The notes beneath the pieces are model-generated. The model had not been told where the DNA came from and did no database searches. It worked only from the letters and a program-made list of their open reading frames with translations. DNA of 33,066 nt from positions 1 to 33,066 of the forward strand of contig CAZZPX010000002.1 in the NCBI GenBank assembly GCA_964655955.1, in the 5' to 3' direction. A program made the translations under genes and the position numbers. Below are positions 1-33,066 of this stretch, piece after piece (within the stretch, counting starts at the first letter, position 1; each line of letters starts with the position of its first letter). This DNA is from an uncultured Phycisphaerales bacterium. Its GTDB lineage: Bacteria; Planctomycetota; Phycisphaerae; Phycisphaerales; JAGLTS01.

Positions 1-42
1 TCTGACGAGGATAGACAATCCTGAGTCATCTCCGTTTATCGT

Positions 43-85
43 ATCGAAAACGCATATCGAACGCAACATTTGATACGAACGCAAC
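43..85 (+). repeat. Three iteron-like direct repeats: ATCGAAAACGCA (43-54), ATCGAACGCAAC (56-67), ATACGAACGCAAC (73-85)
   Basis: Read directly. The core CGAACGCAAC is identical at 58-67 and 76-85, with a related copy at 45-54. The repeats lie in noncoding sequence upstream of the rightward small genes. Confidence 0.35.
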
Positions 86-103
86 GCCTAACAATGCACT
101 GAG

Positions 104-121
104 GCGCGGAAGTTTCCGCGC
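104..121. promoter_or_regulatory. Perfect 8-2-8 palindrome GCGCGGAA-GT-TTCCGCGC; candidate operator for a dimeric DNA-binding protein
   Basis: The arms at 104-111 and 114-121 are exact reverse complements. A 2 nt spacer is too short for a good RNA hairpin, so a protein-binding site is more likely. Confidence 0.35.
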
Positions 122-176
122 AGCGAATTGCATTGAAGTCTGCGCTGGCCGTGCGCACAATCCAGCGGGGTGACAC

Positions 177-371
177 ATGCACGGCACGGACGCCAAACTC
201 GCAAGCCTCGAAGCCCGCGTTGCCGCGGTTGAATCCTGCTACTGGCAACTCTACGCCCTGCTTGAACAACTCACGACGCGCCCCATACCGCGGCCACGTC
301 GCAAGCCGGTGGGGCCGATCTACGTTCAGAAAACGCTGACGCAAAGCGAATTGAACCGTTTAGGAGTGTGA
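177..371 (+). CDS. Hypothetical small protein (64 aa), helical/coiled-coil N-terminus
   Basis: ATG preceded by GGGGTGA. The stop lies 2 nt before the next ATG, and the SD of the next gene sits inside its 3' end (operon packing). Confidence 0.45.
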   Translation: MHGTDAKLASLEARVAAVESCYWQLYALLEQLTTRPIPRPRRKPVGPIYVQKTLTQSELNRLGV

Positions 372-372
372 C

Positions 373-588
373 ATGGAAAACTTCTTTGTGTGGGAATTGG
401 ACGTGACCGGACCTGTTGTCGGTTTCGAGTTCCATCGGAAGTCTGGCGAGCAAATCGGATTCGACACCGAAGCCGAAGCGTGGGCCTACATCGCCTCGCA
501 TCGAACCGACACGCCGGCCAACTATTTCTTCGTCTCGAATGAAATGGTGCCGGAAGAGGTGCGCGCGAAGTTCAAGGTGACAGGATGA
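373..588 (+). CDS. Hypothetical protein (71 aa)
   Basis: Strong SD (TAGGAGTG) 5 nt upstream of the ATG. ATGA stop/start overlap with the next ORF. Confidence 0.6.
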   Translation: MENFFVWELDVTGPVVGFEFHRKSGEQIGFDTEAEAWAYIASHRTDTPANYFFVSNEMVPEEVRAKFKVTG

Positions 589-746
589 CCCCAGACCAAA
601 TCGCCGAAGCACGCGCGACGCTACAGGCGCAGATCGAAGCCATCGAAGCCGAGATCAAATCGGCCACGCAATCGAAGCGCGACGAGATCAAGGCCGTTCG
701 CAAGAAACTGCGGGCGCTGGACGTGCTCGCGGGGGAAACGAAATGA
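585..746 (+). CDS. Hypothetical coiled-coil protein (53 aa; below the ORF-track cutoff)
   Basis: The ATG at 585 overlaps the TGA of the previous gene. Translation MTPDQIAEARATLQAQIEAIEAEIKSATQSKRDEIKAVRKKLRALDVLAGETK is heptad-like. A convergent hairpin follows. Confidence 0.5.
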   Translation: MTPDQIAEARATLQAQIEAIEAEIKSATQSKRDEIKAVRKKLRALDVLAGETK

Positions 747-808
747 CGCGATGCTCGGTGAGCCTTATCCAATATGTCGTGGGCGCGACCCTTGGGCAAA
801 GGTTCACG

Positions 809-854
809 GCCGGCGGCCTTTTTATAGTCGCATCCGCCGCCGGCTTATTTCTTT
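809..854. terminator. Stem-loop between convergent genes: GCCGGCGGC (809-817) / GCCGCCGGC (836-844), then TTATTTCTTT
   Basis: 9 bp GC stem, 18 nt loop, T-rich tail on the + strand. The loop is long for a canonical intrinsic terminator. Confidence 0.4.
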
Positions 855-1029
855 AGACATGCCCCCTGTGCCGCCTCTCGCGGCGCTTCCGAACCAACTC
901 GGCCCGATGCTCCCGGTAGTACCTGCCACACTTCCAGCGTAGCGCCAACGTCTCACATTCAAGGTTCCGATAACAGTACGGACTTCGCGCGCCTGCGCGC
1001 ATCGGTCCCCCGCAATTCGAGCATGACAT
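853..1029 (-). CDS. Small zinc-ribbon-like basic protein (58 aa)
   Basis: ATG at 1029 with GGAG 9 nt upstream. Begins MSCSNCGG, has further Cys residues and an Arg/Lys-rich tail. The longer 853-1143 ORF would overlap the upstream gene. Confidence 0.4.
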   Translation of the reverse strand: MSCSNCGGPMRAGARSPYCYRNLECETLALRWKCGRYYREHRAELVRKRRERRHRGHV

Positions 1030-1052
1030 TTCGATAGCTCCAAGAAGAGCCC

Positions 1053-1086
1053 CGGCGGGGTCGGCTTGCGCCGCGGAGCCCCGCCG
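1053..1086 (-). other. Intercistronic GC stem-loop: CGGCGGGG (1053-1060) / CCCCGCCG (1079-1086), 18 nt loop
   Basis: 8 bp perfect stem between the 88 aa gene and the zinc-ribbon gene. No clear U-tract. Confidence 0.35.
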
Positions 1087-1115
1087 AGGCATGGAAGGAC
1101 TGGGGTTTGGCCCGA

Positions 1116-1382
1116 TTATATGGCCTTGCGTTCTTCCAGCCACGCGACAAACCGCGCGGCTGCTTCGTCGTCCAGGTAGTGCCCGGTCATCGGGTCGGCG
1201 ATGTACAGGCTTCCGTCAGCGTCCACGCTGGCCGTTTTGGCGTTGGAAAACTCCGCCAACAGATCGTCGGGTGTGACGTCGCCCTCCCAGTGTCCGGCCT
1301 TGTAGCTGTTGACCCATTCCGACAGTCTTTGCATCGCGTTCATTTGTCCTGACTCCTCGCGGCTGAGCCGCAAACGATTCAC
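1116..1382 (-). CDS. Hypothetical protein (88 aa; alternative start at 1343 gives 75 aa)
   Basis: The ATG at 1382 overlaps the stop of the upstream ATPase gene (ATGA). The internal ATG at 1343 is preceded by GAGGAG. The sequence is acidic and globular-looking. Confidence 0.6.
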   Translation of the reverse strand: MNRLRLSREESGQMNAMQRLSEWVNSYKAGHWEGDVTPDDLLAEFSNAKTASVDADGSLYIADPMTGHYLDDEAAARFVAWLEERKAI

Positions 1383-2047
1383 GCTGCTTTCGCCGCCGAT
1401 CGACGCAAGGCGTCCGGCAGCAGGTCGATTAACGCTCTGATATTGTTGGACTGATTCTCAATGCCCAGCTTGCCCTGGACGTAGGCCAGCCAGTTCCATT
1501 TGACCGGAACCGGCAGCCCTTCGCGGTCCGCGATGGTCGCCAAGTGGTCTGCAATCGCCTGCGCGTCCGGCTTGCGGAAGCGGAAGCGACGCCAACGGCT
1601 CATCAAGCCGTCAACGTCATTGCCCCATTCGAGGCTGGTTGTGGTGCCGACGAATAGGACATGCTTGGGTAGCGATTCGAGCAGCCCTAGCAGCATTTTG
1701 CGACATGAGTCGTTCAGGTGCTGGATTTCGTCCACGATGTAGCACTTGCGGCCGGATTCGCCACGGCCCAAGAAATACATCCGCCGTTCCAGCTCCCGCA
1801 GGTCGGCAATGGTCGCAGCCCGGCTGTCTAGCTTTTCAACGTCCCAACGGTCGCAACCAAGGGCAGCGGCTGCAACATGGGCCGCGCTGGTCTTCCCGCA
1901 ACCCGATATTCCGTCGCTTTCAAACAGCCACCGCTCGCCGCCGCCCGCGAAATTCCAGCGGTCGCCGCAAGCGGACTCGATTTCCGATATGACCGGCTGG
2001 CCGATGAGATCGCACCAGGCCGCAGGCCGGTATAGTTCGCTTAGCAT
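1379..2047 (-). CDS. AAA+ ATPase, RFC small-subunit / DnaX clamp-loader-like (222 aa, no collar domain)
   Basis: N-terminal LYRPxxxxDLIGQ box, Walker A GISGCGKTS, Walker B CYIVDEIQHL, sensor-1-like VGTTT, an SRC-like SRWRRFRF motif, and a distal NNIRALIDLL helix. Confidence 0.8.
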   Translation of the reverse strand: MLSELYRPAAWCDLIGQPVISEIESACGDRWNFAGGGERWLFESDGISGCGKTSAAHVAAAALGCDRWDVEKLDSRAATIADLRELERRMYFLGRGESGRKCYIVDEIQHLNDSCRKMLLGLLESLPKHVLFVGTTTSLEWGNDVDGLMSRWRRFRFRKPDAQAIADHLATIADREGLPVPVKWNWLAYVQGKLGIENQSNNIRALIDLLPDALRRSAAKAA

Positions 2048-2062
2048 TGGACTATCCTTAAT

Positions 2063-2092
2063 GGCAGGGGCGGACCGTGCGCCGCCCCTGCC
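2063..2092 (-). other. Strong intercistronic stem-loop: GGCAGGGGCGG (2063-2073) / CCGCCCCTGCC (2082-2092), 8 nt loop
   Basis: 11 bp perfect GC-rich stem between the ardC stop and the ATPase start. On the minus strand it is followed by ATTAAGGATAGTCCAATG, which contains the SD. No U-tract. Confidence 0.45.
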
Positions 2093-2100
2093 TGAATTGG

Positions 2101-3015
2101 TTAAGCTGCCACCGAATCAGCCGTTTCGCCAGCCAACTCGCCCAGAATGTACTCCGCGGCCTTCTGAGCCTGTGCCGCGGCCGACACGATTAGCTTGGGG
2201 TCTGATTTGAGACGCCCAGCCCAGTGAGCGCAGTAGGCCGCACTATCGTCAATAGTGGATTGGACAATGCCGACACGGCCGCACAAGAACGCGGCCCCGA
2301 TCTCGGCGACCAGCTCCTCTTTGGCATACTGCCCGCTAGACCTGTCTCCCGTCAGTCCGCGATTTAGGCGCTTTTCGTGAGCCGTCGCGTGGATGGATTC
2401 GTGAAACAGGGTTGAGTAGTATGCCTGGGCGGCGATGAGCGTCCGGCGGTCCGGCATGTCGATTGGGTCGGACTGCGCGCGATAGCAGGCGCGAGCCCAG
2501 GAGCACCGGATATTTGGCCGATCGGCCCAGCCGGTCCAGACAGTCTCGCAGGCTCCAATGGGATTAACCGGAGCCGGATTCTTTTCGACCGGCGGGAAGT
2601 CTACCCCGTCAACCTGTGCTGCGTTGAACACACGATAGTAGCGCAGGACTGGAAGTTTCAGCGGGTTTCCGAATTCGTCCAACTTGTCCGGCACTTCCCA
2701 GTCAGTGAAAAACACAACCATTGATCCGTGTTCGCCCTTGCGAACATTGCCGCCCCTGTCTTTGGCCTGTTTGGCCGTGACAAACCAAGGGCTTGCCCAG
2801 TTCTCGCATCCAAGCAGGAGCGTGTTAACGCCCCTGTATTGCTTGCCGCTAATCAGGTTGCGCGGCGACGACTGCCGGCCAAACCAGGGACGACGCCAAG
2901 GTATGTCACCTTTGCCCAGTGCGGCAAGGATACGCTCAGTGACGTACCCATAGACCGGATTGGCCGATCCGCCGCGCCTTCGCGCTTGTGCTGTAACCAT
3001 TGCAATTCCTTCCAT
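2101..3015 (-). CDS. ardC: ArdC-family antirestriction protein: N-terminal ssDNA-binding domain plus C-terminal zincin metalloprotease-like domain (304 aa; start may be the ATG at 3000)
   Basis: N-terminal ERILAALGKGDIPWRRPW and the spacing of YYSTLFHESIHATAH (HExxH) match the ArdC/DUF1738 architecture as I know it. GAAGGA lies upstream of the ATG at 3000. Confidence 0.8.
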   Translation of the reverse strand: MEGIAMVTAQARRRGGSANPVYGYVTERILAALGKGDIPWRRPWFGRQSSPRNLISGKQYRGVNTLLLGCENWASPWFVTAKQAKDRGGNVRKGEHGSMVVFFTDWEVPDKLDEFGNPLKLPVLRYYRVFNAAQVDGVDFPPVEKNPAPVNPIGACETVWTGWADRPNIRCSWARACYRAQSDPIDMPDRRTLIAAQAYYSTLFHESIHATAHEKRLNRGLTGDRSSGQYAKEELVAEIGAAFLCGRVGIVQSTIDDSAAYCAHWAGRLKSDPKLIVSAAAQAQKAAEYILGELAGETADSVAA

Positions 3016-3063
3016 TTAGGTGTGTTCGACCGGCTGACTCCGCAATCAGCCAGTTATGTATAT

Positions 3064-3091
3064 AGTGTAAACCAATAATACAGACTGTCAA
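3064..3091 (-). promoter_or_regulatory. Candidate sigma70-type promoter for the leftward ardC operon: -35 TTGACA (3091-3086), 16 nt spacer, -10 TACACT (3069-3064)
   Basis: Perfect -35 hexamer on the minus strand within the AT-rich divergent intergenic region. Confidence 0.35.
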
Positions 3092-3096
3092 ATGAC
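3087..3096. promoter_or_regulatory. Palindrome GTCA-AA-TGAC between the two divergent -35 elements; candidate operator
   Basis: It overlaps the minus -35 and abuts the plus -35. A second inverted repeat, GGCTGA-N8-TCAGCC, lies at 3032-3051 in the ardC leader. Confidence 0.3.
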
Positions 3097-3125
3097 TTGC
3101 CTAAAAATAATTGTCCGACAATAAT
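3097..3125 (+). promoter_or_regulatory. Candidate promoter for the RHH gene: -35 TTGCCT (3097-3102), 17 nt spacer, -10 AATAAT (3120-3125)
   Basis: The spacing predicts a transcription start at or next to the ATG at 3132, which would give a leaderless mRNA. There is no good SD upstream. Confidence 0.35.
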
Positions 3126-3131
3126 TAGGCC

Positions 3132-3335
3132 ATGAAGAGACGCGGCAGACCACCGACCGGAAATGCAAAGGACTCGCGCATGTATATCAGGATGCGGGAA
3201 CGAGACCGCATAGCCATATTCCTGGCCGCGGACCGCTGCGGTATGGATGCCTCAGACTGGGCGAGGCAAGTGCTGATGGACGCTGCAAACCAGGTCAACA
3301 AGCGCCGAAAACCCAACGCAAACCAGCCGGATTAA
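3132..3335 (+). CDS. Ribbon-helix-helix (CopG/Arc/MobC-like) DNA-binding protein (67 aa)
   Basis: GRPP followed by a beta-strand (MYIRM) and two helices (ERDRIAIFLAADRCG, DASDWARQVLMDAA), then a basic tail. Divergent from ardC. Confidence 0.6.
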   Translation: MKRRGRPPTGNAKDSRMYIRMRERDRIAIFLAADRCGMDASDWARQVLMDAANQVNKRRKPNANQPD

Positions 3336-3629
3336 ACCCGCAGACAGGACACAACTTGACAAGAGTAGCGACCGATCCGTACCGTAGGATGCGGTTGGCC
3401 GGAACAGTAATTGCAAATAGGACGATTCAAACACGCGCACGCGCAAATCGAAACAGTGGCAATGCAGAGACGAGACGCGAGATATAGGCTGCATCGTGGT
3501 AGCGGGAGCAGGGGCGAGAACCAGATTGTTTCGCATTCCATTCCGAAGCATAGGCAGTGCCACGACGTGACACTCATAAACGCGCTTGCACCCCGCCGCG
3601 CACTCGCACACAGCACACCGCAGTAGCGA

Positions 3630-3651
3630 TTCGACAGTCATTCAACAGTCA
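3630..3651 (+). repeat. Tandem 11-mers TTCGACAGTCA / TTCAACAGTCA
   Basis: Adjacent copies with one mismatch and a period of 11 bp (one helical turn), inside the ORF-poor region. Confidence 0.45.
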
Positions 3652-3690
3652 ATGCAACGTAAGTGTCGTTATAGGACGTACATATAGTGC

Positions 3691-3731
3691 GTTTGCGGTA
3701 CCGTTCCGCGTGGTTTGCGGACTGATTGCGG
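3691..3731 (+). repeat. Three phased copies of G(T/A)TTGCGG starting at 3691, 3713 and 3724 (spacing 22 and 11 bp)
   Basis: Read directly. The helical phasing suggests an array of protein-binding sites. Confidence 0.4.
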
Positions 3732-3750
3732 GCGTGCGGCTGGCCGGCTG

Positions 3751-3772
3751 GCGAGCCGCATAATGCGCTCGC
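3751..3772. promoter_or_regulatory. Near-perfect 22 bp palindrome GCGAGCCGCATAATGCGCTCGC
   Basis: The arms GCGAGC/GCTCGC and CGCAT/ATGCG are complementary, with one bulged base. Confidence 0.35.
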
Positions 3773-3777
3773 GGGCT

Positions 3778-3843
3778 GGGGGGCGGTTCACCCCAAGCCG
3801 GCCCCTGAATATATGGGTGACACCCCCCTCTTGCGATTTTTTT
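3778..3843 (+). other. Two-tier hairpin: G6 (3778-3783) pairs with C6 (3823-3828), and TCACCC (3788-3793) pairs with GGGTGA (3815-3820); a T7 run follows at 3837-3843
   Basis: Read directly. The T-run starts 8 nt after the stem, so this is not a canonical intrinsic terminator. It could mark the 3' end of an ncRNA or be a structural DNA element. A -10-like TACAAT lies at 3879-3884. Confidence 0.3.
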
Positions 3844-3959
3844 CTCCCCGCCTGCCGGGAAACCTTCGTATCCGTGGCTACAATTTGTCGTCTCTAACAT
3901 CTTGCGTAACGTGGATTTGATGCGCACAATGGGTTTTGGCGAGCGCATGGAGGCGTCGA

Positions 3960-4334
3960 ATGTCCCTGTCCGACCTTGTTCTGGGTGATTTGCAGTCCGT
4001 TGAATCGTCTGGCGCTGTGATTCGCCCATCTGGCTCTCCGGCAGTGGTACCGGGAGCGCCGATCGTTGCTGCGTCGAGTCCTGCCATTGGCCAGCCCGCA
4101 CCGAAGGATTTGAGCGCAGAGTCGGTTGCGGCCCTGTTTTCTTCGCTTGCGCGGTCCATTTCTGACGTAAATGCCACTTTGGTGCTTATAAACGCGGGCG
4201 TCTCGGCGATCGTCGCTGGCCAGGTCGGGTCGAATCTTGGCGCGGTGGACGTGGGTTTGCCGACTGAGGACCCGGAAGTGGCTGGAGCGTTGTGGAACAA
4301 CTCCGGCGTAGTGAACGTTTCAACTGGATCATAG
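3960..4334 (+). CDS. Hypothetical protein (124 aa), first gene of the rightward late operon
   Basis: ATG at 3960 with GGAGG 6 nt upstream; the track's TTG at 3936 is less likely. The protein is Ala/Ser/Val-rich and ends LPTEDPEVAGALWNNSGVVNVSTGS. Confidence 0.6.
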   Translation: MSLSDLVLGDLQSVESSGAVIRPSGSPAVVPGAPIVAASSPAIGQPAPKDLSAESVAALFSSLARSISDVNATLVLINAGVSAIVAGQVGSNLGAVDVGLPTEDPEVAGALWNNSGVVNVSTGS

Positions 4335-4337
4335 CCA

Positions 4338-5057
4338 ATGCCAATGACAGAAGAGGTTCGGCGTCAGCTTTCTGGCGAGGACAAGACTGGTCCTGGTGAG
4401 TTTCGGTCCCCTGGTGCCAGGACTCGGCGTGACGAGATCATGCCGAAGGCGGGCAGACATGTCTATCATGCCGCCGATGGAGGGTTTGGGGTTCGGCCGA
4501 AGATGGGCGTCTCGGTCCATGCGCAGGTTGCCAACCTGAGGCGCGGCCTTGCCGACGTTCTTGGCGTCGCGGAAGGCTTGATCAGCAAGAGGTTCCTGAC
4601 TCGCGCGCTGGCGCTTCTCGCTGAGGGCAGGCTGAACCTGAAGCCTTCTGCGGCTGAAAAGCTGATGGGCGGGCATGAGAGGCTGTGTCCGGCCATTATG
4701 GGCAAGGTCCCGGTGTCGTCAGTAGCGCGGAATCGTCGCATGATGGAGGCCTTGGCCTTCATGGAGGCGATTGTGCGCTGGGAGGACAACGCGATTCGGA
4801 TATCGAAGATGAATCGGCTGTCTGGCAAGCCGGTTGATGAAGCCGCGATTCGTGATGATACGCCGGTTGAAGAGCCTGTGGTGCAGCAGGCGGACGCCGA
4901 GCCGGCAATTGATCAGAAACTTGCCGCGGTTGACGCTCTGGGCCGTCCGATGTGCCCGATTCACCACGTTCGAGTCAGGAAGAAAGACCTGTCTTGCAGC
5001 CGGTGCCGGTTCGAGCAGGCGCGAAGGGAAACGCTTGAAGAAGCCGGAGACGAATAG
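4338..5057 (+). CDS. Putative small terminase / DNA-recognition subunit, assigned by position only, with a C-terminal CxxH..CxxC zinc-ribbon-like motif (239 aa)
   Basis: Lies immediately upstream of the large terminase. The C-terminus reads CPIHHVRVRKKDLSCSRC. I recognise no family motif. Confidence 0.45.
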   Translation: MPMTEEVRRQLSGEDKTGPGEFRSPGARTRRDEIMPKAGRHVYHAADGGFGVRPKMGVSVHAQVANLRRGLADVLGVAEGLISKRFLTRALALLAEGRLNLKPSAAEKLMGGHERLCPAIMGKVPVSSVARNRRMMEALAFMEAIVRWEDNAIRISKMNRLSGKPVDEAAIRDDTPVEEPVVQQADAEPAIDQKLAAVDALGRPMCPIHHVRVRKKDLSCSRCRFEQARRETLEEAGDE

Positions 5058-5130
5058 TTACGACCCTGTAGAATTGGGCCTGCCCTATCGCTACTGGGAT
5101 TTGCGTGAGCATCAGCGGCGAGAGTGTCGC

Positions 5131-7017
5131 ATGGAGGTGCTTCGCAGTTGGTTCGATCCGAACCGGCTCGACGTGTTCTGCACCGACGTTGACAAACTGG
5201 TTCAGGCCGCAAAGCTCTGGCACTTCCACTACATGCGCCCCGCACGGTGCCATCACGGCATCTACACCCGGCCGAATCCTGAGCACAAGTGGACGATCGT
5301 TCGCAACGCATTCCTGCCCCCGATGGAGCCTGGTGTGTGCGGACGGTCGATTACGCATGCGCCGCGCGGTACGGCCAAGTCGGTGACTCTGGTCTTTGAA
5401 CTGCCTCAGATGGTTGCGATTTGCAGGCCGGCGACCGAAGTGGTGATGAGCCAGCGCAACAAGAAGAAAACTTACCAGTGGATGCGCAAGATTCGGGCGT
5501 CGATCCAAAACAATGACCTGATTCATGCCGACTTTGGCGGCAAGGGCAAGCTGTGGAAGGTCCAGGGCCAGCAGCAGAGCTGGAGCACGGAGACGTTGCA
5601 GTTCGGCCATGACCCGCAGTGCCGGATCGTCGGCGTGTCGGCCCTTGCCGCGGTTCGCGGCGAGCATCCGATCTGGGCGATTATTGACGACCCGGAGACC
5701 AAGAAAGACGCCCGCAACCCGGTCTTTGCCGACAACTACTTCGACTGGTTGCTTCACGACTACATTCCGATCGTTCAGCCGGGTGGTTTCTTCACCTGGA
5801 TTACCACGATCAACGATGAGGGCAGTTGTGCCAATGCGGTGATAAATGGCGTTCGGATCGGCAGTGATTCGGAAGAAGATGATGAGGACGGATCGAGCGG
5901 GTTCATGATTGATGAGCGGTTCGCGTCGTTCAGCAAGACGGTGATACCGCTGTACACCCGCGATGAAGAGACGGGCGAGTGGAAGTCCTCATGGGAAGCG
6001 TTGTACCCGGTCGAGGCCATGACTTCGCTGCAGCGCAGCATGGGCTCGGCCTTTGACGCGGAAATGCAGGGTCAGCCCCGGCCTTCTGGCCAGACTATGT
6101 TCATGCGTGACGACTGCGCGCACGGTTGGGCGCGGTGCGTCAATGCGGATGGCGACCACTTCGTCATTGACCTGTATACGGGCGAGTGCTGGACCTGGAC
6201 GGACTTCATGGCCACTTCCGTCGTGGTTGGCGGCCTTGATCTGGCCGATTCTCAGGCCACGCATGCACAGCCCGGCGCGGCGGTGTTTTTCGCCGTGCGC
6301 GGCGGCGTGATTTACATCCTGGACGCCTACATTCGCAAGTTGCAGTGCCTGTACCTGGTCGAACAGACCTTGCTGCTGGGTGTTCAATGGGCCGCGGTGA
6401 TGCTGGCTGTGGACACTACGGCTATGCAGGTCGCGATTTTGCCGGTGTCCAAGTCGATCCGCCAGAAGTTGATGGATGAGGGCAAGGCGTGTCCGCAATT
6501 TGCTCCGGCCAATGCCGCGGGGATGGCGAACAAGGTGGCTCGGATCGAGGCGGCGCTGTCGTCTCGCTTCAGGGATAAGACGATTCGGTTCCCCTGGATG
6601 CACAAGAAGGATCATCCGGCGCTGGAAGTGGCGATGGCCCGGAACAAGCTGGTTGATTTGGCCCCGATGATGCGGCGCGACGATCACTTGGCGCTTCTGG
6701 CCGAAGTGGACCGGATCACGGACAATGCGAAGCCGACCGGATGGAATGGCCTGGATGCCATTGAAATGGCCATTCGCAAGATGGGCGGCGTGTCGGGCAT
6801 TGAGGCTCCGACCAAGGAGCATACGAATCGTCGCACTATTGATCTGGCTCGTTCGCTGGGTTTGAATGTCGAGCCGAGAATACAGCGCGACGGCACGCTG
6901 ACACCGGGGTTCGATAAGGATGATTATGACGTGTTCGGCGGCGAACGCGAATTGATCGATATGGGACGACCGACAGAGGACGTTCCGGACTATTTTGCGA
7001 TGGACCCATATGGTTGA
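5131..7017 (+). CDS. terL: Terminase large subunit (ATPase plus nuclease); the true start may be upstream (TTG at 5074 or 5101)
   Basis: Walker A-like PRGTAKSVT and Walker B-like IWAIIDDPE. The C-terminal half carries acidic nuclease-type motifs (GGLDLADS, AVDT). Size and position before the portal fit. The frame is open from 4834, but that part reads as off-frame Arg-rich sequence. Confidence 0.8.
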   Translation: MEVLRSWFDPNRLDVFCTDVDKLVQAAKLWHFHYMRPARCHHGIYTRPNPEHKWTIVRNAFLPPMEPGVCGRSITHAPRGTAKSVTLVFELPQMVAICRPATEVVMSQRNKKKTYQWMRKIRASIQNNDLIHADFGGKGKLWKVQGQQQSWSTETLQFGHDPQCRIVGVSALAAVRGEHPIWAIIDDPETKKDARNPVFADNYFDWLLHDYIPIVQPGGFFTWITTINDEGSCANAVINGVRIGSDSEEDDEDGSSGFMIDERFASFSKTVIPLYTRDEETGEWKSSWEALYPVEAMTSLQRSMGSAFDAEMQGQPRPSGQTMFMRDDCAHGWARCVNADGDHFVIDLYTGECWTWTDFMATSVVVGGLDLADSQATHAQPGAAVFFAVRGGVIYILDAYIRKLQCLYLVEQTLLLGVQWAAVMLAVDTTAMQVAILPVSKSIRQKLMDEGKACPQFAPANAAGMANKVARIEAALSSRFRDKTIRFPWMHKKDHPALEVAMARNKLVDLAPMMRRDDHLALLAEVDRITDNAKPTGWNGLDAIEMAIRKMGGVSGIEAPTKEHTNRRTIDLARSLGLNVEPRIQRDGTLTPGFDKDDYDVFGGERELIDMGRPTEDVPDYFAMDPYG

Positions 7018-7366
7018 TACGCCAGTGCTGATTACCGTTCTGTGCGCTGTCGCAGTGCCGGCCATTGTCGCAATACTGGTGCTTGGCCGAGTTCTGATGG
7101 TGTGCATTCGGTCGAACAATCTGAACTTTGCGACTGCGGCGCGTCACATGGAGCGCAGGTATCGCGCCGCGGACGATCACATGATGCGGATTGCGGAGAA
7201 AGAGACTGCCGATCCGATCGCGGTGGCGCAGATACACGCCAATGAGCGGGACCGACAGAGTTCGCGGGATTCGGGCATTGATCGTGACGCGATTGACGCG
7301 GCGGCGGAATCGCATCGTAAGGATGAGCACGAGACGCTCGGCGGAGTTGGGTACGTGGACGAATAG
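7010..7366 (+). CDS. Single-pass membrane protein (118 aa)
   Basis: The ATG at 7010 overlaps the terL stop. N-terminal TM segment VLITVLCAVAVPAIVAILVLGRVLMV, followed by a charged tail. Confidence 0.55.
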   Translation: MVDTPVLITVLCAVAVPAIVAILVLGRVLMVCIRSNNLNFATAARHMERRYRAADDHMMRIAEKETADPIAVAQIHANERDRQSSRDSGIDRDAIDAAAESHRKDEHETLGGVGYVDE

Positions 7367-7375
7367 GAGAATGTC

Positions 7376-7543
7376 ATGGCCAAGAAGAAAGAGACGACGG
7401 ACAGCGCCGCGGAGCTGCTTAAACAGGCTATCGTTGCCATTGACGGCGACGACAACGAGTCGGCAATGGCCAGGGATTCCGCCAGGCGCGCGTTGAAGTG
7501 GCTGGAGCGGAAAGACCAGAAAGAGGCGACGCCGGCGGAGTGA
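7376..7543 (+). CDS. Hypothetical small charged protein (55 aa; below the ORF-track cutoff)
   Basis: GGAGA 5 nt upstream of the ATG. The stop lies 1 nt before the next ATG. Translation begins MAKKKETTDSAAELLKQAIVAIDGDDNES. Confidence 0.5.
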   Translation: MAKKKETTDSAAELLKQAIVAIDGDDNESAMARDSARRALKWLERKDQKEATPAE

Positions 7544-7544
7544 C

Positions 7545-7763
7545 ATGAAAACGTTTCTTACTCTGGCGCATGACGAACACGGATACTTGCTTGCGGTGTT
7601 GATGTGCGCGGTCTGCAACAGGCAGTACTTAGCAGAAAACACCCCAAAGCCGGGCGATGAATGTCTCGGATGCGGAAGCAGGTTCGTGGGTTCGCCGGAC
7701 AAGCTCAAGGGAAAAGATTGGGACGAAATCAAACAGTTCCACAGGGCGCTAGGATATGCCTGA
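7545..7763 (+). CDS. Small zinc-ribbon protein (72 aa)
   Basis: Paired CAVC and CLGC motifs about 16 residues apart. Overlaps the portal start by 8 nt. Confidence 0.6.
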   Translation: MKTFLTLAHDEHGYLLAVLMCAVCNRQYLAENTPKPGDECLGCGSRFVGSPDKLKGKDWDEIKQFHRALGYA

Positions 7764-9864
7764 ACCCATCACAGACCCGAAGCTCGCGCAAATGATGCTT
7801 GAGCGCATTCCGGCCACTGACGACGTGGCCAGTCTGCCCAAGAGGGATCGCAGGTCCGCCAAGAAGATCGCGGACTACTTCCTGGAGCAGTACAACAAGG
7901 GTCTCGTCCTTCGCGCCCCGCACGCCGAAACGTGGATCAAGACGGTCAGCATCCTTCGCGGACAGCACTACTTCAAGGTGGTCAATGGCGTGTTGACTCC
8001 CCTTGGAAAGCGCAATCCGCTGGACATTCGGGCGCAGGTTCCGGTCATGGAGCCGGAGTTCAACATCGAGCTTGGCCGGCTGAACAGCAACCGCGTCGGC
8101 GTAACCGTTCTGCCTCGACTTGGGCAAAGACCGAACGCCGGATTCAAGGCCGCGTCGGGTCAGGCCATACTGGACGACTGGATCGAGGAAATCTGCTTTG
8201 AAGAGACGTTTGACGAATCGAATCAGCACCTGCTGATGTGGGGCGGGTTTGCGTATCGGCGCTTCATCGGGCCGTATCATAACCAAGGTTCGGTCATGCA
8301 GACCGGCTACAGGTCTGACGACGGATCGCAGTTCTCCAATCAGACCGTGAACGTCGAGGCCGCTGGCCAGCCGGAGTTCTTCCCCATCCCGTTCGATTCA
8401 ACCTCGCCGGCCAAGTGCGATGGCATCATGATGGTTCGTACCGTGACGCGCCAGTGGCTGGAGCAGCAGGACGAACTGTACGGGGCAATGGGGTTCGGGG
8501 ATCGGGCCAGAAAGCTGGCGACGTACGCGGACACCCATTCGGCAAGCCTTGGGACACGATCGACTTCGATCACGTCACACACACTGTACGGAGAGCGCAT
8601 CGAAGGGGCTGTCGCCCGCTGGATATGGATGAAGCCGAATCCGATGTATCCGGACGGCGAAACCTACTTCATGATTGCCGATGACCTGGTGGGTTATCAG
8701 CCGACACTGCCTGTTGGCGGCTTCCCGCTGGACTTTGCGTACTATGTGAAGCGCCCGAACAGCTTCTGGGGCCGATCATTCTGCGGTCCGCTCATATCGC
8801 CGCAACTCGAAGCGAATCGGCAGTTCAGTTCGGAGATCAAGGCGGCGCGGTTCAACAAGCCGTTCATTGTCGTCGATCAGGAAATGGTCGATCTGAAGGA
8901 TGCGCAGTATTCAGACAATGCCGTGGTCGGAATGCGGCGCGGCGTGTTGGGAGAGGAAAAGCGAGTTCCGTTCCACTACGTTCCGCCTATACAACAGGGA
9001 CGCGAAGTAAGCGCTACGCTGGCGATGAGTCTGCAATTTGCGCGCACGGCGGCTGGGCATACGTCGGACATCGTGTACGGCGCACAAGAGGGCCGAACCG
9101 AAGGCGGGCCGGCAACGAACCTCCTGAACACCAATGCGCAGGCCCCGCTTCTGCCGACCGTCAAGCGGATGCGTCAGGCGCAGGCCAGAATGTACCCGGC
9201 AGTTTTGAATATGCTCGCCGAGGTCTGGCCGTCGCGCAAGCTGGTCAAATCTGCCGGTCCGTACAACATGGGACGCGAACTGATGATTCAGCGCCAGCAC
9301 GTTCCGAGGGCCAGCGACGTGTTGATCATTCCGGCACCAATGCTGCCGGACGGCAATAACATGCTGGTTCAAATGCTCTTCGAGATGCGCCGGCTGCCGA
9401 ACGATGAGAACAACCGGCCCATGATCAGCGCTCGCGAGTTCAGGCGGTCCATGATGCACCTTGGCATTGCGCCGCCCGGTATCGACATGATCGATCCTAT
9501 GGAAGATGCGACCATGTACCGGATCATGTCGCTTGTCGGCGACACGCAACAACCGGCTGCAAAGACCTTCGATGAGTTCGACGAGAACGAACGGGATGCG
9601 TTCCGTTCGCAAGATCACCGAATGGCGATTGACATGCTGCGGCTGAAGATCGCCGAGCCGGCCTTTGAAATGTACAGCGGCTTTGTGCAGAAGGCACTGA
9701 ACGATGAACTTGCCGCGCATATTGCGGCGCTCAATCCCGCCGCGCCGAACGATTTTGACGACCGTGCCGAAGTGGCGGATGCCGAATCGGGCGAACGCCA
9801 CCTGTACGCGGTCGAAATGGTACAGGACCAGGACGAACTACTGGCAGAAAGCACTCAGGAGTAA
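7756..9864 (+). CDS. Portal protein (702 aa)
   Basis: Size and position (downstream of terL, upstream of scaffold and capsid). AGGA upstream of the ATG. No family motif was verified. Confidence 0.7.
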   Translation: MPEPITDPKLAQMMLERIPATDDVASLPKRDRRSAKKIADYFLEQYNKGLVLRAPHAETWIKTVSILRGQHYFKVVNGVLTPLGKRNPLDIRAQVPVMEPEFNIELGRLNSNRVGVTVLPRLGQRPNAGFKAASGQAILDDWIEEICFEETFDESNQHLLMWGGFAYRRFIGPYHNQGSVMQTGYRSDDGSQFSNQTVNVEAAGQPEFFPIPFDSTSPAKCDGIMMVRTVTRQWLEQQDELYGAMGFGDRARKLATYADTHSASLGTRSTSITSHTLYGERIEGAVARWIWMKPNPMYPDGETYFMIADDLVGYQPTLPVGGFPLDFAYYVKRPNSFWGRSFCGPLISPQLEANRQFSSEIKAARFNKPFIVVDQEMVDLKDAQYSDNAVVGMRRGVLGEEKRVPFHYVPPIQQGREVSATLAMSLQFARTAAGHTSDIVYGAQEGRTEGGPATNLLNTNAQAPLLPTVKRMRQAQARMYPAVLNMLAEVWPSRKLVKSAGPYNMGRELMIQRQHVPRASDVLIIPAPMLPDGNNMLVQMLFEMRRLPNDENNRPMISAREFRRSMMHLGIAPPGIDMIDPMEDATMYRIMSLVGDTQQPAAKTFDEFDENERDAFRSQDHRMAIDMLRLKIAEPAFEMYSGFVQKALNDELAAHIAALNPAAPNDFDDRAEVADAESGERHLYAVEMVQDQDELLAESTQE

Positions 9865-9867
9865 GCC

Positions 9868-10899
9868 ATGTCAGAGCAGACGCAAATGGAGCCGGTCAAT
9901 CCTCCGGCCCAGACTCAGCCGCAACCCGCCGCGCCGCCGCAACAGCAAGCGCCGGCAAAAGCACCGGCACAGGAACCGGCCAGGCCCGAACTGACCGCGG
10001 ACACCATCCTGACCTTTTCCGGTCCGGACGGATCGCAGATGCGAAAGACGATCGGGGAACTGATCGACGCATCGATGCGGCCCAGCACGCCGGGCATTGA
10101 CCCGGAGCAACTGAAGCAGTTCGAGATATGGCAGCGGGCGTCGCAGAACGACCCCGAAGCCATCGGGCAGCTTCTGGACGGGGTTCGGTCCAAGCTCGCG
10201 CCTCAGGCTAGGGCTCCGGAGCCGGGCACGCCAGAACATGAACTGTCCGAAATGAAGAAGCAGCTTGAGGCGATGCAGGCCGAGCTGAAACAGGCGTCCA
10301 GCACGACGATGCAAATCAACCTTCAGCGCGGCCGCAACTGGATCAACGACCAGGTGAAGCGTGTCGCCGCTGAGGTTCCGTATCTGTCTCGACTGACCGA
10401 TCCGGCCAGCGTCGTGACGCGGCATCTCGTCGATGTGAAGCGGGCCTACGAGGCGCAGGGCATCGACTTGCAGACCAACCAGCAAAACCAGATTCAGGCC
10501 ATGAGCCACGCAATGAATCTGGCCGAGAAGGAACTGGCCGGGTATGCGCAGGTGTTTGGCGCGCAGCCGGCAAATGGACAGGCCAAACCGATCGTGAATG
10601 ACCAGGGCGCTCGCCCAGCGGCTCCGGTTGGCCCCCCGCCAGGCTATTCCGTCTGGACCGACGGCTCGTTGCGGGATCAACAGGGTCGAATCTTGCAGCA
10701 GCAGAGCCATGGCGCAATTGCGCCGGTCGATCCGAACGGCACGGTTCCGGGGCAGATACCGGGTGTTCCTGCTGGTGGGTCGCCAGTTGGGTTGCCGCCT
10801 CAGCCGACCGGCCAACCCGGAAACCAGCGATTCAATGTTGGGTCACTGGCCCAGCGGATGCGTCAGCGCCAGAACGAATTGGCTCAAGCGGCCCAATAG
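9868..10899 (+). CDS. Scaffolding protein (343 aa)
   Basis: AGGAG SD. Pro/Gln/Ala-rich low-complexity ends flank a helical, coiled-coil-like core. Lies between portal and capsid. Confidence 0.6.
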   Translation: MSEQTQMEPVNPPAQTQPQPAAPPQQQAPAKAPAQEPARPELTADTILTFSGPDGSQMRKTIGELIDASMRPSTPGIDPEQLKQFEIWQRASQNDPEAIGQLLDGVRSKLAPQARAPEPGTPEHELSEMKKQLEAMQAELKQASSTTMQINLQRGRNWINDQVKRVAAEVPYLSRLTDPASVVTRHLVDVKRAYEAQGIDLQTNQQNQIQAMSHAMNLAEKELAGYAQVFGAQPANGQAKPIVNDQGARPAAPVGPPPGYSVWTDGSLRDQQGRILQQQSHGAIAPVDPNGTVPGQIPGVPAGGSPVGLPPQPTGQPGNQRFNVGSLAQRMRQRQNELAQAAQ

Positions 10900-10908
10900 G
10901 AGAACATC

Positions 10909-11292
10909 GTGCCGACCGATACGAGAATCGAAAAGCTGTACAAAAATGAGGTTTCGGCCAAGCCGGGATACCGCAAACTGACACCGGACGGATTTGTTCC
11001 GGCGGCGGAGACGGTTCTGGTCCGCCGTCACAGCCGGGTCGAAATGACGGACGGCGGCATTCACCTGCCGGACTCCGCGCAGGAGGAAAGCGTGACTGGC
11101 GAAGTAGTCGCCGTGGCCGAAGATGAGGATTGGCTCAAGGTGGGCGATACTGTACTGATCGACCTGAGCGCGGCCGAGAATCCGGCGTCTCGCCCATTCG
11201 CCAATGACCGAGACCTGGTGGTTCTGCATTGCTACCGTGGCCGGGAGAGCGACATTCTTGGAAAATTCCGTTTGACGACCGGAAAACGATGA
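10909..11292 (+). CDS. GroES/Cpn10-like co-chaperonin homologue with an N-terminal extension of about 33 aa (127 aa, GTG start)
   Basis: The segment ETVLVRRHSRVEMTDGGIHLPDSAQEESVTGEVVAVAEDEDWLKVGDTVLI ... ESDILGKF aligns by eye to E. coli GroES ([37 protein letters not shown] ... VKVGDIVIF ... ESDILAIV). AGGAG SD. Confidence 0.7.
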   Translation: MPTDTRIEKLYKNEVSAKPGYRKLTPDGFVPAAETVLVRRHSRVEMTDGGIHLPDSAQEESVTGEVVAVAEDEDWLKVGDTVLIDLSAAENPASRPFANDRDLVVLHCYRGRESDILGKFRLTTGKR

Positions 11293-11300
11293 TATAGGCT
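11272..11300 (+). promoter_or_regulatory. Candidate promoter ahead of the capsid gene: TTGACG (11272-11277), 17 nt spacer, TAGGCT (11295-11300)
   Basis: Sits at the largest intergenic gap of the structural operon (11293-11433). It overlaps a GATATAGGCT..GCATCG motif that is also present at 3481-3496. Confidence 0.3.
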
Positions 11301-11433
11301 ATCTGCATCGGATCGGGGCATCCGATCTTAATCACTTCCGGGGCGCGGTCCCCAAGCGGCTATCACCAACCGCCAGTAAATCAGGCCGAGGCTGCCTGCG
11401 GTGCGAATCGTTCATTCGTACAGAGGCAACGCT

Positions 11434-12870
11434 ATGGCCGACATTTTTGATCAATTCGAGACTCTGATTCGAGAGCATATCGACGATGCGGTTCTAAACC
11501 TTGAACTGCCCGGCGATGATGTTGTCAATTCACTGCTTGCCACAATGCCGGAATGGGCCAAGGTCGGGCGACGACTCGACGGCGCAGCCGGCTATGAGGC
11601 CAGTTATCGCATCCAAGTCATGGAGGGCGGCTTGGTCGAGGGTGGCCGGTTCGGCGAGGCCGAACTGACCCAGATGGGATTCGGATCGAATCTCAACATG
11701 GGCATCGGCATTACCAGTGGCTATCCCGATCCGCGAAACGTCCCCCAGGAAACGTGGCTGCCCATCAAGGTGTTCCTGAAACGCCTCAAGGGCAACGTCA
11801 CGCAGGACCTGGAGCAGCTTCACGCCGAAATTTCCACCACGCCCATCGACTCCATCGCGATGAACAAGCTGATGTCCGCAACGTCTCAGATTCGGCATCA
11901 CTTCGCATCGCACGTCTACGGCGACGGTACGGCCTCCCTGGCGCAGTTCGCCGAGGCCGGGACCATCTTCGAGGCTGGGGCGAGCGTGGTAGGACTGACC
12001 GTCAAGAGCGGGACCCCGTTCCGGTTCAAGAAGGGGCAGCGATATGTCATTGGCACTGACGCCAGTCCGCGCGTACAGGTGCTTGGATCGAACGGTGGCG
12101 GCGTGGTTCGATGCGTCGAGATTGACGACCGGGACCGCAAAGTCGTGTTCCAGGCCGAGGCGGGAGGCGGAAACTTCACCATCACTGCCGACATGCACAT
12201 CATGCAGGCCGGCTTGTACGACTTCACTGCGGCGAGCACTGCGGCGGGCACGCTGGCCATCAACGGGTTCGAGAGCTACATCAAGAACTCCGGAACCTAT
12301 CCGGGCACGTCCCTGGACGTTGGCCACCTGCACGAGCTGCGCGGCTACGTGTTCGGCAACGAATCGACTCCGGAAAATCCCGAAGCCGCGCTTCTTGCCG
12401 ACGCAATTGACCGCATGACCGACGCGGGCGTTGAGCCGCCTCCGGTCATGATTGCCGAGCAGTCCGTCTGGACGCTGTACGCTCTGCTGGAAAAGCAGGC
12501 CGGCGCGACGTACCAGGTGCCGAACGGCGGGACGTTTGTCGCCAACGGCGGCGTTGACGGCCCGATGTTCACGCATGGCGGCAAGTCGTTTGCCCGACTC
12601 TCCAGCAATCGCATCCGACCCAACAGCATTCTGGGCCTTACCCCGCAAGCGTTCGTGAAGCTCACTCCGATGGGCGACCGGACCGTGCGGTGGTTCAAGA
12701 GCCAGGGCGGCACGGCGATGGCCGCGTCGGTGTTCGAGTCGGTTCAAGACGGCGGCATCATGAAAACCATGATGCAGGCTCCGTTCGATACGTTCTGGGA
12801 ACTTGGCTGCCGCGAGCCGAAGCGCAACTTCCGCTACGTCGGCCTGCACAATCAGCGAGAGAATGTGTAA
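11434..12870 (+). CDS. Major capsid protein (478 aa from the ATG at 11434; the track's GTG at 11401 is less likely)
   Basis: Position after the scaffold, its size, and its own upstream intergenic region. No family motif was verified. Confidence 0.65.
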   Translation: MADIFDQFETLIREHIDDAVLNLELPGDDVVNSLLATMPEWAKVGRRLDGAAGYEASYRIQVMEGGLVEGGRFGEAELTQMGFGSNLNMGIGITSGYPDPRNVPQETWLPIKVFLKRLKGNVTQDLEQLHAEISTTPIDSIAMNKLMSATSQIRHHFASHVYGDGTASLAQFAEAGTIFEAGASVVGLTVKSGTPFRFKKGQRYVIGTDASPRVQVLGSNGGGVVRCVEIDDRDRKVVFQAEAGGGNFTITADMHIMQAGLYDFTAASTAAGTLAINGFESYIKNSGTYPGTSLDVGHLHELRGYVFGNESTPENPEAALLADAIDRMTDAGVEPPPVMIAEQSVWTLYALLEKQAGATYQVPNGGTFVANGGVDGPMFTHGGKSFARLSSNRIRPNSILGLTPQAFVKLTPMGDRTVRWFKSQGGTAMAASVFESVQDGGIMKTMMQAPFDTFWELGCREPKRNFRYVGLHNQRENV

Positions 12871-12880
12871 GGAGTGACCA

Positions 12881-13318
12881 ATGGCTGAAGGCGATCATAC
12901 TGAAAATCCGACAGCGCTTCCCTTTCCGCTCGGCAACAAGTCCCTGTACTGGTTCGACAGCCATGTCCACGTCCCGACTGGGCTGACCGCTCCGATCGTG
13001 ATGCGGATTCGCGTCCCGTTCGACTGCTACGTGCGCGAGGTATGGCTTGGCGGCCTGGGTCTTACCGCGCCGCTCGACGCCATAACTGTCGCTACCGTCG
13101 ATGCCGCCAAGACGATCGTGGCGGCCGTCGATCAGGGCGCTTCAAACAACGTCATGGCGAAGCAGTCTCTTCATGCCGACGTGGACAAGGACGCCTATCT
13201 CATCAACGCGGGCGACGTGATCAACGTGAGTTGCGACTCGTCTGGCAGCAATGAGGCGGGCTTCATCAGCATTGCGATCGGCGTTCGACCCAAGCAGGCC
13301 GGCTATAAGGGCATTTAG
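12881..13318 (+). CDS. Hypothetical virion protein (145 aa), possibly head decoration
   Basis: AAGGAG SD. Beta-rich sequence directly after the capsid gene. The function is a positional guess only. Confidence 0.55.
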   Translation: MAEGDHTENPTALPFPLGNKSLYWFDSHVHVPTGLTAPIVMRIRVPFDCYVREVWLGGLGLTAPLDAITVATVDAAKTIVAAVDQGASNNVMAKQSLHADVDKDAYLINAGDVINVSCDSSGSNEAGFISIAIGVRPKQAGYKGI

Positions 13319-13334
13319 CCCAGGAGCGTGATCG

Positions 13335-14396
13335 ATGAGTACAACGATTCGAGGCGTCGGTACCGCACAGAAGTACCACGACGTTCTTGACGTGATCAAC
13401 GTCGGCAAGCTGGCTGGAGCAGGCATGCTTGGCGTCGGGGATATCCACCTGGTCCACGACGGATCGGACGTTCCCGTCAAGAGCATTCGGCGACTGTTTC
13501 CCAAGACGAACCGCTGGACCACGATTCAGTCCGCATTGGACGCTTGCCGCGCCGGCGCGAACGACTATGTGTTCCTGCATCCGAAGGATGACGGGTACGG
13601 AACTTCCGCTGCGCGGTCCAGTTGGGCGTCATGGGCGCAATCGGCCAATTTGGATATTGACAAGTCCACGACGCACTTGGTTGGCCTTTCTTCTGGAACC
13701 TATCGACCCCTCATAACGTTTACTGGGGCGCACAGCCTTCGCGTCGGCCCGGACAACACGAGCGATTCCAGGCTGTATGGAGTCGAATTGTCTAATCTGT
13801 TCATTCGTGGGACCGGATCGCTGCATGTGACTTGCGTTACAATAGGCGCATCGGCACTAGGTTTCGTGTTCGATACGCTCATTCGCAACTGCGACATCCA
13901 GAACAACGGAACGTCTGCTGCAACGGCCGAAGTTACGGACTACGGACAGCGAACAATGTTCGTGGAGACCGTATTGGGCGACACAATCACGCATCCGGAC
14001 GACAACTATCTCCAAATCGTTCCTACAGCTCCAGCCAATCAAGCTGGCGGCCGAATCCAAGATGCGACGTTCATTCGCTGTTTTTTCAAGCATCTTGCCG
14101 CTGCGGTTGGCGATCAATTCGCAACCATTGGCGCTGGCGGCAATATGTGCCTGTTCCGCGACTGTACCTTTGTGAACTACAACGTCGGAGTAACTGCGAT
14201 GACAGTTGGAATCGCAGTTGCGTCTGGAGGGTTTGTCGTTGCCCAGAACTGCGGAATGATTGGGGCTACGGCCTTCGGTACGACTGGACTGGTTCTGTGT
14301 GTTCCGGGCGGCATGGGTCTGGCCGTTACATCGGCAGACGTGTTCAATCCGTCGCTTGCGATCGACGGTGCTGAGCCTGTTGCCGCTGATACCTGA
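13335..14396 (+). CDS. Right-handed parallel beta-helix (pectate-lyase-fold) protein (353 aa)
   Basis: N-terminal cap-like IQSALDACRAGANDYVFLHPKDDGY, followed by repeated short beta-rungs (IRNCDIQNNG, FIRCFF, LFRDCTFVNYN, VAQNCGMIG). AGGAG SD. Confidence 0.6.
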   Translation: MSTTIRGVGTAQKYHDVLDVINVGKLAGAGMLGVGDIHLVHDGSDVPVKSIRRLFPKTNRWTTIQSALDACRAGANDYVFLHPKDDGYGTSAARSSWASWAQSANLDIDKSTTHLVGLSSGTYRPLITFTGAHSLRVGPDNTSDSRLYGVELSNLFIRGTGSLHVTCVTIGASALGFVFDTLIRNCDIQNNGTSAATAEVTDYGQRTMFVETVLGDTITHPDDNYLQIVPTAPANQAGGRIQDATFIRCFFKHLAAAVGDQFATIGAGGNMCLFRDCTFVNYNVGVTAMTVGIAVASGGFVVAQNCGMIGATAFGTTGLVLCVPGGMGLAVTSADVFNPSLAIDGAEPVAADT

Positions 14397-14408
14397 TCGG
14401 AGCCGGCT

Positions 14409-14576
14409 TTGGCCAAGGAAATTCGGACACGAAGCGAACTGGACGAGCGGCTCCGAAAGGAGGGCAAGCAGGGTCTGTACGCCAATGAGCAGGCGAGGGA
14501 TCAGGCGAAGTGGGCTGAAAAGCAGCTTCGCCTCGGCAACCTGAACAAGACTCTGCCGGACCCGCGGAAGCAATGA
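14409..14576 (+). CDS. Small charged coiled-coil ORF (55 aa, TTG start), in frame with and 12 nt downstream of the TGA of the beta-helix gene
   Basis: GGAG 5 nt upstream of the TTG. The translation AKEIRTRSELDERLRKEGKQGLYANEQARDQAKWAEKQLRLGNLNKTLPDPRKQ looks coding. Its stop overlaps the next ATG (ATGA). Confidence 0.4.
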   Translation: MAKEIRTRSELDERLRKEGKQGLYANEQARDQAKWAEKQLRLGNLNKTLPDPRKQ

Positions 14577-15109
14577 ACGCGAACCTGTTCAGGCTTCTGT
14601 TCATGCGTCCGCGTCCGGATTGGAACCGACGCGGCCCGAAGCTGCCCGCATGGTGGAGGGCCGGCCTGAAGCGCATCGACCCGCTGCTGGACATGCAGTT
14701 CATGCCGGCGGCGAGTTGGCGTGATCCGGACGGCGTTGACCGCGAGAAGTACCCGCACGGCGTATGGGTCGTTGTGCGTCGTCTCAGGTGGACTCGGCTG
14801 CTTCACAAGCGCTGGGTCTGGTGCCTGACCGATGAGCACGGCAACTATCGCGCGCCGGGAAAGGACAGCCTGCGGTTGCTCCTGTACGCATTCAGGGCGC
14901 ATCGCACCGGCGATTCTTTGAAGATAGAGCGGGCATTTGACAGGTCGCTGTCTCAACTGAAGGCGGCGAAGAGCGAGGAAAGCAAGGCAAGGCTATCGGA
15001 GCGAGTTGCCAGTGCGATGAGGCGCATGGGCATGCCCAACACCGCTGGCGGGCGAATCTTCAATCCGTGGGGCGGAAATGGGTCAAGCGTTTCTGGACAG
15101 GCTATATGA
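14573..15109 (+). CDS. Hypothetical Arg/Trp-rich protein (178 aa)
   Basis: In-operon ORF with coupled start. No recognisable motif. Confidence 0.55.
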   Translation: MNANLFRLLFMRPRPDWNRRGPKLPAWWRAGLKRIDPLLDMQFMPAASWRDPDGVDREKYPHGVWVVVRRLRWTRLLHKRWVWCLTDEHGNYRAPGKDSLRLLLYAFRAHRTGDSLKIERAFDRSLSQLKAAKSEESKARLSERVASAMRRMGMPNTAGGRIFNPWGGNGSSVSGQAI

Positions 15110-15986
15110 GTCGGTTTACGACTACATCGGCGATCCGAACACCACGCGCCGGCTTCCCAAGTCGAAAATACTCTCCGACTTCAACACGGTCGAGCGCGAG
15201 CTGACCGAGTATCTCCTGCGCCTTAGCGGCCAGGAGTCCACCATCAATCGGGCCGAAGCCGACATTACGATTCAAAGCGGGGTAGCCTTCTATCAGTTCC
15301 CGGTCGGGTTCCGAAACTTCATCCGGCTCGAAAAACGCACGGATGGGGACCGGAACCAGGTCGAAGGAATCCTTCAATCCATTCCGGAGCACTACCGCGC
15401 CCAAGTTGGCGTTGTCGTTCTTTCCGCTGACCGCGGCTTCGAGATTCGGCCCATGCCTCGATTGGACGCCGATGAGACCTGGACCCTGGTATACCAGAGG
15501 GGTCCGATCCTGATTCATCACGGAACGGCCCAGGCCGTTACGGACAACACGCTGACGCTGGCCACTTCGCCGGACGCCGATGGTGGGGAGATTGTCGGCC
15601 TGGACGATTACTACAACGGCTCGATGGTCCACGTTTACAGCGCCACGGCGGGTTCATATCAGACCGCAGAAATCACGGATCACGTCGCATCGACCAAGGT
15701 TCTGACGCTGCGGCACGACTGGGCGACGAATCCGACAGGAACGATCAAGTACGAGATTCGGCCAGTGATTCCGACCGAGTATGACGACGTGTACGCACTG
15801 CGCGTCGCGATGAGAAATTGCAGCCGAAGGGAGCAGGCCCGACGCTGGAACCACCTTCGAGCCGAATTTGAGTCTCTGATGGAAGGCGTTCGTTCATGGG
15901 TGCTTCAGAACGTGAGTGACCGACCGAACGAACGCGTTGTGCATGACCTGACCCTTGGCGTGGACCCATACGATGGCGTCTGTTGA
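15078..15986 (+). CDS. Virion structural protein, possibly a head-tail adaptor (302 aa)
   Basis: Position between the head genes and the large tail protein. The function is a positional guess. Confidence 0.55.
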   Translation: MGQAFLDRLYESVYDYIGDPNTTRRLPKSKILSDFNTVERELTEYLLRLSGQESTINRAEADITIQSGVAFYQFPVGFRNFIRLEKRTDGDRNQVEGILQSIPEHYRAQVGVVVLSADRGFEIRPMPRLDADETWTLVYQRGPILIHHGTAQAVTDNTLTLATSPDADGGEIVGLDDYYNGSMVHVYSATAGSYQTAEITDHVASTKVLTLRHDWATNPTGTIKYEIRPVIPTEYDDVYALRVAMRNCSRREQARRWNHLRAEFESLMEGVRSWVLQNVSDRPNERVVHDLTLGVDPYDGVC

Positions 15987-16242
15987 TTGGAATTGGAACT
16001 TCGCTCGCCGCGACATGGTGCCGGACGAATCCGGTCTTAACGCCACACGCCGAATCGCGGATCAGGTGTTTCGGTCGATGTACGGCGATCCGGTTGCGCC
16101 GTCGGCCCCGGCGTCTCTGAACTCACGGCCGAGCGAGTTTGATGTTGTTGGTCGTCGCATGCAGCCCAAGAGGCCGATACAGGAATTCGGTCCGGGCAGC
16201 AGTCTTGAGTGGATGAGCGACTTTTTCGGGATGTCAGGATAG
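15973..16242 (+). CDS. Hypothetical protein (89 aa from the ATG at 15973)
   Basis: The ATG overlaps the end of the previous gene. Its stop overlaps a candidate GTG start of the next gene. Confidence 0.45.
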   Translation: MASVDWNWNFARRDMVPDESGLNATRRIADQVFRSMYGDPVAPSAPASLNSRPSEFDVVGRRMQPKRPIQEFGPGSSLEWMSDFFGMSG

Positions 16243-19200
16243 TGCCGACTCAGGTCGAAAAGCGCGGAGACGGAAATCGTCTTGTCCATGAGTTTCCGGG
16301 CGTTGTGCCGGAACTGGACATGACTGCCGACCCCTGGAACCTGGAAGATGGTCAGGCATCCATCGTCGAGGGCGTTGACGTGACGGTGGCCAATGCGCTG
16401 CGCATCGCGCCGATGCGCGACCCAGAAGGCATGATTACGCTATCGCCGTATTCCGCGTCAAACCCGATCGTCGAGGCGTTCGGCTCCGAAATGTTCGGGC
16501 CGTGTCCGAAGCGGTACGCGACGACATTGAAGAGGAACTTCACCGCAGCAGTGAACACCTATGACGACACAGGGAACGGGGCAGGAGAGCACGCACTGGT
16601 TCATACCGGAGCGTTCACAAACTACGATTGGGACTCTGGCGATCACGCAGTTATCTATGACGGCTTGGATGTGTATGAGTCCGCAGTGGCGTCGCGAGTA
16701 AGCGACGATGCAATACTCTTGGCTGACTCGCTTGGAGGGGACTTGACCACCGTAAACGTCGAGATCGTCAAGGGGCGGTCTTTGTTCTACTTTCGATCCG
16801 GCGCATCCCTGACTCCGCATTACCTGATCAAGTCGCCCGAAGAGTATGCGCTGACAGGGGCATGGCCGGAGCAAATGGAAGGCGCGTACATCGTTTCTAA
16901 CGCAGACGGCCGCCATGCCGCGACACAGATTGGACTTATTACCGGCAGAGTCGGAATAATCAGTTCCAACGACGCACTTCGATACATCGGATTCGGCACT
17001 CAACTGGTCGCTGAGGACAAGATCAGCATTCTGTTCAGCCAGCAGTTTGACAAACGCGGCGTGTGGGCGAGCGACGGCGAAAAGCTGGCACTCTTGCAGA
17101 ATTTCCTGTGGGGTCTCTACTTGGACCTCAACAACAACAGTACGATTGGGGAGTCATGGCGAATGGCTATGATATCCCCCCATCTTCTTCTGCTCGTGAA
17201 CGACAAGTATGCGCCGCGCATTATCAGGCTTGACGCATCGGCGCAGACCGCAAACACGAATCCAAGAGACCTGACGATCGCCGGGCTGCTCACGCCCAAG
17301 AAGCCGGAAACATCGGAAAGCGATGGCGATGACGACGGTCGGACGCAATACAAGAGCTGGGTCATGGTCGCCAATGGTTCGGGAGGATCGCTGTCGGCCG
17401 GTACGTATCGCGTCAAGGTGCGGGCGGTAAACTACATCGACAATGCGGAGTCGCGGTTCGTCGATGTCTACGATTCGGCGGACCTGGACGACAAAGATAT
17501 CACGGCAACGTCCAGTGACGCATTGAAGGTCTGGAACCAACTCAGCACTGATACGCACCTGAATTGGCCTCCAATGCACGAGCGTTGGACGCATCTTGAA
17601 ATCTGGCGTACTCAAGCCAACGGATCGGCCTACTTCCTGGAACGCATCATTGAAATCAATACGTTCTGTGCCAATGAGGACGGCCAGGCGTCCACAAGCG
17701 GGACTCTGGTCCAGCAGACGACGGACAGTGGCATATTTGCCTGTTCGATCTCTGACGCATCTTTGGCCAACCAGCCGCAGGCCACTTCGGCCGACCTTGC
17801 CGCAGGCGGACCTCCGCCAATCTGTAAGGATGCTGTGAGCCTGTCCGGAGTGACGCTGTGCTTCGGCGCTGCTTCTGAGGATGCCGAGGACCCGACGTTT
17901 GACGCGCGAATGTTCCCGATGCACGGTCAAAGCAAGTCGGGATACACGCACGCATCGAGGCAGGTCAATTTCGGCAGCGGGTCTCCGCTGGCCAACTATG
18001 CCTTTGTGGCTGGCGACAGACTTGAAGTGTTCTCGCCTACCGCGGCGATTGGCGTGTATCCGATCAATTCGAGAATCAGCGACAGCATTGTGGACCTCAC
18101 CGCGCCCGGAATTGGCGCAAATTACGACGAACTCGATATGTGCATTCTCAGGGCGCACACCATCGTCTGGCCGAAAATCGCCAGCGATGAGGATGTCTGG
18201 TACAGCCGTACAGACAAATTCGCGCCGGAGAGCTTCCCGACCAGGAAGCTGACGCTCTCCAGTCTCGGCGACACCTATCGCCGCGCCGTTCGCACCGGAC
18301 GATACGTGGCCGTAATCATGGACCAGGGCGTTCATGTGTTGTATCTGTCAGGTTCTGACTTGCTAAAGACGACCATCGCATCCAGCGGCATGGGAACGCC
18401 GTGGAGCAAGTCGGTTGTGTCTTTGGGCAATTTCGTGTTCTGGGCCACAAAGATCGGCCCGCGAATGATGCGAACCAGCGCCGACGTTGACGACCAGGGC
18501 AATCTTGGGTCGATCAGCTTCATGCCTGGATCGGAGCGCGTCAGGCAGTGGTTCGAGGATGCGTTCAATGATGGTGACGACGTTGATGCTGGCGTGGATA
18601 CGCTGCATCAGTGCATCCGGTTCAGGAAGTCGCCGGATACGAACAACTACCAATCCCTCCAATTCTCGTTCGTAACCGGCAAATGGGGCGTGTACCCGGA
18701 CGATTCCGGTGTTGCCTATGTGAGCACGAAGTACGCCGGAGCAATGCCGCTTCTGTCCCCTGCCTTGTATTCCGTGACGCAGCGAGGCAATCTGTTCAGG
18801 CTCAATAGCGTCAAGCTGACGCACGCCTACGATTCCCGGCCTTGCCAGGGCGTCTTGAATGGTACGTACACTATTACAACCACGAGCCTTACAAAGACAA
18901 ATGAGTTCTCGGCCGCAATGGTAGGCGACATTGTTCGGTTCCGATCAAGTGACCCGTCGATTGATGGCCAATCTCGCCGAATTCTGACTGCATCGACCAG
19001 CCAGATAACGTTCGACGCGGTAACAGGGCTTGGAAATGGAGTCGAGTACATCGTGGGCGCTCCCCGAATGCGCATCCGGTACGCCCCGCTCCGCGGGCAG
19101 GGCGACCCGATGAACACCAAGACCATCGAGGGAAACCTATGCGTGGCCATTCCTGGTCCGCGCCATACCGATCCGTCCGGTGGTTGGCCCGATACGCCGC

Positions 19201-19460
19201 CTGGATCGGTGAAGATGAAGTCGTACCGGGATTACGTTCCGACGACCGAGCATGAGGACGGATTCAACATATCCGTGTTCCGGGACGACACCGTTGCCAA
19301 GAAATCTGAGGATCGATACGGGGCTTTACAGTGCCAGGGGCGCGCAATTGAGGTAGAATTGGAATGCCTCGACGCCAAGACGGACCTTAGAATTGAGCGG
19401 ACAATGGTTCGTTTTCGCGAAGATGGAGACACGGTCGAGGATGACCGAACCGACGCATAG
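16209..19460 (+). CDS. Large tail/nozzle-type structural protein (1083 aa; alternative GTG start at 16242)
   Basis: Long, uninterrupted, beta-rich ORF in the tail position. No motif identified. Confidence 0.65.
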   Translation: MDERLFRDVRIVPTQVEKRGDGNRLVHEFPGVVPELDMTADPWNLEDGQASIVEGVDVTVANALRIAPMRDPEGMITLSPYSASNPIVEAFGSEMFGPCPKRYATTLKRNFTAAVNTYDDTGNGAGEHALVHTGAFTNYDWDSGDHAVIYDGLDVYESAVASRVSDDAILLADSLGGDLTTVNVEIVKGRSLFYFRSGASLTPHYLIKSPEEYALTGAWPEQMEGAYIVSNADGRHAATQIGLITGRVGIISSNDALRYIGFGTQLVAEDKISILFSQQFDKRGVWASDGEKLALLQNFLWGLYLDLNNNSTIGESWRMAMISPHLLLLVNDKYAPRIIRLDASAQTANTNPRDLTIAGLLTPKKPETSESDGDDDGRTQYKSWVMVANGSGGSLSAGTYRVKVRAVNYIDNAESRFVDVYDSADLDDKDITATSSDALKVWNQLSTDTHLNWPPMHERWTHLEIWRTQANGSAYFLERIIEINTFCANEDGQASTSGTLVQQTTDSGIFACSISDASLANQPQATSADLAAGGPPPICKDAVSLSGVTLCFGAASEDAEDPTFDARMFPMHGQSKSGYTHASRQVNFGSGSPLANYAFVAGDRLEVFSPTAAIGVYPINSRISDSIVDLTAPGIGANYDELDMCILRAHTIVWPKIASDEDVWYSRTDKFAPESFPTRKLTLSSLGDTYRRAVRTGRYVAVIMDQGVHVLYLSGSDLLKTTIASSGMGTPWSKSVVSLGNFVFWATKIGPRMMRTSADVDDQGNLGSISFMPGSERVRQWFEDAFNDGDDVDAGVDTLHQCIRFRKSPDTNNYQSLQFSFVTGKWGVYPDDSGVAYVSTKYAGAMPLLSPALYSVTQRGNLFRLNSVKLTHAYDSRPCQGVLNGTYTITTTSLTKTNEFSAAMVGDIVRFRSSDPSIDGQSRRILTASTSQITFDAVTGLGNGVEYIVGAPRMRIRYAPLRGQGDPMNTKTIEGNLCVAIPGPRHTDPSGGWPDTPPGSVKMKSYRDYVPTTEHEDGFNISVFRDDTVAKKSEDRYGALQCQGRAIEVELECLDAKTDLRIERTMVRFREDGDTVEDDRTDA

Positions 19461-19468
19461 GTGACGAC

Positions 19469-21127
19469 ATGGCTGCTTGGGAAATACCAGTTGGCGCGGG
19501 GCTTGGCCTCTTCGACTACTTTGCCGCACTTGACGCGGAGCGAAGGAATCAGGATCGCCTTGAATCAGGCATTGGCCGGCTGGATGCAGCCAAAGACGAA
19601 CTGCGCGGCATCTTCGGCATGGAGTCCCGTTCACCGTTCGGACGGCATGGCGATTTTACCATTGACCGATCCGCTGGTTCCGGTAGTCGCCTTGCCGGCG
19701 GCGCGGCATCCAGCGGCAGAGGCCATTCTGGGTTTCTGGACCCGATAGAGGGCAGAGGCTATCCGGACTTGTCACCGCCGGGTGACGAACCTTTCATTCG
19801 GCCCGACATAGACGATCTGTTTACTCAGGCGGAATCGTTCAGAGAGGGCATCCCGGCGGGCGGATTTGGCTCTGCGGCGGACCAGTTGGCCCAGAACCTC
19901 CGCCGCCAACTTCGCAGCGACCGTGACGCGATCAGCGGCAGGCTTCGCGAAGCGATGATTCCTGTAGGAAGTACGTTTGACGTGGTGGACTTCCCGGACT
20001 TCAGTGGTGATGCGTATCGAGCCGCGGCGATGGGCGATATCGCGGCCGGGCGAGAAGCGCAAACGCAAGTGGCTCGCGAACAGGCCGTGGCCCGCGGATT
20101 GTCTCAGGGGCGCAGCCTGAGCGAGATTGCGCCGGACCTTGACGTTCTGGAATATCAGCTTGGAGGACAAGCCGGGCAGTTGGCCCGCGGAGTAGAGAAC
20201 ACGATCGAAACGAATCGCCTCGGATACGGCGCACAGCGGGCAGCGCTACAGGCCGATCTCGCCTCGAAGGAACAGGCCATTAACGCGGCGCTGGGGCAAC
20301 AGGATGCCCAGATCATGGCGGCACTGGCTGGCCAAGAAGCGGGCCTTGGCGAGACCCTTGGCAGGTTCGGGCAAACGATGGACTTCAACACCGCGGCCAA
20401 TCTTGCGAATCTGACCGGAGCGGATCAGATCAACACGAGCAACCTGGAACTGGCGCTTCGCAACATGAGTCAGCAGGACCGGCAGGCGTTCGCGTCCTTG
20501 ATGTCGGGATTGACGACCGGACAGGCGACCGGAGAGTTCAATTACAACCAGATTGTCCCGCAGATATTCCCGGCATTCGTGTCGCTAATGAATGCCAGAG
20601 AGGACAATCAGCCGGAATCGAAAGGATCGTCCGGCCTGAGCATCTTCGGATTTGGTTTCTCCAGTGGCTGCATCGTGGATACGGCCCTGGTACCGACTCC
20701 GGACGGCGCTAAGCCGCTGGAAAGCCTGAAGGTCGGAGACGTGGTAATCGACGGCGACGACAATGAGGCCGTGATTGTCGCCAAGGACCACGGAGACGAC
20801 CCGAATCGGCCCCGACTCGTATGGTTTGAGACTGATGACGGAGCCAGGATCGGCGGAACGCCGGATCATGTCGTCGATGGAGAAACGCTTGGCGAAAGAC
20901 TGGCCGGCGACGTTATCGAACGGAACGGAAAGGAAACCAGGATTGTCCGGCTGTGGTACGGACCGTATCAGACAATGGGCGATTTGGCTCTGTCGAGTCG
21001 CGCCGAATGGGTCGCCAACGGGTTCCGAGTCAAGAGCCGCATCCAGGATACGATCGATACGATTGGAATCGACGCGTGGGAATCGAAGATTGACGACTAC
21101 GGCCACATAAAGCAGGAGGTTGCGTGA
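19469..21127 (+). CDS. Virion/internal protein with a C-terminal Hint (Hedgehog/intein-like) autoprocessing domain (552 aa; Hint roughly 20669-21040)
   Basis: GFGFSSG|CIVDTALVPTPDGAKPLESLKVGDVVIDGD matches Hint block A, with Cys401 at 20669. GGTPDHVV matches the TxxH block B. The distal WVANGFRVKS resembles the end of Hint_2-type domains. AGGTGA SD. Confidence 0.7.
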   Translation: MAAWEIPVGAGLGLFDYFAALDAERRNQDRLESGIGRLDAAKDELRGIFGMESRSPFGRHGDFTIDRSAGSGSRLAGGAASSGRGHSGFLDPIEGRGYPDLSPPGDEPFIRPDIDDLFTQAESFREGIPAGGFGSAADQLAQNLRRQLRSDRDAISGRLREAMIPVGSTFDVVDFPDFSGDAYRAAAMGDIAAGREAQTQVAREQAVARGLSQGRSLSEIAPDLDVLEYQLGGQAGQLARGVENTIETNRLGYGAQRAALQADLASKEQAINAALGQQDAQIMAALAGQEAGLGETLGRFGQTMDFNTAANLANLTGADQINTSNLELALRNMSQQDRQAFASLMSGLTTGQATGEFNYNQIVPQIFPAFVSLMNAREDNQPESKGSSGLSIFGFGFSSGCIVDTALVPTPDGAKPLESLKVGDVVIDGDDNEAVIVAKDHGDDPNRPRLVWFETDDGARIGGTPDHVVDGETLGERLAGDVIERNGKETRIVRLWYGPYQTMGDLALSSRAEWVANGFRVKSRIQDTIDTIGIDAWESKIDDYGHIKQEVA

Positions 21128-21570
21128 TGGCTCTTGGCATGCCAATGGCAATGGGCGGCGCTGTCGCGCAGGCGGCGCAAACGGCTGCGGCCCCGGCCCT
21201 GAATGCAGTTGCGAACACGGCTGCCCAGTCCGCGATGCCGGGCTTCTTTAGTTCAGGCGGCATTCTCGAAAAGCTGGCGTCCATGTACGGCGCACAGGCT
21301 GGCGGTCTTGGCGGTCTCGGCGCAATGGGCGGTGTCAAGTTCGCGATGAATCGTGGCGGGCGCAGCTTCGCGTTCGGCAACATCGACAACGGCGGCGGCA
21401 TGGCCGAAGAGGAAAAGATACTCAAGCTGGCTGAGCGGCTGATGTCCAAGGCCAACTCCATCAATGAGGCTCCGATATCACAGAGCGCTCCGGAGCGCCA
21501 GGTGCGAGCGGCAGACTTCACGGTTCCGAACGTCGGCTTGCCGTACATTCCGCTGATCGGCAGGAGATAG
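21124..21570 (+). CDS. Gly/Ala/Met-rich internal protein with glycine-zipper-like stretches (148 aa)
   Basis: AGGAGG SD. Start overlaps the previous stop. Contains GAQAGGLGGLGAMGGV. Confidence 0.6.
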   Translation: MMALGMPMAMGGAVAQAAQTAAAPALNAVANTAAQSAMPGFFSSGGILEKLASMYGAQAGGLGGLGAMGGVKFAMNRGGRSFAFGNIDNGGGMAEEEKILKLAERLMSKANSINEAPISQSAPERQVRAADFTVPNVGLPYIPLIGRR

Positions 21571-21573
21571 GCG

Positions 21574-22713
21574 ATGGCGCAGTTTATTCCAATCGGTGGC
21601 GGGGCGCAGTTGCAGCCGCGGGTCGTCGTGTCCGGCAACCGTGGCCCTTCTGCCGCCGAAATGCTTGCGCTGATGATGCAGTCGGACCGCAACCAGAATC
21701 GGCTCAGTGCCGCAGAAGCGCTGGCACTGATTCTGCCCATCATGCAGGGTGCGATGGGGCAACAGAACTTCGCCGCGCAGCTTGCTGCACAACAATCGCA
21801 GTTCGGGGAACGTCTCGGCTTTGAGCGTGAACAATCCGAACGCGAGTATGATCTTTTGGCAAAGAAGCTGGGGTTCGATACGGCCCAGCAGTCCAACCAG
21901 TTCGCATTGATGATGAAGCAGTTGGAGCAGTCCGGAGAGGCGCAGGCCCAGCAAGGCCAAATGAATGCCGCACAGATCGAGGCGATTCGCGCGAGTATCG
22001 AGCAGGCGAATCAGCAGAACAAGCTGATACAACAGGACAGACAGGCCGCGCTAACTACTGTGGCGGCGGAGAACATCATCAACGATGTGATGGTGAGCGG
22101 AGATGTCAAGAGGCAGACTATCGAGAATGCCGAGGCGGAACGCGAGCTGGAGCATTCCGCAGCCGCAATGGATCACGCCATGTCTCTGGCAACGCAAATG
22201 GAGGCAGAGTCCGGCGGGAGTTTCCTGCATGGGCAGCCACTAATGACGCAGTGGTTTGGCGGCGGCGCAGACAAGGTGCTGGATACGCTTCTGAAGAACA
22301 TAGAAGCTGGCGAGCAAGTGTTCACCTATTCGCGAGTTGGCGAACCGATACCAGCAGACCCCGGCTTGGACCAGTACGGATATCTGCAAACGCTTGAACA
22401 CCTCATGGGCGACCCTGGGGCAGTGTCCAATCTGAGCCGGGACGCAAAGCAAAAGGCAACCAGATTCCTCGCCAGTCCGATCGCCGCCAGGATTCGCCAG
22501 GACGAAAGGCAGAGGCAGAAGGATTACCGGCAGTCATTGGTTAAAGTTGGGCAGGATACGCGCAAGGCGACGCAGGGCGTCAAAGAGCGCGCGCGTTCGG
22601 CCCAGCGAGAGATTTACGACGAAATCGCGCCGCTCCTGTCGAACATTCAAATGGTCAACGGGTTGCCCGTGTTTACAATGACGGACCTGCCCGTTCCGGC
22701 GGAGTTTGAGTAA
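21574..22713 (+). CDS. Gln-rich coiled-coil internal/ejection-type protein (379 aa)
   Basis: AGGAGA SD. Long Q/E/A heptad-like tracts. Confidence 0.6.
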   Translation: MAQFIPIGGGAQLQPRVVVSGNRGPSAAEMLALMMQSDRNQNRLSAAEALALILPIMQGAMGQQNFAAQLAAQQSQFGERLGFEREQSEREYDLLAKKLGFDTAQQSNQFALMMKQLEQSGEAQAQQGQMNAAQIEAIRASIEQANQQNKLIQQDRQAALTTVAAENIINDVMVSGDVKRQTIENAEAERELEHSAAAMDHAMSLATQMEAESGGSFLHGQPLMTQWFGGGADKVLDTLLKNIEAGEQVFTYSRVGEPIPADPGLDQYGYLQTLEHLMGDPGAVSNLSRDAKQKATRFLASPIAARIRQDERQRQKDYRQSLVKVGQDTRKATQGVKERARSAQREIYDEIAPLLSNIQMVNGLPVFTMTDLPVPAEFE

Positions 22714-23177
22714 TGCCAGCGATAATCCCGATCATCCTGTCCATGATTGCCTCGACGGCGGGCCATGCTGGCGTGCGCGCCCTGCTTGGCAGACTTGGAA
22801 CGCAGGCCGCAAAGTCCGGCGCTGGAAAGATCGGCGAGATTGCCGCCCGTCAGATAACTCCGGCCATCGGGAAGCACATTCCACAGGTAACTGTGGGGAG
22901 CATTGGGCGTGGCGGCGCGGAGCTTGCCTCCATGCTGGGCGGACTTGGTGCGTTTGAACTGACGCACCGCGTCTTGGATGCAGACGACGGAGAGAGCGCT
23001 GTTGCGCAGGGTTCGGCCAGTATGATCCATGCGGATCAGCCGGCGCAGCTACAGAGCGTGGCACTACAATCGGCCCTTGAGGAATACATGCGCGGCAGCG
23101 TGGAAGAGGACGCGGAAATGGACCGCATGTTGAATCATATCGTGATGAACGCACCGCAAATGCGGAGGCTGGTGTGA
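22713..23177 (+). CDS. Membrane-associated internal protein (154 aa)
   Basis: TAATG coupling. Hydrophobic N-terminus MPAIIPIILSMIASTAG and a second Gly-rich hydrophobic patch. Confidence 0.55.
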   Translation: MPAIIPIILSMIASTAGHAGVRALLGRLGTQAAKSGAGKIGEIAARQITPAIGKHIPQVTVGSIGRGGAELASMLGGLGAFELTHRVLDADDGESAVAQGSASMIHADQPAQLQSVALQSALEEYMRGSVEEDAEMDRMLNHIVMNAPQMRRLV

Positions 23178-23178
23178 T

Positions 23179-24135
23179 ATGGCTGCCTTTGACGAAATGC
23201 TTTTGTCTCGTCTGCAAGTTGCAGAGGCGAGCGGGGATCTCAAGACCGCTGCCGTTCTCAGGGAGTTGGCGTCCACGAGGCGCGCCGAACTGAAAGAACG
23301 TGGAGGCGTAGAGCGGATTCGTGCGCAAACCGAAGGAAAGCTGTCCCTTGCCAGACAGGCCGACGAAATCGCGGTTCGTAACCGAGCTATCGAGGACGCC
23401 ATTCGCGTGCGCGATGCTCGTCGAGAGCAACAGCAGATTAACGCACAAAAGCGCGTGGCCTTGAATCTGGCCGTCACTTCGCCCGGATCGGAGCAACTCC
23501 AAACGCTCATCAACAGCATTTCCGACAAGGGCGACGTGGCTGGTGCTGCCCATATCCGAAACGTCGCCGAGCAGAACCGCGCCGTCAAGGTTGCCCGGGC
23601 GCAGGACTTCGTTGTGCGAAACGTCGCGCCGGGCGTGGATATTGGCCAGTTCACGACAGAGATTCAGGACGTGGCCAAGGGCGAGCGCGTCGGACTCAAG
23701 ATACTGGAGAACAAGGTCAAAGAGGCCAATGTTCGGGCCATGGCCGAGGCTGGCGAGATTCGACGCTTGGCCGGGACCGGATTGCCGCTGACCGAGGCGC
23801 AGCGCGTTGCGGCCATTCCCGCCACGACTAGGCCGATCGCGGAAGCAGAGGCGGTCAGAGGTCTACGCCGCGGCCAATTCGTGAAGGGGGCCGCCGGCGC
23901 TGGCGTCTTGGGCCTTGTCGCCCACTTGCTGTTTGGCAGGGAAAAGACGCCCCAGAATCCGCAAATCGACCCGCGGATGCAGGCCGCATTGATGCAACAG
24001 TTGCAAAGCGCTGAATCTGTTGGGTTCGATCGAGACACCCGGACCATGGCGCGGATTCTCGGCATGATCAAGACTCTGGAGAATATGTCAGGCGTTCAGT
24101 CCCAAACGGCTCCGCCGATGGCCGGGATTATCTAG
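23179..24135 (+). CDS. Coiled-coil protein with a C-proximal hydrophobic segment (318 aa)
   Basis: Heptad-rich sequence, and GAAGAGVLGLVAHLLFG near the C-terminus. Confidence 0.6.
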   Translation: MAAFDEMLLSRLQVAEASGDLKTAAVLRELASTRRAELKERGGVERIRAQTEGKLSLARQADEIAVRNRAIEDAIRVRDARREQQQINAQKRVALNLAVTSPGSEQLQTLINSISDKGDVAGAAHIRNVAEQNRAVKVARAQDFVVRNVAPGVDIGQFTTEIQDVAKGERVGLKILENKVKEANVRAMAEAGEIRRLAGTGLPLTEAQRVAAIPATTRPIAEAEAVRGLRRGQFVKGAAGAGVLGLVAHLLFGREKTPQNPQIDPRMQAALMQQLQSAESVGFDRDTRTMARILGMIKTLENMSGVQSQTAPPMAGII

Positions 24136-24144
24136 GAGTTCGGA

Positions 24145-27099
24145 GTGGCTCTGTCGTTTCAAGACCAGCTCAACGTCGGCATCGCCAGCATAACGAGCGG
24201 CGACATGGACCTATTGTCCACGATGCTGCTTGAACCGAACAGCGTCACGCTGGACGAAATGCGGACCACTTCCGACAAGCTTGGTGTGACGGGATCGTTC
24301 CAGCGATGGTTCGTTGACACCGTGACTGATCCGACCGTGCTCGTGGCGTGGCTGCTCTCCCGGCGCTACCCAACGTCGAGCTGGTTGACCGGGCGCGTGG
24401 CCGACCGGCATATCGGGTCAGCGAATGATTTCACCGGCGTCAGCATGTTCACCCGCCCGGTCGAGAACTACTTCCGTGGCACGAACATCCCCAAGCTTGT
24501 CGGCCTGTCCATGCGCCGGCACGCCGAAGTGATGAAGGTCGGCAAGACAATGTTCGACCGATTCATGAATCGGCCCAACTGGCGAAACGAGAAGCCTATC
24601 GTCAGCCTGCTCATGGAGGGCCAGAATCCGTCCGGCGCAACCCCAGAGCTTCGCACACTGGCCACTACGCTGCGGCAGGACATGGATGAACTGTGGGGCT
24701 TTCTACGGCACGCCAAGGACATTGACGTTGGCCTGTACAACGAAACGGTGAGCAAGGCGCGCTGGCGGGAACGATCGCACACAGGGGCTGCGCAATACCT
24801 GAGAGACTATCTTCCCCACCTTCCGGCGACCTATTCAAACGAATCGGTAGTCGCCTTGGGCGGACAGGAGGCTCTTCGCCAACTCGGCAAGAACCAGGTA
24901 TGGGGTATGCTCAAAGCGTCCGGACTTACGCCGGAAACCGTCTGGAGCGTGGACAAAGCTGGCCGGCTGTCGTCGAACTTTGCCAAGGTGCAGGAGTTCA
25001 TGAACAACGGCGGCGACAAGATCATCAATCCGCGTCTGTACCAGAGGACCAGGCATAACTTGCCGATCCAGAGCGCCATGGGCCAGGAACTGTTCGTGGC
25101 CGACCTGGACGTTGTGTTGCAGCATTATGTCAACAGCGTGGCGCGGTCCTACGCCAATTACGCACCGCTGTCCAAGACTGAGCGGGCCATTTCCAGTTCC
25201 ATCATCGAGCATCGGGACGGAAGTGTTGGGCGAATCTACCCCAGCGAGGACCCGATACTGGTTCAGGTCATTAACGAGGGTATCGACAGCCTTGGCGGCA
25301 ACATCGTTCAAAGGCAGGTCCCTGGAACGCCTCACGTCCGAAGCGAATTGACTGCCGGCACCGGCAACTATCACATGCTGAGCGGACTCAAGACCCTGGT
25401 CCGGGCCATGCGCGGCGACCTGTCGGACGATGAGATTTTGTGGGGCAACCTGTATTCGTCGGCTCGCGCATCGTTTGATCGGGCCGCTGGCCGGGTTCTG
25501 GGCCGAAAGCAGGAGGCCACACTCGACGCTACGCTCAATTCGATCCAGCGAAGCCGCGACTACCGACGCCACATGAACGGGATTGCTGGCTATTTCTATG
25601 CCACCACGCTTGGCCTGAACCCCTGGACGGCCATGCAGAACATCTTGCAGCCGGCTATCACGACAGCACCCAGCATCGGCATTGGCCCGACGCTGGCCGG
25701 ATATCGCACGCTGGGCAAGAAAGTTGGCGACTACATGAACGCCATCGCCCGCCGGCATCGAATGATGCGCGGCAATCAGAGCGTAGGAGCTACCGGGCGG
25801 CTCATGTCGTCGGTCGAGTCGGCGTTCGAGGACACATTCCCGGAGCTGGCCCAGGCCGGCATGCGGATCGATCCGCGGCTGTTCGAGGGGACTGGGGAAT
25901 TCCTGGTTAATGAGGGCGGTCGCCGCGTGTTCCGCAACGTGGACGACTACTTGCGGGCGACGATGCTTCCGTTTACGCAGACCGAAGCGGCCAACCAAAT
26001 CGTCAGCTTCTACGGCTCAAAGGAAGCGCTGCGGCGTGCCATGCGAGCCGGCGAATGGACTCCGCCAACATCACTGACAACAGGCAAGCCTGTCGTTGGG
26101 TTCGAGCTTGAAGAGGCACTGAACTTCGAGGCGTCGATGAATGTCAACGCCACACAATTCAGGCCCGGACCTGGAAGCCGCACAAAGTTTCAGTCGCTTC
26201 TACCGGCTCCGTTCCGGCAAATGACGACGTTCGCGACCAGGCTGTTCAACTACTTTACGGAATCTACCGTTCGCGGAGCCATGACCAGGGCCGAGCTTGG
26301 GCAGTCCGGCCTGTGGGCACAGGTGACGGGCGGCCGGAACCTGGGCCCGCTGTCCAGAACCTACCTGTACGGGAAGATCGCAGCTAACGGCGCTCGGGAA
26401 GTGCTGGGCATTGATCTGACCGGAGCGCTGGGCGTTACGGCCCCGTTCGCGAACACTTCGCCCGGACTTGGCGTTGTGCCGCTTCCGATACCGCCGCTTC
26501 CGACGACCATTGGCGGAATCGTCAGCTTTACGGCGACCAGGGACGTGAAGGACTTGCAGCCGCTGGAACTCCCGGGCGGTTATCAGGTTCCCATACCCAA
26601 GACATTGTTCCCGGCCGGCGTGTCTGCGAATCGACTCTTCCGCGCCATGAACCAATGGAGGCCGGACGTTGGCGGGTTTGTCGATGAAAATGAACGGCTG
26701 ATGTGGCGCGGCACTAGCACAGATTTGATCATGTCGATGCTAGGTATTCCGCTGGAAAAGCAGCGCAGGGCAAGGCATGATATGGAGCGTTTGCACGCCA
26801 ATCGGACCGCGATTCGAGACTTTCGTCGCCGATTCGCAGTGGCTCGATTGAATGGCGATTACGCCGAAATGGACGTGCTGCAACAGAACTACCAGAAGGC
26901 GTTCCCGGATATGGCCCCGCTGTCTGTCTCTGACGCAGACCTTCGCAGGTATCGCGAACAGTCCCGAATAACGCGGGTCGAGCGAATGCTGCAATCGATG
27001 GGGTCCAGGTCGAGGTACCTTCAGGATCACATATACGATCATGATCCCGATTTAATTGCGGAACCGAGTCCGCTGTCTGTACTGGTGAATTCGCTATGA
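24145..27099 (+). CDS. Large internal virion / ejection-type protein (984 aa, GTG start)
   Basis: AGGAG SD. Size and position resemble podovirus core proteins. I could not see a transglycosylase or peptidase motif. Confidence 0.65.
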   Translation: MALSFQDQLNVGIASITSGDMDLLSTMLLEPNSVTLDEMRTTSDKLGVTGSFQRWFVDTVTDPTVLVAWLLSRRYPTSSWLTGRVADRHIGSANDFTGVSMFTRPVENYFRGTNIPKLVGLSMRRHAEVMKVGKTMFDRFMNRPNWRNEKPIVSLLMEGQNPSGATPELRTLATTLRQDMDELWGFLRHAKDIDVGLYNETVSKARWRERSHTGAAQYLRDYLPHLPATYSNESVVALGGQEALRQLGKNQVWGMLKASGLTPETVWSVDKAGRLSSNFAKVQEFMNNGGDKIINPRLYQRTRHNLPIQSAMGQELFVADLDVVLQHYVNSVARSYANYAPLSKTERAISSSIIEHRDGSVGRIYPSEDPILVQVINEGIDSLGGNIVQRQVPGTPHVRSELTAGTGNYHMLSGLKTLVRAMRGDLSDDEILWGNLYSSARASFDRAAGRVLGRKQEATLDATLNSIQRSRDYRRHMNGIAGYFYATTLGLNPWTAMQNILQPAITTAPSIGIGPTLAGYRTLGKKVGDYMNAIARRHRMMRGNQSVGATGRLMSSVESAFEDTFPELAQAGMRIDPRLFEGTGEFLVNEGGRRVFRNVDDYLRATMLPFTQTEAANQIVSFYGSKEALRRAMRAGEWTPPTSLTTGKPVVGFELEEALNFEASMNVNATQFRPGPGSRTKFQSLLPAPFRQMTTFATRLFNYFTESTVRGAMTRAELGQSGLWAQVTGGRNLGPLSRTYLYGKIAANGAREVLGIDLTGALGVTAPFANTSPGLGVVPLPIPPLPTTIGGIVSFTATRDVKDLQPLELPGGYQVPIPKTLFPAGVSANRLFRAMNQWRPDVGGFVDENERLMWRGTSTDLIMSMLGIPLEKQRRARHDMERLHANRTAIRDFRRRFAVARLNGDYAEMDVLQQNYQKAFPDMAPLSVSDADLRRYREQSRITRVERMLQSMGSRSRYLQDHIYDHDPDLIAEPSPLSVLVNSL

Positions 27100-27422
27100 A
27101 GATGAGGACGCAACAATTCGGCCTTTGCAAGAAGCCGAGTCAACTGGTGACAATCGAAACTCCGGTGGGGTTTATCTCGATCTCCGGAAAGAACATCGAG
27201 GTCGAAATACCGGCGTGCCTTCGCGCCCACAAGGGCAGAGAGCGCGCCATAGAGCACGCCCGCTGGCTGAGTGTAGACGGCGAGATCGTAAGTCCGAAGT
27301 ATTCGATCCTCTCTCCGGTGACGGACTCGGAAGGATCGATCATCGGACTGGAATCACCGAATGAGTTTTTCGTCGCTTGCGGTGCCGGCGACATGGAGGA
27401 CGAACGCGATGAACAGGAGTGA
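27096..27422 (+). CDS. Hypothetical protein (108 aa) with an acidic tail
   Basis: ATGA overlap with the previous gene. Confidence 0.55.
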   Translation: MKMRTQQFGLCKKPSQLVTIETPVGFISISGKNIEVEIPACLRAHKGRERAIEHARWLSVDGEIVSPKYSILSPVTDSEGSIIGLESPNEFFVACGAGDMEDERDEQE

Positions 27423-27423
27423 T

Positions 27424-27930
27424 ATGGTCCACGCATGGCGTCTCTGGCGTCAGTGGGTCGGCGGCGCGGCAGAGGACACGATTGGTTCATACGGCCCGGA
27501 CGACAAACCAACTACCGGACTGATCGGCGTTGGCGGATGTCGGGCCATTGCGCTGCGCATCTTCGGAAAAGATGCGGATAACGAGACCGGGACGATAACC
27601 ATCATCGGGTGGAACAACAACGGCCCTGGTCAGGTGCTATGGCAGGGGCAGGTCATTCTTGGGGCTACGGTGTTTGACGAAAAGGTCATACCCGGAACAG
27701 TCGTCGCGGCCGGAAACTGGTTTGAGGTGGATACTTACGATTCAAGCGGCGGAAGCAATGCGTGCGGCGCACAGGTGTTCGACGGCGGGGCACAAGCGTT
27801 GTTGATGGTCCCGACGCTCGGATACACCGACCTGGACATTCGGGCCACGGACAAGGATGGATCAACAGGGTCCGAAGCGGCTACGCTTTGTGCGATCTAC
27901 CGGACCCACGACGCGATGCTGGTGGTTTGA
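27424..27930 (+). CDS. Hypothetical beta-rich protein (168 aa from the ATG at 27424)
   Basis: AGGAG 5 nt upstream of the ATG at 27424. The track start at 27361 overlaps the upstream gene. Confidence 0.55.
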   Translation: MVHAWRLWRQWVGGAAEDTIGSYGPDDKPTTGLIGVGGCRAIALRIFGKDADNETGTITIIGWNNNGPGQVLWQGQVILGATVFDEKVIPGTVVAAGNWFEVDTYDSSGGSNACGAQVFDGGAQALLMVPTLGYTDLDIRATDKDGSTGSEAATLCAIYRTHDAMLVV

Positions 27931-27933
27931 TTC

Positions 27934-29382
27934 ATGGCGCACGAGTTCTGTCAACCATTCGCGTACCCGATACGATCGGACCCGGCCGCGGCCACGATAG
28001 GCATCATGCGCACGGCCGAGGCCGACGGGGACGTTCTGTTCAAGGTCAAGTACTGGCTGGCCAGTGCGGGAGAGGGAGAGGCCGTAACAACCGATCCGGT
28101 CCAGTCGAACGTACTCTCCGTGCCGGAGCGGATGATTGCGACTCTGCCCGACTTGGTTCCGAACGCCAAGTACGAATTCAAGATCATTCACAACCTGAAC
28201 GATGCGGGCGATGTTGAACTTGAGCGGGTTGGCACATTCTGGGGTCCAACCGATTCAGTGGACGCCGAAGTGTGCGGGGCTTTAATCGGAGACATTCACA
28301 ACGGCAATGACGCCGTGGCCGACAAGTCTGCTCAGCAGCTTCAGGACGTGGACAGCGTTGCTGATGTAATGGTTGCGCGTGGCTGCCAGATAGCCATATT
28401 TGGCGGCGACGATGTACACAATGTTCAGAAAACATACCTAACCGGAGAGAATGATTCAGAGAAGGTTGCCGCCGTTCACACCGCCTACAAGAACTTTTGC
28501 GAAGTTTGGGAGCGCCCAATGTCGCTGGCGGCATGCTATTGGATACATGGGAACCATGAGGGAACCGGCGCTGAGTGGTACGGGGATGAAGCGCTTACCG
28601 AAAGCCTTGTCGCAGGAATGTGGCAGCAATGGCACACGGCTGCACATAAGCAGTTCTTCGGCAATCCGGCAACGGATATTGGAGAAGATGATTCGGAGTG
28701 GGCAGACCCGGACGACATAACAAACACAGAGGCTTGGGTTGCAGCACCTAATCAGCCTCCTTTTGAGTCTAGCTTCGCGATTCGCCACGGTCCGGTGCTG
28801 ATCGTTGGCGTCGATACGGAGCGATTCGGAGCCCCAGGAGAGTCAGCATTGGCCGGCATAGCAACACTTGGAGAGTCTCAACTTAACTGGGCTGTGTCTG
28901 CCGCCCAGTCATCTGACGCGATCTGGAAGATTCTGATTCTGCACAGGCCATCGGGCGGATATCGCAGGGGCGACGCAACGTTAACTTCGTACCGCAGAGG
29001 GAACCCGGCAGTTGTCGCCGGCCAAAAGCAGTATGCCTGGGGCCGATCCGAATTTGAACGACTGGTGGTTGGGGGCGGGTTTCATGCAGTCATGAGCTAT
29101 CACGACCACATAAATACGATGCAGCGATACGTGAAGCGCTCGGGCATCCCCTGCTTCCAGGGTGGCTCCCCGACAGTTCCATTCTCGTGGACCACCCACT
29201 TTCGAGGACTGCCCAGCGCGCGGCAGCACGTTTATAACAACTTCAGGTCGATCTGGGTCTATAACGCGACCAGGGATGTGTGCGTGCTTCGGTGCATACG
29301 AACCGTCAATGGGGACAGGGATGGTACGCTAAATGAGGTTGTGTTTGAGCACCGACTGAAGAGATCAGTCCACTTCGGATAG
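27934..29382 (+). CDS. Calcineurin-like metallophosphoesterase with an N-terminal FN3/beta-sandwich domain, resembling purple acid phosphatases (482 aa, no signal peptide)
   Basis: All five MPE motifs occur in order: GDIHNG, GGDDVHN, GNHEG, ILILHRP, YHDH. The N-terminal LPDLVPNAKYEFKI resembles the PAP N-domain strand. Confidence 0.8.
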   Translation: MAHEFCQPFAYPIRSDPAAATIGIMRTAEADGDVLFKVKYWLASAGEGEAVTTDPVQSNVLSVPERMIATLPDLVPNAKYEFKIIHNLNDAGDVELERVGTFWGPTDSVDAEVCGALIGDIHNGNDAVADKSAQQLQDVDSVADVMVARGCQIAIFGGDDVHNVQKTYLTGENDSEKVAAVHTAYKNFCEVWERPMSLAACYWIHGNHEGTGAEWYGDEALTESLVAGMWQQWHTAAHKQFFGNPATDIGEDDSEWADPDDITNTEAWVAAPNQPPFESSFAIRHGPVLIVGVDTERFGAPGESALAGIATLGESQLNWAVSAAQSSDAIWKILILHRPSGGYRRGDATLTSYRRGNPAVVAGQKQYAWGRSEFERLVVGGGFHAVMSYHDHINTMQRYVKRSGIPCFQGGSPTVPFSWTTHFRGLPSARQHVYNNFRSIWVYNATRDVCVLRCIRTVNGDRDGTLNEVVFEHRLKRSVHFG

Positions 29383-29392
29383 GGAGAGCGGC

Positions 29393-29806
29393 ATGCGACG
29401 GATCGCAATACTTGTCATCCTTCTGGCGGGCTGTGTGTCTCGGCCCAATTCGTCAGTTGACGTTGGTGGTCCTGTGGATCGAATCGATTCGGACGCCTGG
29501 TCCGGGGCGATAGCTGCGAAAGTGGCGGCGGATGTCCGAACCACAATCGACGCCAAGGCCGATCTCGATGCCCGCGTTGACGCGATTGTGGCGTCTACGA
29601 TTCGACTGCAAGCCGATGTTGCGGCGTTTTCGGCCAAGCTGGATCAGCGCGCAGGCAGAGACATTAACAATCCCTGGATTGCGGTCGCCGGGATATTCGC
29701 TGTGCCGATTACCATTGGGCTAACGATCTTAGCCTATGCTACGATGCACCGCTGGAAGTCTCTCAGGAATCTCCTTGACACCCTCAAGGGAAAACCTCAG
29801 GCGTGA
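29393..29806 (+). CDS. Lipoprotein with a C-terminal transmembrane helix; candidate unimolecular spanin (137 aa)
   Basis: Signal plus lipobox MRRIAILVILLAGC, a helical Ala/Asp-rich middle, a C-terminal TM segment WIAVAGIFAVPITIGLTILAYATM, and GGGAGAG SD. Confidence 0.55.
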   Translation: MRRIAILVILLAGCVSRPNSSVDVGGPVDRIDSDAWSGAIAAKVAADVRTTIDAKADLDARVDAIVASTIRLQADVAAFSAKLDQRAGRDINNPWIAVAGIFAVPITIGLTILAYATMHRWKSLRNLLDTLKGKPQA

Positions 29807-29822
29807 ATCAGAAATCATTGAG

Positions 29823-30146
29823 ATGGAGCGGGAAGATATGTCTGAGAAAAACGGCAATTTATTCCGGAATCGCTGGCGGGCACTGGTTGCAACAGCAGTG
29901 GCCGCTGGGGCGCTATGCAGTACGGTTGCCCTGGCTTCTAAGTATTACATTGATGAGGGCGACAAGAAAACGGCAGGCGGCGCTGCCTCTAATTTGTTGG
30001 CCCATATCGAGTCCGGCCATCCAGAAGCATCGAAGCAAAGGATGACACTGATGCGTGAAGTGGCTCGCGTTCAAACGCAAGTCGAGGCGATCGACAAGAG
30101 GCTGAGTCGCATCGAGGACAAGCTGGACGCGATCGCAAGGGACTAG
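29823..30146 (+). CDS. Type II membrane protein with a coiled-coil ectodomain, i-spanin-like or holin-like (107 aa; alternative ATG at 29838)
   Basis: N-terminal TM segment WRALVATAVAAGALCSTVALA, followed by REVARVQTQVEAIDKRLSRIEDKLDAIARD. Confidence 0.5.
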   Translation: MEREDMSEKNGNLFRNRWRALVATAVAAGALCSTVALASKYYIDEGDKKTAGGAASNLLAHIESGHPEASKQRMTLMREVARVQTQVEAIDKRLSRIEDKLDAIARD

Positions 30147-30268
30147 AGCCGTCCCGTCAGTGACAAGTACAGCAGCACACCTAACGCGGCAATGAGCACA
30201 AGTCCCGCCCACACGCCGGCCGTGCCGTTTTCGTAATCGTCGTTCAGTGGATGGCGGTTGCGGTTCAT
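30143..30268 (-). CDS. Possible 41 aa membrane peptide
   Basis: Translation MNRNRHPLNDDYENGTAGVWAGLVLIAALGVLLYLSLTGRL has a clear TM helix. However it has no SD and starts right after a terminator T-tract. Its stop overlaps the stop of the convergent + gene. Confidence 0.3.
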   Translation of the reverse strand: MNRNRHPLNDDYENGTAGVWAGLVLIAALGVLLYLSLTGRL

Positions 30269-30271
30269 GTA

Positions 30272-30310
30272 GAAAAAGGCGCTGGCGGCGGCGCGCAACC
30301 GACCGCCAGC
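30272..30310 (-). terminator. Intrinsic terminator after the lipoprotein gene: GCTGGCGG (30281-30288) / CCGCCAGC (30303-30310), followed on the minus strand by GCCTTTTTCT
   Basis: 8 bp GC stem, 14 nt loop, and a T5 tract immediately 3' on the minus strand. Confidence 0.5.
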
Positions 30311-30329
30311 AAGGGAAGAGAGGAGGAGA

Positions 30330-30866
30330 TTAGGGTTCCGGCGTCATGGGTTGCGGTTCGGACAGCACTGGCTGAGTGCCGATCGACACGTCGGCGGAGC
30401 CAACGCCGTCAACGTCAAGGGTTGCGGCTGATCCGCGAAGCAGAGCAGCAGCGGCAGCACCAAGCTCCCCGATGATGCCGCCGCCGGCTGCGCCAAGCGA
30501 TGCAGCGGTACTGCCCAGCCCATCGAAAATGATCTTCGCGTTTTGGCCGGCAAGTTCATGCTGGCGAATCACGCGGGCCGATTCGATGCGTCTGGTCTCT
30601 TCCATCGCCGTGACGAGCTTGATCTGCTCCTGCATCACGCCGATAGGATCGCTGCTCATACTGGCCTTGACGCCAGTTACTTCGCCGTTGGGTCCAAACG
30701 TGACATCGACGTTGCCTTGTAGCGTGGTCGAGATTCGGAACTTGCCGCCGAAGATGCCCCAGCTTCCTTCTATGGCAGGTTCCTTCAGTCCGAACAGGGA
30801 CTCGGCAGTTTGTGTACAGCCGGACGCCAAGCCCACCAGCAACATGAACGGCAGTACGCACTTCAT
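30330..30866 (-). CDS. Lipoprotein with a C-terminal glycine-zipper-like region (178 aa from the ATG at 30866)
   Basis: Signal plus lipobox MKCVLPFMLLVGLASGC, and GLGSTAASLGAAGGGIIGELGAAAAALL near the C-terminus. The start overlaps the stop of the upstream peptide (ATGA). The track start at 30974 is off-target. Confidence 0.65.
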   Translation of the reverse strand: MKCVLPFMLLVGLASGCTQTAESLFGLKEPAIEGSWGIFGGKFRISTTLQGNVDVTFGPNGEVTGVKASMSSDPIGVMQEQIKLVTAMEETRRIESARVIRQHELAGQNAKIIFDGLGSTAASLGAAGGGIIGELGAAAAALLRGSAATLDVDGVGSADVSIGTQPVLSEPQPMTPEP

Positions 30867-30979
30867 AGCCCACCTGCCTGCCCGGTGAGTGCCGCCACGA
30901 TCGCGGCGATGATGGGCGCAACCAGAGCGGCCAGAAGCGCATCGAAAAACCCTCCGATTGCTTCGGTAATCCAAGCCAT
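30863..30979 (-). CDS. 38 aa hydrophobic membrane peptide
   Basis: GGAGG 6 nt upstream of the ATG at 30979. Translation MAWITEAIGGFFDALLAALVAPIIAAIVAALTGQAGGL. Translationally coupled to the lipoprotein gene. Confidence 0.5.
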   Translation of the reverse strand: MAWITEAIGGFFDALLAALVAPIIAAIVAALTGQAGGL

Positions 30980-31013
30980 GATATTCCTCCGTGAATGCGC
31001 CAAACCCGTCGGT

Positions 31014-31041
31014 ATTTTACCCCGGATGGCGCGGGTGTCCA
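31014..31041 (-). promoter_or_regulatory. Candidate sigma70-type promoter: -35 TGGACA (31041-31036), 16 nt spacer, -10 TAAAAT (31019-31014)
   Basis: Read on the minus strand. Lies about 35 nt upstream of the peptide gene and directly after a terminator T-tract. Confidence 0.45.
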
Positions 31042-31084
31042 AAACAAACCGGGCTGGCCAGATTTGGCGCGTCTTAGCCAGCCC
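31042..31084 (-). terminator. Terminator of the leftward early operon: GGGCTGGC (31051-31058) / GCCAGCCC (31077-31084), followed on the minus strand by GGTTTGTTTT
   Basis: 8 bp GC stem, 18 nt loop, and a T-rich tail at 31042-31050. Confidence 0.45.
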
Positions 31085-31125
31085 GGCGCGCCGGGAACGC
31101 CCCGGCAGAGGAACGGAGATTGGAA

Positions 31126-31168
31126 GCCCCCGCCGACGTTCGGGCCGAAGGAGTGAGCCGGCGGGGGC
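31126..31168 (-). other. 10 bp GC stem-loop: GCCCCCGCCG (31126-31135) / CGGCGGGGGC (31159-31168), directly after the stop of the zinc-finger gene
   Basis: Perfect stem with a 23 nt loop that contains its own small hairpin. No U-tract. A 14 bp palindrome, CCCGGCGCGCCGGG, lies at 31082-31095. Confidence 0.4.
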
Positions 31169-31175
31169 GAAGGGG

Positions 31176-31448
31176 TTATGCTGATTCCCTTTTCTGGTGG
31201 ACTCCGCTTTCATCACAGAAGCCGCCGCAATGCTTCCACGTTCCGGTTCCGTGGCAGTATCCGCAAGGCACGTTGTTGTCGGGGTCCAGGCAGCAGCAGG
31301 TGTCCTCCCCGCAGTCGTGGTCAACGTAACCTTCACCGCTGCACATTTCGCACTCGTCAGTGACGACTTCGCAGCAGCGGCATCGCGGGCAGCATTCCCT
31401 GTCGAACGCTTCGCAGATCAGTTCAGTTGGCGTTTTGTCTGCTAGCAT
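31176..31448 (-). CDS. Cysteine-rich protein with DnaJ-type CxxCxGxG zinc-finger motifs (90 aa from the ATG at 31448)
   Basis: GGAGGAG SD. Contains CEMCSGEG and CGYCHGTG, plus CCPRCRCC and CCC clusters. Confidence 0.6.
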   Translation of the reverse strand: MLADKTPTELICEAFDRECCPRCRCCEVVTDECEMCSGEGYVDHDCGEDTCCCLDPDNNVPCGYCHGTGTWKHCGGFCDESGVHQKRESA

Positions 31449-31810
31449 CGGTTCAACTCCTCCAACGCGGCGGTGGCGGCAGCCTCGATACCGGATATGC
31501 CTGCCCACACTTTAGCGTCAGCCTTGTAGCCACTTGTTTTCAAGACCTGTACGTGGGTTAGTATCCCCTCCACCTTCGCCCGCGCGGCGGAGAGGCGGGC
31601 TTGCAACTTGGCCATCGCCAAGTCTCGCGTAACGTCCCATACGCCGTCGGGTAGGCCATACGCTTCCTGCAAGGATTTGTTCCATGCCTCCCGGCACTGG
31701 TGAATCATCGCCCCGTAAGCGTGCCATTTTCCGGCCAGCCTCAATACCTGCGCCTCTGCCTCTTCGATCGTCTGCGGTTCGGTCCAATCGCTCATACAGA
31801 CTCCAATCAT
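31442..31810 (-). CDS. Hypothetical helical protein (122 aa; alternative ATG at 31795 with a GGAG SD)
   Basis: Operon packing on both sides (ATGA overlap upstream, ATGCTAG overlap downstream). Confidence 0.55.
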   Translation of the reverse strand: MIGVCMSDWTEPQTIEEAEAQVLRLAGKWHAYGAMIHQCREAWNKSLQEAYGLPDGVWDVTRDLAMAKLQARLSAARAKVEGILTHVQVLKTSGYKADAKVWAGISGIEAAATAALEELNRC

Positions 31811-32076
31811 GTGTGTTCTGGATTGTTCAACTCTCGAATCGCCGTACTGGCTACCGACTTCAGTTCCCTTCGTGTCGGCGCAGACGCCACCGCTGACGAC
31901 AATTGTAGCAGCGTGGCGAACCGTCTCTTGGCGCGGGCGATTCTACGTGCTGCATCCCACAGCATTTCTGCTTGTGAGCCGCCAAGGTAGTCGCCCGGCT
32001 TTGCGCGTCTGCCATACATGGTGGTACAGAGCGCGTCCGTTGCGTCCATTCCGACAAATTCGTCAGTGTCGCTCAT
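31807..32076 (-). CDS. Hypothetical protein (89 aa from the ATG at 32076)
   Basis: GGAGGA SD upstream of the ATG at 32076. The upstream part of the 120 aa track ORF overlaps the previous gene. Confidence 0.5.
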   Translation of the reverse strand: MSDTDEFVGMDATDALCTTMYGRRAKPGDYLGGSQAEMLWDAARRIARAKRRFATLLQLSSAVASAPTRRELKSVASTAIRELNNPEHT

Positions 32077-32095
32077 ACATCCTCCGTCGGGCGGG

Positions 32096-32392
32096 TTAGT
32101 CCCATTCCTCGTCCTCTCTGAGATTGATGGTCCATGCTGGGCAGTGCTTGCAGATATAGAACGCTTCAATGCCCGCTATGACCAGCGGATGATTCGGCGG
32201 AAGAGGCTCTCCTTCGTCGCTTAACATGTCTGGTGCTGATTCAAGCCAGTGATGCCCACCATCGCATAGTGAACACGGCGCGCATGGCCCAACGGATCGG
32301 CCACACTCATCAAGTGCCGCCTCCAGGCACTCTATCTTTCGATGCAGTTCCATGACATTTGCCATTACCACGTTTGCAGCATTCTCATCCAT
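32096..32392 (-). CDS. Cysteine-rich small protein (98 aa)
   Basis: GGAG SD. Contains CxxCxxC (CAPCSLC) and CKHC motifs. Confidence 0.55.
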   Translation of the reverse strand: MDENAANVVMANVMELHRKIECLEAALDECGRSVGPCAPCSLCDGGHHWLESAPDMLSDEGEPLPPNHPLVIAGIEAFYICKHCPAWTINLREDEEWD

Positions 32393-32395
32393 GAT

Positions 32396-32587
32396 TTACT
32401 CCAATACTACATAACTGATCTGCCGCACTGTTGCTGTGCTATACAATGCCGGTCTTTCCCGGCTGTCACCGCATTCTGCTTGGCGGTTCCGCGCTGATCC
32501 GAAGCGAACGTCGGGTGTCGATTTTGCGGGCGTTTTTCCCAAGTGCGCCCAACCAACTTTAACGGCGTTGGAATCACCGTCAGGCAC
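32396..32587 (-). CDS. Possible hypothetical protein (63 aa, GTG start) that exactly fills the gap between flanking genes
   Basis: It starts 18 nt after the upstream stop and ends 3 nt before the next ATG, and it carries that gene's SD in its last codons. The composition is only moderately protein-like. Confidence 0.35.
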   Translation of the reverse strand: MPDGDSNAVKVGWAHLGKTPAKSTPDVRFGSARNRQAECGDSRERPALYSTATVRQISYVVLE

Positions 32588-32605
32588 AATGCACCATAAC
32601 CGATC

Positions 32606-32854
32606 TTACCGGACCAATGTGAATCCAAGCGCCGACAGAGTGTGCCACCCATCGCCTTCGCCTGAATCGCAGGGGATGTTAATTGCTGGGGTGATCTGTA
32701 TCAGGGCTGGCTTGCCCCATCGCGTGTAGCCAACCTGGAACACAGCGGCATCCGTCTCTGTTGTTTCTGTCGATTTGACCTTTCCGGGGCCGAGATCGAT
32801 GCAGATCGAGCACAGTTGTTCATTGACGATCAGTGCAGTTATCTTCGGTCTCAC
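32606..32854 (-). CDS. Hypothetical protein (82 aa, GTG start overlapping the upstream TGA as GTGA)
   Basis: The start is set by translational-coupling geometry. The upstream part of the 139 aa track ORF is an off-frame overlap with the zinc-ribbon gene. Confidence 0.4.
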   Translation of the reverse strand: MRPKITALIVNEQLCSICIDLGPGKVKSTETTETDAAVFQVGYTRWGKPALIQITPAINIPCDSGEGDGWHTLSALGFTLVR

Positions 32855-33066
32855 TTCCCCGCCTCCCCCGCGTCTGCGGGTGTTGGGATCACCGCCTCGC
32901 ACCACTTGTAATGGCAGCGGTTGCAGGTGCGCACGTGCCGCTCCTGTCCGCGATGTTCGATCGGGTCCATCCAATCGCTTTGGCCTCCTGGACGATACGC
33001 AGTGTGTACCGCTTCGTGGCCGCACTTCGGACAGGTCGCGTCAGGTTTGAATGGGGGCAGGGTCAT
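32851..33066 (-). CDS. Zinc-ribbon protein (71 aa; the ATG is the last codon of the window, so the true start could lie beyond it)
   Basis: CPKC ... CNRC pairs. Confidence 0.55.
   Translation of the reverse strand: MTLPPFKPDATCPKCGHEAVHTAYRPGGQSDWMDPIEHRGQERHVRTCNRCHYKWCEAVIPTPADAGEAGK

What the first reader, a model, noticed from the sequence alone, without database searches (positions are those of the whole stretch)
19469..21127. Virion-module protein ending in a Hint (Hedgehog/intein-like) autoprocessing domain
Residues from about 401 onward read as a Hint domain. They include a nucleophilic Cys after a Gly-rich linker (GFGFSSG|CIVDTALVPTPDGAKPLESLKVGDVV), a TxxH block (TPDHVV) and a Hint_2-like distal segment (WVANGF). 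Hint domains cleave, or transfer, the polypeptide N-terminal to the Cys through a thioester. Here that would release a helical, Gly/Ala/Gln-rich fragment of about 400 aa, encoded immediately upstream of the glycine-zipper and coiled-coil internal proteins. The thioester could also be resolved by another nucleophile, attaching the fragment covalently to a lipid or a partner protein, as in Hedgehog cholesterol transfer. I do not know of self-processing of an ejection or tail protein by a Hint domain as a described maturation mechanism, so it deserves testing.
Basis: partly seen in the sequence, partly recalled or inferred. Interest (0 to 1): 0.7.

Follow-up and report, generated by a model that had tools for sequence, protein, structure and literature searches.

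The report
Self-cleaving Hint domain on phage virion protein
A gene in the tail and injection-protein block of an uncultured short-tailed phage encodes a 400-residue helical protein fused to a Hedgehog/intein-type (Hint) self-cutting domain that almost certainly removes itself, a way of maturing a phage particle protein that I could not find described.

Summary
ORF 19469-21127 (+) encodes 552 aa, and residues 401-523 form a Hint (Hedgehog/intein) domain. The window protein alone scores below Pfam's cut-offs. A profile of 45 relatives, however, hits only Hint-fold proteins in the PDB (gp41-1 intein E=5.9e-10), and the AlphaFold model (pLDDT 94) superposes on inteins, BIL domains and Hedgehog (TM 0.70-0.84).

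Across 47 relatives that are only about 20-30% identical, the only invariant residues are Cys401 and His467. Thr464, Asp505 and Ser523 are nearly invariant. The intein's C-terminal His-Asn and the +1 nucleophile are both absent, so the domain can cut its N-terminal junction but cannot splice.

Three orthologues lack the Hint domain and stop right at the Gly-rich junction. One of them sits in the same gene slot. That is the best available evidence that the mature product is the fragment 1-400.

The gene keeps a conserved position in seven of the eight related contigs long enough to judge: adaptor, then a ~1000-1100-aa nozzle-like gene, then this gene, then a run of further genes ending in a ~985-aa one. 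By position it is a tail-needle or first ejection protein.

Cleavage itself, its timing and any Hedgehog-like adduct transfer are untested. I rate this a new variant of a known kind, of moderate-to-high interest.

The parts
19469..21127 (+). Whole gene: 552-aa precursor (N-terminal helical fragment, Gly-rich junction, Hint domain, short helical tail; stop at 21125-21127)
   Evidence: ORF list and translation. 54 relatives with E<=0.001 among 1.84 billion representative proteins.
19469..20668 (+). Residues 1-400: predicted mature product. Mostly alpha-helical, with one continuous helix over residues 217-316, and a hydrophobic N-terminus conserved in character.
   Evidence: AF2 secondary structure. 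Alignment A3 with Hint-less orthologues that cover exactly this part. No PDB or PHROG match.
20612..20668 (+). Junction motif PESKGSSGLSIFGFGFSSG (residues 382-400). Family consensus is P-K-x-S-S-x-F-G-F-S-I-L-G-x-G... This becomes the new C-terminus after cleavage. The -1 residue is small in 39 of 45 members.
   Evidence: Consensus of A1 and A3. The same motif ends the Hint-less orthologues P0044, P0047 and P0049. -1 residue counts: G19, S13, T4, A3.
20669..20671 (+). Cys401: position 1 of the Hint domain, the predicted nucleophile for the N-to-S acyl shift at Gly400|Cys401
   Evidence: Invariant in 47/47 and 45/45 sequences. By register it falls on intein Cys1: the gp41-1 alignment begins at profile position 7, one residue after the Cys.
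20669..21037 (+). Hint domain proper, residues 401-523
   Evidence: pLDDT 93-98. Foldseek TM 0.70-0.84 to inteins, BIL and Hedgehog. Profile E=5.9e-10 to gp41-1 intein.
20786..20788 (+). Asp440: conserved acidic residue (D37, E5 of 45), a possible counterpart of Hedgehog D46
   Evidence: Column counts. hhalign places it on Hh D46 at 82.8% probability, but hmmalign shifts it by three residues. Inconclusive.
20858..20869 (+). Block B, T-P-D-H (Thr464, His467): the TxxH motif that polarises the scissile bond
   Evidence: T in 42/45, H in 45/45. Aligned with S-E-E-H of gp41-1 and with T69/H72 of Hedgehog.
20981..20983 (+). Asp505 in the G-D-L motif, the block-F-type aspartate
   Evidence: D in 44/45. 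In the profile alignment it falls on the Asp of the gp41-1 segment ELIDIEV. I take that residue to be D107, the one mutated in the 6riz variant (my counting; not confirmed from the structure).
21032..21037 (+). Lys522-Ser523 at the end of the last strand, where inteins have His-Asn. Ser523 is nearly invariant and residue 522 is variable.
   Evidence: S in 44/45; penultimate residue is His in only 6/45; the following residue is V or M in 28/45 and Ser in 1/45. Register taken from the conserved A-N-G-F motif against gp41-1.
21038..21124 (+). Residues 524-552: two short helices after the Hint domain, with a conserved G-[LI]-x-x-W motif. Role unknown. They stand in the position of the Hedgehog sterol-recognition region, but no similarity to it was shown.
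   Evidence: Helices 524-532 and 534-540, pLDDT 93 falling to 59. Alignment A2, columns ~200-206.
15078..15986 (+). Context: adaptor protein gene
   Evidence: PF24175 SU10_adaptor, 30.1 bits against a cut-off of 27. Same relative position in L004 and L010.
16209..19460 (+). Context: 1083-aa gene directly upstream. Nozzle-like by size and position only.
   Evidence: No family or PDB match. A 972-1117-aa gene precedes the Hint gene in L001-L005, L009 and L010.
21127..27099 (+). Context: five downstream genes (147, 379, 154, 318 and 984 aa), candidate ejection proteins. The first starts at a TGATG overlap with the Hint gene's stop, after an AGGAGG site.
   Evidence: Hydrophobic segments in the 154-aa and 318-aa products. 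No family matches. A similar run of genes in L002-L004, L006, L009 and L010.

Best explanation
The gene encodes a precursor. Its C-terminal 152 residues are a catalytically competent Hint domain of the non-splicing, N-terminal-cleavage type.

Proposed steps:
1. After folding, Cys401 attacks the Gly400 carbonyl, helped by Thr464, His467 and probably Asp505. This N-to-S acyl shift gives a thioester.
2. The thioester is resolved by water or a small cytoplasmic thiol. It may first pass to the near-invariant Ser523 as a branched ester, as Hedgehog C143 and the intein +1 residue do.
3. This releases the helical fragment 1-400, whose new C-terminus is the conserved Gly-rich motif. The Hint domain is discarded.

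The 1-400 fragment is the working virion component: a tail needle or plug, or the first ejection protein, of a short-tailed phage.

The Hint domain would act as a removable C-terminal cap. It could hold the fragment soluble or unassembled, or mask its C-terminal motif, until the right assembly step. That is functionally like the self-cleaving C-terminal intramolecular chaperone of phage tailspikes, but with a different fold and chemistry.

Shown here: the Hint fold, the catalytic residues and their conservation, the absence of splicing residues, the Hint-less orthologues, and the gene position. Inferred: that cleavage occurs, when and where, the fate of the thioester, and the virion location.
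For: - Hint identity: profile against the PDB, Foldseek, and Pfam Hint or Hint_2 hits in 17 and 9 of 45 members.
- Catalysis retained: Cys401 and His467 are the only invariant columns in 47 sequences with 16% mean column identity. Thr464, Asp505 and Ser523 are at least 90% conserved.
- The Hint part is more conserved than the rest: mean pairwise identity 34% against 18%.
- The -1 residue is small in 39 of 45 members.
- Not splicing: Ser replaces the terminal Asn in 44/45, the penultimate His is present in only 6/45, and the next residue is a nucleophile in 1/45.
- The mature product ends at the junction. P0049 (380 aa; L006, same gene slot after a 980-aa gene), P0047 (391 aa) and P0044 (425 aa) align end to end with residues 1-400 and stop within the same Gly-rich motif. 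No Hint domain is found in any of the six frames of L006-L008.
- Conserved slot: adaptor, then a ~1000-1100-aa gene, then this gene, in L001-L005, L009 and L010, with exactly one Hint domain per contig in the window and L001-L005.
- In SU10 the gene after the nozzle is the tail needle, followed by five ejection proteins (PMC9509320).
- Branched intermediates on a residue near the C-terminal end of the Hint domain are established for Hedgehog (PMC12054796).
Against: - No experiment. There is no cultured relative, so no virion proteomics is possible (only marginal hits).
- The window protein alone fails Pfam's gathering thresholds.
- The virion role rests on position. The N-terminal fragment and all neighbours except the adaptor and terminase have no recognisable family.
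- Hint-less orthologues show the domain is dispensable. That fits a cap or chaperone role, but it would also fit a neutral or selfish add-on.
- One member (P0021) carries ~240 extra residues after the Hint domain, so the C-terminal side is not always just a stub.
Confidence: 0.7

Rival explanations
1. Hedgehog-like transfer. The thioester, or a Ser523 ester, is attacked not by water but by a specific nucleophile such as a lipid, a cell-wall precursor, or an amine of a partner virion protein. The 1-400 fragment then ends in a covalent adduct, and the helical tail (524-552) serves as the adduct-recognition region.
For: - A conserved acidic residue (D/E in 42/45) is placed on Hedgehog D46, the base that activates cholesterol, by hhalign (role of D46 from PMC12054796).
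- A conserved helical segment follows the Hint domain, where Hedgehog has its sterol-recognition region.
- Ser523 stands at the end of the last strand, near where Hedgehog has C143 (my counting from the A-N motif).
Against: - hmmalign shifts the Asp by three residues.
- Close stand-alone Hint_2 relatives have His at the matching spot.
- The tail is only ~29 residues and no similarity to any recognition region was shown.
- Hint-less orthologues end in a plain carboxylate at the same motif, so an adduct cannot be essential to the fragment's function.
- Phage assembly takes place in the cytoplasm, where water and thiols are the obvious acceptors (general knowledge).
Confidence: 0.1
2. A non-cleaving or conditionally cleaving module. 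The Hint domain stays attached in the virion, for example as a distal knob of a needle or a docking domain inside the capsid. It either never cuts or cuts only after ejection into the host envelope.
For: - Needle proteins of P22-like and SU10 phages carry variable C-terminal domains (PMC9509320).
- P0021 has a further domain after the Hint domain, which would be lost if cleavage preceded assembly.
- Nothing here shows when cleavage happens.
Against: - A purely structural role does not explain why the only invariant residues are the nucleophile and the block-B His.
- It also does not explain why orthologues can end exactly at the junction.
Confidence: 0.15
3. A true intein or C-terminal-cleaving element: the domain splices residues 1-400 to residues 524-552, or cuts at its own C-terminus.
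For: The best structural and profile matches are mini-inteins.
Against: - No terminal Asn (Ser in 44/45), no conserved penultimate His, and no +1 Cys/Ser/Thr (1/45).
- Only 29 poorly conserved residues follow the domain.
- Hint-less orthologues have nothing after the junction.
- No homing endonuclease is present.
Confidence: 0.02

Closest known systems
Hedgehog C-terminal autoprocessing (Hog/Hint) domain, e.g. Drosophila Hh-C, PDB 1at0
   Same: - A C-terminal Hint domain that acts on the Gly|Cys bond at its own N-terminus to release an N-terminal functional fragment.
- Cys1 and T-x-x-H with similar spacing.
- No terminal Asn and no splicing.
- A further short region follows the Hint fold.
- Foldseek TM 0.70; hhalign probability 82.8%.
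   Different: - No sterol-recognition region.
- Ser, not Cys, at the end of the last strand.
- The equivalence to D46 is uncertain.
- Cytoplasmic phage protein, and no evidence of any adduct.
- The sequence is closer to inteins, BIL and Hint_2 than to Hedgehog (Shh E=0.054 against gp41-1 at 5.9e-10).
Bacterial intein-like (BIL) domains and Pfam Hint_2 (PF13403) proteins, e.g. Clostridium thermocellum BIL, PDB 2lwy
   Same: - Non-mobile Hint domains in non-conserved bacterial proteins that auto-cleave rather than splice (function recalled from the literature: Amitai et al. 2003, Dassa et al. 2004; not re-read here).
- Profile E=4.3e-8 to 2lwy.
- The family profile retrieves PF13403-annotated proteins at 1e-24 to 1e-15, and these share the V-x-S ending.
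   Different: - Fused to a phage virion-module protein in a fixed gene slot.
- Most members fall below Pfam thresholds.
- Lacks the His-Asn end that, as I recall, A-type BILs have.
Mini-inteins, e.g. cyanophage-like gp41-1 intein, PDB 6qaz/6riz
   Same: Best fold and profile match (TM 0.81-0.84, rmsd 1.9-2.6 A, E=5.9e-10). Cys1, block B and the block-F Asp align.
   Different: No terminal Asn, no +1 nucleophile and no C-extein, so it cannot splice.
C-terminal intramolecular chaperone auto-cleavage domain of phage tailspikes and fibres (Peptidase_S74 type): functional analogue only
   Same: A C-terminal domain of a phage tail protein that removes itself after doing its job, leaving the mature N-terminal part in the virion (general knowledge).
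   Different: Unrelated fold and Ser-Lys chemistry. No match to it here in Pfam or in the fold searches.
Pre-toxin HINT (PF07591) of polymorphic toxins
   Same: A bacterial Hint domain used for autoproteolytic release of a neighbouring segment.
   Different: There the Hint domain precedes a C-terminal toxin. Here nothing but 29 residues follows, and there is no PF07591 hit for the window protein. P0022, P0041 and P0055, weak hits in the representative search, are of that type.
Uncultured-phage proteins auto-named 'Hint' in BFVD (A0A8S5UY86, Phage sp. ctKtV17, 521 aa; A0A8S5MW95, 360 aa)
   Same: They align with the model over 450-528 columns, so they have the same helical-N-terminus plus C-terminal-Hint architecture.
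   Different: Database names only. I found no study of them. Their sequences and contexts were not retrievable here.

Membership tests
Hint (Hedgehog/intein) superfamily | Hint fold | tested here: met
   AF2 pLDDT 93.8, pTM 0.88. All 46 Foldseek PDB hits with E<=0.001 are Hint folds; TM up to 0.84.
Hint (Hedgehog/intein) superfamily | Cys/Ser/Thr nucleophile at position 1 of the domain | tested here: met
   Cys401 is invariant in 47/47 sequences. By register it falls on intein residue 1.
Hint (Hedgehog/intein) superfamily | Block B T-x-x-H | tested here: met
   Thr464 in 42/45, His467 in 45/45.
Hint (Hedgehog/intein) superfamily | Significant match to curated Hint profiles | tested here: inconclusive
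   The window protein is below the gathering scores (16.2/29.7 and 14.4/28.4 bits). The family profile is highly significant against Hint proteins of the PDB and against PF13403-annotated proteins.
Inteins (protein splicing) | C-terminal Asn (or Gln/Asp), usually preceded by His | tested here: not met
   Ser523 in 44/45. Penultimate His in 6/45.
Inteins (protein splicing) | Cys/Ser/Thr as first residue of a C-extein | tested here: not met
   The residue after Ser523 is V16, M12, N5, Q3...; Ser in 1/45.
Inteins (protein splicing) | Inserted within a host protein that is continuous in intein-less homologues | tested here: not met
   Hint-less orthologues end at the junction and have no counterpart of residues 524-552.
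Hedgehog/Hog autoprocessing domain | Hint module at the C-terminus acting on a Gly|Cys junction, without splicing | tested here: met
   G400|C401. The -1 residue is G in 19/45 and small in 39/45. No splicing residues.
Hedgehog/Hog autoprocessing domain | General-base Asp (D46) and second nucleophile (C143) | tested here: inconclusive
   D440 falls on D46 in hhalign but not in hmmalign. The C-terminal half does not align by sequence. Ser523 is a candidate counterpart of C143 only by my counting from the A-N motif. Residue roles from PMC12054796.
Hedgehog/Hog autoprocessing domain | Adduct (sterol) recognition region and transfer to a non-water nucleophile | not testable with these tools
   A conserved 20-30-residue helical tail exists, but its function cannot be computed. 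It needs mass spectrometry of the product.
Pre-toxin HINT (PF07591) | Hint domain followed by a C-terminal toxin domain; PF07591 match | tested here: not met
   No PF07591 hit even at E<=10. Only 29 residues follow the Hint domain.
Podovirus tail needle (P22 gp26 / SU10 gp18 type) | Gene directly after the nozzle gene; long trimeric coiled coil | tested here: inconclusive
   The position fits and the model has a 100-residue helix. There is no sequence or fold match to any needle, the upstream gene is 'nozzle' by size only, and no multimer model was made.
Podovirus ejection (internal virion) proteins | Present in the capsid and lost on ejection | not testable with these tools
   No cultured relative. 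Needs virion proteomics.

The most novel reading that the evidence does not exclude
The Hint domain does not simply hydrolyse. Using Cys401, then Ser523 as a branched-ester relay, the conserved acidic residue 440 as a base and the helical tail as a recognition element, it would transfer the 400-residue needle or ejection fragment onto a specific acceptor such as a lipid, an envelope component or another virion protein. That would be a covalently modified or cross-linked phage delivery protein: a bacterial-virus counterpart of Hedgehog cholesterylation.
Probability: 0.08. Interest if true: 0.9.

Novelty: new variant of a known kind. Interest (0 to 1): 0.55.

Why it matters
Known maturation of phage virion proteins uses prohead proteases, Ser-Lys intramolecular chaperone domains, or cleavage by host enzymes. 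In phages, Hint domains are known as inteins in replication and packaging enzymes.

A conserved, non-splicing Hint domain that caps a tail-needle or ejection-slot protein across a whole uncultured podophage lineage would add a thioester-based, single-turnover step to virion assembly. The natural Hint-less orthologues serve as built-in controls.

It would also give:
- a compact (~125-residue) N-cleaving Hint domain with a Ser in place of the terminal Asn, of possible use in protein engineering;
- a simple handle (C401A) for asking when and why a delivery protein's C-terminus must be masked;
- a link between phage Hint domains and a clade of small secreted Hint_2 proteins of Verrucomicrobia.

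Tried and rejected
- Word-indexed homology search with the whole protein found only itself. With the C-terminal part alone it found nothing.
- PHROGs and NCBIfam gave no hit for the protein or for its N-terminal family.
- tblastn against 50,697 phage records gave only marginal hits (E 0.2-0.5), among them the intein region of the Mycobacterium phage Cane17 and Blubba portal genes.
- The nozzle-like and portal proteins have no match among cultured phages. The nozzle-like and 984-aa proteins have no PDB match.
- The N-terminal profile against the PDB gave only a 19.6-bit lysozyme hit with no domain passing threshold. I discarded it.
- Correlating pairwise identity of the N-terminal and Hint parts, to test co-inheritance, gave rho=0.11. 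The N-terminal alignment is too poor at this divergence, so the result is uninformative.
- Sequence alignment to Hedgehog to fix the D46 and C143 equivalences gave conflicting or no alignment.
- Model coordinates are not exposed to scripts, so active-site distances could not be measured.
- Ten literature searches found no paper on a Hint domain in a phage tail or ejection protein. The 'Hint_2' search was swamped by the unrelated HINT2 gene.
- Rejected readings: a true intein (residue counts), a pre-toxin HINT (no toxin), and a chance motif match.
Full report
**1. What is there**

The window is a 33-kb, ~59% GC piece of an uncultured tailed-phage genome. It has the following recognisable features.
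- A large terminase at 4834-7017 (phrog_38, E=8.6e-35).
- A weak podovirus-type major capsid match at 11401-12870.
- An adaptor protein at 15078-15986 (PF24175 SU10_adaptor, above threshold).
- No tRNA genes.

The finding's ORF is real: ATG 19469 to TGA 21125-21127, 552 aa. It follows a 1083-aa ORF (16209-19460) after 8 nt. Its stop overlaps the next start (TGATG), and an AGGAGG site lies inside its 3' end.

**2. Is the C-terminus a Hint domain?**

On its own the protein gives only sub-threshold Pfam hits: Hint at 16.2 bits and Hint_2 at 14.4 bits, both starting at Cys401. It gives nothing in PHROGs or NCBIfam.

An exhaustive HMMER search of 1.84 billion representative proteins found 54 relatives. 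I aligned 47 of them full length (A1) and the C-terminal parts of 45 (A2).

- The A2 profile hits 36 PDB sequences. The significant ones I recognise are Hint-fold proteins: gp41-1 intein at 5.9e-10, BIL domain 2lwy at 4.3e-8, other inteins, the Tetrahymena BIL2 domain, and Sonic hedgehog at 0.054.
- The A2 profile also retrieves 223 proteins from the 5.8-billion-sequence set. Most of the 120 listed carry PF13403.
- Scanned individually, 17 of 45 members hit Pfam Hint and 9 hit Hint_2.
- AlphaFold2 gives residues 401-540 pLDDT 93-98 in the full-length model. The isolated domain has mean pLDDT 93.8 and pTM 0.88.
- Foldseek puts only Hint folds at the top: gp41-1 intein TM 0.81-0.84, class-3 DnaB inteins ~0.75, BIL 2lwy 0.71-0.72, Hedgehog 1at0 0.70.

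**3. Which kind of Hint domain?**

The only invariant columns in the whole family are Cys401 and His467. Conservation of the other key positions is as follows.

| Residue | Conservation |
|---|---|
| Thr464 | 42/45 |
| Asp505 | 44/45 |
| Ser523 | 44/45 |
| Gly413, Gly442, Gly518 | at least 90% |
| Position 440 | Asp or Glu in 42/45 |

- The Hint part is more conserved than the rest of the protein: mean pairwise identity 34% against 18%.
- Counting from the conserved A-N-G-F motif against gp41-1 (…Y-A-N-D-I-L-T-H-N|S), Lys522-Ser523 stand where inteins have His-Asn.
- The penultimate residue is His in only 6/45 members. The residue after Ser523 is Val or Met in 28/45 and a nucleophile in 1/45.
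- The residue before the Cys is Gly, Ser, Thr or Ala in 39/45.

So the machinery for the N-to-S acyl shift at Gly400|Cys401 is intact. The machinery for Asn cyclisation and for splicing is absent. That is the Hedgehog/BIL pattern, not the intein pattern.

**4. Natural controls**

Three relatives found through their N-terminal parts have no Hint domain: P0049 (380 aa), P0047 (391 aa) and P0044 (425 aa).
- They align end to end with residues 1-400.
- They terminate inside the same Gly-rich motif: …GGVSVLGSGFNW*, …GGGGLQVG*, …GPVSFGYG*. The window has …GLSIFGFGFSSG|C.
- P0049 lies in a 12.8-kb contig in the same gene slot: a 980-aa gene, then it, then genes of 179, 365, 138, 404, 325 and 994 aa.
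- A six-frame profile scan finds no Hint domain anywhere in L006-L008.

These orthologues show that the working protein is the 1-400 fragment with a free C-terminus at this motif. In them, translation termination does what the Hint domain is predicted to do by cleavage. This is the strongest computational support for autoprocessing that I could obtain.

**5. Context**

I retrieved eleven loci for nine relatives.
- In seven Hint-bearing loci (L001-L005, L009, L010) the Hint gene follows a 972-1117-aa gene. Where the contig reaches far enough, that gene follows a ~300-390-aa adaptor (weak PF24175 hits in L004 and L010).
- Downstream comes a run of genes ending in a ~967-986-aa one. L010 also shows a weak P22_portal hit upstream.
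- A more distant member (P0042, L011) sits before a 439-aa gene and a 2130-aa giant gene.
- Each of the window and L001-L005 holds exactly one Hint domain.

In SU10, the source of the adaptor family, the order is nozzle gp17, tail needle gp18 (a trimeric coiled coil with a C-terminal domain), then five ejection proteins gp20-24 (PMC9509320).

By position, then, the window's protein occupies the needle or first-ejection-protein slot, and five genes follow it (147, 379, 154, 318 and 984 aa). The model's 100-residue unbroken helix (217-316) fits a coiled coil. However, no needle or ejection protein was matched by sequence or fold, and 'nozzle' for the upstream gene is by size and position only. 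I leave the virion role open between these two.

**6. Mechanism proposed**

The steps are as follows.
1. The precursor folds.
2. Cys401 attacks the Gly400 carbonyl, with Thr464 and His467 polarising the bond.
3. The thioester is hydrolysed or thiolysed.
4. Fragment 1-400 is released, and the 152-residue Hint piece is discarded.

The near-invariant Ser523, at the end of the last strand next to where the two ends of a Hint domain meet, may take the acyl group as a branched ester before hydrolysis. This would parallel the intein +1 residue and Hedgehog C143, which was recently shown to form such an intermediate (PMC12054796). This step is inference only.

The likely biological use is a removable cap that masks the conserved C-terminal motif, or keeps the helical fragment from assembling or inserting too early. 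That is a functional analogue of the self-cleaving C-terminal chaperone of tailspikes. Because Hint-less orthologues exist, the cap is an accessory and not a core part.

**7. The Hedgehog-style adduct idea**

Points in favour:
- hhalign places the conserved Asp440 on Hedgehog D46 at 82.8% probability.
- A conserved helical tail follows the Hint domain.

Points against:
- hmmalign shifts the Asp by three residues, and the C-terminal halves do not align.
- Stand-alone Hint_2 relatives have His at that spot.
- Hint-less orthologues end in a plain carboxylate.

I give it about 0.1.

**8. Known or new?**

Hint autoprocessing is well known from Hedgehog, BIL domains and pre-toxin HINT. Phage Hint domains are known as inteins; for example, the phiCbK terminase intein is annotated with a Hint domain (PMC3556154).

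BFVD already contains uncultured-phage proteins named 'Hint' that align with this model over their whole length (A0A8S5UY86, A0A8S5MW95). It also holds others that join a Hint domain to collagen, FN3 or PASTA modules. So the architecture is in the databases.

Ten full-text searches found no paper that describes or tests Hint-mediated processing of a phage tail or ejection protein. The library lacks most subscription journals, so this is absence in that library only.

I rate it a new variant of a known kind. It is a divergent Hint subfamily (V-x-S end, helical tail, mostly below Pfam thresholds) in a new and conserved biological setting.

**9. Verdict**

- Cleavage, its timing, the virion location and the fate of the thioester all remain to be shown.
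- Interest is 0.55: worth a simple expression and mutagenesis test, and potentially a new assembly principle, but built from known chemistry.

Noticed in passing
window 2101-3015 (-), with 1379-2047 (-): A 304-aa protein combines an ArdC N-terminal domain (PF08401, 2.6e-25) with the polyvalent-protein zincin peptidase MPTase-PolyVal (PF18818, 1.8e-34). This is the anti-restriction/polyvalent pairing described for conjugative elements and phages (PMC5512222). A weak AAA-type ATPase gene lies next to it.
   Followed up: no
window 27934-29382 (+): A 482-aa protein with a calcineurin-like phosphoesterase domain (PF00149, 5.9e-6) lies directly after the block of candidate ejection genes.
   Followed up: no
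P0056-P0175 (proteins; not in the window): The Hint profile of the phage family retrieves a large clade of ~150-230-aa stand-alone Hint_2 proteins. The ones that carry a source name are all from Verrucomicrobia. Most of the 30 sequences I read have a signal- or lipoprotein-like N-terminus, then K-[LI]-M-F-x-C, a Hint domain and a conserved P-V-N-S-M-I-E-E-M end, so they share the Ser in place of the intein Asn. If they self-cleave they would release only a ~50-70-residue membrane-anchored peptide. They might also hint at the host phylum of these phages.
   Followed up: partly
L006 3084-4226; L007 732-1907; L008 326-1501: These are orthologues of the N-terminal fragment that lack the Hint domain and stop at the junction motif. 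L006 has the same gene order as the window. No Hint domain is found in any frame of these contigs.
   Followed up: yes
L010 10001-12211 (P0021, 736 aa): A family member with the usual fragment and Hint domain plus ~240 further residues after the Hint domain. That extra part has no Pfam match. It is found on five contigs, in the same gene slot.
   Followed up: partly
L011 10001-19246: In a different phage lineage a distant Hint-bearing member (P0042, 507 aa, pre-Cys motif K-I-F-M-A-C) is followed by a 439-aa gene and a 2130-aa giant gene. So the Hint-capped protein is not confined to one genome type.
   Followed up: no
window 21112-21129: The next gene most likely starts at ATG 21127, overlapping the Hint gene's stop (TGATG), rather than at the GTG 21124 given by the mechanical ORF list. 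An AGGAGG site at about 21114-21119, 7 nt upstream of that ATG, suggests translational coupling.
   Followed up: partly
window 21127-27099: Five consecutive genes (147, 379, 154, 318 and 984 aa) have no family match in Pfam, PHROGs or NCBIfam. The 147-aa product is Gly/Ala/Met-rich, and the 154-aa and 318-aa products each have one hydrophobic segment. The number equals the five ejection proteins gp20-24 of SU10.
   Followed up: partly
BFVD entries A0A6J5QMR4, A0A6J5NYB8, A0A6J5NY54: Uncultured Caudovirales proteins annotated as collagen triple-helix repeat, fibronectin type III or PASTA also match the Hint domain. This suggests that C-terminal Hint caps occur on other phage fibre-like proteins.
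   Followed up: no

Follow-up and report, generated by a model that had tools for sequence, protein, structure and literature searches.

Purple acid phosphatases (PAPs) are distinguished by a conserved set of metal-ligand motifs (GDxG / GDxxY / GNH(D/E) / VxxH / GHxH) that includes the tyrosine of the Fe(III)-tyrosinate centre. In the two-domain PAPs of plants, represented by lupin PPD1 (3zk4, a diphosphonucleotide phosphatase/phosphodiesterase) and the sweet potato enzyme (1xzw), the catalytic core is paired with a beta-sandwich. Bacillus subtilis PhoD, in turn, is a Tat-exported phosphodiesterase/alkaline phosphatase with an unusual Fe/Ca site.

Phosphoesterases are also encoded by phages. 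Virion-associated glycerophosphodiester phosphodiesterases (GDPDs), for example in the baseplate of Lactobacillus phage Ld17, have the same proposed job as the enzyme considered here, namely the cutting of phosphodiester-linked surface polymers by a particle-borne enzyme; however, they have an unrelated TIM-barrel fold and serve phages of Gram-positive hosts with teichoic acids, whereas the host of the phage described below is a putative diderm. GDPDs also occur in the tail modules of enterococcal phages (PMC10194240). Closer in fold are the 'phosphatases' of the gp352 type, found in phage G (gp352), crAss002 (gp19), IAS virus, the DAC/SJC phages of Bacteroides and the Lak megaphages, which are signal-less proteins with a PAP-fold domain behind an FN3-like domain and are encoded in or near the structural genes. 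The gene for crAss002 gp19 lies downstream of those for portal and capsid, and phosphatase domains have been counted among the parts of the crAss tail spike in review (PMC10136315). A cyanophage PhoD gene likewise adjoins neck-fibre genes and is strongly expressed during infection, which its authors relate to phosphate acquisition (bioRxiv 10.64898/2026.02.14.705889). Since such PAP-like 'phosphatases' are already annotated in the structural modules of crAss-like phages, phage G, DAC and Lak, the kind of enzyme described here is not new, although its family is distinct from theirs. An earlier note on the same DNA had considered this an enzyme class unknown among tailspikes; that view is outdated, given the crAss-like tail-spike subunits annotated with phosphatase domains (PMC10136315; crAss002 gp19) and the GDPDs already known in tail modules (PMC10194240).

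The enzyme gene within the late operon

The window, by which we mean the whole stretch of 33,066 nucleotides analysed, belongs to an uncultured, short-tailed phage whose source sample is activated sludge. The enzyme gene (Table 1) is translationally packed into the late operon for particle and lysis proteins, 3 nt away from the gene before it and 10 nt from the one after it, and with no promoter or terminator seen near it in the window. It comes after a presumed ejection-protein block and before genes for membrane proteins. Its GC3 of 0.631 differs from the mean for the window, 0.671, by less than one SD, and a recent acquisition is therefore not supported. PHROGs returned no match for the enzyme or for most of the neighbouring genes.

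Table 1. Features of the enzyme gene and its neighbours, in window positions.
Feature	Position	Strand	Basis or remark
PAP/PhoD-fold metallophosphoesterase gene P0001	27934..29382	+	ORF (ATG to TAG), 482 aa
N-terminal FN3-like beta-sandwich (~residues 1-110)	27934..28263	+	model strands, contactin-5 FN3 profile match
Predicted binuclear metallophosphoesterase catalytic domain (~residues 111-482)	28264..29382	+	Pfam match over 117-392; PAP profile alignment
Motif I GDIHNG (D120, H122), residues 119-124	28288..28305	+	D120 and H122 invariant
Motif II GGDDVHN (bridging D159), residues 157-163	28402..28422	+	family alignments
Motif III GNHEG (N207 ligand, H208 catalytic His), residues 206-210	28549..28563	+	family alignments
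Motif IV ILILHRP (H337), residues 333-339	28930..28950	+	family alignments
Motif V YHDH (H390, H392), residues 389-392	29098..29109	+	family alignments
Upstream beta-rich gene	27361..27930	+	189 aa as listed; stop 3 nt before enzyme ATG
Downstream gene, LLAGC lipobox and C-terminal TM helix	29393..29806	+	sequence read
Final gene of rightward operon, N-terminal TM segment and coiled coil	~29839..30146	+	sequence read

The upstream beta-rich gene may have its true start at 27424, directly past the preceding stop codon, which would shorten the product to 168 aa. Its product has no family match and no similarity to the neighbours of the enzyme's relatives, and a direct comparison gave no support to its being a split-off lectin-like N-domain of the kind seen in those relatives (hhalign E 0.68). 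The gene that starts 10 nt past the enzyme stop encodes a protein without family match whose topology resembles that of unimolecular spanins, while the product of the last gene is i-spanin-like or holin-like, Pfam giving just weak coiled-coil matches.

Predicted fold, catalytic motifs and class

Judged by its sequence, the enzyme is a member of the calcineurin-like metallophosphoesterase superfamily, with five motifs in the proper order (DxH, GD, GNH(D/E), H and GHxH-type) and a Pfam score above the cut-off (Metallophos PF00149, E 5.9e-6, 27.3 bits against a cut-off of 21.5, residues 117-392); its relatives score 23-61 bits against the same profile. The residues D120, H122, D159, N207, H208, H337, H390 and H392 are invariant both in a core alignment of 8 sequences and in a 17-sequence family alignment that spans 20-49% identity. 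Because the metal ligands and H208 are thus invariant across the relatives, the five motifs cannot be put down to chance.

The AlphaFold model (pLDDT 75.7, pTM 0.84) shows an intact two-domain protein, in which a predicted FN3-like beta-sandwich (strands at residues 11-103, pLDDT ~90) is joined to a binuclear phosphoesterase core of the PAP/PhoD fold. Pfam fn3 is weak by itself (E 0.078), and the family profile matches the FN3 domain of contactin-5 over residues 29-105 (E 3e-3). The best Foldseek matches of the model (TMq 0.57-0.62) are lupin PPD1 3zk4 and sweet potato PAP 1xzw, with the same beta-sandwich and core (E 3e-17 to 5e-16, TMq 0.57-0.60, probability 1.00) at a sequence identity of 13-14%, and PhoD 2yeq_A, which has the overall fold in common with the enzyme (TMq 0.62, E 2.4e-12). 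The family profile also reaches mammalian PAPs (E 3e-4); when the enzyme sequence alone was searched against those of the PDB, no match was obtained.

Two features exclude the enzyme from the true purple acid phosphatases: its motif I is of the DxH type, where plant PAPs have GDxG, and the position of the ligand tyrosine is not conserved. In the family profile, H122 aligns with the Gly of the PAP GDxG; the third position after D159, which holds the ligand Tyr in PAPs, is His in the enzyme and variable among its relatives; and Y168, found in 7/8 core sequences, can be aligned to the PAP tyrosine by HMMER only across a gap of five residues. As the Fe(III)-binding Tyr is not conserved at the GDxxY position, no 'purple' centre is expected. 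A signal peptide or hydrophobic N-terminus is absent as well, which sets the window enzyme apart from the plant PAPs and from PhoD, whose Tat signal is shared by distant homologues. PhoD PF09423 (cut-off 27 bits) gave no Pfam match to the window enzyme but was narrowly passed by three relatives (P0007 31.6, P0025 27.8 and P0017 27.3 bits). NCBIfam had no match either, with the PhoD equivalog far under its cut-off, and neither PHROG nor Pfam yielded a tail-fibre match for the enzyme.

Much of what the earlier note had read from this gene is borne out, including the five intact motifs, the FN3-like N-domain, the missing secretion signal and an architecture like that of PAPs and not of Mre11/SbcD, as the leading Foldseek matches confirm. 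Of the two Pfam families that it had named, Metallophos is matched and Pur_ac_phosph_N PF16656 is not, the relative P0004 reaching 18.7 bits against a cut-off of 30.

Relatives of the enzyme in other phages

All genomic contexts recovered for the relatives are phage-like. In three syntenic, podovirus-like members of one lineage (L018, L001 and L013), the enzyme gene has a fixed slot, with TerL on one side and a phrog_376 tail protein plus a Peptidase_S74 tail fibre on the other, and the slot is kept even though the flanking proteins are merely 32-46% identical. Apart from these three, the small genes beside the enzyme are not conserved across lineages; a 332-aa gene upstream of the enzyme in the L018 lineage was compared with the SU10-type adaptor. 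Elsewhere the gene lies between TerL and portal, next to the latter (L009), ahead of TerL (L015), or among genes for RNR, ThyX and dCMP deaminase (L008 and L017).

None of the 12 family members in phage contexts has a signal peptide, a twin-arginine motif or a hydrophobic N-terminus. Export signals do occur in more distant homologues that look cellular, of the Tat type in P0012, P0013 and P0023 and of the Sec type in P0014 and P0026. In many members (25-36% identity) the enzyme is joined to lectin-like or CBM96-like modules, a kind typical of extracellular glycan-binding proteins, and those with multiple domains measure 750-1076 aa. P0006 carries a pair of DNRLRE/CBM96-like domains (E 1.7e-26), and CBM96 binds alginate (PMC9971899). 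Seven further relatives share an N-terminal beta domain of ~250 aa with weak similarity to pentraxins or sialidase-N (ConA-like), a lectin-like call that is statistically weak; the P0004 model has pLDDT <50 over residues 1-260. One relative bears an automatic 'CpdA' label.

A tblastn search with the window enzyme and P0006, P0007, P0008 and P0025 found no match among 50,697 phage records. The TerL of the window, used as a control, showed that the search works and that the phage is very distant from cultured phages. Pattern scans of IMG/VR and JGI metagenomes gave no additional relatives, and a word-indexed protein search gave three close relatives and nothing further.

Among the structures of the viral library, the enzyme model comes closest to gp352 of phage G (E 4e-15), and the likeness is at the level of fold only. 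The same five tblastn queries detected no sequence similarity to the gp352 type in the phage collection, where gp352 itself as query retrieved 36 records, and the family profile gives gp352 only 19.7 bits. The gp352 proteins have GNND in place of GNHE and long N-terminal extensions, and their genes are followed by one for a giant protein, whereas the window gene encodes a bare two-domain enzyme and has no giant partner. The comparison shows that PAP/PhoD-type enzymes have entered the late modules of phages at least twice, once in the window family and once in the gp352/crAss family, and a single biochemical study would inform many annotations.

A proposed extracellular phosphoesterase and its alternatives

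We favour, with a probability of roughly 0.45, a phosphoesterase that is made late, carried on the virion or released at lysis, and directed at phosphate-bearing polymers of the envelope or matrix. The enzyme would exit the cell with the progeny, either as an accessory protein of the virion or free in the lysate, and would then hydrolyse phosphoester bonds of polymers on a diderm host in activated-sludge flocs; the diderm host is suggested by the downstream lipoprotein and spanin-like genes. Candidate substrates might include phosphodiester-linked glycans of the capsular or O-antigen type, phosphorylated LPS and extracellular DNA, and their cleavage would aid adsorption or penetration. If the chemistry follows that of the superfamily, two metal ions would be bound, one by D120/H122/D159/H392 and the other by D159/N207/H337/H390; a hydroxide on the metal would attack the phosphorus, with H208 of GNHE assisting the leaving group. 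The invariant K239, R297, Y353 and R355 are probable contacts for the anionic substrate.

Several lines of evidence speak for this extracellular reading. The active site is complete and does not vary among the relatives, the contexts recovered for the family are phage-like, with the fixed slot in L018, L001 and L013, and the spacing in the late operon is tight. In its predicted fold the enzyme resembles PAPs and PhoD, which act outside the cytoplasm, and by analogy this suggests the same here; the Tat and Sec signals of distant homologues and the glycan-binding-type fusions of relatives point in the same direction, and the PAP-like 'phosphatases' of phage structural modules offer a precedent. 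If the enzyme does act at the surface, it would add phosphoester-cleaving chemistry to the depolymerases of diderm phages, which have so far been dominated by glycosidases, lyases and esterases, and would provide a handle on phosphate-containing capsules or on the floc matrix of wastewater communities.

A more specific proposal, which we regard as doubtful, is that the family constitutes a new class of virion-borne depolymerases, in which a PAP/PhoD-fold metallo-phosphodiesterase on diderm-phage particles, bare or fused to lectin or CBM modules, would cut phosphodiester-linked polymers of the surface or biofilm matrix at adsorption, the cassette having moved among podovirus-like, siphovirus-like and very large phages. 

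Of the earlier note's three hypotheses, the first, a receptor-destroying enzyme of the virion, is the one that we favour, in the looser form of our main reading: the enzyme would act outside the cell and may or may not be attached to the virion. The modelled protein consists of the FN3-like domain and the core only, and no domain recognisable as an anchor to tail or capsid is predicted; nothing in it points to a trimer. Also against the main reading are the variable position of the gene, the statistical weakness of the lectin-like call, the setting in L008 and L017 (which would suit a metabolic gene too) and the absence of the family from the phage records searched, as well as the reading of the cyanophage PhoD beside neck-fibre genes as phosphate-scavenging (bioRxiv 10.64898/2026.02.14.705889).

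The main rival is an auxiliary metabolic role in phosphate or nucleotide scavenging, which we consider less likely. Here a cytoplasmic or lysis-released phosphatase/phosphodiesterase would free phosphate from host nucleotides, nucleic acids, organic phosphoesters or polyphosphate for the synthesis of phage DNA or for the next hosts, and the gene would be a routine auxiliary one. Phosphate scavenging is the classic task of PhoD and PAPs, three relatives lie just above the PhoD cut-off, two sit amid nucleotide-metabolism genes, and phosphorus cycling is intense in activated sludge; the cyanophage phoD, moreover, is highly expressed and was interpreted as a phosphate gene (bioRxiv 10.64898/2026.02.14.705889). 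On the other hand, expression from the late operon would come too late to feed replication, the CBM-like and FN3 fusions make little sense in a cytoplasmic scavenger, and the gene holds its slot within the morphogenesis block in three members of one lineage. Lacking a signal peptide, the enzyme cannot reach the periplasm, the normal workplace of PhoD. The earlier note had already ranked scavenging lower for want of an export signal; the late operon tells against it too, and the two relatives among nucleotide-metabolism genes in its favour.

An anti-defence role, in which a cytoplasmic phosphodiesterase would destroy the cyclic nucleotides with which CBASS, Pycsar, Thoeris or type III CRISPR systems signal, was also proposed earlier and now appears quite improbable. 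It would fit the lack of a signal peptide and the 'CpdA' label of one relative, and such a role has been proposed for calcineurin-like phosphodiesterases of some phages (T5 A1-like; PMC7824862). Against it stand the PAP/PhoD fold with its FN3 domain, which is unlike the compact form of class III phosphodiesterases, the late rather than early gene, and the large, multidomain relatives with their glycan-binding-type modules. The signal-degrading enzymes Acb1 and Apyc1, moreover, have other folds.

A lysis accessory is a very improbable alternative: the signal-less hydrolase would pass through the holin lesion and, with the spanin-like proteins, cut phosphodiester links between polymers and the wall. 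The gene is directly upstream of the two membrane-protein genes, and the window proteins scanned, among them part of the small ORFs, included no recognisable endolysin, but no relative's gene adjoins lysis-like genes and peptidoglycan itself contains no phosphoester bond. Least probable of all is a non-catalytic, phosphate-recognising 'phospho-lectin' for attachment only, for although the GNND of the gp352-like phage family, which is without the catalytic His, indicates that a PAP fold can persist without its full chemistry, the invariance of all metal ligands and of the GNH(D/E) His across the 17 sequences argues for catalysis.

Returning to the extracellular reading, the position of the gene has to be described in more modest terms than before. 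The earlier note had it close the structural operon at the place where P22-like phages encode the tailspike. The gene does lie within the late operon, but it is not strictly at the end, because two small co-oriented membrane-protein genes follow it, and nothing links the phage to P22, its only recognisable genes being those for TerL (phrog_38), a Cpn10, an SU10-type adaptor (15078-15986) and a weak podovirus capsid match. The 'tailspike position' is an analogy only, given the missing anchoring domain, the varying gene positions of relatives and the presence of an alternative spike candidate. This candidate is the gene at 13335-14396, for which sequence searches gave no confirmation of a beta-helix and whose product looks beta-helical by eye.

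Fold, motifs and class of the enzyme

The window enzyme (P0001) retains all five calcineurin-like motifs that the earlier note had called intact, and its residues 117-392 match Pfam Metallophos (PF00149; E 5.9e-6), scoring 27.3 bits where the cut-off is 21.5, so that the Pfam search proposed there gave a positive answer. Eight residues, D120, H122, D159, N207, H208, H337, H390 and H392, are invariant in a 17-sequence alignment with relatives 19-49% identical, and likewise in an 8-sequence core alignment. Because these coincide exactly with the metal ligands and catalytic histidine of the calcineurin-like superfamily, a chance origin of the motifs is excluded.

An AlphaFold2 model built on the 8-sequence alignment (mean pLDDT 75.7, pTM 0.84) predicts a beta-sandwich (residues about 11-103) and, behind it, an alpha/beta phosphoesterase core. 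Foldseek matched this model best in the PDB to lupin PPD1, a purple acid phosphatase (PAP)/diphosphonucleotide phosphodiesterase (3zk4; E 3e-17, TMq 0.60), sweet potato PAP (1xzw; E about 5e-16, TMq 0.57), Bacillus subtilis PhoD (2yeq; E 2e-12, TMq 0.62) and several mammalian PAP entries (E 8e-11 and weaker, TMq about 0.42). The family's sequence profile matches pig and human PAPs (E 3e-4) and, at residues 29-105, an FN3 domain of contactin-5 (E 3e-3). The agreement of model, structural matches and profile matches supports the proposal of an FN3-like domain joined to a PAP-like core, unlike Mre11/SbcD. Strictly speaking, however, the enzyme falls outside the purple acid phosphatases: its motif I is an ordinary DxH, with H122 aligned where PAPs have the Gly of GDxG, the tyrosine ligand of GDxxY is not conserved at its position, and Pur_ac_phosph_N (PF16656), the other Pfam family suggested earlier, is not reached. 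The enzyme likewise matches B. subtilis PhoD in fold but falls outside the PhoD class, with neither a PF09423 match nor a Tat signal; three relatives narrowly exceed the PhoD Pfam cut-off.

Positions of features in the window and in loci carrying related proteins
Feature	Position	Strand	Remark
TerL (large terminase)	4834-7017		phrog_38, E 9e-35
353-aa protein	13335-14396		between capsid and adaptor genes; parallel beta-helix look, by eye
SU10-type adaptor	15078-15986		
Genes upstream of enzyme	27096-27422; 27361-27930		62-nt overlap as listed
Window enzyme ORF	27934 (ATG) to 29382 (TAG)	+	482 aa
GDIHNG	residues 119-124		
GGDDVHN	residues 157-163		
GNHEG	residues 206-210		
ILILHRP	residues 333-339		
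YHDH	residues 389-392		
Gene after enzyme	29393-29806	+	lipobox (LLAGC), C-terminal TM helix; topology of unimolecular spanins
Last operon gene	29839-30146	+	N-terminal TM segment, coiled coil
P0002, P0003 and protein upstream of P0002	L006 3-380, 380-1879; L001 6088-7563		related C-termini
P0006, P0019, P0025	L008 1717-4947; L014 114-3248; L017 10001-13003		longest relatives
RNR large subunit near P0006	L008 5872-8607		intein
899-aa enzyme form	L009 10001-12700		also in L010, L011
Bacillus phage G gp352	L019 19583-22183		FN3-PAP module

Genomic setting in the window and in related phages

The 33,066-base contig, recovered from activated sludge, holds a single rightward late operon (about 4338 to 30146), with leftward early genes at both ends. 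Its only recognisable proteins are TerL, Cpn10, the SU10-type adaptor, a weak match to a podovirus capsid and an ArdC-like protein. The best tblastn matches of TerL among 50,697 phage genomes, in Mu-like phages, are only 20-25% identical (E of at least 1e-3), and since no cultured phage comes closer, the contig represents an uncultured lineage, and a very deep one; nothing ties it to P22, the model for the tailspike position named in the earlier note. The enzyme gene begins 3 nt past the preceding gene and the next begins 10 nt past its stop codon, with no promoter or terminator predicted nearby. It is indeed the last large gene of the operon, but it does not close it, as two genes for small membrane proteins follow, both of which look spanin-like from their sequences. 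No endolysin was recognised among the scanned window proteins. For the upstream gene pair, an ATG at 27424, right after the stop of the first gene, is the likelier start of the second.

The 353-aa protein is a possible alternative spike, or a head fibre. It starts with TIQSALDA...GDYVFL and bears repeated N/R-C-x-F/I motifs, and yielded no match in Pfam, NCBIfam or PDB sequence searches. Its GC3 of 0.610 places it near the bottom of the late operon, and below every other large gene there.

When 1.84 billion cluster representatives were scanned in full with HMMER, only 26 proteins of the enzyme family reached E <= 1e-3; tblastn did not find it in the 50,697 deposited phage genomes, and pattern scans of IMG/VR and JGI metagenomes gave no further copies. 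All recovered contexts are phage-like. Loci L018, L001/L002 and L013 form a single syntenic lineage of tightly packed genes, in the order TerL, about seven genes (including a Laminin_G_3-like 420-aa protein), a small gene, the enzyme, a 133-141-aa gene, an 811-819-aa phrog_376 "tail protein" and a Peptidase_S74 tail fibre. The slot is constant although flanking proteins are just 32-46% identical, and it is occupied by short and long enzyme forms alike. Elsewhere, the enzyme lies between TerL and portal (L009-L011, with DUF4055 portal, MuF, tail terminator and tail tube), after RusA-type early genes and four small genes before TerL (L015/L016), or amid HNH, peptide deformylase, RNR, ThyX and dCMP-deaminase genes (L008 and L017, the latter part of a 522-kb contig). 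The L009 phage is siphovirus-like, its portal gene being followed by that of a 969-aa MuF-domain protein, and the TerL-portal interval is an unusual site for a surface enzyme. The RNR gene of L008 is interrupted by an intein (in Pfam, two Ribonuc_red_lgC matches flank Intein_splicing).

Domain fusions and a possible extracellular role

The closest eight family proteins form one clade (support 100/100). P0002 and P0003 (491-499 aa, about 48% identity to the window enzyme) and P0007 (497 aa) are short; in P0004 (751 aa), P0005 (777 aa), P0008 (899 aa) and P0006 (1076 aa), a 250-390-aa N-terminal extension precedes the enzyme module. P0006 has two DNRLRE domains (NF033679, E 1.7e-26), a family akin to alginate-binding CBM96 and known from polysaccharide lyases as well as S-layer proteins (PMC9971899). 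The remaining long forms, among them the more distant P0017, P0018, P0019 and P0025, have in common a beta-rich domain some 250 aa long, only weakly similar to pentraxin and the sialidase N-terminal lectin domain and containing, by eye, a LamG-like W..V..W.G....Y.NG segment. The longest relatives end in extra beta domains and then a basic repeat (KTKRGATITT...TRGATIINR; KTSRGIKITNN; KTKRGSIIVNK). P0002 and P0003 have C-termini of the form ...YGANGVH(W/Y)..., and the protein encoded directly upstream of P0002 terminates in ...LGSNGVHWRG..., so neighbouring late proteins may share a C-terminal tag.

The N-terminus of the window enzyme has neither a hydrophobic nor a twin-arginine segment, in keeping with the earlier reading of an unsecreted protein, and signal peptides are absent from all 12 phage-context family proteins. 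Distant cellular-looking homologues carry Tat (P0012, P0013, P0023) or Sec (P0014, P0026) signals; the phage clade has lost them. Cellular members of the PAP/PhoD fold act outside the cytoplasm, and signal-less proteins built of extracellular-type modules are typical phage particle proteins, which favours an extracellular phosphoesterase. Such an enzyme would be made late in infection, would leave the cell attached to the virion or in the lysate, and would then attack phosphate-bearing envelope or matrix polymers. We give this reading a confidence of 0.45; it is the most economical one because it combines the extracytoplasmic members of the fold, the lost signals, the glycan-binding-type and FN3 fusions, the late operon and the conserved slot in the morphogenesis block. 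Attachment to the particle is what we infer; the window enzyme lacks an anchoring domain, and the place of the gene differs among lineages.

Phosphate or nucleotide scavenging, the main rival though less probable, draws on the kinship with PhoD, the two metabolic gene contexts (L008, L017) and a recent cyanophage report (bioRxiv 10.64898/2026.02.14.705889), but leaves both the late timing and the CBM fusions unexplained. Degradation of defence signals is very improbable, being at odds with the fold class, the timing and the multidomain relatives alike. No likelier is a lysis-accessory role, whose sole basis is adjacency in the window genome. A non-catalytic binder is barely conceivable given the invariant catalytic residues.

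Other phosphatases in phage structural regions

The best match of the window enzyme in a viral structure library is Bacillus phage G gp352, whose relatives are "phosphatase" proteins of crAss-like phages, DAC/SJC Bacteroides phages and Lak megaphages. One of these, gp19 of crAss002, is encoded downstream of the genes for portal and capsid and ahead of the 2622-aa giant gp20, a pairing repeated in phage G by gp352 and the 2055-aa gp353. For Crassvirales, a review names phosphatase domains as annotated components of tail spikes (PMC10136315), and GDPD phosphodiesterases are known from tail modules in phages of Gram-positive bacteria (PMC10194240). With these precedents, finding a PAP-fold enzyme in the structural region of a phage is not new as an annotation, the function of the annotated proteins being putative. 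The window enzyme family is nonetheless separate from that of gp352: tblastn finds no similarity between the two, GNHE is intact where gp352 has GNND in place of GNHD, the giant partner gene is absent, and a bare two-domain form exists. Beside its FN3-PAP module, gp352 has a segment resembling, by eye, the DTEELYIGN motif of tail fibres and another like a lamin tail.
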